Part shown: piece after piece, positions 1-57,449 of the stretch
Numbering within the stretch: position 1 is the stretch's first letter
Layout of the letters: each line of letters starts with the position of its first letter
Assembly (NCBI GenBank): GCA_934254715.1
Contig: CAKQLT010000003.1
Location: 1 to 57,449 of the forward strand
Direction of reading: 5' to 3'
DNA from: an uncultured Clostridia bacterium
Lineage (GTDB): Bacteria > Bacillota > Clostridia > Christensenellales > CAG-917
DNA length: 57,449 nucleotides
Notes under the pieces: model-generated
The model's input: only the letters and a program-made list of their open reading frames with translations
The model's database searches: none
What the model was told of the DNA's origin: nothing
Position numbers and translations under genes: made by a program

Positions 1-114
1 TGTGCAATCTTGTAGAGAAATGTCGTATGTTTGAGCAATAGGGGAAAGCCCGAAGGGAAGGGGTGATGTGTGATTTAGGGTTCACGCACTACACTTTTGT
101 AAAGGAAGAACAAC

Positions 115-145
115 CCCCGTGAGGACGGGGAAAGTTTTGATTTTT
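115..145 (+). terminator. Weak terminator-like hairpin CCCCGT-GAGG-ACGGGG followed by AAAGTTTTGATTTTT
   Basis: 6-bp GC-rich stem at 115..130 with an interrupted T-rich tail. It immediately follows the conserved 17-mer at 97..113. The upstream transcript is outside the window. Confidence 0.35.
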
Positions 146-149
146 CTTA

Positions 150-178
150 AAAAAGCCGCTCGTTTGAGCGGCTTTTTC
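150..178. terminator. Bidirectional rho-independent terminator
   Basis: AAAAAGCCGCTC-GTTT-GAGCGGCTTTTT: A-run, GC stem, T-run. It lies ~40 nt downstream of the stop of the minus-strand CDS 219..956 and also closes any plus-strand transcript entering the window. Confidence 0.8.
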
Positions 179-218
179 CTATGTTATTATCATAACAAAT
201 AATTTACATTCCGAAACG

Positions 219-956
219 TCAAATCTCGCGGACGTAGGGCGAACTCTTGACTTTCGGCATTGGCTCGTCAAGGCCGAAGTGCGAAGCAAACGACTTGAAT
301 ATCGGCACTGACACCATACATTTGTCCAAAAGTTTCGAGAACGCACTTATAAGCGTGCCGTTGAAAATCGTCATTACGAGCGTTCCCCAGTTGATACCCA
401 CGAATTTTTTGAAGAAGACGAGCGTCATAGTCGTGCCGAGGGCAAGCATAAACAAATCGAAACAAGTTTTGAAAACGGCGGTTTTTATGCGGTATTTTTT
501 GCTTATTCCCATAAAGAACAAGTCGTACACTTCGGGATACAAGTACGTTTTCATAAACAACGCAATGGAAAACGCCGACATAGGCACGCCGAGAATAAAC
601 ATCACGATTCTCGCCCAAAGGTCCATACTTCCCGGGGGCGTTATCGTCGGATTGAACAAGGGAATGAGCCTAAAAAGGTCCAAAACCGCGCCGTATATGA
701 GGCAGGTGACGAACGAGGACAGATAGGAAAGGCGAAATTTTTTCATTATTATGCAAAACAGCACGAAAAGTATGCCTTGCAACACGTATTCCGCTTGTCC
801 GAAGGTGAGATTGGGCACGACGAGGCTCAAAATGTATGCGGGGGCGACAATCATCGATATGCCGAAGTCCACGCTCGTGAGCATAGCGACGGAAAACGCA
901 AGCAGAATTATTGCCGCAAGATAGACGACTTCGCTGGGAAGTTTCAACTTTTTCAT
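219..956 (-). CDS. Small polytopic membrane protein, possibly YczE/DUF6198-like
   Basis: 245-codon ORF with several hydrophobic helices (VVYLAAIILLAFSVAMLTSV, ILFVLFCIIMKKF, IVMFILGVPMSAFSIALF, LFMLALGTTMTLVFF). GAGG lies 4 nt upstream of the ATG. The family assignment is from memory only and is weak. Confidence 0.85.
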   Translation of the reverse strand: MKKLKLPSEVVYLAAIILLAFSVAMLTSVDFGISMIVAPAYILSLVVPNLTFGQAEYVLQGILFVLFCIIMKKFRLSYLSSFVTCLIYGAVLDLFRLIPLFNPTITPPGSMDLWARIVMFILGVPMSAFSIALFMKTYLYPEVYDLFFMGISKKYRIKTAVFKTCFDLFMLALGTTMTLVFFKKFVGINWGTLVMTIFNGTLISAFSKLLDKCMVSVPIFKSFASHFGLDEPMPKVKSSPYVREI

Positions 957-982
957 AATACCTCAAAAGTGTTTTTTGCCAT

Positions 983-1010
983 AAAAAAACACAGCGCGTA
1001 GCGTTGTGTG
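983..1010 (-). promoter_or_regulatory. Terminator-like hairpin plus U7 inside the 5' leader of CDS 219..956 (possible attenuator)
   Basis: The minus-strand RNA reads ACACAACGC-UAC-GCGCUGUGU followed by UUUUUUU. That is 8 bp with one A/C mismatch and a 3-nt loop. It lies between the predicted promoter (1061..1089) and the SD/ATG at 956. Confidence 0.4.
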
Positions 1011-1060
1011 GCGAAAAGGTGACGTCCGTCCGGAAAAGTCCACATAAGGTTTTCATAGAG

Positions 1061-1089
1061 TTTATAGCACACTTTTCAGAATATGTCAA
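1061..1089 (-). promoter_or_regulatory. Sigma-A type promoter for CDS 219..956
   Basis: On the minus strand: TTGACA (1089..1084), 17 nt, TGc-TATAAA (extended -10, 1069..1061). Predicted TSS is near 1054, giving a ~98-nt leader. Confidence 0.5.
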
Positions 1090-1135
1090 CGGCGGATTTT
1101 TTGCGATAATAGTCGAAAAGCGTCGATTTTGGTTG

Positions 1136-1164
1136 TTGCACAAGTGTAGGATATGTGCTAAAAT
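1136..1164 (+). promoter_or_regulatory. Sigma-A type promoter for the esterase gene
   Basis: TTGCAC (1136..1141), 17 nt, TGc-TAAAAT (extended -10, 1156..1164). It is divergent from the promoter at 1061..1089. Confidence 0.5.
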
Positions 1165-1202
1165 ACGTTTATAATAAATATCATCTTAAAGGGGTGTACA
1201 TT

Positions 1203-2117
1203 ATGACATTTGCGCAATTTTTGTTCGTGGCAATCGACAAGATGTTCGACGGCTCGCAAAACAACAAGAAAATGCTTCGCTTCAAAGACGTGAAGTTCGA
1301 GATAGAAACGGATATTGCCTACGGCAAGGACGACGCCGAAAAACTCGACACTTACTACGTCAAAAAAGACGGAAACGAAAAATATCCCGTGTTCTTCTAC
1401 ATTCACGGCGGCGGCTTCGTGGCGGGCGACAAACACTACCGCAGAGGTCTTGCCAAATGGGCGGCAAACAAAGGCTTCTTCGTCGTGAACGTAAACTATG
1501 GTCTCGGCCCGAAATATCTGTTCCCGAAGGGAATACAACACCTCGTGAACGCACTCAACTGGGTGGGCGCAAATGCCGAAAAGTACAATCTCGACCTCGA
1601 CAATATGTGCGTATCGGGCGACTCTGCCGGCGGCTATTATTCGGCAATGCTCTCTTGCGTTTCCACAAACAAGGATTTGCAAACCAGATTCGGCGTCAGC
1701 ACCGACCTTAAATTCCGCACCGCTATGCTCGACTGCGGCATTTACGACATCGGCGAGGCTCTCGGACAAAAAATGCCCTTCAACCTCACGGACAAAATCC
1801 TCTTTGATTTCAGCGGAATCCACGTCAAAGAACTCGACAAATACGAATATTCCGACGTTCTCGCGCCGTTCGGCTTCGTAAACGAGCAATTCCCGATAAG
1901 TTTCATCACCTATGCGGAAAAAGATATGTTCTGCAAAGGACAAGGACAAAAACTCGTCAAAAAACTTCAAGACCTCGGCGTACACGTAGAGGAACATCAC
2001 AGCACCAAGTTCTTTGACAACCATTGCTATCCGCTCAACTGGAACAAGGGCGCGGCAATCGAAAATATCCGTCTTTGCGACGACTTCCTCAAACGCGTCG
2101 TCGAGAAAAGGGTTTAA
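1203..2117 (+). CDS. Alpha/beta hydrolase, hormone-sensitive-lipase-like esterase/lipase (fold-3 family)
   Basis: HGGGF oxyanion motif (FFYIHGGGFVAGD) and GDSAGG nucleophile elbow (VSGDSAGGYY). I prefer the ATG at 1203 to the track start 1155 because the SD AAGGGG ends 8 nt upstream of it. Confidence 0.9.
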   Translation: MTFAQFLFVAIDKMFDGSQNNKKMLRFKDVKFEIETDIAYGKDDAEKLDTYYVKKDGNEKYPVFFYIHGGGFVAGDKHYRRGLAKWAANKGFFVVNVNYGLGPKYLFPKGIQHLVNALNWVGANAEKYNLDLDNMCVSGDSAGGYYSAMLSCVSTNKDLQTRFGVSTDLKFRTAMLDCGIYDIGEALGQKMPFNLTDKILFDFSGIHVKELDKYEYSDVLAPFGFVNEQFPISFITYAEKDMFCKGQGQKLVKKLQDLGVHVEEHHSTKFFDNHCYPLNWNKGAAIENIRLCDDFLKRVVEKRV

Positions 2118-2149
2118 CGACGTTTATCGATAAAAACATAAAAAATTCG

Positions 2150-2180
2150 TTCATATGCGTCGATTTTCGGCGCATATGAA
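2150..2180 (+). terminator. 13-bp hairpin after the esterase gene (terminator and/or operator overlapping the next promoter)
   Basis: TTCATATGCGTCG-ATTTT-CGGCGCATATGAA. The T-tail is only moderately U-rich. It is followed by an extended -10-like TGgTATATAAT at 2183..2193, upstream of the lipoprotein gene. Confidence 0.5.
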
Positions 2181-2234
2181 TGTGGTATATAATATTTTAT
2201 AATAATTAAACCAAATAAATTGAGGAGATAATTG

Positions 2235-2825
2235 ATGAAAAACAGGTTTGTTTTTACCATTTTTCTTGCAACAATATTGATTTTTTCGATATTTACGTTT
2301 TCGGCGTGCAATCAACCCCCCGAAGAATACCGATTAAAAAATTTTTACGGAACTTATGATAAACCTGCAACGGACACATATGATGTGCAAATTTATCATA
2401 TCGAAGAAAATGTTGAAAATTGCACGTCAAGGATATGGCGTATCTTATCTATTGACGGAAGTAATTTTTCGTATAGAAAACCGTTTACAAACGAAATAGT
2501 TGAAGATACATACGATCCTTTAATACTTGCCGAGATAAAGGCTCTAATGGAAAAGTTCGGTTCGTCCGTTACTGTCGAGAAAAAACAAATTGTCTTAAAT
2601 GATCCAAATATAGTGATACAATACAACAAAACACAGTATTATGAAGATTCGGAATATCAAACTTTAGCGTTGATTCAAAATAAAGACGAGGTAGGTTGCG
2701 GACGTTATATCGATATTGACGATGAAAAAAATGTAAAAGTGTTTTGTGCATTTTTAACATCGACTGCGGTTGATGAAAACGGTGTTGAATTTACTATTCA
2801 CGTCAATAAGTATTTTAAGAAGTGA
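2235..2825 (+). CDS. Hypothetical lipoprotein
   Basis: N-terminus MKNRFVFTIFLATILIFSIFTFSAC has a lipobox (F-S-A-C, Cys25). The SD GAGGAG at 2222..2227 favours the ATG at 2235 over the TTG at 2232. The rest has no recognisable domain. Low GC. Confidence 0.8.
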   Translation: MKNRFVFTIFLATILIFSIFTFSACNQPPEEYRLKNFYGTYDKPATDTYDVQIYHIEENVENCTSRIWRILSIDGSNFSYRKPFTNEIVEDTYDPLILAEIKALMEKFGSSVTVEKKQIVLNDPNIVIQYNKTQYYEDSEYQTLALIQNKDEVGCGRYIDIDDEKNVKVFCAFLTSTAVDENGVEFTIHVNKYFKK

Positions 2826-2838
2826 GAGGGAGAAAGTT

Positions 2839-5800
2839 ATGAAAAAAAGTGTATCGTTAATTAAATCAAAGACAATATTGGTCGTATTGATTATGCTTGT
2901 TTCGATAGGTGTGCTTTTTGCACTTGTGTTATGCAGTCCTACGGAAACTGCATATGCAGATAGTAATACCGAAGATGTAACGGAATTATGCCGCAAATAT
3001 ACAAACACAATATCACCAAACGGTATAGATTTTAATCAGTATAGAGACGATTTTATTTCACATACAGTTAATCACACTATAATAATAAGTGGTGGAACTG
3101 CTGGCTATCTTGTGAAAGGATCTATGCACGGTGCATTTTCCACTTACTCGGGTTCGAATTATGTCGTTAATGCAGAGATTGAAAAAGACGACAATATCAT
3201 AAAACTAATTCCGAAAGCATTATTTACATATGTAAATAAAACGATTTTTGTCGGGAAGGCATACGGATTTGCAATTATTACGGAACAACTGACAGATACG
3301 GTTTTGAAAAGCACCGTTATCCTTTTGAACGTTACCGGAAGTGTTTCGGATTATCTTGCGGATATCAAGGTGGAAGTTGCGTGTACTCTTGATTTTGTAT
3401 ATATTAATCAAACTGCTGCTATTTCATTGCCGACGGTATCCACCGGTACTACCAAAAATATTTTTTGCACATTTAGACTTTTGAATGGGATTACATCTGC
3501 GATTGTGCCTCTGCCAAAGATTCAGACCTTAAATGGTAGTACGAACTTGAGTTATGTTGAATCCGATGATTATATGCTCGGCAATATCTCGTTCGCGGGA
3601 CAGATTCGCAACCAAAACGATTATAATATCGGCGACGCACAATACGACGTTAACAACGACTATGGCTACTTTTTCATAGGAAATAATTATAAGTATTCTA
3701 TAACTAAATATGTTGGACAATCTCACAAAAACACATCCGAGTTGCCGGAGGCTATTATTAAAGCGGGCATTGATATTTTGAAAGCAAAAGACCTGTGGGT
3801 ATTTGAGCCGCCGTCTTTGTTTACTGTTGCACAAAACGTGGTTGACATTTGTCAAATATTGAGTTCTATCAGCACACAAATCGAGTGCGTCAAAACGTCA
3901 GATGGAAAAGCATATTCACCTAAGTATTTCCCAAACACAAGACAGACGCAAAGAGCAGCGTTCGGCGCTCTTGTAAGGACTGCACATTTAATCTTGCAAC
4001 CGACAGATGATGATGCCGCGTATTTTAAAAAGGGAAATTATGCAAACGCACAATTCAATTATTCGCATACGGACGGAAAGACACAATACACACAATTCGA
4101 GTTTTCTGTCGGTGCAAATATTTATCGCGGTAGCGACAGAGAAATCGCCGGGGCTGTCGTTTCGCCGTCCGCTTACTATGATATCAACGAACCGCAGACA
4201 AATGCATTGTCAACTGTCGGTGACGTAAATTATTATATGTTGCCGTACGGAAGTCAAAGTTTTTCGTTTGCGCCATACAACGGCAAGTTTGTCGTTACGT
4301 CGCTCGATGACAATATAGATTTGTATGCCAACGGAAAAAAGATTGCAAAAAGCAACGGAACGTACACGTTTGCACTTAATACAAATCAAAAAATTGTCTT
4401 GAAAAATAAAAGTGCCACTTCAAAAGAAGGACAATTCAAGTTTGACGTTAAGAGCGTTTCAACCACCGCCGAAACTGTCGGCTTGCAAAGCGGTAAGTCG
4501 AGTGTGGTAAAGTTCCAACCAACCGAAACGGGTATATACAAATTTGCAGTAAACGGTGCGCAAATTCAAGACATATTAACAAATCAATATAACGGCGAAT
4601 TGGAACACGCAAGGACTCTTAATTCGTCTTTTGTCAAGAGCGCAACGATGTCGATTGTTTGCAAGAAGAATGCAAGTTATTACATTATAATAAAGGGCGA
4701 TAATACCGCAACGAGTGCGAGCGTCACTGCATCGAAAGATAATGCTTCTTGGTCGGTCGGCACAAACGGATCTTTTGTGTCGGGCGCAAATATTTCGTAT
4801 CATCTGTTTACTGCGCCTGCCGGCTCAAGCAAAACAGAGTATGTTGTGACCTTTGAAAATGCGCAAAACTTGAATTATATTGTTGTAAACGATAATGCGG
4901 ATTTTTGCGACTTCGTTTATAAGTCCGACGGATATCTGCGTATTAGAAATGTTGAACCGAACAAAAAATACTACGTCGGCGTTTATAGCGAACAAGGAAA
5001 TTCCGTGATTCCTACGGTTAAGAAAAACACCGCCGATATTTATACTTGGAAAATCACGCAAAACGGGACTGTAATCAACCCGACATCGTCGGGTATGTAT
5101 TTATTGCCGAGAGATGCGACATACAAAGTGAGTTTGTATGTAAACGGTAAGTATAAATATAACGACCTTATCAAAACGTCCGATTCTCTTGTCAATTTGG
5201 TTGCGGATTCTATGAGTTTCAACACTACGGACGGAACATTGCAATTAACGGCGGCGCGCGATATCGACTCGCATTTGACAATAAGTGCCGAGGGTGTCGA
5301 CAGCGTTGTATTAAGCGTCAAAACAACGTTTAATCCAAACGAAATCGGCATTGCGAGTGTCAATATGGTCAATGCAATCGATGTTACGTTTAAAAAATCC
5401 GACTACATAACTTCGATTGATTATACCGTATCGGGACGTTCAAACACACAACAATTTACATATAGCGGTACGTCTACAAACGGAAAGTATACGGGCGGTT
5501 TGAAAGATTTGTTTAAGCAAGGTGCTGTCGGCGATGTGCAAATAGCCGTCACGCGCATTAAAATCAAAAACAAATATAGCGGAGACGTATTGACACGTAC
5601 GATTTCAAACGTAAAGCACACAATCAAATGCTCGGATACAGACATTTATAATGCTTTGCAGTTGTACAATATAAGAAACCACAGCGGCGATACCTTTACG
5701 TTGAAAAACAATATCGACGTTTCAACACTTGGTGTAAACTGGACACCGATTCCGTCGTTCAGCGGAAATTTAAAAGGGAAACTAAAGGTGATTTCGGGCG

Positions 5801-6480
5801 TCAAAATCAATATTCCGGCAACCATTACGGGCGACCGCAACTTCGGGCTTTTCGGAAAAATCGAAACAAACGGTACTGTTACGAGTTTGACAATCAAAAT
5901 TGATATCACCAGTGCGGTAAAACACGGTGATTCTTGGGTGAATGTCGGAGGAATCGCCGGTGCGAATTACGGTGGCATTTTGACCGTGTCCGTTCAAGGC
6001 AATCTCGTTTGCAATCGCAACAGATCCAATCTTGGCGGTCTGGTCGGGGCAAATTACAAGTCTATCGGATTGTCTTCGTTCAAAGGCACGGTTTACGGGA
6101 ACGGTGAACTCGGCGGTTGTGTCGGATATAATGTCGGAACGCTCAACAGAATCAACACATTAAATTCAACCGTAACACATTTCGTTGAGGGCGAAGCACA
6201 TTCCGTCGGCGGAGTTGTCGGATATTGCGCAGGTGGGGAACTGATATATAATTGCTTCAAAAATAGCACATTAAACGTCGGAAACAGCGGTGCAATCAGA
6301 AATATAAAAACGAGAATGGGTACGATTGTCGGACACTTGGAAAACTCTACAATGCAAAACAATTGCTATCAAAGCGATAGCACTTGGACGAGCGGAAGTA
6401 TAAAGGACACCACTTATTGCTTTAAATATGCAAGCGAACGAGTCGGAAAATTGGATAACAGTACTATCACCGAAACCTAA
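2839..6480 (+). CDS. Large secreted protein (1,213 aa) with C-terminal GLUG-motif repeats
   Basis: I prefer the ATG at 2839 (SD GAGGGA ~7 nt upstream, 13 nt after the previous stop) to the overlapping track start 2770. Signal peptide MKKSVSLIKSKTILVVLIMLVSIGVLFALVLCSPTETAYA with an AYA/DS cleavage site. C-terminal repeats are of the type VGGIAGANYGG, LGGLVGANY, LGGCVGYNVG, VGGVVGYCAGG. Confidence 0.9.
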   Translation: MKKSVSLIKSKTILVVLIMLVSIGVLFALVLCSPTETAYADSNTEDVTELCRKYTNTISPNGIDFNQYRDDFISHTVNHTIIISGGTAGYLVKGSMHGAFSTYSGSNYVVNAEIEKDDNIIKLIPKALFTYVNKTIFVGKAYGFAIITEQLTDTVLKSTVILLNVTGSVSDYLADIKVEVACTLDFVYINQTAAISLPTVSTGTTKNIFCTFRLLNGITSAIVPLPKIQTLNGSTNLSYVESDDYMLGNISFAGQIRNQNDYNIGDAQYDVNNDYGYFFIGNNYKYSITKYVGQSHKNTSELPEAIIKAGIDILKAKDLWVFEPPSLFTVAQNVVDICQILSSISTQIECVKTSDGKAYSPKYFPNTRQTQRAAFGALVRTAHLILQPTDDDAAYFKKGNYANAQFNYSHTDGKTQYTQFEFSVGANIYRGSDREIAGAVVSPSAYYDINEPQTNALSTVGDVNYYMLPYGSQSFSFAPYNGKFVVTSLDDNIDLYANGKKIAKSNGTYTFALNTNQKIVLKNKSATSKEGQFKFDVKSVSTTAETVGLQSGKSSVVKFQPTETGIYKFAVNGAQIQDILTNQYNGELEHARTLNSSFVKSATMSIVCKKNASYYIIIKGDNTATSASVTASKDNASWSVGTNGSFVSGANISYHLFTAPAGSSKTEYVVTFENAQNLNYIVVNDNADFCDFVYKSDGYLRIRNVEPNKKYYVGVYSEQGNSVIPTVKKNTADIYTWKITQNGTVINPTSSGMYLLPRDATYKVSLYVNGKYKYNDLIKTSDSLVNLVADSMSFNTTDGTLQLTAARDIDSHLTISAEGVDSVVLSVKTTFNPNEIGIASVNMVNAIDVTFKKSDYITSIDYTVSGRSNTQQFTYSGTSTNGKYTGGLKDLFKQGAVGDVQIAVTRIKIKNKYSGDVLTRTISNVKHTIKCSDTDIYNALQLYNIRNHSGDTFTLKNNIDVSTLGVNWTPIPSFSGNLKGKLKVISGVKINIPATITGDRNFGLFGKIETNGTVTSLTIKIDITSAVKHGDSWVNVGGIAGANYGGILTVSVQGNLVCNRNRSNLGGLVGANYKSIGLSSFKGTVYGNGELGGCVGYNVGTLNRINTLNSTVTHFVEGEAHSVGGVVGYCAGGELIYNCFKNSTLNVGNSGAIRNIKTRMGTIVGHLENSTMQNNCYQSDSTWTSGSIKDTTYCFKYASERVGKLDNSTITET
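5836..6372 (+). repeat. Six GLUG-like repeats within CDS 2839..6480
   Basis: The six units are NFGLFGKIETNGTVTSL, VGGIAGANYGGILTVSV, LGGLVGANYKSIGLSSF, LGGCVGYNVGTLNRINT, VGGVVGYCAGGELIYNCF and MGTIVGHLENSTMQNNCY. They match my memory of the Pfam GLUG motif (GGLVG...G.I.NC). Confidence 0.6.
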
Positions 6481-6581
6481 TATAAATAGAGGATAAATTT
6501 ATAGCAAAAGATAAAAAGGCGATTTTCAAGCCCAAAGCGCAAGAAGTTGCGCCGATTGACGACAAATACTCGCAAGAGGAA

Positions 6582-7142
6582 GTGGCGGCGGCAGAGCAAC
6601 TCGTACAAAGCGAAGAAAAAGACAAAAAGATGTCGGCGGTGCAGACCGCAAGCGCAATATGGACTTTGATTTGCACGTTGTATTCAATCGTGTCGGTGTG
6701 CACGTTCGTCGCAAAAAAGTGGGTGGATTCCACTTACACTTACGTATTGATTCCGTTGCTTGCGGTGCTTATAATCGTGTTTATCGTGCTCGTGGTGTTG
6801 ACCTTCAAGGACAAGAAAAAACTGAAAACGAGCATAAAGACCTACAAGAAAATTTTGGGCATATTCAAGGCGTTCGTCAACGTGTTTTTCCTCGTGCTGA
6901 CCGCCGTGTCTATGGCGGGTCTTGCGACGGGCGAAACGAGCCTCGTCAAGTGGATTGTATTCGGTGCGACGTTCCTCGTCGCACTCGTGCAACTCGCGCT
7001 TAAAATAACCAAATTCGTTATGAAACAAGTGCGCGCGGCGGTGAGCAAAAAGTACAAAGTGGAAGTGCAGCGTTTCGTTGACGGAAAGAAGAAAAGAAAG
7101 ACCGTCGCCGATTCCGTGCAAGAACACGGCTACAAGCAATAA
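6582..7142 (+). CDS. Hypothetical membrane protein (about 4 TM helices, Lys-rich tail)
   Basis: TM segments include IWTLICTLYSIVSVCTFV, VLIPLLAVLIIVFIVLVVL, FVNVFFLVLTAVSMAGL and IVFGATFLVALVQLAL. The start is uncertain (GTG 6582 per the track, or ATG 6630). The frame is open from 6486 but has no canonical start there. Confidence 0.75.
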   Translation: MAAAEQLVQSEEKDKKMSAVQTASAIWTLICTLYSIVSVCTFVAKKWVDSTYTYVLIPLLAVLIIVFIVLVVLTFKDKKKLKTSIKTYKKILGIFKAFVNVFFLVLTAVSMAGLATGETSLVKWIVFGATFLVALVQLALKITKFVMKQVRAAVSKKYKVEVQRFVDGKKKRKTVADSVQEHGYKQ

Positions 7143-7224
7143 TCGCTTAAAAGCACAAAAAATCATAGAGATTTTTAAAACGCAATTTTGCGATAAAATA
7201 GCAACAAACAACGTTTATATATGC

Positions 7225-7260
7225 AAAACCGACGCGTAAAGCGTCGGTTTTGTGTTTTTT
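7225..7260. terminator. Bidirectional rho-independent terminator between convergent genes
   Basis: AAAACCGACGC-GTAAA-GCGTCGGTTTTGTGTTTTTT. Confidence 0.8.
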
Positions 7261-7389
7261 GATTGTAAATTCATTAATTAAAAGTTTGTGTTTCGATAGG
7301 GCATTTCAACGCTTGACGAGGCACGTTTAATTGCATTTTTAACGTTCCGCAACGAGTGCAGTTGCGACGTCGTTTCGAGTTTTTACGGG

Positions 7390-8634
7390 TTATTCGATTG
7401 AGAAAAATCTGTCGACAAGTTCCCACGATTTGTCGAGATATACGCCGCTTGCTTTTGCGGCTTTTTCGTTGAATGTGCGGTTTTCGAGGCTCTCGTTTTC
7501 GGTGCAAAGCGAGTAGTACGCGCTTGCCGTTTTCGACGAGAAAAGCATAAACGGAACGGGCTCGTTCGTATGCTTGCGCAAGGACACCGGCGTGAAGTGG
7601 TCGGGAAGTACGAGCAGTGCAAAATCTTCGCCGTTTTGCGCAAAGTGCGATACGATGGGCGACACGATTTTTTCGTCGATAAGTTCGATTGCCTTGACCT
7701 TGCCGAAAGCGTCGCCTTGATGTCCGCACTCATCCGTCGCTTCGATGTGAACGAAGCAAAAGTCCTCGCCGTTTTCAAGCGCGTTTATCGCCGCTTGCGC
7801 CTTGCCGTCGAAGTTGGTGTCAAGCGTTCCGTTTGCGCCCTCGACGTCGATTGAATCCATACCGCTGCCGATGGCTATGCCTTTTAGCAAATCCACCGCG
7901 CTTATCATTGCGCCTTTTTTGCCGTACTCGTCCTCAAAGTTCGGAATTGACGGCTTCGTGCCTTCGCCCCAAAACCATATCGCGTTTGCGGGGGTTTCGC
8001 CGCGTGCGATTCGGCGTTGGTTGACGGGGTGGTCTTTCAAGAGTTCGTACGAGTTTTCGATAAACGCCGTAAGGTCTTTTCCGAGTTCGCCTTTGGGCAG
8101 ATATTCGCCTATACGTCTGTCGCTTATTTCGTGCGGCGGCGTAAGGTCGTTGCCCGTTTTTGCGTGCGAAACTATGAGGCAGTTGCGATAACTCGTGCCG
8201 ACGTAAAATTTGTATTTGTCCGAAGAAAGATTGTCGACGACGCAGTTCATAAGTTCGCGCGCTTCGTCCGCGCTTATTTCGCCCGCGCTGTAATCGAGCA
8301 TAATTTTGTCCTCGAAAGGCTCGTCTTGCGAGAGCGTGACGAGATTCGTGCGCATAGCAAGGTCGTCGGCTTTCATATCTATGCCGATTGAAAGTGCTTC
8401 GAGGGGACTTCTGCCCGTATAGCAAGCGCGCGCGTCGAATCCGAGTACGCCGAGATTTGCCACGTCGCTGCCGGGTGCGAGTCCGTCGGGAACGGTTTTC
8501 ACAAGCCCGATTTGCGCCGTCTGCGCCAAAGCGTCCATATTCGGTGTGCGAGCGGCTTCGAGCGGCGTTTTTCCGCCAAGCGCTTCGACGGGATAGTCCG
8601 CCATACCGTCGCAAAGTATCAAAGCGTATTTCAT
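7390..8634 (-). CDS. apgM: Cofactor-independent phosphoglycerate mutase, archaeal-type (ApgM family metalloenzyme)
   Basis: N-terminus MKYALILCDGMADYPVEALGGKTPLEAARTPNMDALA and the HIEATDECGHQGD motif are typical of the ApgM/PhosphMutase family. SD AAGGGGG lies upstream of the ATG. Confidence 0.93.
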   Translation of the reverse strand: MKYALILCDGMADYPVEALGGKTPLEAARTPNMDALAQTAQIGLVKTVPDGLAPGSDVANLGVLGFDARACYTGRSPLEALSIGIDMKADDLAMRTNLVTLSQDEPFEDKIMLDYSAGEISADEARELMNCVVDNLSSDKYKFYVGTSYRNCLIVSHAKTGNDLTPPHEISDRRIGEYLPKGELGKDLTAFIENSYELLKDHPVNQRRIARGETPANAIWFWGEGTKPSIPNFEDEYGKKGAMISAVDLLKGIAIGSGMDSIDVEGANGTLDTNFDGKAQAAINALENGEDFCFVHIEATDECGHQGDAFGKVKAIELIDEKIVSPIVSHFAQNGEDFALLVLPDHFTPVSLRKHTNEPVPFMLFSSKTASAYYSLCTENESLENRTFNEKAAKASGVYLDKSWELVDRFFSIE

Positions 8635-8676
8635 TTGACACCCCCTTTGCGGTTATGATAATTCTTTCACTTGCAT

Positions 8677-8705
8677 TTGTCAATTTTATGTGTTAAGTTA
8701 TATTA
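8677..8705 (+). promoter_or_regulatory. Possible promoter for CDS 8749..10692
   Basis: TTGTCA (8677..8682), 16-17 nt, TATATT/ATATTA (8699..8705). Only a moderate match to consensus. Confidence 0.35.
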
Positions 8706-8718
8706 ATAAGCGAAAGGT

Positions 8719-8735
8719 GTATGGCATAGCCATAC
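8719..8735. promoter_or_regulatory. Perfect 17-nt palindrome in the leader of CDS 8749 (operator or RNA hairpin)
   Basis: GTATGGC-ATA-GCCATAC, ending at the SD GGAAAGG (8736..8742). Confidence 0.4.
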
Positions 8736-8748
8736 GGAAAGGAAAATT

Positions 8749-10692
8749 TTGGCAAAATCTGTTGACAAAAACCTCAAAAAATTACCGCTCGGCGCGATAA
8801 GACCGCAAGGTTGGTTGCTCGACCAAATGCGTTTTGCAAGCAATCTTCAAAAGCGTATCGGCTCGCTGTCGGGGCTTGTCAAGGACGGGGAATGGAACGG
8901 CGGCGAAAGTCTGCCTCGCTACGTCCGAGGTTTGATTTTGCTCTCTTGCGCTCTCGACGACAAAAACCTCAAAGAGAAAGTGTCGAGTTTTATGTCGCTC
9001 ATATTCGCAAGCGCAAACGAGGGCGGCGATTTCGGACCTAAAAACACGTCGTCGCTCACGCCCAAAATCGAGGCGGTAAAAACCCTTTTGACCTACTACG
9101 AAGCAACGGACAACGAGCGCGTTTTGCCGTTTTTGAAAAAGTTTTTCAAGAGCCAGTTCAACACCTATTCGGTGAGTTCGAGTTGGTACGATTCAAGAGC
9201 CAGATTGCTCGAAGAAATAGGCGCGATAGAAGCCGTTTACAGAGAGACCGACCTCGAATGGTTGCAAGACTTGGGCGAGAAACTTCGCGACAGTTCCAAC
9301 GACTGGTTCAAACTCGCAAACCGCTTTCCGTACAAAAAGCCGTATCAGCGTTATATTTCGCAAACGGTGCTTAAACATATACAAAAACAAGTTTTAAGTG
9401 TCGATTGTGCAAAAGACGGCGCAAAAAAGCATAAGACGCTTTCGCCCGAATACGTCAACAATCAGTGGCACAAAAAGAAGCATAAAGTCGCCGTGGAAAC
9501 AAGCGGCGTAAACCTTGCAAAGGCGATAAAATATCCTGCAGTGTACGGCAGATTTATTGGCGACGACAACTTGAAAAACTTGTCGCTCAAACTCGTTTCC
9601 GCACTCGAAAAGAGGCACGGAACGCCGCTGGGTATGTTTTCTTGCACGCCGAGAATCGCGGGCGCGAAAGGCGTGGGCGCGGTTGACGTCGAGGCGGGCG
9701 TAGAGATGCTCGAATCCCTCGTCGAGGTCGTGAAAGAAACGAGATGTTACGAACTTGCCGACCTTATCGAACGCATAGTTTTCAATATGGTTGCGGGGGC
9801 GAGTTTCGACGATTGTTCCGCCGTTCAGGATATGGTTTTCGTCAATCAGACGGAAGCCTCGCAAGCAAGAAAATTGCCGTATGCCGACGAGGACAACGCG
9901 TTCTATACCAAGAAAGCGTCGAGGGGCGCAATCGCGCTTTTGAGCGCATATCCGCTCTTTTTGCAAACGGCGTGTATGGTGAAAGACGAGCAACTCAATT
10001 TCATCACGTACGCGCCTTGCACTATGGACGTGTCCGTGGGCGGTTTTAACCTTACGATTTCCGAACGCACGGGCTATCCGTTCAGAAACGCTGTCGTGTT
10101 CAAGGTGGAACAAGCGGACGGCGAACCCGAAGTCAAAATCAATTTCCGCGTGCCGAAAAACACGTATATGCAACTCATATCCGGCGGTCAGATAGTGGCG
10201 AGCGGAAGCAAAGAGATTTCCGTCAAGTGCATACTCAAAGCGGGCAGCACGTTTATGCTCAAAATGAACATACCGCTCACCGTCGAGGAAAACGCGGACG
10301 GCTCGCGCAGTTTGTTCAAGGGCAATCTGCTTATGGCTCTCAAACTGCCTTGCGACGTCACGCAAGATTCGAGCGACAGACGTACGCTTATCGTAAAATG
10401 CTCGAAAAAGTGGAACATCGCGCCGCTTTTGTCCAAAAAATCGACCAAAAAACTGTTTGAGGACGAAAGAGTGGTCGTGCACGATATATCGGGCGTGCCG
10501 TTTGCGCAAGAACAGCCTCCTTTCGAGTTGAAAATCCGTTCCAAAAACGTGCTTAACTGGGATTACGACACGAGCGGATTCGAGTCCTTCCCGAAAAAGT
10601 GTAGTTTTTCCGAGGAAAGCCTCGAAAGAACCTACGTTCCGTTCGGCTGTACGCTTACGAGAATAGCAAAATTTCCCAAATGCCTCAAATAA
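8749..10692 (+). CDS. Cytoplasmic GH127/DUF1680-like (six-hairpin glycosidase-like) protein
   Basis: TTG start with SD GGAAAGG 6 nt upstream. N-terminal LPLGAIRPQGWLLDQ and the C-terminal pattern LTISERTGYPFRNAVVFKVEQ...INFRVPKNTYMQL...GSTFMLKMNIPL resemble beta-L-arabinofuranosidase-like DUF1680 proteins. No signal peptide. The catalytic Cys/Zn site was not verified. Confidence 0.8.
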   Translation: MAKSVDKNLKKLPLGAIRPQGWLLDQMRFASNLQKRIGSLSGLVKDGEWNGGESLPRYVRGLILLSCALDDKNLKEKVSSFMSLIFASANEGGDFGPKNTSSLTPKIEAVKTLLTYYEATDNERVLPFLKKFFKSQFNTYSVSSSWYDSRARLLEEIGAIEAVYRETDLEWLQDLGEKLRDSSNDWFKLANRFPYKKPYQRYISQTVLKHIQKQVLSVDCAKDGAKKHKTLSPEYVNNQWHKKKHKVAVETSGVNLAKAIKYPAVYGRFIGDDNLKNLSLKLVSALEKRHGTPLGMFSCTPRIAGAKGVGAVDVEAGVEMLESLVEVVKETRCYELADLIERIVFNMVAGASFDDCSAVQDMVFVNQTEASQARKLPYADEDNAFYTKKASRGAIALLSAYPLFLQTACMVKDEQLNFITYAPCTMDVSVGGFNLTISERTGYPFRNAVVFKVEQADGEPEVKINFRVPKNTYMQLISGGQIVASGSKEISVKCILKAGSTFMLKMNIPLTVEENADGSRSLFKGNLLMALKLPCDVTQDSSDRRTLIVKCSKKWNIAPLLSKKSTKKLFEDERVVVHDISGVPFAQEQPPFELKIRSKNVLNWDYDTSGFESFPKKCSFSEESLERTYVPFGCTLTRIAKFPKCLK

Positions 10693-10703
10693 GAAGGTGA
10701 AAT

Positions 10704-11285
10704 ATGAAAACGCTTGAAAAAAAATACTCGAAAATAGAAAGGGTCGTGGCAAAAGGCAAGTTTTCCGCTTGCGTGTATTTGCGCACCGTGTTTCTTGCCG
10801 TGATTTTGGGCGGTCTTACGGCGGTCGTTTGGATTTTTAAGGATAAAATCGAGGGCTTGTTCACCAAAACCGAACCGGCTCAATATCTCACCGACGACGT
10901 TATGCGCTGGGTGCTTCTGGGCGTCGGCGTTATCGTTCTTGCAAGTCTGCTCGTCGAAACGATACGCCTCAATTCCAAAGAACTCGTACTCACGCCCGAC
11001 AAGGTCGTTTTCAGAGAGGGAATCCTCAACACCCGCACCGTCGTCATACCTCTTTGCGAAATAAAGATGGTCGAAACCAAGCAAAACGCCCTCGAGCGCC
11101 TTTTCGGTGTCGGCAAAATTCTCATCGTATCCGACGCGCAACAACCCTATCTCGTCAAAAACGTCAAGTCCCCCGACAGATTGTCTCGTCGCATTATGCG
11201 CCAAGTCGCCGACGTCAACGAGTCGATGAGGTTTGGGGGTAGAGGGGGGATTCCCCAAATTCGTTTGGTCGGCAGCCCTAAATAA
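10704..11285 (+). CDS. Membrane-anchored bacterial PH domain protein (bPH_2 / YdbT-like)
   Basis: Two N-terminal TM helices followed by LVLTPDKVVFREGILNTRTVVIPLCEIKMVETKQNALERLFGVGKILIVS, which is typical of bPH_2 (DUF304). SD AAGGTG. Confidence 0.88.
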   Translation: MKTLEKKYSKIERVVAKGKFSACVYLRTVFLAVILGGLTAVVWIFKDKIEGLFTKTEPAQYLTDDVMRWVLLGVGVIVLASLLVETIRLNSKELVLTPDKVVFREGILNTRTVVIPLCEIKMVETKQNALERLFGVGKILIVSDAQQPYLVKNVKSPDRLSRRIMRQVADVNESMRFGGRGGIPQIRLVGSPK

Positions 11286-11293
11286 AAACGTCG

Positions 11294-11410
11294 CTATTTT
11301 GCGAATAACTGTGTCAGATGCGATTTTTTCACAAATCACGTACGTCTTTGTACGCTCATTGTTCAAAAATCGCATCTTCCTTGTTCTTCATCCAAATATC
11401 GCAGTTTTTA
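11294..11410 (+). repeat. Two-box intergenic repeat element, copy A
   Basis: Box 1 CTATTTTGCGAATAACTGTGTCAG (11294..11317) is identical to 52879..52902. Box 2 CTTCCTTGTTCTTCATCCAAATATCGCAGTTTTTA (11376..11410) is near-identical to 52961..52994 and 53112..53144. Confidence 0.7.
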
Positions 11411-11500
11411 AGTGTGTGAAAAAATTCTGTATTTACGCTATTTACAAAGATTTCGAGTTGGAATATAATTTGTTAGATAATTGATAACGATGAGGTGCAT

Positions 11501-12586
11501 ATGACAAAGAAAAACACGCTGGTGGAATTTGCTCGTTTTATGTTTAGTCTACTGGTTATAGGCTATCACGTTCAAGCGAGTTTTTCGGTGGCAAAAGCCG
11601 ATTTTTTCGAATGGGGCGCACTGGCTGTTGAGTTTTTCTTCATTCTCTCGGGATATTTTTTCGCTGTTTCCGTTGATAAGTTTGTTGAAAAAGACGATAG
11701 TCTTTTTGCTTTTTACGGCAAATTTATGACAAAAAAAGTAAAAGGAATATTGCCGGTGCATTGCGTGGCAATAATTGCCGCAATAGTAGTTTTGGCGGCT
11801 TGTGCACCGCAAATGTTCGAACAAAAATTCGTGCAAGGTCTGCCGAGTGTCTTTTTGGTACAAATGTTTGTTGTTTGGGATTCTTCGTTTAGCAATGCGC
11901 TCATTGTGCCCGAATGGTACATTTCTTCTATGCTGATTTGTCTTGCGATAATGGCACCTATCGCATTTGCGTTGCGAAAAAGAATTAAGGGTGTGTTTGT
12001 GCCGTTGATATTGGTTGGAATATTGGGCGTATTAGCGGTTATAGGTGGCTTTGCAATGAAGTGGAATTTGACTCAAAATTTCATTTTCGATTTGCGCGCT
12101 TGGGGCGAAATGTGCGTGGGAATGTTTGCTTATCACGTTGCAAAAGCCGTTGCGCGAAAAGAATATGACGAAAAAGGCACGGCAATATTAAAGGCTTTGG
12201 AAATTGTTTGTTATCTTGTGCCGATTGTCGTAGGATTTTTGCCGCTCGATCCAAATTTATCGTTTGTGGGAATGATAGTTGCCGTTGTTTGCACATTCTT
12301 TGCAATATCCATAACTTTTGCGGGAAAAGGAATTGTGATAAAAAACGAAAAGATCAACTCGATTTTTAGTTTTTTGGGTTCGATTTCTCTTGCAATATAT
12401 TTGTTTCATCCTGTAATAATTCAACTTCTTGATTATGTTTACGCCGACGTTGCGGAATGGACAAAATATTTGATAGTTTTTTCTTCAACCGTTGCTTTGG
12501 CTGTTTGCTACAAACTTGCGACAATCTTAATAGCGAAAGCAATAAACATTTCAAAAGAAAAACGAAGCGCACGGTCGGATTTGTAA
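11501..12586 (+). CDS. Acyltransferase family 3 membrane protein (O-acyltransferase)
   Basis: Polytopic protein with N-terminal LVEFARFMFSLLVIGYHV and a conserved His, as in the Acyl_transf_3 family. I prefer the ATG at 11501 to the GTG at 11495 (SD GAGG 6 nt upstream). Low GC. Confidence 0.9.
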   Translation: MTKKNTLVEFARFMFSLLVIGYHVQASFSVAKADFFEWGALAVEFFFILSGYFFAVSVDKFVEKDDSLFAFYGKFMTKKVKGILPVHCVAIIAAIVVLAACAPQMFEQKFVQGLPSVFLVQMFVVWDSSFSNALIVPEWYISSMLICLAIMAPIAFALRKRIKGVFVPLILVGILGVLAVIGGFAMKWNLTQNFIFDLRAWGEMCVGMFAYHVAKAVARKEYDEKGTAILKALEIVCYLVPIVVGFLPLDPNLSFVGMIVAVVCTFFAISITFAGKGIVIKNEKINSIFSFLGSISLAIYLFHPVIIQLLDYVYADVAEWTKYLIVFSSTVALAVCYKLATILIAKAINISKEKRSARSDL

Positions 12587-12623
12587 CACTCGCTATTGAG
12601 CACCAAAACGCAATAAGAAAACG

Positions 12624-12668
12624 AAAAGTCCGTTCCTGCAAATTTTATAGCGACGGATTTTTCGTTTT
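12624..12668 (+). terminator. Probable terminator of the acyltransferase gene
   Basis: AAAAGTCCGT ... ACGGATTTTT: 10-bp stem with one G-U pair and a large 19-nt loop, followed by TTTTTCGTTTT. Confidence 0.45.
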
Positions 12669-12703
12669 AGAACAAGTTTTCGGATTAAGGCTTCGCCTTC
12701 CAC

Positions 12704-12741
12704 AATTATTAATTATTCATTATTAATTATTAATTTTTTTT
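12704..12741. repeat. AT-only low-complexity tract, (ATTATTAATTATT)x2 plus T8
   Basis: AATTATTAATTATTCATTATTAATTATTAATTTTTTTT lies between convergent genes. It is followed by the weak hairpin TTTTCCC-TAC-GGGAAAA, which abuts the stop codon at 12756. Confidence 0.6.
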
Positions 12742-12755
12742 CCCTACGGGAAAAA

Positions 12756-13811
12756 CTAAATTCCAAAGTTCCCCGGGGTGATAAACAAGCCGCTTATGAG
12801 GCTCAATAGGGTGGCGAGAAGGACGACGTGTACGACGTATACGATGAGTGCGTGTTTGCCGAAGAAGCAAACCGCTTTTTCTATGCCTTTGGCAATCACC
12901 GTCGTTACCTTGCCCGCGCCGAGCATAAAATTGAGAGTATTTATTGAAAAATCTCGCAGAGATTTCTTTTCGCTTTCGACGTTTGCGTAAAGCGCGTCGC
13001 AAGTCTTTTTGTAGAGTGCTTTCGTAAGTTCGAAGCGCACGAGGGACAGTCGTTCATAGTAGAACAATTCGCCTATCAGCACGCCTGCGAAATAAAAGGC
13101 GGTGTAGGGTATGAGCGTAAACAAATCCCCCGGTGAAAACTCGGTTTGCGAATAGAACAGCGACGAGTTGCCCCAAAAGTCGTGCGGCGGAAATACGATT
13201 GCGAATATTTTGGGCGTGGTCGCGGGCGGCGTGTAGCAAAAATACAGACACAGCGTGACGATTATAAGTGCGATACTTGCGCCGACCATTGCCCATCTGT
13301 TGTCGCGCACCACGAACGATATAAGCGCGTACAAAAGCATAGAAAACGCAAGGAAATCGAGCACGCCGAACGCAACGAAAACGCCGTCGATTCCCATTTG
13401 ATATTGCGCGATATAAGAGCCGAGCGTGTAAATCAAAGCCACGACGAGCAGTTGCGCGCCGCGCTTTGCGTTGTTGCGCGAAAACGTGCAAGATATGCCC
13501 GAAATGGAAAAGAAAACGAACAAAACGATTGGGTGAATAATATCTCTGACGCCGCTTGCGCTTCCGCTCACCCAGTTGTAGCAAAACGTCGTGAAAGCGT
13601 CGCCTACGCCTCTGCGGACGAACCCGTATCCGTACCACTGCACGCCGAAATACGACCCGAGCAAAATCGCCAAATGGTCGAGAATCATAAGTAATACGCA
13701 AACGCCTCTCAAAAAGTCGATTTCCCAAATGCGATTACGTTTTCTTTTGGGAACGAGGGTGATTTGCACGTCGTCTGCGACGAGTGGATTTTTTTGTACG
13801 TCCGATTGCAT
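12756..13811 (-). CDS. DUF1624 / heparan-alpha-glucosaminide N-acetyltransferase-like membrane acyltransferase
   Basis: RIWEIDFLRGVCVLLMILDHL followed by ~9 TM helices is typical of the HGSNAT_cat (DUF1624) family. Confidence 0.9.
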   Translation of the reverse strand: MQSDVQKNPLVADDVQITLVPKRKRNRIWEIDFLRGVCVLLMILDHLAILLGSYFGVQWYGYGFVRRGVGDAFTTFCYNWVSGSASGVRDIIHPIVLFVFFSISGISCTFSRNNAKRGAQLLVVALIYTLGSYIAQYQMGIDGVFVAFGVLDFLAFSMLLYALISFVVRDNRWAMVGASIALIIVTLCLYFCYTPPATTPKIFAIVFPPHDFWGNSSLFYSQTEFSPGDLFTLIPYTAFYFAGVLIGELFYYERLSLVRFELTKALYKKTCDALYANVESEKKSLRDFSINTLNFMLGAGKVTTVIAKGIEKAVCFFGKHALIVYVVHVVLLATLLSLISGLFITPGNFGI

Positions 13812-13817
13812 AAAATG

Positions 13818-13846
13818 AATATAGCACTATTCGATTGCGCTGTCAA
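13818..13846 (-). promoter_or_regulatory. Near-consensus promoter positioned for a leaderless transcript of CDS 12756..13811
   Basis: On the minus strand: TTGACA (13846..13841), 17 nt, TATATT (13823..13818), CATTTT, ATG (13811). The predicted +1 coincides with the A of the start codon, and there is no SD. Confidence 0.55.
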
Positions 13847-14222
13847 CGAACGACGGTGTGGGCGTGGAAAGCGAGAAAATCCGCACGGATAGATACGCGA
13901 ATTTTGCAAAATAAAAGCAAAATTTCGCGAAAATCGAAAATTGAAAATTCGAGCCGACGAAAAAATTTTTTCATTGATTCTAACCGTGTGAAAAAGTGCG
14001 AGTAAACGACAGTAAAAATATGGAAAACAATGCGATAGAATGTCGAAAAACGCAAAATTTGCGCGTTTTCGGCGGCGAAAACCCGAAAACGCGGCGAAAA
14101 AGGAAAAATTTGCCGCGGCGAAGGCGAAAAAGTGTGAAAATCGGGCAAATTCCCCTATAAGTTGTGCTTTGAAAATCGCCCTACCACAAGGTATAGTTAT
14201 CGGCATTCTAACAAGATAAGTA

Positions 14223-14251
14223 TTGACAAACGCGTGAAAAAAACGTATAAT
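14223..14251 (+). promoter_or_regulatory. Consensus sigma-A promoter of the giant gene
   Basis: TTGACA (14223..14228), exactly 17 nt, TATAAT (14246..14251). Predicted TSS is near 14258. A second TATAAT lies at 14259..14264. Confidence 0.75.
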
Positions 14252-14271
14252 TGGACTGTATAATAATCTAC

Positions 14272-14302
14272 ACATATGCGCTACACGCGTAGAGGCATAT
14301 GT
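14272..14302 (+). promoter_or_regulatory. 5'-UTR stem-loop just upstream of the SD of the giant gene
   Basis: ACATATGCGCTAC-ACGC-GTAGAGGCATATGT forms 12 bp with a small bulge. It starts ~14 nt from the predicted 5' end and ends 3 nt before the SD GGAGGA (14306..14311). Confidence 0.6.
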
Positions 14303-14315
14303 TTCGGAGGAGATT

Positions 14316-14390
14316 ATGAGAATGAGAAAGTTATCGCTCGTATTGTTGCTCGTGCTGATCAGCGTTATGCTGTTCGGTCTCGTGGCGTGC
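14316..14390 (+). other. Lipoprotein signal peptide with lipobox L-V-A-C (Cys25)
   Basis: MRMRK (positive n-region), LSLVLLLVLISVMLFG (h-region), LVAC (lipobox), then NPKTDGNTDTPVIPTPTPNPDPD (a Pro/Thr/Asp tether-like stretch). Confidence 0.85.
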
Positions 14391-17300
14391 AATCCGAAAA
14401 CCGACGGGAACACCGACACCCCCGTCATTCCTACGCCGACGCCAAATCCGGATCCCGACAATTCCGAGTACATCGGCGCGCAGGATTTCTGGAACGCTTT
14501 TAAGGCCGCCGCTCTGAACGAAGCGGGCGCGGAAAAAGACAAGCGTTACATAAGGGTTGACACGGCATTCGTGATGGGCTTTTCCAAAGATTCGTCCGAC
14601 TCGCTTATCGTTGCTCGCTTTGCAGGCAACATCGATACGCTCGACGATTCAAACAGCGAAATACTCGTTGAATTCCGCAAGTTGGCAGCCGAAATAAACG
14701 GCAGAACCGTCGATCAAGACACCATCTGCACGATGGCGAAAAACGGCGAAGGATCTCTGCTTTTCGGCGCGTACTATTACGAGGGCAAACTCGTTGCGGA
14801 TATGCGCGGAATCAAGAAGGACGACGGCGTGCACGTCGTTTACACCGACACGATCAATATGACCGACTTCGTGTCGAGATTCGCAGACGCGCTCGAACAA
14901 CTCGATCTTTCCTCTATCTTGTATGACACGTTGATGGGTTACGACATCGGCGGTCTCGTCAACAGTCTTATCAAAATCGATATCGCGCATTTGACGGTCG
15001 AGCAATTGCTCGTCAACGTATTGTTCGGCGCAAGCAAGGGCACGCGCGTTGACTACGGCAACGGACATCAAGTGCTTCGTATGCCTTGCGACCTCGGACT
15101 TATCGTCAGCATAATTCCGCTCGTACAAGGTCTTATCCCCGAAAACATCATCGGACTCGTAAAAGACGTACTCGGTCTCGATTTGGGCAAACTCGGCGCG
15201 CTCGCCGGTATGGCTCTTTATATGGAAGCCGACATTATGAACGGCGCGCTTCAAGGCACGACGTTCGACATCGACGTAAACCTCAACTCTTACGGCGTAG
15301 AGGGCGTTGAAGAAAAGTACGGCACGTTCCAGTCCGAATTCGGCATTAAACTCGGCTATGCGAAAGCAGACTTTGCAGGTACCCCCGACCTCAACTTAGT
15401 CGGCGACGCAGAGAATCCCGGACTTCTCAAAAATCGCAACGAAAAGAACACCGCTCGTCAAGACGGTGAAAAATCCCTTTACGACGCCGTAAACGAAAGC
15501 GCGGAAAAATATTCCTTCCTCACTCTCGACGGCGCAATCTCTCTCACTCTCAACTTCAACGAAAAGAAAGTGTCTATCGACAACGTGATAGGCTCTTTCG
15601 GCACTCTCATTTCAAATCTTCTCACCAAAAATCTCGACCCCGAAATGCTCGAAGCACTCAAACCGTTGTTTGCAAAAGAAATAGATTTTGCCAGCGGCGA
15701 GGCGAAACTCACGATAAAACTTCAAGCGGAAATCGATACGAGAGATTCCGCAAAGACCAGACTTGCGGCGGAAATCCTCGGTCGTGACGGCGCAAAACGC
15801 GTGACGGCTTACTACACCGGCGCGAGAGAAGGCGTGTATATCGACGCGGGCGGTTTGCTCGGTTACAACGGAACTAAGTTCAAAATCGACGACATCAACG
15901 TCAACGAACTTTTGGGCAACCTCGTAAACACCGTGTTTGAAACCATCAAGGGCGCAATCGACGGACTCAAAGGCGGCGCAACCGCTCAAAACATTCAACA
16001 AGCGTTCGTGGACAACGGCGAAATCGTCATTCAACACGGCGCGTACTCTGCGGCGGAAGGCGAAGGCTCTGTGGACGTCTTGTCCCTCGTGAGTATGATT
16101 CTCGACCATATCAACGTCGGTATGGACGAAAACATCTTCAACATCAGAGATATAAGCGTGGATTTGTCGAGAGATATTCTCGACGCAATCTTCTCGCTCG
16201 TGTTTACGGGCGACAACGCGGGTGCGGACATTCCCATCACCGGCGCGTTGCTCAAATACGTCAACAACGGCGCACAACAAAACAAGACTCTCACTTTGAG
16301 CGCGGAACTCGGCGTTCGCGAATATAACGAAGCAAACACCGAATACAGCCTCGCGCCCCTCATCGGTCTTGCGCTCGGCGTTGACATTACCTTCGGTAAA
16401 ATCAACAATTTGCCCGACTTCGAGGCGACGTTTGAAAAACTCGAAAACGAACTTGCTCAAAACGAAGGCGCATATCTTCCCATTCTCAAAAACGGCGCGT
16501 TGAACACCGATTTGCTTCACGTCAACGTGTCCACGGGACTTACCCTCGACATCGAAACTCTCAAAGGCGAACTCGCAAAGATCGAAGTCAATATGCCCGA
16601 TCAAGAAATCGGCACGATGTTCAAGGGTATTTTGCTTAAAGCGTTGATCGAACTCGGCAACATCGACGGCGGTCTTAAACTCGATATAAACGCAGACATC
16701 GACCTTACCGGCGGTCTCGATACGAGCGCAATCCTCGATTTGCTTTTGAAGTCTTCCGCAAAGATTGCGATTTCCAAGCAATCCAACAACGAAGAAGTGC
16801 TTGCGATTTATTTGCAAGACGGTTGGGTGTACCTCAAAGCCGACATTCTCTGCATAAGCGTTAAACAAATCAAACTCAACGTTAGAGAACTTATGGATAT
16901 GCTCGGCACGAACGGCGACGATTCGTCGAGCGATCAGGCTCTCGTTGCGGATGAAACCGAAGAAGGCGGTATGGACATCAATGCCGTTCTCGGATTCGTG
17001 GCGGGTATCATCGACGGATTCAAACTCGGCAATCACGCTCTCGAAGTCGTCCTTGCTTCCAACCTCTTTGAACAAGTCCTCGGACTTCTCAACATCGACG
17101 GCGTTAAGATCGAATTTGCAAGCACGGAATTTGACGGCGGAATCCGCATTGCTCTCAACGACGGACTCAATCTGCCCGAACTTCAACTCGGCGTGTTCGT
17201 ATCTTTGGGCAACAACGTCAACCTTGACTTGTCCCTCAACGGCTTGTCCGCAGGTTTGAACGACAAAGCGACCAACTATTTGTTGAACGATAATCGTCAA

Positions 17301-20300
17301 AGCGACGATTTCACCGAAATTCTCGAGTATCCCTTCATCGGACTCGACCTCACGCTCGGTCTTAACTTCACGGCGGACCAAGGCGCGAGAGAACTCGTGT
17401 TCGGCGAGGGCAAATACTGGCTCGATTCAAACGGCAAATACGTCGAAATCGAAAAGACGCCCGTTCCCGACGGATACACCGGCAAACTTTACTACAAGGA
17501 TTCCGACGGTATATATCAAGAAGAAAATATAACCAAAGCGACTCTCGCGTTCGACGAGCCGATGAATCTCAATTACGAGTTGCGCATTGCGGGTCAACTC
17601 GACCTTTCGCCTATCGTCGAATATTTGCTCGGCGCGCCCCAAATCAACACTAAGGGCAACGTCAGCGAATTGATGATTGAACTTACGGGCAAAAAGTCAA
17701 GCGACATAAGCGGTCAACTCGCCGCAGAACGCAAAGTTTTGCTCGGACTTTATTACACGGGCGGTTCGCTCTACATCGACGCAAGCAACTTCGGTTTGGA
17801 TAAGGTCAGAACGGACGTTGACCTCTATGAGGTCATTCTCGCATTGCTTGCAAAAGACTCGACCGTCGCGGTCAACGGCGCAACGGGTGCTGAAGCAATG
17901 GCGGCGGAAGATACGATCGATCAAAACGACGCAGACGCGAGAAAGGCTCTTGCGCTCGACGTCATCGCAACGCTTTCTTCCGACAACGTTAAGTTGCAAA
18001 TCGCAAAAGGCTTGACCGACATTCTTTATCAACTCATCGGAATCGACGCAAGCGACATCACTGCTTGGGCGCAAATCGCTTGGGCAAGCGTAAAGGATAA
18101 ATTCGACAACAAACCCGTCCGTATCGCGCTTGACGTCAACAACGACGCAGGTCAACAAATCGGCGGTGCGGAAATCTATATCGGCACGACCGTCAGAGGC
18201 GAAAACGGCGAAACGCTCAGCCCGCTCAAACTCGAAATCGGCGGCGACGCGGTCGAACCTATCAGAATCGTACGCGACGGACAACAAATGCAAGAAATGG
18301 CGTCCTACGTCCAAAGCGAAGGCAACGTGTTTGAAGACGTAGAATTGTTCAACGACTACGGCGACGTCACCATTCCCAGCATTTACGCCGAAATTCAAGG
18401 CACGTTCACGGTCGGCGCGCTTCAAGGCAACAAGTCTTGGACGGTCGGCGAATGGATTGCGTCCTTCCTCGACGACAGCAATCCCGAACTCAATTCGTTC
18501 ATCAGACAACTTCTTCTCACCTACAAAGTGCCTGTCGAAGCGGGCGCAAACATCGGATTCCGCATTGCTCTCAACGCACATCTCAATCCCGACGTTCCCG
18601 TTGACCTCACTCAAAACGTAGTGTTCAAGAAGTACGAAAATTCAAAACTCGCAGACCTCGCGAAATACGTCGAAGTCTACAAACTCAGCGGCGCGAAATA
18701 CATTCTTCTCACCGACGATGAACGCACGACGTTCGAGGGCGACGTATACGTCAAACAATACGTTGCGGGCGGCATTGCGCTCACCGAAGTGACCGACCTC
18801 AATTACAGAGGCGAAGGTTACGTCCTCGTTGACGGCAACTACGTCAAAGTCAACGTCACCGACGAAAATCAAGAACAATACGCAAACGACCAAATTTACA
18901 CTGTGGCAAGTTTGCTCGACATCGCGTACATCGCGTCTCACAGCGATATTGCAATCGAAATCTACAACGAGAAGATAACGCTCGTGGAAAAGATGACCAA
19001 CGCGGAAAAACTCGAACACGTTATCCTCGCGTTGCGTTTGCAAAGCACGGGTGAAAACGCGCAAGGTCAATCGGTAAGCACCGTTTACCTCGATTTGAGC
19101 AACGACTTCCACCTTGCGCTTAACAACATCGACCTCGGCGGATTGCTCGGCGGATTGCTCACGGGCGGCTCGAATAGCGGCAACGACACGGCAACCACGG
19201 CGGCAGACGAGAGCGCAAGCGGCGGAATCGACCTTATGGGTATCCTCGGCAAGGTTCTCGGCGGCATCATCGGCTATATCGGCGTTGACACCGAAGGTTT
19301 GCAAATCAACTTTGCACAAGCACTCGTTGCAACCCTCGTACAAATGCTCGCAGGCAAGCAAGTTGACCCCGAAAAGTTCATCAAACTCAATTCGGACAGA
19401 AGTTATCTTGCGTTTGCGTGGAAGGACGATTATAAACTCGAATTCAATCTTCAAATCGACCCCGCATACGTCGGATTCGAACTCAGTTCAATCAAACTCG
19501 CGCTCGGCAAAGAGGGCGGTGTGTTGCCCGACGATTTCGACCCGAACGTCTACACGACGGCGGAAAATCTCGACACGCTTTCTCTCAACGTCGACCTCGG
19601 ACTCGATTTGCAACTCAAAGGACAAGACGAGCAAGTACGCCTTGAAAAATACCTCGATTTGTTCCTTGCAGACCTCGGCATTACGCTTGGCCTCGATATG
19701 TTCGACGACATCGAATACAACATCGGATTGAGCCTCGGCGCAAACCTCGCGCTCAACGAGCCGAACGAGAGCAATATTGTTCTTGAAGTTAAGAATAAAA
19801 TAACAAATAAGAATATATTAGCGGTTTACATCGAAGGTCAGAACATCTATTTCGATTTCGGAAGCCTCGGTCGCGAACCCATTTATCTCGAAGGTACGAA
19901 CCTTTGCGACGTGCTTTGCAAGTACATAACCGACGCTCTCGGCGACCTCAATTCCATCGTTAAGAACGGTGCTTCCACCGCAGCGGACGAAGTCGCGGCA
20001 AACAGCGCGGACGAGCAAATGCAACTCATTCTCGACATCACGGACGGCAAACTCAGCGTACTCGTTATGCAAAACGTCCTCGTCGGACTTATTGCGGCTC
20101 TCACGTCAAACGGAAGCAGCACCGACATCGCGACGATTATCGAGAAACTCGACCTCGACATTTCCGTCGGCGTCGATTTGCAACTCGACCCGTCTATCGC
20201 AATAAACGTCAACGTTGACAGCAACCTTATCGCACTCGGCGTAAGCGTTGACAACATCGACGTGGCAACCGGCGCGAACAGCAACGCATACGCGACAATC

Positions 20301-23300
20301 CGCGAAAAAGCGCAAAAGGGTATCAGAGGCGACGATAAGTTCGTTCTTCTCTCGGAAGCAGAAAAGGCAACTTACGAAGGCAAGAGATACAACAAAGTCG
20401 GCGGCACGTTCGTCGAAGCGGAAAACGGCGATTACAGAGGTTACTACACCGAGATGTCCAACGCGCACATCATCGAAGTCGACCTCAGTCTTATCGTTGA
20501 CTACTACGCAAGCGCAACGTACACTCTCGTCACCGACCAAAGAGCGCTCGAAACCATTTCGCCGCTCGACAGATATTCGTATAGCAGCAACGAGCAAAGA
20601 TTCGTGCAAGACCCCAACGGCACTTACGTCCGCGAAGGTTTCGCATTCGACGAATTGCTCAATCTTATCCTCAATATGGACGGTTTGCAGAGCATTCTCG
20701 CAACTATGCTTCCGCAAATCCGCATTAACACCGACAACGAAGAAATCGGCTTCGACGTGCAGAACGACAAGTTCAGCGTCGGCGATTTGCTCAAACGTCT
20801 CGGACTCAACCTCGTGCTTTCCGACAAGATGGACGACGGCTTCAAACTCGACGTAAAGGCAAGGCTCAACCTTCAAAAGATAGGTATGGAAGACTTGTCC
20901 AAGATTGACTTGAAGAACCTCAATCTCGACGTCGAAACAATCCTCAGAGGTTTGGAAGCGTACGTCGGAATCGACTTCGATTACGAGCACGAAGGCACAA
21001 ACACCAAACTCGGCGTATATCTCGAAGACGGCGTTGTGTTCGTCGATATGGAAGGTATCGGCGGTCCTCGCGTACAAGTCGGTCTTATCGATTTGATCGA
21101 GAAACTCGGCGTTGAATTCGGCGCGGGCAGCAGCGACGCAAGCACGGCGGCGGACACGCAAGACGGTGAAATGAGCGTCGGTCAAATCCTCAATATGATC
21201 GTTTCCAAGATCGTACTTGCGGGCAAACCGTGGACGACGGGCGGCAACACGAACAGAATCGACCAACTCGGCGTATTCGTGCGCGCAAACTTCATCAACG
21301 ACTTGTTCTCGATGTTGTTCAAGACGGTAGTCGATTCCGAAAACACGGTGGTGGACGAATCTCAAAGCGGTTTGTTCATCTATCCGCAAACGGACAAGTT
21401 TGCATACTGCGGCGTTGACGAAGCACTCGCTTTGCAACTCAAACTTGCTCTTGCAAACAAGAAAGACCCCGTCGAAAACACGCAATATCTCATCGACCTC
21501 AATCTCGGACTCGACGCGAAAGTCGGTCTCGTAAGCGTTGATACCAACTATCAACCGCTTCTCGACAACGACGAAAAACTCGAATTCATCTCACTTGACG
21601 ACTACATCGAAAACATCGTCAAACTTTTGGGCGGCTTCGGCGGCGAAAACTATCAAAGAACGACGGACCTCACCGACAACGCAATCTACTATACGTTTGA
21701 GGCGAGCGACGACGGCGAATACTTGCTCAAGACGGGTATGTACCGCAAGCCCAACTTCACGGTTGACGCAAACGGCGCGTACGTTCTCGGCGAAGACGGC
21801 GAATACAGACTTATCAGCGACGGCGAAACGTTGCCCGAAGGCACGAAGCGTTACGCAAAAGAAGACCTCACCGACGTTCAAATGTATTCTCGCTCTTACG
21901 CAACCGTAAAAACGGGCGAAGACGGCAAGCAATACGCGTATATCGTCAAATACGACGTCGATCCTAACGGCTTGTACGTCTACGACGCAGAAAACGACGT
22001 CTACGTCAACAAGAACGACGCTTCCGCACCCGAAAGCAACACGTTCTATTCGAGAGTTGATATGCCGATCACCGTCACCGAAACGGACGCGGACGGCAAC
22101 GAAATCACTCGCAACGCTCTTGCAAGCGAGGTCAAACTCTACAACAAGTGCGGAAAGACAGCGTATCAAGATCAAAACATCTCTTTGAGCGTAAGCGGCT
22201 TGATTTACTTCAATTCCGCAAGCGCGGAAGTCGTCAACGCGGGCGGCTTGCTTCCCAACGCGTTCCGCGATATGATTATCAACTTGCAAACGCTCAGCGC
22301 ATTCAACGCGGGTATCGGTTTGAGAGTTTCCGCAAACATCGACCTTGCGGCGCTCGATTTGCAAGGACTTGCGTCCGGCGGCACGTTCGGCGACTTCATC
22401 AATAACAGCGATTTGAGCAAAGTCGAACTCGCAATCGAGTTCGTCGAAGTGAACGAAAAGGGCTACTTCGCAAAATACGACACTGCAAACGACACCGGAA
22501 ACGGCAACGAAAAGGTGCTCGGCGGTATGTATTTGAGCGGCGGCACGCTCTATCTCGACCTCACGGGCGTAGTTTCCACTGCGGAAAACTATTCCAAGAT
22601 TGAGAACTTCGTTGAATTTGCAAAGAAAGTTATTGAAAAACTCGGCTCAATCGGCGGCGACAAAGAAGAAAACGGCGCGCAAACGGCAAGCGACGAAGTG
22701 CAAACTCGCTCTAGCCAACGCGACGCGGTCTTGTTGCTTGCATACAGCGATTCTCAATTCCAAATCCAAATCACGAAAGCGTTGATCGCATTCGTGCTTG
22801 CAACGTTTATGCCCGATCTCGGCTCGCTCGAAGACGTATTCGACGTGTTCAACATCTCTTTGGGCGTTGACCTCGGTCAACCCGTTTACAAGCTCGTAGA
22901 TGATTTGAAAGCGACCGATCCCGATCTGTACGAGAAATTCCAAAACGAGTACAAGGGCGACAGATACCGCAAGTACGAAACCGAAGATTTCAGCCAAAAA
23001 GCGGACACCGACACTTACTACGTCGCAGGCAACGCATACTATCTTGCAAGCACCACTTACGTTTACGAAGTGACTGTCGAAGGCGAGGAAGTCACCCCCG
23101 TTGACGGCGAGAAGTTGAGATTTACGGACGGCAACTACGATGCGGACAAGACCTACGCAGTGCTCGAAAACGGCACGTACGTAGTGATTTCAAACAAAGT
23201 TCAAGGCAAGTACGTTCATTCCAACGCAAACTACTATGCGAAAGTGGAAGGAATCACCGACCCCGTAAGTTTGCGCAGTTACAGAATGTACAGAAGAACG

Positions 23301-26300
23301 GACGGCGTTGAAAGCGTCACCGACACGTACATTGCAGGCGACACTTATATCCGCTATAACGGCGAAGAAAGAAAGATCGAAGAATTGAGATCTCGTTTGT
23401 TCGGCTACGTCAAAGACGAAAACGGCGAATATTACAGAACGATAGACCTCTACAATCAAATCAGCGATTACTACATCGGACTCGACGTCGCAATCGGTTG
23501 TGTGAATATGGGTCTCAAACTCGGCGGAATCGAACTCGGTTTCGGCGCGGGCGAGGAATTGTTGCCCGCATACATTCGCGACGGCAAAGCGCACTCGACG
23601 TTCGTAACGAGCGGCACTCTCAACAAGGAAATCGAGTACACCGACGAAACCAAGAACGTCTACGACTTCGAGGATATTCCGACCAATATGTTCTACGACA
23701 CCATCATCACGGTGGGCTTCTCGGTTGAACTCGAATTCGGTATCACGGAAGGCACGCTCGACTTCGGCAAGATTTTGAGCAGCATAATCGGCGACCTCAC
23801 GGGCGTAGTGGTCGAAATGCCCTCAACCACGAAGGGTTATTCTTCCGCGCACTTCAGACTCGACGTGTCGCTTATGGTTGACATCTACGACCTCACCAAG
23901 TCCGAACTCAAAGTCGAACTTATCAACGTCACCGAAACCGGTTACGAGAGTTTGTGGCTCGGCGCGTACTACGTCAACAACACGATTTACGTCAACCTTG
24001 AAGACGCGTTCAACATTCAAAAGTTCGCAATCGGCGGTCTTAACATCGCGGAAATCCTCAAAGATTACATCATCGATTTCGACACCGATAAAGAGTACTT
24101 TGTTGCGGGCGGCTCGCAAACGGCTTCCACGAGCGAAGCGTCCGTGGCAAGCGGCGCACAAGCAAGCGACGTTGACCTCAACGACAAAGAACTTGCTCTT
24201 TCGATGCTCATCAACAGAGATTTGCTCACCTTGAAACTCGGCGACAAACTCTTTGACACGATTCTCGAATATATCCCCGAAGATTTGCTCGGATTCGACA
24301 TCAAAGACTTGTTCTATCAAGAAATCAACGGCGGATTGCAAGTCGAACTCAACACGTCCGACAGCATCAACCTCACGGTTGACGTTGCGCTCGGTCTCGA
24401 CGGCGACAGATACAACAAAGATTCCGACTACGCGGGAACGGACGCAGACAATGAAAGCCTTGCAAACAAGGTCGGCGTTTCCGAAATCTACTACGTCTTC
24501 AAGCAAGACGCAAACGGCAACTACGTCAAGGGCGAAAACGGCAACTACGTCCGTGCAATCACCCCCGAAAAGACCAGTACAGAACGCTACGCCAAGTACA
24601 AAGTCAAGGTTGACGAGGGCGTAAAAGTTCCGTATCTCGTCAAAGTTCTCGACAACGGCAAGGGCGACGGCAGCGAATTGCTCGACAAGACCAAACTTCC
24701 GATGCTCGAAGACGGCGAAAGCGCGGTTGCGATTTACAAGTACGTTGCGGGCGCGGTTGCAAACAAGTCCTACGTCAGCGACGGCGGCAAGTACGATATG
24801 ACGCTCACGCTCGAACTTGCAATCAAGAATCTCGACGTTGCGTTCACCAACTCTCGCACGTACGTCCTCAGCGGCGACGAACTTGCAGAGTACACCGATA
24901 TGGACGACGTTGACCGCTTCACGCTCAGCGAAACCATCGACATTACGACGCAATTCAAGAGCGGCAAGGACAACGACATCGATTTGAGCGCAGTGCTTCA
25001 AGCGTTCTTCCCGAGCCTCACCGACGAGCAACTTCTCGTCATCAAGGCGCAAGCGGACGACGGCGGCGACGTAAATCGTTCCTTGCAACTCGTTTTGGAC
25101 GTTGACATTCAAGTTGCGGCATTGCTCAACTTTATGCGCACCGAACTCGTCAAGTACACCGACGAGGGCGACCAATTCGACGGCGATATGGATTTGTTCA
25201 CCGTCATCGATTTGCTTAAAAAGGTCATCGAAAACATCGACACGACGCAACTGACCAACCTCATTGCGGACGTAGCAAGTTACGTCAACCTCAGCGTAAG
25301 ACTTCAAACCAAGGGCGGCAACGACGCAGACTACCACGATATGCTCGGCATTTATATGGTAGGCGGCACGTTCGAGTTGCTCACGGAAGAAGAAAAGACC
25401 AACGTAACGAGCGAACATTACGTAGACCCGAGCGAGAGATACGACCACTACTTTGAAACCAAGAACGGCAGTTACTATCTCGACGAAACGACGGGCGAAT
25501 ACAACTACATAACTTCGGATACGTTCGCGGGAACGAGATATTCCTACGATTCGAGTTATTGCTACAAGAACGAAAAGGGCAACTACAAGCGCGAAAACGG
25601 TGGCTTGTTCGTTGACCTCAGTTACTTCAATATTCCGTCCTTGCGTATCGACGCAAACGAAATCCGCAAACTTGTCGGCAGCATCTTCGCACTCACTTCT
25701 GGCGAGGCAATGACGGCGGCGGACGACACGACGGGCGACGGCAGCACCGACGACGGCACGGACAGCGGAATTTCCTTCCCGCTCGTCAAAGACGACACCA
25801 TTCTCGGCTATATCAGAACGTTTGCATACGGCTTGCAAATCACGTCGAGATACGTCAAGGTGCTTGCAAACGCAGACTATATCAACAGCATTCTCTCTCT
25901 CGTAATGGGCGAGAACGCAATCCAATTCGACGACGATAAGTTCGTCAACCAACCCAACGTCACGCTTTACACGGACAACACGAGATACTCTTACGAGAAC
26001 GCGCAAGACGTTATCGACGAGTTCAAGAACAACGTAAACGGTCTCGACAAATCGTCGGCAGAGTACAAGAAGTTCGCAAAAGAACTTGAAAGCACTCTCA
26101 CCAAGTCCAAGTATTTGTTCGACATCACCGAGTACAGCGGTAACGACGGCGACCAAAACAAGGGTATCTACTTCAAGGCGAGCGACGGCGCATACGTACA
26201 AAAATCCGAAATGTCCACCGTCGAGCGCGAAGCGTACGACAAGCAAGTCGTGGCAGGCAAAGCAAGTTACTACGACGTAAAGAAAGTCAATGTTTACGTC

Positions 26301-29300
26301 AAACTTTCAAGCGGTGCATACGTCCTCTACGCAGACGCGACTCAAACTCAAATCAACAACTGCGAAAAGGTTGCGGAACTTCAAAACACTTATTTGATAA
26401 GAGTTCCGAAACTCTATTTCCGCAACGCTACGAGCGGCGAATACGAAGCGGTCGATTTCCGCTACAACATCGTCAAACCGCTTCAAGCGCGCAACGAGTT
26501 CATCTCGGTCAACCTCTATTTGTGGAATCACAAGTTGTCTATCGCAATCAACGCGCCGTCGGTCGGCGTAACCAAGTTCAATTACGTCACGGGCAAGGAA
26601 GCGATGGATAATCTCGGATTCACCGACATAGCGGAAGGCGCACGTTACATCAACACCGACGAAGATATCTACACCAGCGTGGATAAGGCTTCCGACGGTT
26701 TGAGCAACTGGGAATTCGATTACTACACCGGCGGCAACTTCGATACGAGCAAGTACGCAAACGGTCCTCGTTACTACGAGTACAGAGGCGAACTCATCGC
26801 AATCACCAAAGATTCGTTGTACGTCAAGAACGGCACTCAATACGTTCCTGCGGCGGCGGTAGACGCAAGCGCGAATCCGATTGAGACGAGTTGGGATTTG
26901 TTCCCCGACTTCATCGCGGAAATCGAAAACAACGGTGCGGAATACTACGTCGAGAACACGGCGAAGACCGCGTACGTACGCGTACAAAGAACTTTCATCT
27001 ATAAGAAGTACACTTACAATACCGAAAAGAAGGTTCTTATCCCCGCAACCGACGACCGTAGCCCCGAAGACTACTACATCAAAGTTCAACAAGCAAGTTC
27101 GATTACGCAACCCGACTTCTCGAAGCCCGAATATGCGGATTACGCGTACAAGAACTACGTTGACAGCGACAACCTCTACTACATCTCGCTTGCGTTGAGA
27201 GGCAGTCTGTTCATTCAATCGGGCAAGATTTACCTCGATTACGCAACCTATCAAGAAGCGTACAAGAGCGTAACGGGCAAAGAACTCACCGACGCGAACT
27301 ACAAGACCGTACTCAACGGCATAATGTTCAAGAAGTTCCAAGGCGATTACGTCAAAGTTTCCGCTTCGGACGACCTCGACGCACTCAAAGCAAACGGCGG
27401 TTTGTACGTTTGGGTCAACAGCACTCTCGACGAGAAATACAACGGCGTGAACGAAGCGCTCGGCGACGTTTTGGGCAACTTGCTCGGCGCAATGACGGGC
27501 AAATTCCAAATCGCGGAAGATATGACGTTCAACGTTTACTTCTCGCTCAGATTGAACCTCGGCTTCAAACTCTACATTCTTCCGTCGTTCAGTATCGACG
27601 TTCGCGACCTTGACGTTGCAATCGACGTTTGGGGCGAACAAAACGACTTGCTTGACGACGGCACGGGCAAGAACTACGTCACGAGCAAAGACAGAGACGA
27701 AAACAACTACGACGTCAAGTTGCTCGACGGCACGAAGCCTCATATCCTCGGCGTTTACTACGACAACGACCAAGACACGGGCAAAGCGGGTCTCTATATC
27801 GACGCGGAAGCGTTGCTCGGCAAAGACGCAAAACTCTTTGTGGATATGAGCAAGTACACGCTCGAAGAAGTTATCACGGGTCTCGTGGCAGGTATCGGCA
27901 AAGACGCCGTTGCGGCAGACGCGTCCGTTGCTTCCGACGACGTGACGAATCTCAATCCCGACAAACAAGGTTCGGATTCGACGAGTTTGTTCGTCAACAT
28001 ATTCACCAACGCGCTCGCACTCAACGTGACGTCCGGCTTTGCAAAAGTTCTTCTCAAAGAACTTATGCCCGACAACGCAAGCATTGCGGATATGTTGCCC
28101 AACCTCAAAGTTTATCTCAAACAAAACCTCAATCCGTACGACATTACGATAGGCGCAATTCTCTTTAACGAGAAAGGCGATATCCCCGTGTTCGACCTCG
28201 GACTCAACATTCAAGGTTTGAACGGTGTGACGGGCGAGTCCTCGTCCATCGAGTTCGGCAGAAAAGAAGATATTTTGGCAATGCAACAAGGCTCTAACGC
28301 AATCTTCTACTATGCGAACTTCTACCGCGACAACGACAACACGGATTACAGCAACTACTACGGAAAGAACTACAACGGCAAAGACTATCTCAAACTCATA
28401 CGCGACGAAGCGACGGGTTACGATTATATCGCAAACGAGGACGGCACGAAGGGCGACCTCTACACGGGCAAAGACGCAAACGGCAACACGGTTGCGGGTC
28501 CCGAAGACAGATATATGAAAGCCGCGCCCGTTATGAGCGAAGTGCTTGCCGCAAGACAGTTGGCGTTCAAGGGCGACGTGTACACCGACGTTGAGGGCGT
28601 GTATATGCTCGTTTACAAACGCCTCAACGACATCGCAGGCAACAACAACCTCGACGAAGACACGTACAGAGAGTACAGAAACCTCGTCAATACCAACCAA
28701 TTTGCGACCTACACGGGCACGCTCTACACGGTTGACAACAACGGCAACTTCGTCAAGACGGACAAAGACACGCTCAAAGGCTTCACGGGCGAGGGCAATT
28801 TGCAATACGCTCTTGCAAGCGTGTATGAGGACGGTGCAACCGAAAGCGAAAAGAGCAAAGCGATAGTTTACAACGAACAAACCTATTATCCGATTGACCC
28901 CAACGGCAACGGATACACCGATATGAGCGAAGCGGACGACTTTGCAAAGAGTTATCCGAGCGCGAAAGTCTACAAACAAGTCACCGATTTCACCAACTAC
29001 ACGAGAGCATTGGCACTCGACCTCGGCGATTTGCTCGGCGGCGGCACGTTTGACGTTGCAAGCGTACTTGCGGACCTCGAAAGCGTCGAACTCGGAATGA
29101 ACCTCGACATCAAGATGACTCTCGACGACGTCATCAACTGGACGTATCAATTCACGAGATTCATCGACGATCCGCAAATCAGCGAATATCTCTACTTCAT
29201 CGCGACTTCGCTTCAAGGCAACAAGGAATTCCAAAGCCTTATCGGCTTGAACCTCAACCTCAAGGCGTATCTCAAACTCGCAAATCTCGTCAAGATGATT

Positions 29301-32300
29301 TCGGGCGACACGAGCGTGGGCATTTTGCAAGCCCTCGAAGGCGCGAAGATTTATCTCGAATTGACCTACGAAACCAACTTCCACGGCGACAAGAAGCCGC
29401 AAGCGTTCTTGTGGGTTGAAATCAAAGACGGCAAACTCTATCTCAACATCGACGCGAGCCAAATCGGCGAAATCGTCGGTTGGGGCGACTTCTTCTCGTA
29501 CGGCGTGGTCGAAGGTCTCGACCTTTCGAGCATACTCGGCAGCAGTTCGACGACCGCAAGCGCGCAAGCGTCCGTTGCGGCTGACGACGAGGAAGTCAAC
29601 ACGGGCTTGATTCCGTCGAACGTATGGGGCGTTCTCAACGTCGTACTCGGCAGATTGCTCATCGCAAACGACTTCATCACGGTCGGACTCAACGAAACTC
29701 TTATCGCGGACCTCATCGGTATGCTCGCGGGCAGCGACAGCGCAGTGCTTCAAGGCATCAGCGAGTTCTTGCCCAAACTCTACACGACCGACACCAAGGA
29801 CACCAGCGGTATCACCATCAACTTCTACGGCAACTCGCCCAGCATCGACATCAACCTCGGCTTCAAGGTAGGCACGCTCTATTACGAAACCGTCAACAAC
29901 TTCAATGCGATGTACGGTGCAAACGGCAAGTACTCGAAGGGAAGCGACTGGTCGGGCACAACGTTCAAGAAAGAATCGGACGGTTCCTACACGGTTGGCA
30001 AAGTTGAAAAGAAAGACAGCGCCGGCGCCACCGTTACCGACAATGACAACACCTATGTACTCGTGTCCACCGACGATTACGCACTCGTTGCGTACGCATA
30101 TCCTGCTTGGGACGGCGACACCTACGACTACGACGCGGCAACGAACACGTTTGCGAAACACACCGCAAGCGGCACGAAGGGCGCATACCTCAAACAAGGC
30201 GACTTCGCAATCGCGATTTCTCTCGGCAAACTTTACGCTACGGTGAACAAAGACTTCTCTGTGGACAAAGACGAGAAATTTGCGGATAAGAACGCAGACG
30301 GTTCAATCAAGTACGTCGAAGCGGAAGACGGCAAGTACGTCAAGAACGCAGACGGCACGTATCGTCTCGCAACCGAAGCGGACGGCGACTTGACGCACTA
30401 CAACGCTTCTTACAGCAACTATACGAGTTTGCAAAGCGCAACCGCACACCTCGAATTGTCAATCGAGATTTCCTTGTACGGAAGCGGCAAAGCGGGCGAC
30501 GACAACATAATCGATTTGAGCGAAATCCTCGATATGATTATGGGGCTCATCAATCCCGACAGCGCAATCAGCGGCTCTACTCTCAAACTCAACATCGTCA
30601 ACGAATTCGGTAACGACCAAGGCGCGTTCCTCACGCTCGACCTCGTTGCGAATATCGACGTTGAAACGTACAAAGTCGAACTCGGACTCGAACTCAACAA
30701 GAAGACGGCAAGTATGACCACCGCAAAGACGTTGCTCGGCGTTTACCTCATTGAAAACGCGGTATACGTCGACCTCAGCGGCATACTCGGCGAAACGGCA
30801 AAAGTCGCGGTGACCGACCTCAACCTTGACGGTTTGCTCGAAGGCGTACTCGGCAAGTTCCTTAATCAAGAAGAAACCACCGACGCGTCGGGCGCAAGCA
30901 TTGCAAGCAAAGAGGACATCGGCACGATCGAAGCGAACAAAGATCATTTGAAGGATTACGCATACTTTATGATCAACGTTACGCCGCAAAAACTCTTGTT
31001 GCAACTCAACGCAGACCTCGTCAATGCAATCTACAAGAAGATAATGGCGATTCGCGGACTCGAACAAAAAGATTTGATTCCCGACATCGGCGATTTGCTT
31101 GTCAGAATGGACGCAACGGGCGACAAGACCGTCATCAGCGTCAACTTGAGATTCAGCGACGGCTTGTACTTCTGCCTTGACATTCCTGCGGCAAGCATAA
31201 CGAAGGATACGAGCAAGGGCATTGCGGAACACTTCGGACTTTCCACCGAAGACAAGAAGTTCTACAAGCAACTCACTCAAGACGAACTTGCGGCAAATCC
31301 GTCGCAAGAAAAATACGTCAAGAACGCGGCGGGCGAGTACGTCCTCGACGAAAACCCCGTTGACGAAAGCAAGACGTATTACAGATACACTCACACGGCA
31401 AAAGTGCCGAGAGATTATCTCGAAATCCTCGCGCTCGACCTCGAAACGCTCGTAAACGGCACGGGTACGTTCGACATTTCGTCGCTCAACTTGCCCACGA
31501 TCGGTCTCAAAGCGTCGCTCAACGTCACTATGACGTCCAAGAACCTCAAACCCGGACAAACCGGTTACGACGAATCGTTGGCAGGCTGGACGCAAGACCT
31601 TCTTGCAAACTTGCTCAGCGGTCAGGCTATGTTCGGACAGTTCAGCACGCTCACGTGGCAAGACGCGAAGACCCTCACCGACGGCGGAAAGGTCTACGAA
31701 GGCAAAGTCTACGTCAAGAACGCGGACGACGCGTACGAACTCTACACCGAAAAGACGTATTCCAAAGATACGACTTACTATAAGTACACTCTTGCCGACA
31801 TCAATATCACGATGGCAAATGAGATCAATCTCACCATCAATATTGCGGCAAACGTAAACCTTGCGCCTATCATCGCGTACGGTATCGGCGGTATCTTGTT
31901 CAGCGACATCGCAGTTGACATCATTGCGGGCGCGCCCGTCAATTCCAACATCATCAGCCTCTACTATCTCGGTTCTTCCAGACTTATGAGAAAAGACGGC
32001 AGCAAGTGGGAACTCGATTTGGCAAGCGGCGCATATTCGTCCAACGAAATCTATTCCGACGCGCTCTACGTTGACGCAAGCGGTTTGGGTCTCGGCAAGA
32101 TTAAACTTCAAGGCATCGCAGGCTTGCTCGGCGCAACCCCGAGTTACGACGCACAAACGGCGTCCGGCGCAAGCGTAAGCGCAGACGCAACGACGTCCGA
32201 CGCGTCCACGTCCGACGCGAACACCGCAGGTGCGAACGCCGCGGCAAGCAACGCGCTCTACTTGCAAATCGACATTCAAAACGGACGTCTCGGCGTGTCC

Positions 32301-35300
32301 TTCGACAACGCGTTTATCTCAACGCTTATCGGAATGCTCGGACTCGACCTCGGCGACATCGAACTTCCGCCCATCAAGTCGGTCAAACTTGACGTAAACC
32401 TCGGCGCAAAGGGTCTCGATTCAATCAACCTCAACGCGCAACTCGACAGCGTCGGCACGGGCGCAAACGTCAAGATAAGCGACTTTGAACTCGGCTTCGG
32501 CAAGAGTATGGTCGAATCCGCAAAACTCATCGAATCGGTGAAGACGGGCTACACCGGATTGACTCTGTCCAAGACATCGGGCATTATGTCCCTCATTCAA
32601 AACGTCATCGACAGTTTGAAACCGGGTCTTTCCATCAACATTCAGAACAAAGTATGGCAGTTGACTCAAGCAAGAAAGGTCGCGACGTTGTATCAAGATT
32701 CAAGCATAACGCTCAGCGGCAAGAAGGTTCTCACGTCAACCAACATACCGAAGTCTTCACCCGAAAAATACAATATCCGTCTTGACTTAAAGAGCAACAG
32801 GGCAGATACGGGACTTTCCGCAATAGTGGGCGGCAACAACATCTTCGTCACCAACATCACGCTTCCTTCGGGCGGCTTGGTCGGTACGCTCGCGCCGTTG
32901 ATTTCCGCACTCAACTGCCTCGACCTCGGCAGTATGATGGGCAGTTCGCCGCTTCTCGCGCTCGTAAACGGCACGGACGGCGATGACGCAACGTATGAAT
33001 ATCCGTCCGCAAAGACGGCGGCAGACGCCACTTCGACGCAAGCGGCAAGCGGTTGGAACGCAGACAAGACGTCGTATTCTTACCCCGTCAAACTCGACAA
33101 CCTCGTCAAGAGCGTTGACGTCAACTTGTTCAACGACAACGAGTACTGGCCGTACTTTGAAAACGCAACGGCAGTGACCAACGGCGCGGGCAAGATTTCC
33201 GTCAAGGTCACGCTCAACAAAGATTCGTACAACGAACTCATAATTATGGTCACGTCCATACTTATGGGCTTGATGAAAGACAAGATCGACGGTGACGACG
33301 GCGAAGCGTACTTCGGCGACGTCCAAAAGGCTCGTAACGGTAAGACGGGTATAACCGGCAGCGGTTTGTCCTCTTACGCGATCGACGGAATCGGCGACAC
33401 CGACGAAATCACCAAGTTCTACAACGGACTCGACGAGTTGGTCAAGAAGAACGCGTCCACGCAAGAGAAAGTCAACTACGTCGAACCGTTCGCAAGATCC
33501 TTGCCGGTAACGTTGACGAAGTGGGCGTTGTTGTTCGCGCTCGACGCAGCAGGCGTATCGCTTAGTTACGGTACTATCCAGAACCTCGCAAGCGAAGTCA
33601 TCGAAGACTTGAACTTCCTCATCGGCGGTATTCTTCCCATTCCGTTTGCAAGCGGTGAAATCGATCCGTCCATCAACATTTACGTCGATCTCAACCCGAC
33701 TGCACGCGATTACGGTTGCACCGGCGGTCAAACCGTGAAACCCGGTATTCAAGCCATCGAAATTATGGTCAACGCCGAGAAGAACGGCACCGGCACGGCA
33801 ATGAAGTACAACAAAGCGCAAACCACCACCAAGAGCGATATGAACCGTATGGCAAACGGCGGCGGCGCGGTTGCGGCAGGTTCTGCAAACAGCACGACGA
33901 CCAGTTTGAGCGAGGCTTGGGACTTCTTTATGATTCGTCTCACGCCGTACAGCATACAAGACAGTTCGTTCACGACGGGTATGTTGTACTTTGACGACGC
34001 AGAAAGCGCAGAAAAGGTTGACACCGAAGTCACACCGCCCACCGAAATCGTAATCGACGATCCGGCAACGAGATCGGGCAGTGCAGTGTTGTCGAGCGGT
34101 TCTACGACGCCTATCACGCTTCGCGACAGCGCATTCCTCAACAAAGACGTGTTCCCGCAATACGCAAACGTCAAATTCCCGATTTATCTCAGCGGCAAGC
34201 AAATGCAGTCCTACGATAAGTCAGGCGACTACAGCGACGCGCCCGGCACGCAAATCGTTTGGGACGCGGCGACGGTCGATTTGACGGCGGCAACTTCCGA
34301 AGACGCTTCGGGCAGACGTCTTGCGGGTTACGTATACGGCTACGCGCTCAACGTGGTGCTTTACGCAATCCCCGTCTACGTCACCAACGACAAGGAAGCG
34401 CAAACACAATCAATCAAGGGCTATTACAGAAACGACGACGGTACTTATTCCGAAAAGGCACTGGGTATCGACATCGACACCAATAGTTCCAAGTATATGG
34501 CGGAACTTCCCGACCTCGTGAGAATCCCGTTCAGAACGGGCGGCAAGTACACGTTCGCAACCTATCTCAAAGATTCGACGGGCAATATGGCGTACGCGGT
34601 TATCGACCCGATAAGCGGCGCACCGTCCGAAAACGGCTATCAAATCCTCGTCCAACCCACGCAAGCGGAAATCGACGCAGGTGCGGAAGCCAACCTCAAC
34701 AAAGACGGCAACAAGTACTTGTTGATGCCTGCATACGTTGCGGGTCTCGTGACCGAGAAGGACGCAAGCGGCAATGACGTCTACAAGACGATCACCGCAA
34801 AAGACTCGACGGGCGCAGAAGTCAAGTACTACGTGCTCAGCCGCAACAAGTTGCCGAAGGGCAAACAATTCCCCGCAGGCACGATCGAGTGGAACACAGA
34901 CGACTTCAAGTACGATTGGCAAGGCTCGACCGATTGGACGACGGGTGCGGAAAGCAACGTTGTCAAAGTCGGATTCACCTATCAATGGGGTCTCGGCAAA
35001 GCGGTTGAAGACACTATCTCGTTGACTGCAAAGAACTACAAGATTTCAAGACTCACGTCAATGTCCAACGACAAGGACGGCACGGTAACGCAAAACTTCA
35101 AGAGTGAGCGTGACTCTAGCGGCAACTACACGACGATCCTCGAACTCAAAGCGATGGACATCGACGCAAGTATGCAAAACCTCGTGACCTACCTTGGCGG
35201 ATTCCACTTCGTCAACGGCAAGTTCGTCAACGAAAGTTCTATGACGGGCTTCGACGTCGAGTGGGATACGACGGAACTCGCAAAAGCAATTGCGGCGATC

Positions 35301-38300
35301 ACGACCAAAGATTCGAGCGGCAACGACGTCGTAAACTACTACAAGGGTCTTGACGTAACGATCAAAGCAAAGGTCGGCGGCGAGAGATTCAGCATCTTCA
35401 CGTCGGTCACGAAGAATCTCGTTTCGACGGATAAGAGCGGCTTCGTAGGCAAGAGCGAGAGTTACGCCGGCAAGTTCGCGCAAGAAGTCAACGTCAGAAT
35501 CGTCGTCAAACCGTACGAATTCGATTCTATGGCAAAGGCTCTCGTATTCGATCAATATCAATACGAAACGATAACGGCAGATTCCTTCGGCACGGCGTAT
35601 CAGCTCAACGTCAAAGACGCAAGCGGCAACACGAGCGTCGAAAACTTGACCGTCGGCAACGGACTCAGCGTCGAAGCGCCGTTCATCAAGGCGGGCGAAA
35701 CCTACCTCAACGCGTACGACAACGCGGTGCACAAACTCACGTCCGACGAAATCACTTACGAGGGATACAGCAATCAAAGAACCTATCCGCTCTATGCGAA
35801 ACTCGTCATCGGCACGGAATACAGCGGCAAGCAAGAGGTTTACGTTCCCATCGAAGTGAACGCGGTCAAACCCTCTGCCTATACTGTCAACGTCGAACAC
35901 GACAACACTCTCAACCCGACTTGGTACGAGAGATACGACGAGTTCAACGTTTCCATCGGTATGAACACGCACACGATGTTCCCCGACTGGACGACGGTGC
36001 AGTATTACACCAACGCCGCTTGCACGAAACTCAAATCGCAACAAAACATCTTTGACGGCGGTACGATTTACGCGCAAGTCGAAGCGTACGCAACTGCGGA
36101 CGGCACGAAGGACGGCACGAAACTCGCACTTGTCAACACGGGCAAGGTAGACGAGAACGGCGAGCCTATCTATTCGGCGCAAAAGATCACGCTCAGACTC
36201 AACGTCGAGCAACAAACGATACAATCCGTAAACTTCTTCTACGACGAAACGATCGGCGACGTCGCGGCGTATTTGAGAAAATATGCAAACGACGAAGCGA
36301 AACTCGCCGCACTCGAAGCGAAACTTGCGGATATAAACAACTACACGGGCAGCGTATATCAACAAACTCACGTCGTTGACGGCACTGCGTTCGGTATCGA
36401 CCCGATCAACTTTGCAACCAACCCGAGCGACTACTTCAAGACGAGTGCTTGGGGCGACGCAAAGGGCGGCACTGCTGTCAAGGTCAACTTGGTCAAGGGC
36501 GAGTCCTACATCGCATACGTCAGAGCGTTCGACAGAATCGTTTCGGGCAAAGACGTAACCGGCACGGGCAATACGCAAACCGTTTATATGACGATAGGCA
36601 ACAACAAGGTTTCCTTCAACGTCAACATTCCGAGTTATGAATTCGTCGGCGGCGCAATGAGCGACGCGGAAAGCAAACTTACGTATGTAGACGGCAAAGT
36701 CGCGGGCACTGACGACGATACGTTGAAACTCGCGTACAACGTCTTCGACGAATGGAAGTTGCCGAGCAAAGCGACCGTACAAACCGCACAAGGCGTCGGC
36801 GAAATCACCGTTGACGTCAAGTGGGTTGACTACGCCGCGCCCAGCAAAGACGAATTGAAGTCGGACGAGGACGGCAAGTTGTACGTCGAGCGCAAGTACT
36901 TCTTCTTCGACGGACTCACGATGCGTTATCCGAGTGCGGACGCGTTCACGGCAAAGATTTATCTTGAAAACTTCAACGCGAACGTACAAATCGTTCCCGA
37001 CGGAATGAGTGACGTATACGACGTATTTGACAAGTTCGAGTTCGCTCGCACCGCAACCGTCACCGTTGACGGCGTCGCATATCGCAACGTACCTATCCAC
37101 TGGGAAAGCACGGCAATGCCGACTGCGGACGAAATCAAGCAGGGCAGTTTCACTCGCAAGATGTACGTTCTCGGCGTATACGTGGCAGGTCAGGATATTT
37201 ACAGCGACTACGTCGTGACCGTCAACAACGACTTCACGATTGACAAACTTACGGGCGGCTACTTGGCAGGCGACTTTGCAATCGACGTTGCAAAAGACAA
37301 CTTCTATCAAGGCTTGCCCAAGAGCGCAAACGTCAAGGTCGGCGAGAAGACTATCCCCGTCACGCTTGCGTGGAGCGACGACTACACGGCAGAGAGCGGC
37401 TTTAGCGGCAATATGACTCTCACGATAACTTCCAAGGACGGCAACAAGGTCGTGCTCGAAAGTGACGTGAACGTCGCCGTAACGGTCGAATCCGCAGGTA
37501 TCACGGGTCTTGCGAAGGCTCAAAAATACGTTCTCGACCCGTACGCAAAGAGCGGCACGCTCTTTGAATCGGGCAGTTTGCAAGAAGTCAAAGTCAGCGG
37601 CAGCGACAAGACGCAATACGTTGCGGTCGAATACGAATTTGACAATCAAGCGTTCTACGACAACGTGGCTTCCTACTTCGGCAAGAAGTACAAAGTCGCG
37701 GTGACGTACAAGTACAACGCGGGCAAGAACGTCAACGTCGAAACGGGCGAAATCGAAGTTTACGTAGTCAACAGAAGCATTATGTTTATGTCCGACTACG
37801 AGAATCGCTCGATTGTGGTGGATACGTTCCTTCACAAAGACGCTTCCTATCTTGCCAACAAGATGAGTATCACGACGACGGGCGGCGACGTGTTCGACGC
37901 GTACTTCGACTGGTCAGACGTTGACAAACTCATCAAGAGCGGAAAGAGCAACTCGGCGTATATGGCGACCGCGCTCGTGGGCGTCGAGAAAGCAAACGGC
38001 GGCTACGTCCTTGCAGATATAACCGACGACGGCAAGGTCAACCCGACTTACGTCGCAATCGAAGACTACGTTGCGTACAAGCAAAAGACCGACCCGAACT
38101 TCGCTCTTACGAACGAAAAGAGATATATGCTCGCAAAACAACGCGTCAACGTACCGGTCACGGTACTTGACCGTACGATTGCGGACGCAGAACTCTTGCT
38201 CGGCGACACCGACCTCGAATATTTGTATTCCGATTCGAGCAAGTATTCCACAATCACCGACACGCTCGTCGGCAAGACGAACGGCGCGTATGACGGCAGA

Positions 38301-40808
38301 TACATCGACATCGTATACAACAAAGCGACCGGTATGCCCGAACAATACGTTTACTACAACCACTTTGCATACGTCGGTCAAGACAAACTGCCCGACACTA
38401 TGCAACTCACGTTTGCAAACGGCGACGTCGGCGAATACTACATCACCTACGAAAACGCGCCCACCGCAAGCGACCTTGCAGGACTCACGTCAACCCTCGA
38501 CAGAACGATGACCGTTCGCGTATGGAACTCGAAAGCCAAAGAAATCGAGGTTATGGACGCGTTTGAAATGTCGATCAAGATCCGCGTGTCCAAGGTTACG
38601 CTCACAAACAGCGACCTTGCGTACAACGATATGTCGGTCGGCTCGTACAAGTACAACAAAGACGTATATGCAGACGTAGCGAACACCGTCTACGACACGA
38701 GCAAGTATGCTTCCACCGCAACGTTCTACGTCGGCGCGCAATTTATGCTTGCGCAAACGTGGTGGACGGACGGCAGATCCGCAAACGGCAGCAAATACGA
38801 CTACAACAGCACTTACAACAAGCGTCACGGATTCGTCGACACCGACGGCGAAGTATATCCCGGCATTTACAGCGTGTACTCGGTCAACAACGAGTTCAAG
38901 GCGGAAGGTCAGGAAGGCAACTACGTAGGCGTCAAGTTCTACGTCTACAACGCGGACACCAAGAACTATGCGTTGTATAACGGCACGGTAAACTACGATT
39001 CCGCAAACACGACCTACAAGAGCGAGAGCGGACAAGACCTCTACATTCTCGTTTACGTGACGACGCAAACTCTCAACGCAAGTTGGAATGCGGACAACGT
39101 CAACTACACGTACAGAGGCGGCAATGTAGCAGTCGAAGCAACTCTCGCAAGCGGCGTTGAAGGCAACGGCGCAACGGCAAAGGTAGACGTCACCGTACAC
39201 GTCAACAACAGCAGAGTAAGCGGTGAAGCGACGCTCGTAAGCGGCGATACTTGCGGCTTGTTGACGGACGGCGTATTCGTAATCGACCCGTACGCAAACG
39301 GCAACGTCTTTGCAAGAAAGACGGGCTACAGCGGCGACCGTTACGAACCCTCGTCGGTAGCGACCGAAGGCTACGTCAAGAACAACCTCGACGGCACGTA
39401 CAAACTCGTTGACGGACAATACGTCGAGTTGAGTGCGGACGAACTCAACAGAGATTACGCAAACTTCCCGACCAGACTCACCGTCACGCTCACGAACGGC
39501 ACCAAGGTCAACGTGCCCGTAACGTGGGACTTCAGCGGCGTCAACGTGACGTATGCGGGCGGCGAATACTACGCGTACGCAATCGTCAACTACGACGGCG
39601 CGTACAACTACAAGGCAACGGATTCGTCCTCTGCAAACGAAGTCGGCACGCAACGTATCAGATTCAGCGTCAAGGTTCTTGACAGAAGCGTAGAAAGCAT
39701 TGCCAACGACAGTGAACTTCAAAAACTCACGGGTTACGCTCTTGCAACCAACAAGACCTATATCAATCCGTACGAGTATATCAAACCCACGATGCCCACC
39801 GAAATCTCTCTCAACGAACGTCAAGCAGACGGAAGCGTCAAGGCTATGACGTACTCGACGAGAAGCGATACGAGAACGCTCGTATGGTCTTACGACGAGT
39901 TCAGACCTTCCTACAACGGCGGCTTGATTTACGTCACCGCAAAACTTATCGGTATCGACGGAAATGTCCAAGAATACAAGATTCCGTTCCTCGTCCAAAA
40001 GATGGAAGCAACGGCAATCAAAGAGGCGCAAACCACGGTCGGTTCGGACGGCGTGACCAAACTCACGGCAAAGACGGGCGGTTACAGTTCCGCAATCGTT
40101 TCGGGCAAAGCAAGCAGTTCGTTCAGTATCGACCCCAACGACCCGACCAGATTGTCTATGCCGTTCACCTATATTGCAACGTTCAACGTCTACAATCCGA
40201 CGTTCAATGCGGCAGACGGCACGGTTACGTATCCGGATACGGCGTCCACGACGACGGACATCGAGTTCTTCTACGCAATCGTTTCTATGCCCGCGGACGA
40301 GCAATACACCGTCACGTCAAGCGGAATCACGACGAGCGCAAGCGGCAACACCGCAACGATTCAACTCGGCGACCAAGAACGTATCTCGGTGACGGTCGTT
40401 CAAACCAACGCAAACCTCGCGCCGACGATTTCGAGCGCAAGCGGATTGCGCAGCGGCACGACGCTCAACACTACGACGACCGTAAACGGCAACAGAGTCA
40501 ACGTAGTTTGGTTCGGCACGGCGGAAGTTTATTCCGCTTCCGACAACTCGTTGGTTGCAAGTTACGCGGTTATGTTCTCATCGGCAGGCACGAGCCTCAC
40601 GCTTCCCACGTCCGCAGACCGCAAGATAGTCTACAAACTCTATGCGGCGGTAGGCACGGTGGTTGACAGCAACGGCACGGTCGTTACCACTCAAAAGGCA
40701 ACGCAAAGTTTTGCGAACTCGCACAGCGCAATTGTAGCGGGACAAACTATCCCCGTTTACCAAGCAATCAGCAGCCTTGAAACGATAGAGTGGAATCCGA
40801 GAGGATAA
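14316..40808 (+). CDS. Giant lipoprotein, 8,830 aa, function unknown (cryptic modular N-terminal ~6,200 aa plus C-terminal Ig-like array)
   Basis: Uninterrupted 26,493-nt ORF with SD GGAGGA 4 nt upstream of the ATG, a consensus promoter upstream and a strong terminator downstream. It carries a lipoprotein signal peptide. GC and codon style match the flanking housekeeping genes. Internal motif periodicity is described in the findings. Confidence 0.93.
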   Translation: MRMRKLSLVLLLVLISVMLFGLVACNPKTDGNTDTPVIPTPTPNPDPDNSEYIGAQDFWNAFKAAALNEAGAEKDKRYIRVDTAFVMGFSKDSSDSLIVARFAGNIDTLDDSNSEILVEFRKLAAEINGRTVDQDTICTMAKNGEGSLLFGAYYYEGKLVADMRGIKKDDGVHVVYTDTINMTDFVSRFADALEQLDLSSILYDTLMGYDIGGLVNSLIKIDIAHLTVEQLLVNVLFGASKGTRVDYGNGHQVLRMPCDLGLIVSIIPLVQGLIPENIIGLVKDVLGLDLGKLGALAGMALYMEADIMNGALQGTTFDIDVNLNSYGVEGVEEKYGTFQSEFGIKLGYAKADFAGTPDLNLVGDAENPGLLKNRNEKNTARQDGEKSLYDAVNESAEKYSFLTLDGAISLTLNFNEKKVSIDNVIGSFGTLISNLLTKNLDPEMLEALKPLFAKEIDFASGEAKLTIKLQAEIDTRDSAKTRLAAEILGRDGAKRVTAYYTGAREGVYIDAGGLLGYNGTKFKIDDINVNELLGNLVNTVFETIKGAIDGLKGGATAQNIQQAFVDNGEIVIQHGAYSAAEGEGSVDVLSLVSMILDHINVGMDENIFNIRDISVDLSRDILDAIFSLVFTGDNAGADIPITGALLKYVNNGAQQNKTLTLSAELGVREYNEANTEYSLAPLIGLALGVDITFGKINNLPDFEATFEKLENELAQNEGAYLPILKNGALNTDLLHVNVSTGLTLDIETLKGELAKIEVNMPDQEIGTMFKGILLKALIELGNIDGGLKLDINADIDLTGGLDTSAILDLLLKSSAKIAISKQSNNEEVLAIYLQDGWVYLKADILCISVKQIKLNVRELMDMLGTNGDDSSSDQALVADETEEGGMDINAVLGFVAGIIDGFKLGNHALEVVLASNLFEQVLGLLNIDGVKIEFASTEFDGGIRIALNDGLNLPELQLGVFVSLGNNVNLDLSLNGLSAGLNDKATNYLLNDNRQSDDFTEILEYPFIGLDLTLGLNFTADQGARELVFGEGKYWLDSNGKYVEIEKTPVPDGYTGKLYYKDSDGIYQEENITKATLAFDEPMNLNYELRIAGQLDLSPIVEYLLGAPQINTKGNVSELMIELTGKKSSDISGQLAAERKVLLGLYYTGGSLYIDASNFGLDKVRTDVDLYEVILALLAKDSTVAVNGATGAEAMAAEDTIDQNDADARKALALDVIATLSSDNVKLQIAKGLTDILYQLIGIDASDITAWAQIAWASVKDKFDNKPVRIALDVNNDAGQQIGGAEIYIGTTVRGENGETLSPLKLEIGGDAVEPIRIVRDGQQMQEMASYVQSEGNVFEDVELFNDYGDVTIPSIYAEIQGTFTVGALQGNKSWTVGEWIASFLDDSNPELNSFIRQLLLTYKVPVEAGANIGFRIALNAHLNPDVPVDLTQNVVFKKYENSKLADLAKYVEVYKLSGAKYILLTDDERTTFEGDVYVKQYVAGGIALTEVTDLNYRGEGYVLVDGNYVKVNVTDENQEQYANDQIYTVASLLDIAYIASHSDIAIEIYNEKITLVEKMTNAEKLEHVILALRLQSTGENAQGQSVSTVYLDLSNDFHLALNNIDLGGLLGGLLTGGSNSGNDTATTAADESASGGIDLMGILGKVLGGIIGYIGVDTEGLQINFAQALVATLVQMLAGKQVDPEKFIKLNSDRSYLAFAWKDDYKLEFNLQIDPAYVGFELSSIKLALGKEGGVLPDDFDPNVYTTAENLDTLSLNVDLGLDLQLKGQDEQVRLEKYLDLFLADLGITLGLDMFDDIEYNIGLSLGANLALNEPNESNIVLEVKNKITNKNILAVYIEGQNIYFDFGSLGREPIYLEGTNLCDVLCKYITDALGDLNSIVKNGASTAADEVAANSADEQMQLILDITDGKLSVLVMQNVLVGLIAALTSNGSSTDIATIIEKLDLDISVGVDLQLDPSIAINVNVDSNLIALGVSVDNIDVATGANSNAYATIREKAQKGIRGDDKFVLLSEAEKATYEGKRYNKVGGTFVEAENGDYRGYYTEMSNAHIIEVDLSLIVDYYASATYTLVTDQRALETISPLDRYSYSSNEQRFVQDPNGTYVREGFAFDELLNLILNMDGLQSILATMLPQIRINTDNEEIGFDVQNDKFSVGDLLKRLGLNLVLSDKMDDGFKLDVKARLNLQKIGMEDLSKIDLKNLNLDVETILRGLEAYVGIDFDYEHEGTNTKLGVYLEDGVVFVDMEGIGGPRVQVGLIDLIEKLGVEFGAGSSDASTAADTQDGEMSVGQILNMIVSKIVLAGKPWTTGGNTNRIDQLGVFVRANFINDLFSMLFKTVVDSENTVVDESQSGLFIYPQTDKFAYCGVDEALALQLKLALANKKDPVENTQYLIDLNLGLDAKVGLVSVDTNYQPLLDNDEKLEFISLDDYIENIVKLLGGFGGENYQRTTDLTDNAIYYTFEASDDGEYLLKTGMYRKPNFTVDANGAYVLGEDGEYRLISDGETLPEGTKRYAKEDLTDVQMYSRSYATVKTGEDGKQYAYIVKYDVDPNGLYVYDAENDVYVNKNDASAPESNTFYSRVDMPITVTETDADGNEITRNALASEVKLYNKCGKTAYQDQNISLSVSGLIYFNSASAEVVNAGGLLPNAFRDMIINLQTLSAFNAGIGLRVSANIDLAALDLQGLASGGTFGDFINNSDLSKVELAIEFVEVNEKGYFAKYDTANDTGNGNEKVLGGMYLSGGTLYLDLTGVVSTAENYSKIENFVEFAKKVIEKLGSIGGDKEENGAQTASDEVQTRSSQRDAVLLLAYSDSQFQIQITKALIAFVLATFMPDLGSLEDVFDVFNISLGVDLGQPVYKLVDDLKATDPDLYEKFQNEYKGDRYRKYETEDFSQKADTDTYYVAGNAYYLASTTYVYEVTVEGEEVTPVDGEKLRFTDGNYDADKTYAVLENGTYVVISNKVQGKYVHSNANYYAKVEGITDPVSLRSYRMYRRTDGVESVTDTYIAGDTYIRYNGEERKIEELRSRLFGYVKDENGEYYRTIDLYNQISDYYIGLDVAIGCVNMGLKLGGIELGFGAGEELLPAYIRDGKAHSTFVTSGTLNKEIEYTDETKNVYDFEDIPTNMFYDTIITVGFSVELEFGITEGTLDFGKILSSIIGDLTGVVVEMPSTTKGYSSAHFRLDVSLMVDIYDLTKSELKVELINVTETGYESLWLGAYYVNNTIYVNLEDAFNIQKFAIGGLNIAEILKDYIIDFDTDKEYFVAGGSQTASTSEASVASGAQASDVDLNDKELALSMLINRDLLTLKLGDKLFDTILEYIPEDLLGFDIKDLFYQEINGGLQVELNTSDSINLTVDVALGLDGDRYNKDSDYAGTDADNESLANKVGVSEIYYVFKQDANGNYVKGENGNYVRAITPEKTSTERYAKYKVKVDEGVKVPYLVKVLDNGKGDGSELLDKTKLPMLEDGESAVAIYKYVAGAVANKSYVSDGGKYDMTLTLELAIKNLDVAFTNSRTYVLSGDELAEYTDMDDVDRFTLSETIDITTQFKSGKDNDIDLSAVLQAFFPSLTDEQLLVIKAQADDGGDVNRSLQLVLDVDIQVAALLNFMRTELVKYTDEGDQFDGDMDLFTVIDLLKKVIENIDTTQLTNLIADVASYVNLSVRLQTKGGNDADYHDMLGIYMVGGTFELLTEEEKTNVTSEHYVDPSERYDHYFETKNGSYYLDETTGEYNYITSDTFAGTRYSYDSSYCYKNEKGNYKRENGGLFVDLSYFNIPSLRIDANEIRKLVGSIFALTSGEAMTAADDTTGDGSTDDGTDSGISFPLVKDDTILGYIRTFAYGLQITSRYVKVLANADYINSILSLVMGENAIQFDDDKFVNQPNVTLYTDNTRYSYENAQDVIDEFKNNVNGLDKSSAEYKKFAKELESTLTKSKYLFDITEYSGNDGDQNKGIYFKASDGAYVQKSEMSTVEREAYDKQVVAGKASYYDVKKVNVYVKLSSGAYVLYADATQTQINNCEKVAELQNTYLIRVPKLYFRNATSGEYEAVDFRYNIVKPLQARNEFISVNLYLWNHKLSIAINAPSVGVTKFNYVTGKEAMDNLGFTDIAEGARYINTDEDIYTSVDKASDGLSNWEFDYYTGGNFDTSKYANGPRYYEYRGELIAITKDSLYVKNGTQYVPAAAVDASANPIETSWDLFPDFIAEIENNGAEYYVENTAKTAYVRVQRTFIYKKYTYNTEKKVLIPATDDRSPEDYYIKVQQASSITQPDFSKPEYADYAYKNYVDSDNLYYISLALRGSLFIQSGKIYLDYATYQEAYKSVTGKELTDANYKTVLNGIMFKKFQGDYVKVSASDDLDALKANGGLYVWVNSTLDEKYNGVNEALGDVLGNLLGAMTGKFQIAEDMTFNVYFSLRLNLGFKLYILPSFSIDVRDLDVAIDVWGEQNDLLDDGTGKNYVTSKDRDENNYDVKLLDGTKPHILGVYYDNDQDTGKAGLYIDAEALLGKDAKLFVDMSKYTLEEVITGLVAGIGKDAVAADASVASDDVTNLNPDKQGSDSTSLFVNIFTNALALNVTSGFAKVLLKELMPDNASIADMLPNLKVYLKQNLNPYDITIGAILFNEKGDIPVFDLGLNIQGLNGVTGESSSIEFGRKEDILAMQQGSNAIFYYANFYRDNDNTDYSNYYGKNYNGKDYLKLIRDEATGYDYIANEDGTKGDLYTGKDANGNTVAGPEDRYMKAAPVMSEVLAARQLAFKGDVYTDVEGVYMLVYKRLNDIAGNNNLDEDTYREYRNLVNTNQFATYTGTLYTVDNNGNFVKTDKDTLKGFTGEGNLQYALASVYEDGATESEKSKAIVYNEQTYYPIDPNGNGYTDMSEADDFAKSYPSAKVYKQVTDFTNYTRALALDLGDLLGGGTFDVASVLADLESVELGMNLDIKMTLDDVINWTYQFTRFIDDPQISEYLYFIATSLQGNKEFQSLIGLNLNLKAYLKLANLVKMISGDTSVGILQALEGAKIYLELTYETNFHGDKKPQAFLWVEIKDGKLYLNIDASQIGEIVGWGDFFSYGVVEGLDLSSILGSSSTTASAQASVAADDEEVNTGLIPSNVWGVLNVVLGRLLIANDFITVGLNETLIADLIGMLAGSDSAVLQGISEFLPKLYTTDTKDTSGITINFYGNSPSIDINLGFKVGTLYYETVNNFNAMYGANGKYSKGSDWSGTTFKKESDGSYTVGKVEKKDSAGATVTDNDNTYVLVSTDDYALVAYAYPAWDGDTYDYDAATNTFAKHTASGTKGAYLKQGDFAIAISLGKLYATVNKDFSVDKDEKFADKNADGSIKYVEAEDGKYVKNADGTYRLATEADGDLTHYNASYSNYTSLQSATAHLELSIEISLYGSGKAGDDNIIDLSEILDMIMGLINPDSAISGSTLKLNIVNEFGNDQGAFLTLDLVANIDVETYKVELGLELNKKTASMTTAKTLLGVYLIENAVYVDLSGILGETAKVAVTDLNLDGLLEGVLGKFLNQEETTDASGASIASKEDIGTIEANKDHLKDYAYFMINVTPQKLLLQLNADLVNAIYKKIMAIRGLEQKDLIPDIGDLLVRMDATGDKTVISVNLRFSDGLYFCLDIPAASITKDTSKGIAEHFGLSTEDKKFYKQLTQDELAANPSQEKYVKNAAGEYVLDENPVDESKTYYRYTHTAKVPRDYLEILALDLETLVNGTGTFDISSLNLPTIGLKASLNVTMTSKNLKPGQTGYDESLAGWTQDLLANLLSGQAMFGQFSTLTWQDAKTLTDGGKVYEGKVYVKNADDAYELYTEKTYSKDTTYYKYTLADINITMANEINLTINIAANVNLAPIIAYGIGGILFSDIAVDIIAGAPVNSNIISLYYLGSSRLMRKDGSKWELDLASGAYSSNEIYSDALYVDASGLGLGKIKLQGIAGLLGATPSYDAQTASGASVSADATTSDASTSDANTAGANAAASNALYLQIDIQNGRLGVSFDNAFISTLIGMLGLDLGDIELPPIKSVKLDVNLGAKGLDSINLNAQLDSVGTGANVKISDFELGFGKSMVESAKLIESVKTGYTGLTLSKTSGIMSLIQNVIDSLKPGLSINIQNKVWQLTQARKVATLYQDSSITLSGKKVLTSTNIPKSSPEKYNIRLDLKSNRADTGLSAIVGGNNIFVTNITLPSGGLVGTLAPLISALNCLDLGSMMGSSPLLALVNGTDGDDATYEYPSAKTAADATSTQAASGWNADKTSYSYPVKLDNLVKSVDVNLFNDNEYWPYFENATAVTNGAGKISVKVTLNKDSYNELIIMVTSILMGLMKDKIDGDDGEAYFGDVQKARNGKTGITGSGLSSYAIDGIGDTDEITKFYNGLDELVKKNASTQEKVNYVEPFARSLPVTLTKWALLFALDAAGVSLSYGTIQNLASEVIEDLNFLIGGILPIPFASGEIDPSINIYVDLNPTARDYGCTGGQTVKPGIQAIEIMVNAEKNGTGTAMKYNKAQTTTKSDMNRMANGGGAVAAGSANSTTTSLSEAWDFFMIRLTPYSIQDSSFTTGMLYFDDAESAEKVDTEVTPPTEIVIDDPATRSGSAVLSSGSTTPITLRDSAFLNKDVFPQYANVKFPIYLSGKQMQSYDKSGDYSDAPGTQIVWDAATVDLTAATSEDASGRRLAGYVYGYALNVVLYAIPVYVTNDKEAQTQSIKGYYRNDDGTYSEKALGIDIDTNSSKYMAELPDLVRIPFRTGGKYTFATYLKDSTGNMAYAVIDPISGAPSENGYQILVQPTQAEIDAGAEANLNKDGNKYLLMPAYVAGLVTEKDASGNDVYKTITAKDSTGAEVKYYVLSRNKLPKGKQFPAGTIEWNTDDFKYDWQGSTDWTTGAESNVVKVGFTYQWGLGKAVEDTISLTAKNYKISRLTSMSNDKDGTVTQNFKSERDSSGNYTTILELKAMDIDASMQNLVTYLGGFHFVNGKFVNESSMTGFDVEWDTTELAKAIAAITTKDSSGNDVVNYYKGLDVTIKAKVGGERFSIFTSVTKNLVSTDKSGFVGKSESYAGKFAQEVNVRIVVKPYEFDSMAKALVFDQYQYETITADSFGTAYQLNVKDASGNTSVENLTVGNGLSVEAPFIKAGETYLNAYDNAVHKLTSDEITYEGYSNQRTYPLYAKLVIGTEYSGKQEVYVPIEVNAVKPSAYTVNVEHDNTLNPTWYERYDEFNVSIGMNTHTMFPDWTTVQYYTNAACTKLKSQQNIFDGGTIYAQVEAYATADGTKDGTKLALVNTGKVDENGEPIYSAQKITLRLNVEQQTIQSVNFFYDETIGDVAAYLRKYANDEAKLAALEAKLADINNYTGSVYQQTHVVDGTAFGIDPINFATNPSDYFKTSAWGDAKGGTAVKVNLVKGESYIAYVRAFDRIVSGKDVTGTGNTQTVYMTIGNNKVSFNVNIPSYEFVGGAMSDAESKLTYVDGKVAGTDDDTLKLAYNVFDEWKLPSKATVQTAQGVGEITVDVKWVDYAAPSKDELKSDEDGKLYVERKYFFFDGLTMRYPSADAFTAKIYLENFNANVQIVPDGMSDVYDVFDKFEFARTATVTVDGVAYRNVPIHWESTAMPTADEIKQGSFTRKMYVLGVYVAGQDIYSDYVVTVNNDFTIDKLTGGYLAGDFAIDVAKDNFYQGLPKSANVKVGEKTIPVTLAWSDDYTAESGFSGNMTLTITSKDGNKVVLESDVNVAVTVESAGITGLAKAQKYVLDPYAKSGTLFESGSLQEVKVSGSDKTQYVAVEYEFDNQAFYDNVASYFGKKYKVAVTYKYNAGKNVNVETGEIEVYVVNRSIMFMSDYENRSIVVDTFLHKDASYLANKMSITTTGGDVFDAYFDWSDVDKLIKSGKSNSAYMATALVGVEKANGGYVLADITDDGKVNPTYVAIEDYVAYKQKTDPNFALTNEKRYMLAKQRVNVPVTVLDRTIADAELLLGDTDLEYLYSDSSKYSTITDTLVGKTNGAYDGRYIDIVYNKATGMPEQYVYYNHFAYVGQDKLPDTMQLTFANGDVGEYYITYENAPTASDLAGLTSTLDRTMTVRVWNSKAKEIEVMDAFEMSIKIRVSKVTLTNSDLAYNDMSVGSYKYNKDVYADVANTVYDTSKYASTATFYVGAQFMLAQTWWTDGRSANGSKYDYNSTYNKRHGFVDTDGEVYPGIYSVYSVNNEFKAEGQEGNYVGVKFYVYNADTKNYALYNGTVNYDSANTTYKSESGQDLYILVYVTTQTLNASWNADNVNYTYRGGNVAVEATLASGVEGNGATAKVDVTVHVNNSRVSGEATLVSGDTCGLLTDGVFVIDPYANGNVFARKTGYSGDRYEPSSVATEGYVKNNLDGTYKLVDGQYVELSADELNRDYANFPTRLTVTLTNGTKVNVPVTWDFSGVNVTYAGGEYYAYAIVNYDGAYNYKATDSSSANEVGTQRIRFSVKVLDRSVESIANDSELQKLTGYALATNKTYINPYEYIKPTMPTEISLNERQADGSVKAMTYSTRSDTRTLVWSYDEFRPSYNGGLIYVTAKLIGIDGNVQEYKIPFLVQKMEATAIKEAQTTVGSDGVTKLTAKTGGYSSAIVSGKASSSFSIDPNDPTRLSMPFTYIATFNVYNPTFNAADGTVTYPDTASTTTDIEFFYAIVSMPADEQYTVTSSGITTSASGNTATIQLGDQERISVTVVQTNANLAPTISSASGLRSGTTLNTTTTVNGNRVNVVWFGTAEVYSASDNSLVASYAVMFSSAGTSLTLPTSADRKIVYKLYAAVGTVVDSNGTVVTTQKATQSFANSHSAIVAGQTIPVYQAISSLETIEWNPRG
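14762..32260 (+). repeat. About 14 diverged protein-level copies of a cryptic 250-800-aa module within the giant CDS
   Basis: A Y-x-x-G-x-x-Y-V-D motif recurs, each copy followed 80-150 nt later by a TAAD-type acidic Ser/Thr linker and an amphipathic LxLxI...LxVxL...LxxxLIxxL element. Coordinates are listed in the findings. I noticed no long nucleotide-level repeats. Confidence 0.7.
34030..40805 (+). repeat. Array of at least 12 Big_4-like Ig/beta-sandwich modules (C-terminal ~2,250 aa of the giant CDS)
   Basis: Recurrent pattern [LF]P-x-x-[ALV]-x-V-x(3-6)-G-x(3-7)-V-x-V-x-W, e.g. FPTRLTVTLTNGTKVNVPVTWDF, LPSKATVQTAQGVGEITVDVKWVDY, LPKSANVKVGEKTIPVTLAWSDDY, FARTATVTVDGVAYRNVPIHWES. Modules end in closing strands such as RVNVPVTVLDR, RIRFSVKVLDRS and VNVRIVVKPYEF. 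Confidence 0.6.
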
Positions 40809-40841
40809 CCTCTTATCGCTCGTTTATGCAAAACGATACGC

Positions 40842-40876
40842 AAAAGCCTCGCATTTAGCGAGGCTTTTCGTTTCTT
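40842..40876 (+). terminator. Rho-independent terminator of the giant gene
   Basis: AAAAGCCTCGC-ATTTA-GCGAGGCTTTTCGTTTCTT, 34 nt after the stop codon. Confidence 0.85.
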
Positions 40877-41011
40877 GCAAAGGGGTTTTTGTAAAATCCG
40901 AATGTGGCGTATAGGCATAGTAATACGAGTATCGACATAATCGAGCGGCAATAAAATATACGAAAAACGAGCAAAAAATCAACAAAATATGCCGTTTTTT
41001 TGTCAAGTTTG

Positions 41012-41028
41012 GTTTGCATTTTGCAAAC
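41012..41028. promoter_or_regulatory. Perfect inverted repeat upstream of the SPFH operon promoter
   Basis: GTTTGCA-TTT-TGCAAAC, 26 nt upstream of the -35 box at 41054. Confidence 0.4.
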
Positions 41029-41053
41029 AAAGCGGCGCAAGTATAAATTTTTA

Positions 41054-41081
41054 TTGAAAATATCGCCGCTTGTGATATAAT
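41054..41081 (+). promoter_or_regulatory. Sigma-A promoter with extended -10 for the SPFH operon
   Basis: TTGAAA (41054..41059), 16 nt, TGa-TATAAT (41073..41081). SD GGAGG lies at 41100..41104. Confidence 0.7.
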
Positions 41082-41109
41082 ACATATAATAAAAGCAACG
41101 GAGGCACTT

Positions 41110-42225
41110 ATGGGACTCATCAAAAGACAACTTCTCAAAGTTATAAGTTGGGAAGACAGTTCTCAAAATACATTAGTTCACAAATTTGAATACGACGACA
41201 GATATGCGATTATGAAAGGGTCGGAACTCATCGTTCGTCCGTCGCAAGCCGCCATATTCGTGTATCGCGGAAGCGTATGCGACGTTTTCACCGAAGGCAG
41301 TTGGAAACTCGACGAAGGTTCGACGCCCGTACTCACCGCGCTCGCAAACTGGAAATACGCGTTTGAAAATCCCAAACAAATCGACGTTTATTACGTCAGT
41401 TTGAGAAGATTCACTCAAATGAAGTGGGGCACGCCCAATCCCGTTATGATGCGCGACAAGGACTTCGGAATGATTCGCATCGCAGGTCACGGCGAGTATT
41501 CTTTCCACGTTATGAATCCGCAACTCTTTATGAGAGAGATTTTCGGCGCAACGCATTCCTACAAGACCGAGGACATCGAGGAACATCTCAAATCTTTGGT
41601 GCTTGCTCAACTTACGGATATGCTCGGCGAATGCGAAATTCCCGCGCTCGAACTTGCGGCAAACTATCTCGAAATCGGCGACACAGTATGCAAGGAAGTG
41701 AAGCCCAGATTCAACGAACTCGGACTTGACATCGATTCCGTCATCGTGCGCAACTTCAAGTTGCCCGAATCCGTCGAAAAGGCGATGGACCAACGCACCA
41801 CGCTCGGCGTATTCGACGGCAAGATGGGCGAGTACGCTCAATACGAATCCGTGCAAGCAATGCGCGACGCGGCAAAGAACCCCGGAATGGGCGGTATGTT
41901 CGGCGCGGCGGGAATCGGTCTCGGAATGGGCGCAAGAGTGGGCAATCAATTTGCGCAAAACCTCGACGAAGCGCAAACGCAAAAAATCAAATGTGCAAAA
42001 TGCGGCGCGTCCGTCAAAGCGGGTGCGAAATTCTGCCCCGAGTGCGGCGCAAAGGTTGGCGCAGAGGCAACCGTAAAATGCTCTAAATGCGGCGCAAGCG
42101 TTCCGCAAGGCGCAAAATTCTGCCCCGAATGCGGTCAACCGATGAACGTCGTATGCCCAAAGTGCGGCGCAAAAGTTAAATCGGGTATGAAATTCTGCCC
42201 CGAGTGCGGCGCAAAAATCGGCTGA
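41110..42225 (+). CDS. SPFH/Band-7 domain protein with three C-terminal zinc ribbons (COG4260, YdjI-like)
   Basis: N-terminus MGLIKRQLLKVISWEDSSQNTLVHKFEYDDRYAIMKGSELIVRPSQAAIFVYRGSVCDVF...ANWKYAFENP matches the YdjI/virion-core-like SPFH family pattern. The tail has three C-x2-C...C-x2-C units. Confidence 0.92.
   Translation: MGLIKRQLLKVISWEDSSQNTLVHKFEYDDRYAIMKGSELIVRPSQAAIFVYRGSVCDVFTEGSWKLDEGSTPVLTALANWKYAFENPKQIDVYYVSLRRFTQMKWGTPNPVMMRDKDFGMIRIAGHGEYSFHVMNPQLFMREIFGATHSYKTEDIEEHLKSLVLAQLTDMLGECEIPALELAANYLEIGDTVCKEVKPRFNELGLDIDSVIVRNFKLPESVEKAMDQRTTLGVFDGKMGEYAQYESVQAMRDAAKNPGMGGMFGAAGIGLGMGARVGNQFAQNLDEAQTQKIKCAKCGASVKAGAKFCPECGAKVGAEATVKCSKCGASVPQGAKFCPECGQPMNVVCPKCGAKVKSGMKFCPECGAKIG
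41989..42222 (+). repeat. Three tandem ~72-78-nt zinc-ribbon coding repeats
   Basis: The three units are KCAKCGASVKAGAKFCPECGAKVG, KCSKCGASVPQGAKFCPECGQPM and VCPKCGAKVKSGMKFCPECGAKIG. The string AAATTCTGCCCCGA(G/A)TGCGG recurs three times at the DNA level. Confidence 0.8.
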
Positions 42226-42252
42226 TAAAGGATAAAACGGACTTAAACACGT

Positions 42253-43326
42253 ATGGCAAATGATTTCGATTACAACGTTTCGGCGGTCGTAAAGTGCCAA
42301 AACTGCGGCGCGGATATGGTTTACGACCCCGAAAAAGGCGCGCTTCATTGCTCGTATTGCGACGCAACTCGCACAATCGACAAAAGAGTGTGCTTCAAGC
42401 GCGATTACGTTCAAGCACTCGACGAGGGCGAGGTCAAATTCGACGATTCGACCTACAAATGCCCCAACTGTGGCGCGGAAGTCAAACTCGCGCCTTTCGA
42501 CACTGCAATAAAATGTCCTTATTGCGGCGGTACGAACGTTGTCGAACTCGAGGATATGAAAGGGCTTAAACCCGACAGTATTCTTCCGTTTGCGCTTTCC
42601 AAAACTCAGGCTTCGGAAGCGGGCAAAAAGTGGATAAAAAAGAAGATTTTTGCACCTATTAAACTAAAAAAGAGTTTCAAGGTGGAAAACTTCAAGGGCG
42701 TGTATATCCCGTCTTACGCTTTCACGACCAACGCCGATTCCACCTACGACGGACGACTTGGCGAACGTCGCACGAGAACCGTCGGAAGCGGCAAGGACCG
42801 CCATATCGAAACCTACATAGAGTGGTACGACGTCAACGGCTCGACAAGCAACTTCTTCGAGGACGTGGCGGTCGAGGCAAGCACGCAACTCAATCAAAAA
42901 GAGTTGAACAAAATCTTGCCCTACGACACCGACAATCTCGAGGCGTACAACAAGGACTACATTGCGGGCTTTTCGGCAGAGAAGTACGACACCTCGCTCA
43001 AAGACGGATTCGACGTTGCAAAGGGTCAGATGGACGACACCATTCGCAAACGCATAATCGACGGTTACGGCGCGGACGTCGTGGATTATCTCAACGTGCA
43101 CACCTCGTACAAGGGAACGGCGTTCCACTATATGATGTTGCCGCTTTGGGTCTGCGCGTACGTATACCGCAAAAAAGGCTATCGTTTCATCATCAATGGT
43201 AGAACCGGCAAGTCCACCGGCAAATCGCCCGTATCGCCGCTTAAAGTCGCAATCGCGGTGCTTTTGGCGGTCGGCATAGTCGCGTTCATCGCGTGGGCGG
43301 TGCTGACGGGACAGTTTGAAACCTAA
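42253..43326 (+). CDS. Zinc-ribbon membrane protein, YdjG-like partner of the SPFH protein
   Basis: Two N-terminal zinc ribbons (KCQNCGADMVYDPEKGALHCSYCDA and YKCPNCGAEVKLAPFDTAIKCPYCGG) and a C-terminal TM helix (VAIAVLLAVGIVAFIAWAVL). The SD is weak. Confidence 0.85.
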   Translation: MANDFDYNVSAVVKCQNCGADMVYDPEKGALHCSYCDATRTIDKRVCFKRDYVQALDEGEVKFDDSTYKCPNCGAEVKLAPFDTAIKCPYCGGTNVVELEDMKGLKPDSILPFALSKTQASEAGKKWIKKKIFAPIKLKKSFKVENFKGVYIPSYAFTTNADSTYDGRLGERRTRTVGSGKDRHIETYIEWYDVNGSTSNFFEDVAVEASTQLNQKELNKILPYDTDNLEAYNKDYIAGFSAEKYDTSLKDGFDVAKGQMDDTIRKRIIDGYGADVVDYLNVHTSYKGTAFHYMMLPLWVCAYVYRKKGYRFIINGRTGKSTGKSPVSPLKVAIAVLLAVGIVAFIAWAVLTGQFET

Positions 43327-43506
43327 TCCGCGGTCGAAAAGCGTAAAACCGTAAAACGCAATACGAAAACGCTAAATTGCAAATCGCAAGGCGAAAGGTT
43401 AAAGTCGTAAAACGACAATACCGAAAGCGCAAAACTACAAGCCTAAAAACGACTTGAAACTAACGAAAACAATTAAAATTTATATATCTTTACGGAGGTA
43501 AAAACA

Positions 43507-43707
43507 ATGGTAACAAAAGATATGCTCATCATCGACGTACTCGCACAAGGCGACCCCGACAAACTCGCAGAAGTGTTGCAAGAGAGCGGAATGCACTGCT
43601 TGCATTGTATGCTCGCACACGGCGAAACTCTCGAAGAAGCGGCGGCAGTACACGGAATCAACGTGGACGAACTCGTTGCAAAACTCAATGCGGCTATCGA
43701 AAAATAA
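43507..43707 (+). CDS. DUF1858 domain protein (hybrid-cluster-protein-associated redox disulfide domain family)
   Basis: The 66-aa product contains MLIIDVLAQGDPDKLAEVLQESGMHCLHCMLAHGETLEEAAAVHGINVDELV, with C-x2-C in the typical DUF1858 context. SD GGAGGT. Confidence 0.9.
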   Translation: MVTKDMLIIDVLAQGDPDKLAEVLQESGMHCLHCMLAHGETLEEAAAVHGINVDELVAKLNAAIEK

Positions 43708-43744
43708 CGTTATAAACGCATAGAAAAACGTCAAAAAAACATAG

Positions 43745-43773
43745 AAAAAACGCCGTTTTTTCGGCGTTTTTTT
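43745..43773. terminator. Bidirectional rho-independent terminator
   Basis: AAAAAACGCCG-TTTTTT-CGGCGTTTTTTT, between the convergent genes DUF1858 (+) and spmB (-). Confidence 0.8.
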
Positions 43774-43953
43774 ATGTCGTTTTTTATTGGTTTTCGTATC
43801 GATTTTATATTGCCGTATGCAATTTGCTTTTTGCTCGAACGCACGTTTTTTAATTGCGGCGAAAAACTTTTCGTCGTTTTTTTAAGTAGTTTTTATATCG
43901 CAATATTCGTTTTTTTCGTTATCCGTTGCGTTTTGCGTTTTTCGCGTCGTTTT

Positions 43954-44466
43954 TCACATAAAGCGGCAGAGTGCGCACGCGATGAGCGCGCCCAAAAGTG
44001 TGCAAAAAAGCGATACGGGGATTGCGTAGCGCAACTTCTTGACCTTGCACGCAGAGAAGTAAACGGCGGCTATATAGAATATTGTTTCGCTGCCGCCCGC
44101 TATCACCGAAGCGCACCTTGCGATATACGAATCCGCGCCGTATTTCGTTATTATGTCCTCGAGTATCGCAATCGTGCCGTTGCCCGAAAGGGGAACGAGC
44201 AAGAGTATTTCGGCAACTTCGCTCGGTATGCCGATATACGCAAGAGGCTTTGCAAGCCACCCCGAAATTATGCTCGAAAGACCGCTTGCTTTGAACATTT
44301 CTATGCACACGAATATGGATGCGATATAGGGGAAGATGTCAATTACGAGGTCGAGTCCGTCCTTTGCGCCGAGCAAAAAACAGTCGTATACTTTCACCTT
44401 TTTGACGATGCAAACTATGATGAGAAGAATGAGAAGAATAGGCAGTATATACATACTTACGCTCAT
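43954..44466 (-). CDS. spmB: Spore maturation protein B (nucleoside-recognition/Gate domain)
   Basis: MSVSMYILPILLILLIIV...FPYIASIFVCIEMFKASG...LVPLSGNGTIA matches the SpmB pattern. Its ATG overlaps the spmA stop codon (ATGA), so I chose 44466 rather than the track start 44502. Confidence 0.9.
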   Translation of the reverse strand: MSVSMYILPILLILLIIVCIVKKVKVYDCFLLGAKDGLDLVIDIFPYIASIFVCIEMFKASGLSSIISGWLAKPLAYIGIPSEVAEILLLVPLSGNGTIAILEDIITKYGADSYIARCASVIAGGSETIFYIAAVYFSACKVKKLRYAIPVSLFCTLLGALIACALCRFM

Positions 44467-45122
44467 AATCCACCTCTTTGCGATTTTACGCCACGTTTGC
44501 AAAACGAGGGTTTTATTTTGCGATTTACGCTAAATAAAGTGCTTGTTTTGTCGTTTGAATCTTTTTTATTCTTTTTTAGCGAAAACACTTTGCAAAGAAT
44601 CATTCCGCACAAAGTGGCTATGCCGCTGGATATTAAAGTGGGCAAAATCACGTCGGACGGACTTTGCGAATTTGCGCTTGCCCTAAGCGCAATCACGGTT
44701 GCGGGAATAAGTTGAATGGACGTTGCGTTTATCACGAGCAACATAATCATATTGTCGGTTGCTCTGTCGCTTCCGTCGCTCATCGCGCTCATCGCTTTTA
44801 TGCCTGCGGGGGTTGCAACGCCGCCCATTCCGAACATATTTGCGGCAAGGTTGACGCAGATTTTGTCGTAGGCGTCGTCCGACTCGTTTTTGAAAATCTT
44901 GCATACCACGGGACGCAGAATCTTCGACAGCTTTTTGTCGAGGGCGGTTGCTTCCACCATTTTCAGAACGGACAGCCACACGGCGTATATCGCGCAAAGT
45001 TTGAATGAAAGTTCGATTGCGCCGCGCACGCCTTCTATCATCGTGGGAAAGGCGGATTCGGGGGACGTTATCGTCATCAGCACCAAAGATATTGCCGTTA
45101 TCAACAGAAATGCAACGTTCAT
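44463..45122 (-). CDS. spmA: Spore maturation protein A (nucleoside-recognition/Gate domain)
   Basis: MNVAFLLITAISLVL...ANMFGMGGVATPAGIKAMSAM...INATSIQLIPATVIALR aligns by eye with B. subtilis SpmA. I chose the start at 45122 to match the SpmA N-terminus. Confidence 0.9.
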   Translation of the reverse strand: MNVAFLLITAISLVLMTITSPESAFPTMIEGVRGAIELSFKLCAIYAVWLSVLKMVEATALDKKLSKILRPVVCKIFKNESDDAYDKICVNLAANMFGMGGVATPAGIKAMSAMSDGSDRATDNMIMLLVINATSIQLIPATVIALRASANSQSPSDVILPTLISSGIATLCGMILCKVFSLKKNKKDSNDKTSTLFSVNRKIKPSFCKRGVKSQRGGL

Positions 45123-45244
45123 ACGATATTGTATTTTTCGCCTCGCGCGCATATGCACTTATGATTTACTTTTATAAATAAAAGATGTATAATGTATAAA
45201 TCAATCCAAAAGGCGGACATCATTAGTCTGCCGACGAGGTGAAT

Positions 45245-47263
45245 ATGCAAGACAAAAAGAAATTTTATATGACCACGGCAATCGCCTACGCTTCGGGCAA
45301 ACCCCACATCGGAAACACCTACGAAATCGTGTTTTCCGACCTCGTTGCAAGAGCAAAGCGTATGGAAGGTTACGACGTGTTTTTCCAAACGGGTACGGAC
45401 GAGCACGGTGAAAAAATCGAACTCAAAGCGCAAGCGGCGGGAATGACCCCCAAGGAATTTGTGGACCAAAAAGCCGCAGACATCAAGCGCATATGGGATT
45501 TGATGGACACCACCTACGACAAATTTATCCGCACCACCGACAAAGAGCACGAGCAGCAAGTGCAAAAGATATTTGAAAAATTCTATAAACAAGGCGACAT
45601 CTACAAGGGCTCGTACAAGGGCTGGTACTGCACGCCTTGCGAATCGTTTTGGACGGAAAGCCAACTCGTCGACGGAAAATGCCCCGACTGCGGCGGCAAA
45701 GTCGAGATGGCGGAAGAAGAAGCGTATTTCTTCAATATGAGCAAATACGCCGACCGCCTTTTGAAATACTACGACGAACACCCCGATTTCATCGTTCCCG
45801 TATCCCGCAAAAACGAGATGGTCAACAACTTCTTGAAGCCCGGACTTCAAGACCTTTGCGTGTCGAGAACGTCGTTCACGTGGGGTATTCCCGTAACGTT
45901 CGACAAACGCCACGTCGTGTACGTTTGGCTCGACGCGCTCACCAATTACATTACGGGTATCGGATTCGATACGGACGGCAATTCGAGCGATTTGTACAAA
46001 AAGGAATGGCCGGCAGACGTGCATATCATCGGCAAAGACATCGTGCGTTTCCACTCGATTTACTGGCCCATTTTCCTTATGGCACTCGGCGAGCCGCTTC
46101 CCAAACAGATTTTCGGACACCCGTGGTTGTTGCAAGACGGCGGAAAGATGTCGAAGTCCAAGGGGAACGTCATTTACGCAGACGACCTCGTGGACTATTT
46201 CGGTGTGGACAGCGTGAGATATTTCCTTCTTTCGCAAATGCCTTTCGACAACGACGGCGTGATAAGTTGGGACTTGGTTATGGACACCATAAACAGCGAA
46301 CTCGTCAACGTGTACGGCAACCTCGTACAACGCACGATTGCTATGACCAACAAGTATTTCGGCGGAATCGTTTGCGACAAGGGGGTGAGCGAACCCGTTG
46401 ACGACGAACTTAAATCCGTCGCAAAAGCGGCGCGCGACAAAGTGTTTGCCAATATAGACGCGTATCGTTCGGCGGACGCGTTGAGCGATATATTCACGGT
46501 TTTGCGCAGAGCAAACAAGTATATCGACGAAACTATGCCGTGGGTGCTTGCAAAGGACGAGCGCCAAAAGGACAGACTTGCAACCGTGCTTTACAACCTC
46601 ACCGAAACGATTGTGATTTGCGCGAGTTTGCTTGCGCCGTTTATGCCGTCCACCTCTCAAAAAGTGGTCGAGCAGTGCGGAACTACGCTTAGAGAGTACG
46701 CAGACCTCGACAAATTCGGACTTTTGCAAAACGGCACGAAAGTTGCGGAAAATCCCGCGCACCTCTTTGCGAGAATCGACGTTGACAAAGTGAAAAAAGA
46801 CTTGCTCGCAAAGGGTATCGTCAAAGAGGACAAACCCGAAGAAACGCCCGAAAAACCCGAAAAGAAAGAGAACGTAAAAGAGGAAAAGAAAGAAGATAAA
46901 AAGGCGGAAAACGTCGTCGATTTGAGCGAAATCACAATCGAGGACTTTGCAAAAATCCAACTGCGCGTCGGAAAAATTCTCACCGCCGAAAAGGTTGAAA
47001 AAGCCGACAAACTTCTCAAATTTTCCGTGCAGATAGGCGACGATACTCGCACGATAGTGAGCGGAATCGCAAAACACTACACGCCCGAAGAAATGGTGGG
47101 CAAAAACGTCGTCGTGGTGTACAACCTCAAACCCGCAAAACTTCGCGGAATAGAGAGCCAAGGTATGCTTCTTTGCGCTTGCTTTAAGAAAGAAGACGGC
47201 AGTGAAGAAGTGGTGCTCGTATCCCCCGAAAAGCCCGTCGAAAGCGGCAGCGTGGTGAGATAA
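45245..47263 (+). CDS. metG: Methionine--tRNA ligase with C-terminal tRNA-binding (Trbp111/EMAPII-like) domain
   Basis: HIGH-type motif ASGKPHIGNTYE, KMSKS motif GGKMSKSKGN, Zn knuckle CTPCE...CPDCGG, and C-terminal IEDFAKIQLRVGKILTAEKVEKADKLLKF. SD GAGGTG precedes the ATG at 45245. Confidence 0.96.
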   Translation: MQDKKKFYMTTAIAYASGKPHIGNTYEIVFSDLVARAKRMEGYDVFFQTGTDEHGEKIELKAQAAGMTPKEFVDQKAADIKRIWDLMDTTYDKFIRTTDKEHEQQVQKIFEKFYKQGDIYKGSYKGWYCTPCESFWTESQLVDGKCPDCGGKVEMAEEEAYFFNMSKYADRLLKYYDEHPDFIVPVSRKNEMVNNFLKPGLQDLCVSRTSFTWGIPVTFDKRHVVYVWLDALTNYITGIGFDTDGNSSDLYKKEWPADVHIIGKDIVRFHSIYWPIFLMALGEPLPKQIFGHPWLLQDGGKMSKSKGNVIYADDLVDYFGVDSVRYFLLSQMPFDNDGVISWDLVMDTINSELVNVYGNLVQRTIAMTNKYFGGIVCDKGVSEPVDDELKSVAKAARDKVFANIDAYRSADALSDIFTVLRRANKYIDETMPWVLAKDERQKDRLATVLYNLTETIVICASLLAPFMPSTSQKVVEQCGTTLREYADLDKFGLLQNGTKVAENPAHLFARIDVDKVKKDLLAKGIVKEDKPEETPEKPEKKENVKEEKKEDKKAENVVDLSEITIEDFAKIQLRVGKILTAEKVEKADKLLKFSVQIGDDTRTIVSGIAKHYTPEEMVGKNVVVVYNLKPAKLRGIESQGMLLCACFKKEDGSEEVVLVSPEKPVESGSVVR

Positions 47264-47270
47264 GTCGGCT

Positions 47271-48044
47271 ATGTTGATTGACACTCATTGCCACTTAAAC
47301 GACGAGAAACTGCTTTGCGACGTAGACAGAATCGTCGAGGATTTTGCAAAGGACAATCTCGAAAGCGCGATATGCGTCGGCTACGATATGCCGTCGAGCG
47401 AACTTGCGGTTACGCTTGCAAACAAGTACGACAAAGTGTATGCGGCGGTGGGGGTGCATCCTCACGACGCAGATACTCTCGACGACGAAGCGTGCCAAAG
47501 ATTGCTCGAACTCGCAAAGGACGGCAAAGTCGTTGGATTCGGCGAAATCGGACTCGATTACTATTACGATTTGAGCGAAAGGGAAGTGCAAAGGAGCGCG
47601 TTTGCAAAGCAAATCGAACTTGCAAATCAAGCAAATTTGCCCGTGATTTTGCACGTTCGCGACGCATACGAGGACACGAGAAAAATCCTTTTCGATATGC
47701 GAAACTACGTTCAAAACGGATTGCTTTTGCATTGCTATTCGGGGTCGAGCGAGTACGTGAAAATCTTTGACAAACTCGACGCGTACTACGCGTTCGGCGG
47801 CGCGATAACCTTCAAAAACGCAAAGCATAATCTCGAATCGCTGGCGGTCGTTCCCAAAGACAGATTGCTTTTGGAAACCGATTGTCCGTATATGACGCCC
47901 GTGCCGTTCAGAGGCAAAACCAACGAACCGAAGTACGTCGCGCTCGTAGCGCAAAAGGCTGCCGAGGTGCTCGGCGTGAGCGTGGAAGAAATCGAGAATA
48001 TCACCACAAAAAACGCAAAACGACTGTTTACGCGCTTGAAATGA
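47271..48044 (+). CDS. tatD: TatD family metal-dependent hydrolase/DNase (YabD-like)
   Basis: MLIDTHCHLND..., GEIGLDYYY, ILHVRDA and LLETDCPYMTP are the TatD signature motifs. Confidence 0.93.
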   Translation: MLIDTHCHLNDEKLLCDVDRIVEDFAKDNLESAICVGYDMPSSELAVTLANKYDKVYAAVGVHPHDADTLDDEACQRLLELAKDGKVVGFGEIGLDYYYDLSEREVQRSAFAKQIELANQANLPVILHVRDAYEDTRKILFDMRNYVQNGLLLHCYSGSSEYVKIFDKLDAYYAFGGAITFKNAKHNLESLAVVPKDRLLLETDCPYMTPVPFRGKTNEPKYVALVAQKAAEVLGVSVEEIENITTKNAKRLFTRLK

Positions 48045-48116
48045 GCGTGTAAAACCTCGATTTTGACGAAACTGCAAAATCGATAACGATAAAAAACAAA
48101 ATTCAGAGAGTATATA

Positions 48117-48734
48117 ATGACCAACAATTACGTTTATGAATTCGGCGACAGTTTATATCTCAACGTTACCAACCGTTGCCCGAACAACTGCGAATTTTGT
48201 ATTCGCAACATCAAGGACGGCGTGAGCGGAAACGACCTTTGGCTTCTGAAAGAACCCACTTTCGAGGAACTCGTGGACGACATCTCTATGTACGATTTGT
48301 CAAAGTACAAAGAAATCGTTTTCTGCGGATTCGGCGAGCCGATGTGCAATCTGTCTATGATTTCGCAAATCGCGCCTTACCTCAAAAAGAAAGGTTGCAA
48401 AATCCGTATCAATACGAACGGACTTGGCAATCTCATCAACAAGCGCGATGACGTTGCAAAACTCATTGCGCCCTACGTTGACAGCGTGTCCGTGTCGCTC
48501 AACGCTTCGACGCCCGAAGCGTATCAGGAAATTTGCAGAAGCAAGTACGGCGAGGCGGCGTTTGACGCTATGCTCAAATTCACCAAAGACTGCGTCGACG
48601 CAGGCATAGACACGACTATGTCGGTGGTCGATTTTATCGGCGAGGACGAAGTCAAGGCTTGCGGCGAACTCGCAAAGAGCGTCGGCGCGCATTACAAGGT
48701 GCGCGAAACCATAAGAGAGGACACCGAGTATTAA
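48117..48734 (+). CDS. Radical SAM protein, TatD-family-associated type
   Basis: C-x3-C-x2-C cluster motif NRCPNNCEFC near the N-terminus, followed by IVFCGFGEP. The size (~205 aa) and position next to tatD fit the TatD-associated radical SAM family as I remember it. Confidence 0.88.
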   Translation: MTNNYVYEFGDSLYLNVTNRCPNNCEFCIRNIKDGVSGNDLWLLKEPTFEELVDDISMYDLSKYKEIVFCGFGEPMCNLSMISQIAPYLKKKGCKIRINTNGLGNLINKRDDVAKLIAPYVDSVSVSLNASTPEAYQEICRSKYGEAAFDAMLKFTKDCVDAGIDTTMSVVDFIGEDEVKACGELAKSVGAHYKVRETIREDTEY

Positions 48735-48879
48735 GAAAAAACAGCAGACAACTCGTGACCACTGTTTTTTATCTTTTGTACTTCGATTGTTCGTCCGATG
48801 TGATTTGACGTTTTATCTTCGGTACGATAGTAGTATGTGACAAACGTCTCGGCACATACGCGCTTTTGAAAGGAAATAA

Positions 48880-49722
48880 ATGGAAAATAACGGCATAAAA
48901 GACATAATACGCGGCGTAAACTTCCGCTTCAACAAGGCTCTGGGTCAAAACTTCATCACCGACTCGAACCTTCTCGACGCAATCGTTGCGGACGGCGGAA
49001 TAACGGGCGACGACGTCGTCGTCGAGATAGGCACGGGGGCGGGTACGCTCACTCGCGCCATTGCAAAAGTCGCAAAAAAAGTGTACTCGTTCGAGGTGGA
49101 CCGCAATTTAGAGCCCGTGCTTGCGCTCTCGCTTCAAGGCGTCGAAAACGCCGAAGTCGTGTTCCGCGACGTCCTCAAAATGAAAGACGACGAACTTGCC
49201 GCAATCGTGGGAAGCAAATTCAAAGTGGTTGCGAATTTGCCTTATTATATCACCACGCCGCTTGCTATGCGCTTTATCGAAAGCACGCTCGACGTGGAAT
49301 CCATAACTATTATGGTGCAGAAAGAAGTCGCGCTTCGCTTCGTTGCAAAGCCGAACACGCCCGACTATTCTGCAATTACGCTTGCAATCGAAATGGCGGG
49401 CGACGCGCAGATTACGAGAAACGTGTCGAGAAATATGTTTTATCCCGCGCCGAACGTGGACAGCGCAGTCGTGCGCATAGATATAAACCGCCACAAACTC
49501 GACGGCGAAAACAAGGCGCTTCTTCACAAACTCGCACGCTCGTCTTTCGCTATGAGAAGAAAGACTCTTGCAAACAACCTTTCCGTTGCGTTCTCGCTCG
49601 AAAAGCAAGAGGCGACTCAAATCGTCGAGGAAGCGGGATTTCCGCCGCTCGTGAGAGGGGAAGCGTTGTCCCTCGAAGACTACAAAACTTTGTCAAAAAC
49701 GCTTGAAAAGCACATAAAATAA
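48880..49722 (+). CDS. rsmA: 16S rRNA (adenine1518/1519-N6)-dimethyltransferase
   Basis: FRFNKALGQNFITDSNLLDAIV, EIGTGAGTLT (SAM site) and NLPYYITTP are RsmA/KsgA motifs. Confidence 0.95.
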   Translation: MENNGIKDIIRGVNFRFNKALGQNFITDSNLLDAIVADGGITGDDVVVEIGTGAGTLTRAIAKVAKKVYSFEVDRNLEPVLALSLQGVENAEVVFRDVLKMKDDELAAIVGSKFKVVANLPYYITTPLAMRFIESTLDVESITIMVQKEVALRFVAKPNTPDYSAITLAIEMAGDAQITRNVSRNMFYPAPNVDSAVVRIDINRHKLDGENKALLHKLARSSFAMRRKTLANNLSVAFSLEKQEATQIVEEAGFPPLVRGEALSLEDYKTLSKTLEKHIK

Positions 49723-49727
49723 GAAGT

Positions 49728-50660
49728 ATGGTCAAACACAAATCTCACAACTTAACGGGAATATTGTTCTGCTCGTTGTGTGCGCTGGTTTGGGGCTTTG
49801 CCTTCGTGGCACAGCAATCCGCCGCTTCCGACGTGCCTACTTTCACGTTCAACGGACTGAGATTTTCGCTTGCGGTCGGCGTTATTGGCATATTCATTCT
49901 AATAAATATGCTCGTAGACAAAAAGAAGGGTACGACTCGCACGGGGTGGAACAAATCCACTTTGATAGGTGGCGCATTGTGCGGTTTGAGTTTGTTTATC
50001 GCAAACAATCTGCAACAGTACGGCATTGCGCATACCACCGTCGGCAAAACGGGATTTATCACCGCGCTGTACATCGTCATCGTGCCGCTTCTAAACGTGC
50101 TTTTGAGAAGACGTATTCCCACGAACGGCAAATTCGCAATCGTGTTTGCAGTGCTCGGATTTTATATTATGTGCATAAACGGCGACAGCGGACTCACCTA
50201 TGCGGACGCAATGTTGCTGCTTTGCGCGATTATGTTTTCCCTTCAAATTATGTTCATAGACGTGTACGTCGACGAGTGCGACCCGATTAAACTCACCTTC
50301 GTGCAGTTCGTCGTGGCAAGTCTTTTGAGTTTGCCCGCAATGGCAATCGAGGGCTTTCCGCCGGCGAGCGCGGTGGCACAAAACATAATCCCCATTCTCT
50401 ACGTCGGCATAATGTCGGCGGGCGTGGGATTCACTTTCCAAACCTTAGGGCAGAAGTACGCGCCGCCCGAACTTGCAACGCTCATTATGTCTCTCGAATC
50501 CGTCATAGCGTTTATCGGCGGCGTTGCGTTTTTGCACGAGAGTTATTCGGCAAAAGAGTTTGTAGGTTGCATAATAGTGTTGCTTTCGGTGTTCCTTGCG
50601 CAACTGAGCGTGCCGCACACTATGCTCAAAGCAAATCACAGCAAGTTCTTTATAGACTGA
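49728..50660 (+). CDS. DMT superfamily transporter (two EamA domains)
   Basis: 10-TM protein. GILFCSLCALVWGFAFVAQ and a second half SLESVIAFIGGVAFLHE are typical of EamA domains. Confidence 0.9.
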   Translation: MVKHKSHNLTGILFCSLCALVWGFAFVAQQSAASDVPTFTFNGLRFSLAVGVIGIFILINMLVDKKKGTTRTGWNKSTLIGGALCGLSLFIANNLQQYGIAHTTVGKTGFITALYIVIVPLLNVLLRRRIPTNGKFAIVFAVLGFYIMCINGDSGLTYADAMLLLCAIMFSLQIMFIDVYVDECDPIKLTFVQFVVASLLSLPAMAIEGFPPASAVAQNIIPILYVGIMSAGVGFTFQTLGQKYAPPELATLIMSLESVIAFIGGVAFLHESYSAKEFVGCIIVLLSVFLAQLSVPHTMLKANHSKFFID

Positions 50661-50697
50661 CGGAATAGATTTTCGATAAATGATACGAAAAAAATAC

Positions 50698-50725
50698 AAA
50701 ACACGCACTTTATGTGCGTGTTTTT
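50698..50725. terminator. Bidirectional rho-independent terminator
   Basis: AAAACACGCAC-TTTAT-GTGCGTGTTTTT, between the convergent genes DMT (+) and trmO (-). Confidence 0.8.
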
Positions 50726-50764
50726 GCTTGTTAAAACGCTTGTTTTGCGTATTTGACACAGGAT

Positions 50765-51430
50765 TTAATTTTCCGATTTTTGATAATCGAGGATAGTCGC
50801 AACGCCGTCTTTAACCGTGAATCTGACGTTGTAGCAATCGAATTTCATACCGTAAATTCTGTCGTCGTCTTGATAGGATGGGCGAGGGTCTTGCGCTATG
50901 CAAGATACGATTTCTTGCTTCATATCCTCGTGTAAATCGTCAAGGACTTCGACGTTTTTCACTTCCAAAACGTGGGTTATATCCTCTGTGAATCCGCAAA
51001 CCGCGCTCGGTACGCAATCGGTTTTGAGATAAGGTTTTACGTCGTAAATCGGCGTTCCGTCCAAAATGTCCGCGCCTTCCACAATCAATACGTTGCCTTG
51101 TTCGGTGTCCTCTACGCCGACGAGTCTGACCAAACTCAAGCCCAGCGAGTTGGGGCGGAAGGGCGAGCGTGTGGCAAAAACGCCCATCTTCGTGTTGCCG
51201 CCGAGACGGGGCGGACGTACCGTTGCGCAAAACTCGTCGCGGTGTGCTTTTGAAAAATCGAATATCAGCCACAAGTGCGAAAAGCCCTCGATTCCTCTCA
51301 AAGCGTCGGGGTTGCGATATTCCTTTTCAAACACGACGGTACTTTTGGTCGCGACTTTGCCGCTTTGGCGCGGTATGCCGAATTTTTCCTTGAACGGCGT
51401 ATGAATGATTGCAATCGGTTTTATTTCCAT
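50765..51430 (-). CDS. trmO: tRNA (N6-threonylcarbamoyladenosine(37)-N6)-methyltransferase TrmO (TsaA/YaeB family)
   Basis: MEIKPIAIIHTPFKEKFGIPRQSG...GIEGFSHLWLIFDF...VFATRSPFRPNSLGLSLV...GTPIYDVKPY. I prefer the ATG at 51430 (SD GAGG upstream) to the track start 51487. Confidence 0.92.
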   Translation of the reverse strand: MEIKPIAIIHTPFKEKFGIPRQSGKVATKSTVVFEKEYRNPDALRGIEGFSHLWLIFDFSKAHRDEFCATVRPPRLGGNTKMGVFATRSPFRPNSLGLSLVRLVGVEDTEQGNVLIVEGADILDGTPIYDVKPYLKTDCVPSAVCGFTEDITHVLEVKNVEVLDDLHEDMKQEIVSCIAQDPRPSYQDDDRIYGMKFDCYNVRFTVKDGVATILDYQKSEN

Positions 51431-51675
51431 ATCTGCCTCGAAACGTTGTTGACACAAGAATAATAACACGATTTTCTCGTTTTTCATAGACTTTCCGTGC
51501 GAGTTTTTGGCGCGACTTTTTTATCGTTTTTTGTGGCGATATATACGGACTTTCGATATGCGTTTTCGGTACGCACTTGGGTATGAGGTTTGAAAAGCGA
51601 GCGCAAACGCCGCTTAACCTTGTTCGGCGTTTTGCCGCGCGGTCAGAGTTATCGTACTTTTGTAAAAAATCGCTC

Positions 51676-51704
51676 TTGAAATGACGGCATTTTTGTTTTA
51701 TACT
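51676..51704 (+). promoter_or_regulatory. Sigma-A type promoter for CDS 51762..52871
   Basis: TTGAAA (51676..51681), 17 nt, TATACT (51699..51704). Confidence 0.55.
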
Positions 51705-51761
51705 TTTCGTATAATCTTTTATATCTTATCGATATAAAAATTTGATAGGACGGAGGAAATT

Positions 51762-52871
51762 ATGAAAAGAACTTATCCGAGTTGGTTAGAGGGTCAACTC
51801 AACAGCAAGCAAACCGAGTATACGAAGCCTACAAAACTGCTCGGCGACGACGGCAAATTGCTCGCCCCCGGTTGGGCAAGACATAACGTTTTCGAGTACG
51901 ACCGCGAAAAAGCCAAACCCGCAAACCGTAAAAAAGAATGGGATTTCTATCAAATCTCGAACGGCGAATTTATGGTGCAAATCAGTTTTGCAAACATCTC
52001 TATCGGCGGATACGCGCAAGCGTCAATAACCGACCTTCACCACGCGCATAAGAATAGCAAAATCCATTCGGGCACGATTCTCGAATGTACCGCGCTGTTC
52101 TTGGGCGGCAAAAAATATATGCTTCCCCCAAAGGGCGACGAGCCGAACGTTCTCGACCACACCGTCGGCAAAACGCATATGAAAGTCGTCACCGAAACCA
52201 ACGTCAGAACGATGTATTTCAAGGGTAAGTTCAAGGGCAAAGAGGTCGAGGCAAACTTCACTATGGACATTATGGACGGACTTGAAAACATCACAACCGT
52301 GCTTCCGTTCAAAGACAATCCAACGAGATACTTTATGACCACCAAACAAAACTGTATGCCTTGCGAAGGCACTTTCCGCTGGGGCGAGAATGTTTGGAAA
52401 TTCGACAAAAAGGACACGTTTGCGTTCCTCGACTGGGGCAGAGTCAACACCCCCTACAAAATGGTTTGGTACTGGGGCAACGGCTCGAAAGTCGTTCAAG
52501 GACCGGACGGAAAAGACCATATGTTCGGCTTTGAAATCACGTGGGGTATCGGCGACGAATCCAACGCCACCGAAACCGCAATCTTCTGGGACGGCAAAGC
52601 CCACAAATTCGGACCCGTCGACGTCGAAGTTTTCCCCAAACCCGACAAGTTTTCCGAGCCGTGGCATTTCGTTTCGCAAGACGGGCGTTTCGATTTCACG
52701 ATGACCCCGTTCTACGACCATCACGGCGACCTCAACGTCCTCAATCTTCTTCGTATGCATTGCCACCAAGTCCACGGCATTTGGAACGGAACTGCAATCC
52801 TCGATGACGGCACGAAAGTCGAGGTGAGGGATATGTATGCGTTCTGCGAGTACTGTGAAAACAAGTGGTAA
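51762..52871 (+). CDS. DUF2804 domain protein
   Basis: 369-aa soluble protein. The features KEWDFYQI..., WGRVNTPYKMVWYWG and a C-terminal beta-rich region match my memory of DUF2804. SD GGAGG. Confidence 0.85.
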   Translation: MKRTYPSWLEGQLNSKQTEYTKPTKLLGDDGKLLAPGWARHNVFEYDREKAKPANRKKEWDFYQISNGEFMVQISFANISIGGYAQASITDLHHAHKNSKIHSGTILECTALFLGGKKYMLPPKGDEPNVLDHTVGKTHMKVVTETNVRTMYFKGKFKGKEVEANFTMDIMDGLENITTVLPFKDNPTRYFMTTKQNCMPCEGTFRWGENVWKFDKKDTFAFLDWGRVNTPYKMVWYWGNGSKVVQGPDGKDHMFGFEITWGIGDESNATETAIFWDGKAHKFGPVDVEVFPKPDKFSEPWHFVSQDGRFDFTMTPFYDHHGDLNVLNLLRMHCHQVHGIWNGTAILDDGTKVEVRDMYAFCEYCENKW

Positions 52872-52878
52872 AAATGCA

Positions 52879-53144
52879 CTATTTTGCGAATAACTGTGTC
52901 AGCAATGCTCGCCGTCAACTCATTTACGATTTGTAAATTAGGGTTGCCGAGCGAGCGTTGCTTCCTTGTTCTTCATCAAAATATTGCATTTTTACAAAAT
53001 GGATTTGGTAGAGCGCACTTCGTGCGCAAGCGGATTGTCGTTCGAGGGACGCTTCCTTGTCTGACGCTCAAATATCGCGTTTTTAACAAGTACTAAGCCG
53101 CGCGAGCGTTGCTTCCTTGTTCTTCATCAAAATATTGTATTTTT
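52879..53144 (+). repeat. Two-box intergenic repeat element, copy B (box 1 once, box 2 three times)
   Basis: Box 1 lies at 52879..52902. Box 2 copies are GCGAGCGTTGCTTCCTTGTTCTTCATCAAAATATTGCATTTTTA at 52951..52994, a degenerate copy GCTTCCTTGTCTGACGCTCAAATATCGCGTTTTTA at 53051..53085, and GCGAGCGTTGCTTCCTTGTTCTTCATCAAAATATTGTATTTTT at 53102..53144. An internal hairpin GCGCAC-TTC-GTGCGC lies at 53013..53027. Confidence 0.7.
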
Positions 53145-53192
53145 GAAAAATCAACAATACATATCTTCTAAAAAACAAATATCCACTTTTCT

Positions 53193-54425
53193 ATGGAATA
53201 CGTTATCAACAATCAAAATCACGTTATAAGAGGCATTGACAGAGGCGATACGGCGGCGTTTTTGGGAATCAGATTCGCAAAAGGCGAAAGATTCCAAAAA
53301 CCCGTTCTGCAACCCCTCGAAAAAGAAGTCTACGCTATGCGCAGAGGGGACGGCTGTCCTCAATTCAGACAGTTTTTCGACGAGAGTAAGTCGAAATCCA
53401 AACAAGATATTTTCTACTATAAAGAGTTTAGGCAAGGTTTGACTTTCCGTCACTCGGAAGACTGCTTGAATCTCAATATTTATGCGCCGAAAAACGCGCA
53501 AAATTTGCCCGTTTTGCTGTATATTCACGGCGGCGCGTTCGTGATATGCTCGAGCGACGAACGTCCGTTCGACGGAACTGAAATTGCAAAAGAGGGCGTG
53601 ATTTGCGTATGCGCGAATTATAGGCTAAACGTGTTCGGCTACAACGCCGACGAGGGCGCGCAAAATCTCGCGTTTTACGATATGATTTGCGCAATCGAGT
53701 GGGTGAAAGAGAATATATCCGTTTTCGGCGGCGACCCGTCGAGCATAACGCTTATGGGGCAGAGCGCGGGCGCGATTTCTTTGCAGAATCTCATTCTGTT
53801 GCCAAAGGTCAAAGATATGGTCAAAGGCGCGATTATGCTTTCGGGCGGCGCGAGCGTACGCGGTATATTCGCCCCGAAATCGCTCAAACGCGCAAAACGC
53901 TTTTTCGCAAGGGTGCGCAAGGACTTGCAAAAGAGAGGTCTCGACCCCAAAACTTGCAACTCGCAAGACCTCTATCTTGCTTGGTACAGACAAAACAAGA
54001 AGAATCTTGCGCTGTCTATGCTGTCCACGATGCCCGTTTTCGACGGCGAAATCGTGCGGAAAGACCTCTATAAAAACGCGTATAAGGACGAGCAAATCCC
54101 GTGTATTCTCGGCGTTACGAAAAACGACTTGCTTGCGCCGTATCTCGAACGCATAGCGAAAACGATGATGAAAAAAGGCAACGGCAAAGTTTGGCTGTCG
54201 CATTTTTATCACCCGCTTCCTTGCGACGGTAAGGGCGCGTGGCACAGCGCGGACTTGTGGTATATATTCGGTTTGAATCAACACCCGTGGCGCAAATTCG
54301 GCGAGGACGACTATAAACTTTCGGGCGAACTTCGCAAGAGATATTGCGAGTTTGTCAAAACGCAATCGCCCAATCCGCAAGGCTATTCCGAGTGGAAACC
54401 CAACACGTCGAAAGAGTTTTATTGA
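53193..54425 (+). CDS. Carboxylesterase type B family (PnbA-like), short form
   Basis: FLGIRFAKGERFQKP (compare FLGIPYA), LNLNIYAP, LLYIHGGAF and the nucleophile elbow GQSAGA. There is no obvious SD upstream of the ATG. Confidence 0.88.
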   Translation: MEYVINNQNHVIRGIDRGDTAAFLGIRFAKGERFQKPVLQPLEKEVYAMRRGDGCPQFRQFFDESKSKSKQDIFYYKEFRQGLTFRHSEDCLNLNIYAPKNAQNLPVLLYIHGGAFVICSSDERPFDGTEIAKEGVICVCANYRLNVFGYNADEGAQNLAFYDMICAIEWVKENISVFGGDPSSITLMGQSAGAISLQNLILLPKVKDMVKGAIMLSGGASVRGIFAPKSLKRAKRFFARVRKDLQKRGLDPKTCNSQDLYLAWYRQNKKNLALSMLSTMPVFDGEIVRKDLYKNAYKDEQIPCILGVTKNDLLAPYLERIAKTMMKKGNGKVWLSHFYHPLPCDGKGAWHSADLWYIFGLNQHPWRKFGEDDYKLSGELRKRYCEFVKTQSPNPQGYSEWKPNTSKEFY

Positions 54426-54434
54426 TTAGATGAT

Positions 54435-54472
54435 AAAAAAGAAAAGCCGAAACTTTCGGCTTTTCTTTTTTT
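54435..54472. terminator. Bidirectional rho-independent terminator
   Basis: AAAAAAGAAAAGCCGAAA-CTT-TCGGCTTTTCTTTTTTT, with T-runs available on both strands. Confidence 0.85.
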
Positions 54473-54507
54473 ATAGGCTTTTTGCGCCGTTTTGCATTGC
54501 TTTTCGC

Positions 54508-54536
54508 TTGACAACGCTCAAACGATTGCATATACT
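54508..54536 (+). promoter_or_regulatory. Near-consensus orphan promoter
   Basis: TTGACA (54508..54513), exactly 17 nt, TATACT (54531..54536). There is no plus-strand CDS downstream. Confidence 0.65.
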
Positions 54537-54540
54537 TTCA

Positions 54541-54609
54541 GCGTTGGTTTTAACCGACGTAAGTAAGCGAAGGTATTGACTTCGGGTCAATGTGCTTACT
54601 TATTTTTTT
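54541..54609 (+). ncRNA. Candidate ~69-nt small RNA (two hairpins, the second an intrinsic terminator)
   Basis: Predicted transcript is GCGUUGGUUUUAACCGACGUAAGUAAGCGAAGGUAUUGACUUCGGGUCAAUGUGCUUACUUAUUUUUUU. SL1 is CGUUGG-UUUUAA-CCGACG. SL2 is GUAAGUAAGC/AUUGAC-UUCGG-GUCAAU/GCUUACUUAU followed by U7. It ends ~14 nt before the stop codon of the convergent ATPase gene. Confidence 0.45.
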
Positions 54610-54622
54610 ACGCTTTTTTGTT

Positions 54623-57340
54623 TTATGCGGAAAGAACGACGCCTTTCTTTTTGCGCACCAGACGCGCGATTGCTTTTACAAGTTCGACCATAGGAATAAT
54701 CGAGAATGCAAGCGCGATTGCAATGCCGTATTCCGCGCCGTCGAGTTTTGCAAGTTCAAATGCGTTTGCAAGGAACGGCACTTCCACGACGAGAGTGGTG
54801 AGCAACAGCGAAAGCACGCCTGCGCCCCACAACCACCAGTTTTGTTTCTTGATTCTGAAAATCGAGCCGTGCAAGGAACGCATATTGAACGCGTGGAAGA
54901 TTTCCGCCATCGAAAGCGTTAAAAACGCCATAGACGAGCCGAGCGTTTCCGCGCTGTACAAGCCGTTTGCGATTGCTTCGGCGTGGTGCATTTTTGCAAG
55001 CACTTCCGTGCCGATAAAGTAGGACGCTATGGTTATGAGAGTGATAAGCACGCCTTGATAGCCTATTGCAAAGCCCATACCGTTTGCGAAAATTCCGTCT
55101 TTGCTGTTTCTCGGCGGGCGGTTCATAATGTCGCTTTCGGGCGATTCCATACCCAGCGAGAGAGCGGGGAAGCAGTCGGTTATGAGGTTTATCCAAAGCA
55201 AATGCGCGGGCTTGAATATCGTGAATCCCGCAAGCGTTGCGATAAAGATAGACAGCACTTCCGAGAGGTTGGACGCAAGCAAGAATTGAATGGATTTGCG
55301 GATATTGTCGTAGATACGTCTGCCTTCGCCGACCGCAGATACGATGGTTGCGAAGTTGTCGTCGGTGAGAATCATATCCGCAACGTTTTTGGTGACGTCC
55401 GTACCAGTTATGCCCATACCCACGCCGATGTCCGCGTTTTTGATGGACGGTGCGTCGTTCACGCCGTCGCCGGTCATTGCGGTGATGTAGCCTTTTGCGC
55501 GCCACGCGTTGACGATTCTCGTCTTATGTTCGGGTTGAACGCGCGCGTATACCGAATATTTTTCGACGTCGTTTGCAAAATCTTCGTCGCTTATCTTGTC
55601 GAGTTCCGCGCCCGTGATAGCCTCGGACGGGTCGGTGATTATGCCGAGTTGCATTGCGATTGCGACGGCGGTGTCCTTGTGGTCGCCCGTTATCATTATG
55701 GGGCGGATACCTGCCTTTCTGCACTCGTCGATTGCGGGTTTAACTTCGGGACGTACGGGGTCTATCATACCCACAAGACCAACGAAGCACATATCTTTTT
55801 CGTCTTGCTCGGTGCTGTATTCGCTCTTTTGCTCGTCAAGACGTTTTTTCGCAACCGCAAGCACGCGCAACGCTCTGTCCGCCATTTCCTTGTTTGCGGA
55901 AAGAATTTCCTCGCGCTTTTCGTCGGTCATAGGCGTTTCTTTTCCGTCTTCGAGATAGAAAGCGCAGCGTTTTACGATTTCGTCGGGCGCGCCTTTTGTG
56001 AATTGCAACACTTCGCCGTTATTATCGGTGTGTATCGTGGTCATCATTTTGCGCATAGAGTCGAAAGGTATTTCGCCAACGCGCGGATAAAGTTCCTTTT
56101 GCTCGTTCTTGTCAAAAGACAAAGATTTTGCGTAATTTACGAGCGCGCACTCTGTCGGCTCGCCCGTCGCTTCGCCTTTTTCTTCGTCGTATTCGGCGTC
56201 AGAGCAGAGTGACATTGCGTTTGCAAGCAGATTTTCGTCGCTGCCGTAGTGGTCTACGACCGTCATTTTGTTTTGGGTGAGAGTGCCCGTTTTGTCCGAG
56301 CATATGATTTGCGTGCAACCGAGAGTTTCGACGGCGGTGAGTTTGCGTATGATTGCGTTGCGCTTTGACATATTCGTTACGCCTATCGAAAGCACTATCG
56401 TGACGACGGTGGCAAGTCCTTCGGGAATCGCCGCAACCGCCAACGATACCGCAATCATAAACGTGTTGAGTATGGTGGGGGCAACGTCCGCTTTGAGCGA
56501 GCCGTCAACGCCCGCGCGAATGAGGCTGACCGCAAATATCACCACGCAAATGCCGATGACGAGGTAGGTGAGGACTTTGCTAAGTTGCGACAACTTTTGT
56601 TGCAAGGGCGTTTTTCCCTCTTTGGCTTGGGTGAGGGCGTTTGCGATTTTGCCCATTTCGGTGTCCATACCCGTTGCCACGACGACCGCTTTGCCTCTGC
56701 CGTACACGACGGTGCTGCCCATAAACGCCATATTTTTTCTGTCGCCGAGAGGGACTTCGCCGCTCGGTGTGTCGATGACGTCGCAAGTTTTAAGCACGGG
56801 TACGGATTCGCCCGTGAGAGCGGCTTCTTCGATTTTCATACTCGCGCACTCGATTATTCTCGCGTCCGCGGGCACTGCGTCGCCCGCTTCGAGCACGATT
56901 ACGTCGCCGACGACCAAGTCTTCGCTCTTTACGACCACCAAGTGTCCGTCGCGTATGACTTTCGACGTGGCGGCGGCTATCTTTTGAAGCGCGTCGATGG
57001 CTTTTTCGGCTTTGCTCTCTTGCGCCACGCCGAGAATGGCGTTGATTATGACGACCGCCATAATGATGATGACGTCGGACGGAAATTCTTTGGTTGCGCT
57101 CGATGCGTTGTTGACCGCGGTCAATACGCCCGAAATTATCGCCGCAACGATGAGAATCAGCGTCATAGGCTCGATAAATTGCTTCAAAAATCGCAAAATA
57201 ATCGGCTCTTTTTTGCCTTCGGCAAGTTTGTTTTTGCCGTTCTTTTCAAGACGAGCGGTCGCCTCTTGCGAGGATAAGCCGTCTTGAGTCGTTTCGACGT
57301 TCTTGCATACGTCTTCGACGGATTCGAGATAGTGTTTCAT
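54623..57340 (-). CDS. P-type cation-transporting ATPase, P2A (Ca2+-ATPase-like, YloB/SERCA-type)
   Basis: ICSDKTGTLTQNKMTV (phosphorylation site), MITGDHKDTA, TGDGVNDAPSIKNADIGV and a 10-TM layout. SD AAAGGTG lies upstream of the ATG at 57340. Confidence 0.95.
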   Translation of the reverse strand: MKHYLESVEDVCKNVETTQDGLSSQEATARLEKNGKNKLAEGKKEPIILRFLKQFIEPMTLILIVAAIISGVLTAVNNASSATKEFPSDVIIIMAVVIINAILGVAQESKAEKAIDALQKIAAATSKVIRDGHLVVVKSEDLVVGDVIVLEAGDAVPADARIIECASMKIEEAALTGESVPVLKTCDVIDTPSGEVPLGDRKNMAFMGSTVVYGRGKAVVVATGMDTEMGKIANALTQAKEGKTPLQQKLSQLSKVLTYLVIGICVVIFAVSLIRAGVDGSLKADVAPTILNTFMIAVSLAVAAIPEGLATVVTIVLSIGVTNMSKRNAIIRKLTAVETLGCTQIICSDKTGTLTQNKMTVVDHYGSDENLLANAMSLCSDAEYDEEKGEATGEPTECALVNYAKSLSFDKNEQKELYPRVGEIPFDSMRKMMTTIHTDNNGEVLQFTKGAPDEIVKRCAFYLEDGKETPMTDEKREEILSANKEMADRALRVLAVAKKRLDEQKSEYSTEQDEKDMCFVGLVGMIDPVRPEVKPAIDECRKAGIRPIMITGDHKDTAVAIAMQLGIITDPSEAITGAELDKISDEDFANDVEKYSVYARVQPEHKTRIVNAWRAKGYITAMTGDGVNDAPSIKNADIGVGMGITGTDVTKNVADMILTDDNFATIVSAVGEGRRIYDNIRKSIQFLLASNLSEVLSIFIATLAGFTIFKPAHLLWINLITDCFPALSLGMESPESDIMNRPPRNSKDGIFANGMGFAIGYQGVLITLITIASYFIGTEVLAKMHHAEAIANGLYSAETLGSSMAFLTLSMAEIFHAFNMRSLHGSIFRIKKQNWWLWGAGVLSLLLTTLVVEVPFLANAFELAKLDGAEYGIAIALAFSIIPMVELVKAIARLVRKKKGVVLSA

Positions 57341-57449
57341 ACATTCACCTTTATTGATATAATAAGAGTATTGATTGTTTTATTATTCCATAACTGCACA
57401 AAGTGCAATTTGTTCTTCCTCTACAAGGGGGGGTAGGGGCGTGTAACTC
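57341..57449 (-). promoter_or_regulatory. 5' leader of the ATPase gene (truncated by the window edge), with conserved 17-mer plus hairpin
   Basis: The minus strand reads ...CCCCTACCCCCCC-TTGTAGAGGAAGAACAA-AT-TGCAC-TTT-GTGCA..., ~55 nt upstream of the SD. The 17-mer is 16/17 identical to 97..113 on the plus strand. Confidence 0.3.

Follow-up and report, generated by a model that had tools for sequence, protein, structure and literature searches.

A giant, presumably surface-anchored lipoprotein of a gut Clostridia bacterium contains an ancient array of an apparently undescribed repeat module

In an uncultured gut Clostridia (Christensenellales-like) bacterium, one 26.5-kb gene encodes a protein of 8,830 residues, located in a 57,449-nt window (the whole stretch of DNA analysed here). 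An initial annotation had described a ~14-fold internal module with three recurring landmarks in the first ~6,200 residues. Two questions follow from this description. Does such a module array exist, and if so, what might a protein of this size built from it do for the cell?

The giant gene and its product

The module region lies inside one ORF (14316..40808, + strand). A sigma-70-type promoter-like site (14223..14251, +; TTGACA-17-TATAAT, 12/12) is located ~65 nt 5′ of the start codon, and an intrinsic-terminator-like hairpin with an 11-bp stem (40842..40868, +) is located 34 nt 3′ of the stop codon, both being consensus matches only. Twelve other genomes have an intact copy of the ORF; in 11 of the 12 the orthologous frame is at least 5,678 aa long and open to the end of the DNA examined, the 12th locus being a short 9.5-kb scaffold. 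The dN/dS value is 0.17–0.21, in module cores and between-core stretches alike. Judging from this value and from its own promoter- and terminator-like sites, the giant ORF is a working gene.

The protein starts with a predicted lipoprotein signal peptide, MRMRKLSLVLLLVLISVMLFGLVA-C (14316..14390, +), with the lipobox LVAC and Cys25 read from the sequence. This signal is kept in the orthologues. Of the 35 family members that exceed 3,000 aa, 29 carry a lipobox, while the remaining six have no signal peptide at their start and look N-terminally truncated. The composition is of the extracellular type, with few cysteines (16 in 8,830 residues) and a strongly acidic character (Asp+Glu 14.0% vs Lys+Arg 8.3%). 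The known domains co-occurring with the module are cell-surface types, namely Big_4 in this protein and in the family member P0031, and Flg_new in P0049, the latter just below the Pfam threshold (26.2 bits vs 27). From the lipobox, found in nearly all full-length relatives too, the composition and these domains, we infer a surface location.

The C-terminal region (33063..40805, +; ~2,580 aa) is free of the module and, to judge by its sequence, looks beta-rich. Big_4 (PF07532; aa 8379-8424, nt 39450-39587, +), scoring 29.9 bits where the cut-off is 22.1, is the one Pfam domain passing the threshold there; it lies outside the module region, makes up ~0.5% of the protein and is uninformative on the module. 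No relative of the C-terminal region was found among PDB sequences, and no adhesive domain was identified in the giant protein.

Detection of the module array

When segments of the protein were compared with the whole protein by phmmer, the landmark positions were linked in register, and a profile seeded with the best pair extended to the positions given in the initial annotation. In the leave-one-out analysis, 12 of 13 candidate units were recovered at 10.9–37.2 bits, with 11 reversed or shuffled copies as controls reaching at most 5.1 bits; the candidate that failed, at aa 4296, was discarded as profile drift. An HMM of distant relatives, built without the giant protein itself or its close orthologues, detected 13 units at 25–84 bits, the best control scoring 8.2 bits. 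The hairpin regex, which was composed post hoc once the motif was known, matched 11 times against 0.29 ± 0.53 expected from 1,000 shuffles. The abundance of alternating hydrophobic/polar strands noticed earlier is reflected in 47 alternating-hydrophobic 9-mers vs 22 ± 6 in shuffles. We have hardly any doubt that an ancient array of 13–14 units exists in the first ~6,000 residues, so that the ~14-fold module originally described holds up, with unit 1 being marginal.

All the units lie on the + strand. Unit 1 (14739..14945, aa 142-210, hairpin FGAYYYEGKLVAD) reaches 9.5 bits with the distant-relative HMM, and in the related proteins P0010, P0015 and P0024 the corresponding position is scored as a unit. 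Unit 2 (15753..16208, aa 480-631, hairpin TAYYTGAREGVYID), with the linker motif AYSAAE at aa 576, reaches 25.2 bits and is found also in the orthologues P0004 and P0005. Units 3–14 are based on leave-one-out, the distant-relative HMM and the mapping of hairpin and linker unit by unit. Unit 3 (16749..17162, aa 812-949) has its hairpin at nt 16797-16841 and its acidic linker at nt 16908-16976, and the corresponding elements are at nt 17739-17783 and 17853-17951 in unit 4 (17703..18110, aa 1130-1265). In unit 5 (18969..19403, aa 1552-1696) the hairpin is a variant carrying an insertion (nt 19023-19097), and the linker follows at nt 19152-19232. Hairpin and linker are found at nt 19815-19859 and 19944-20015 (ASTAAD) in unit 6 (19764..20195, aa 1817-1960), at nt 21006-21050 and 21111-21176 in unit 7 (20955..21365, aa 2214-2350), at nt 22518-22562 and 22647-22721 in unit 8 (22464..22880, aa 2717-2855), and at nt 23955-23999 and 24087-24194 in unit 9 (23898..24365, aa 3195-3350).

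Unit 10 (25293..25988, aa 3660-3891; linker nt 25680-25790) has a hairpin split by an insertion: a first half LGIYMVGG is followed by a Tyr-rich insertion of ~75 aa and then by a second half GGLFVDL. HMM positions 6-29 align with aa 3660-3685 and positions 26-138 with aa 3759-3888, and the insertion is present also in the distant orthologues P0010, P0012 and P0015. The split hairpin proposed at 25341/25598 agrees with the profile in this respect, although its first half alone scores just −1.5 bits. In unit 11 (27723..28139, aa 4470-4608) the hairpin is at nt 27744-27806 and the linker at nt 27891-27977; in unit 12 (29343..29786, aa 5010-5157) they are at nt 29406-29450 and 29541-29621, and in unit 13 (30672..31127, aa 5453-5604) at nt 30732-30776 and 30867-30956. 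Unit 14 (31902..32405, aa 5863-6030; hairpin nt 32040-32078) has the longest linker (nt 32133-32252). The hairpin and linker coordinates of the initial annotation agree with these, typically being a few to ~20 nt off. For the 13th linker placed at 33006..33052, the motif is there (AKTAAD at aa 6232), but the profile gives no support for a unit at this position (−0.5 bits).

Architecture of the module

In the 491 units collected from 141 family representatives, the conservation peaks coincide with all three landmarks: the hairpin LGxY..GxLYxD, the acidic Ser/Thr/Ala linker with AxTAAD, and an alternating-hydrophobic element followed by a Leu-rich one. The most conserved positions include Y24 (83%), Y31 (89%), D33 (77%) and A68 (78%). 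The linkers are 22–40 aa long with 4–14 Ser/Thr, 4–8 Asp/Glu and 0–3 Lys/Arg, as their description as acidic Ser/Thr/Ala stretches implied, and they are disordered in the AlphaFold (AF2) model. This model has moderate confidence (pLDDT 58, pTM 0.44) and shows strands of 5–14 residues, the longest being 13–14, with about three helices per module. Unit 5 is modelled as a three-strand meander, a helix and the disordered linker, then a helix, a hairpin and a helix. The best-predicted part is in unit 6, where the strands that lead into the hairpin have a pLDDT of 75–85. Landmark 3 is predicted differently in the two units, once as a hairpin and once as a helix. The covariation signal was too weak for topology.

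The module is best explained, from the model, as a core of ~140 aa that opens with a three-strand meander whose last part is the LGxY..GxLYxD hairpin. A short strand and helix and the disordered AxTAAD linker come next, and the core closes with a further beta-hairpin and an amphipathic Leu-rich helix. Several amphipathic strands and an additional helix are predicted to follow it, together with Tyr-rich insertions that vary in length.

Age and novelty of the family

The copies share only about 15–25% identity, and each unit has its own counterpart in distant proteins. In relatives at ~25–29% identity the best match of a unit is its positional counterpart; the colinear positional orthologues in P0010, P0012 and P0015 score 100–289, compared with 47–113 for the second-best, non-corresponding units. 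No long nucleotide repeats were found, only imperfect matches of ≤57 nt and three trivial tandem repeats, in agreement with the earlier reading. The positional orthologues, this lack of nucleotide repeats, the low dN/dS and the ORF intact in 12 genomes support that the array is ancient, as first supposed, and speak against a recent expansion or an artefact of assembly. The family comprises 141 representatives among 1.84 billion proteins; full-length members reach 7,924 aa, most with 11–17 copies.

The module had no match in Pfam, NCBIfam, PDB sequences, PDB folds or E. coli TamB, and the databases searched gave no homology bearing on the function of the giant protein. The initial annotation could assign the module to no family; in the Pfam search, too, the units matched no existing repeat family. 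By these comparisons the module is a previously undescribed repeat family, which no source names.

Proposed role and alternative interpretations

We propose, at about an even chance, that the protein is an extracellular stalk or scaffold, very acidic and anchored in the membrane, with a beta-rich, Ig-like (Big_4) region at its C-terminal end. It would be exported and held at the outer face of the cytoplasmic membrane by lipidated Cys25. The modules may stack head to tail, with helices covering the hydrophobic face of their sheets, into an elongated, strongly negative two-layer alpha/beta structure.

There is practically no probability left that the repeat arises from composition or chance in a giant ORF of low complexity, or from faulty assembly. 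The pairwise self-matches are individually weak (7–18 bits), but this reading is refuted by both profile tests with their reversed and shuffled controls, by the same units at matching positions in distant relatives, by the intact ORFs and by purifying selection. A rigid fibre built as a beta-solenoid or beta-helix, comparable to autotransporter passengers or fibres of the tailspike type, would suit the many amphipathic strands and the giant extracellular protein. However, the repeat period is 250–800 aa vs 18–30 aa for solenoid rungs, no short tandem periodicity was found in the array, and neither a Pfam beta-helix family nor, among the top 50 Foldseek matches listed, a beta-helix chain was detected. 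A regular short-rung solenoid is unlikely because of the long strands, the helices and the disordered linkers in the model, so this early suggestion is disfavoured and the fibre as a whole highly improbable. It is also quite unlikely that the protein is a polyprotein or precursor with AxTAAD as a proteolytic processing or O-glycosylation site, whose module-sized products build a surface coat. A68 is indeed conserved within E-A-x-T-A-A-D inside an otherwise low-complexity disordered linker, and 11 of 12 related loci have an acyltransferase-3/HGSNAT-type gene directly upstream, a synteny informative among close relatives only. But with the Thr conserved in just 37% of the 491 units, a strict sequon or sortase-like site is improbable; the linker is part of the core and does not separate modules, and cleavage there would therefore split the unit; and no protease or glycosyltransferase gene is linked to the ORF within the window.

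The other early suggestion was an AsmA/TamB/VPS13-like hydrophobic groove. As a repeating beta-groove conduit, a long amphipathic beta-sheet would carry lipids or lipoglycans away from the membrane on its concave hydrophobic face, with the linkers as groove-crossing loops. Like the AsmA-like bridge proteins (TamB, YhdP, VPS13, ATG2), the giant protein has a membrane-anchored N-terminus, thousands of residues, mostly amphipathic beta-strands (enriched here as alternating patterns), and cryptic, diverged repeats detectable by profiles only. In the modelled module one may also discern two sets of ~five strands with a loop after each, the loop of one set being long and disordered and starting in a helix; this presumably resembles the unit described for the superfamily. 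On the other hand, neither the whole protein nor 27 relatives gave a match to Pfam AsmA, AsmA_2, TamB or DUF748, even with E values of up to 1 allowed. In hhalign, the module profile reached a probability of 0.1% with E. coli TamB (a weak test with a single-sequence template), and TamB, VPS13 and ATG2 were absent among the top 50 Foldseek PDB matches listed for the moderate-confidence model. These negatives are weak, and leave the suggestion without support from sequence, profile or fold. Moreover, the three amphipathic helices conserved in each module could shield the sheet, and the distal end is an Ig-like array rather than a partner-docking domain for an outer membrane or organelle. Clostridia/Christensenellales, the labels of the carriers, are not among the known two-membrane Firmicutes, and there is therefore no obvious second membrane to bridge. 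Taken together, we consider a groove conduit unlikely.

The stalk or scaffold interpretation places the protein beside the giant repetitive surface proteins and fibrillar adhesins of Firmicutes (Ebh-type; Big- or Flg_new-rich), which combine a surface anchor, a tandem-domain stalk and a binding region. Shared features are the predicted export and surface anchoring, the very large size, acidity, few cysteines, tandem units, Big_4 and, just sub-threshold in one relative, Flg_new. Unlike in those proteins, the anchor is an N-terminal lipid instead of LPXTG or a cell-wall-binding domain, no adhesive domain is recognised, and the stalk unit is neither Ig-like nor another known stalk domain but an unclassified alpha/beta module with an internal disordered acidic linker. 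Its copies are ancient and diverged, whereas repeats in adhesin stalks are commonly near-identical. An adhesive or scaffold role outside the cell would fit this picture, while any role of AxTAAD would be hypothetical. On such a stalk the beta-rich, Ig-like C-terminal region of ~2,600 residues would be held away from the cell, available for binding or for interactions at surfaces in the gut. What is new is thus the repeat family, while the kind of protein, a giant repetitive surface protein, is already known.

Detection and copy number of the internal repeat

The open reading frame at 14316..40808 (+) encodes a protein of 8,830 aa and contains the whole of an array whose module is a new, family-specific and ancient repeat of about 14 copies. 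The initial annotation had described this repeat from three recurring landmarks: a hairpin motif (LGxY..GxLYxD), an acidic Ser/Thr/Ala linker around a TAAD-type sequence (AxTAAD in the family), and an amphipathic element. A regular expression for the hairpin, written post hoc, matches the protein 11 times against 0.29 expected. When 250-aa windows were compared with the protein by phmmer, with no use of that motif, weak off-diagonal matches joined the landmark positions in register. The profile from the best pair expanded to the annotated positions, and reversed or shuffled copies gave almost no hits. In leave-one-out searches 12 of the 13 candidate units were recovered at 10.9-37.2 bits, with the maximum for 11 control sequences being 5.1 bits. 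The strictest test used an HMM of distant relatives, built without the giant protein and without its close orthologues; it scored 13 units in the protein at 25-84 bits, whereas the best control reached 8.2. The ~14-fold repeat is borne out by these last two tests and their controls.

The most N-terminal unit (aa 142-210) is marginal with the distant-relative HMM, at 9.5 bits. Since the equivalent position scores as a unit in the family members P0010, P0015 and P0024, the count is 13 robust units plus one probable, or about 14. Unit by unit, the hairpins and linkers fall where they had been annotated, typically within a few to ~20 nt. The split hairpin annotated in unit 10 (aa 3660-3891) is consistent with the profile, its first half reaching only -1.5 bits by itself, and the Tyr-rich insertion of this hairpin is also found in distant orthologues. 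An extra linker annotated at 33006..33052 exists as a motif occurrence, but the profile gives no support for a unit at that place; the vestigial unit considered around it (aa 6184-6299) scored -0.5 bits and is unsupported. Two other candidates appeared in the iterative profile. That at aa 4296-4427 scored -1.3 bits when left out and is attributed to profile drift, and that at aa 7604-7639 reached only ~0 bits when left out and -4.4 bits with the independent profile.

Anatomy of the unit and the module

Conservation computed over 491 units from the family peaks exactly at the three landmarks. The consensus of the first is L-G-x-Y(83%)-[LY]-x-x-G-x-L-Y(89%)-x-D(77%), and that of the second is [ED]-A(78%)-x-T-A-A-D within a stretch rich in Gly, Ser, Ala, Asp and Glu. 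In the giant protein the linkers are 22-40 aa long, with 4-14 Ser/Thr, 4-8 Asp/Glu and 0-3 Lys/Arg. Across the family the third landmark is a pair of alternating-hydrophobic strands with a Leu-rich amphipathic segment after it. Alternating 9-mers number 47 in the protein and 22 ± 6 in shuffled sequences.

The stretches between the ~140-aa cores are occupied by amphipathic strands and Tyr-rich insertions, and because these insertions vary in length the units are spaced 250-800 aa apart. Alignments of whole modules by hhalign are often colinear end to end, with mostly low probabilities (maximum 95%), and homology likely extends beyond the core. Tyr-rich insertions lie at ~21650-22070, 22900-23500, 25990-27700 and other stretches. 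They contain up to 11 Tyr per 60 aa, differ in length between orthologues and leave short nucleotide echoes, e.g. GAAGACGGCAAGTACGTCAAGAAC. Their beta-hairpin-like motifs of the [DNGE]-G-x-[YFW] type number 35, compared with 15 ± 4 in shuffles. A long, regular Y-V-x-Y-D-x-x-N-P-A-H version of the insertion is carried by P0014, a more distant relative.

The giant gene and its surroundings

With 14.0% Asp+Glu against 8.3% Lys+Arg the protein is very acidic, and it contains just 16 cysteines. Its N-terminus is a classical lipoprotein signal, MRMRKLSLVLLLVLISVMLFGLVA-C, with the positively charged n-region, hydrophobic h-region and lipobox ([LVI][ASTVI][GAS]-C) that name Lgt/Lsp substrates. Signal peptide and lipobox are kept in the orthologues, the same signal peptide being present in those orthologous loci that reach the start, and a regular-expression count finds the lipobox in nearly all full-length members of the family, and likewise in nearly all members whose N-terminus is intact. 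The giant lipoprotein is conserved and under purifying selection, with dN/dS values of 0.17-0.21 against four orthologues, both in the cores and between them.

A -35/-10 site of perfect consensus (14223-14251) precedes the reading frame and a terminator-like hairpin (40842-40868) follows it, each identified by consensus match only; with these two sites of its own the gene looks monocistronic. Downstream of the promoter-like site and ahead of the start codon is an inverted repeat with an 11-bp stem (14267-14293). Most orthologous loci share an almost unchanged translated 5' leader (..ICATRVEAYVSEEIMRMRK), and this points to a conserved element in the 5' UTR of the gene.

The neighbours are ordinary chromosomal genes. 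Downstream, within 41110-43326 (+), the giant gene is directly followed by the genes of an SPFH/Band-7 protein, which has multiple zinc ribbons at its C-terminus, and of a second zinc-ribbon protein bearing a C-terminal transmembrane segment; MetRS, TatD and a P-type ATPase also lie on this side. On the other side, immediately upstream of the giant gene, is a divergent HGSNAT_cat/Acyl_transf_3 gene (12756-13811, -), which occupies this place in 11 of 12 related loci. The acyltransferase-3-type gene at 11495-12586 (+) is an insertion in this genome, since it is absent from all 12. Farther upstream, the reading frame at 2770-6480 (+) encodes 1,236 aa, including a signal peptide and what may be a lipobox (..FALVLCSP). 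Its product is Asn/Ser/Thr-rich and has no Pfam hit. The frame lies in a low-GC stretch (36-42% vs about 50%), those related loci that extend this far upstream showed no counterpart of it, and its product is possibly a horizontally acquired surface protein.

Relatives and age of the array

Word-index protein searches returned only five unnamed orthologous fragments, and only two fragments with the unit alignment, for which the index is too insensitive. A scan of species-representative genomes located orthologues at 52-91% identity in 12 genomes, mostly human-gut MAGs labelled Clostridia, Christensenella sp. UBA6880 or UBA7588, Firmicutes bacterium CAG:238 or CAG:475, and similar; in all 12 loci, each examined over at most 22 kb, the frame continues without interruption as far as the fetched DNA goes. 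Searched exhaustively with the profile, 1.84 billion proteins yielded 141 cluster representatives. Full-length family members reach 7,924 aa, and most carry 11-17 units. Names looked up for ten representative clusters yielded none except one peripheral-domain label, and a literature search found no description of the module family. The metagenome protein P0003 (1,691 aa) joins ~700 unrelated N-terminal residues (precomputed PF14191) to family sequence, probably as the result of a chimeric contig or of an error in gene calling.

In P0010, P0012 and P0015, which are ~25-29% identical to the giant protein in the aligned stretch, the best match of each unit is its positional counterpart. Positional matches reach scores of 100-289, the runner-up, a unit at a non-corresponding position, scores 47-113, and the order is perfectly colinear. 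This colinearity indicates that the array predates the split of the three lineages; it is absent in the more distant P0014, P0024, P0030 and P0070. The array had initially been read as an ancient, heavily diverged duplication in which no long nucleotide repeats were seen. None is present at the nucleotide level, and this absence together with the positional orthology of the units supports that reading.

Comparison with known families and structure prediction

No Pfam or NCBIfam family matches aa 1-4500, and none falls on the module in aa 4501-6200. Pfam searches with the module segments of 27 relatives gave no consistent family, and PDB sequence searches with both profiles were empty, so that the initial view of the module as belonging to no known family holds across these three resources.

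An AlphaFold prediction of aa 1690-2360 from four sequences was unusable (pLDDT 32.5). For aa 1560-1990, a 27-sequence alignment gave an AF2 model with pLDDT 58.2 and 140 residues at or above 70. The model predicts strands that are 5-14 residues long, some three helices in each module, and acidic linkers that are disordered. Its best-predicted part is the strands leading to the hairpin motif (pLDDT 75-85). The third landmark is modelled as helix, hairpin and helix in one unit (pLDDT ~70) and as helical with low confidence in the other. Foldseek found no PDB hit with E <=1e-3; it returned only matches to MHC/CD1-like platforms (TM 0.10-0.20, rmsd ~20 Å), which we regard as meaningless. Mean-field DCA on 406 units (Meff 384) gave a maximum z of 3.7 and no clear contacts.

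The C-terminal region (33063-40805, aa 6250-8830) comprises ~2,580 aa without the module and is almost wholly unannotated. Big_4 at aa 8379-8424 is the only Pfam domain above threshold in the whole protein, and a PDB sequence search with the region found no relative. Motifs of the form '..W(D/N)..' recur in it and point to a series of diverged beta-sandwich domains.

Interpretation of the array

The composition, the anchor, the co-occurring surface-type domains (Big_4 here, and Flg_new just below threshold in the relative P0049) and the helix-plus-strand pattern lead us to propose that the array would be an extracellular, lipid-anchored, highly acidic and elongated stalk or scaffold of alpha/beta modules, which would carry, towards the C-terminus, a beta-rich, Ig-like region. 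The kind of protein, a giant repetitive surface protein, is known, and the repeat family inside it is new. With its lipobox and 13-14 tandem modules the protein has the surface anchor and tandem-domain stalk of fibrillar adhesins, but its modules are no recognised stalk domain, and Pfam finds no recognised adhesive (ligand-binding) domain in the C-terminal 2,580 aa, where only Big_4 passes threshold. Adhesin stalks with interchangeable repeats also behave differently from the frozen copy order seen here.

The initial annotation had suggested an extended beta-sheet or beta-solenoid, with an AsmA-like hydrophobic groove or a rigid fibre as alternatives. A short-rung solenoid is unlikely: the spacing of 250-800 aa contrasts with the ~18-30-aa rungs of a beta-solenoid or parallel beta-helix, no Pfam beta-helix family matches the protein, no short-period tandem repeats were found, and the predicted mix of helices, disordered linkers and strands as long as 14 residues does not suit such a fold. 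To a groove of the AsmA type, which the rhythm of strands and loops does suggest, we give a small probability. Pfam models for AsmA, AsmA_2, TamB/DUF490, DUF748, Chorein_N and related families matched nothing up to an E-value of 1, whether in the whole protein or among 27 members of the family; hhalign with the module profile A3 as the query against E. coli TamB gave a probability of 0.1% (E 0.55), the single-sequence template being of low sensitivity; and TamB, VPS13 and ATG2 chains were not among the best 50 Foldseek PDB hits listed for a query of pLDDT 58. These negatives are weak, coming from such a template and from a moderate-confidence model. A bolder and improbable version would make the array a hitherto unrecognised, independently evolved kind of elongated amphipathic beta-sheet conduit or scaffold, lipid-anchored and running through and beyond the wall of a presumed single-membrane, Clostridia-type host, with the AxTAAD linkers as groove-crossing or modification elements; it would be like repeating beta-groove bridges in logic and unlike them in sequence. 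That AxTAAD is a processing or modification site in the disordered linker is possible but unsupported, and as a sortase-like or signal-peptidase-like site it was rejected, the Thr and the flanking small residues being too poorly conserved.

A 26.5-kb gene is kept intact under purifying selection by small-genome uncultured gut Clostridia of at least 12 species, and the main building block of its product falls outside all curated families and lacks a structure that is solved or predicted with confidence. The module definition offers an annotation handle for at least 141 clusters of giant proteins that are unnamed or labelled by a peripheral domain. A conduit, if real, would be a new class of envelope-spanning machine, more than an adhesin stalk; a groove or a new rod fold, should either prove correct, would be relevant to the way in which bacteria lacking an outer membrane assemble very long surface structures or, alternatively, move material through the wall. 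The main appeal lies in how much the cell invests, in the total lack of annotation and structure, and in the positional array itself: the order and the number of the copies have stayed fixed from before the divergence of the family, which implies that each position has its own role.
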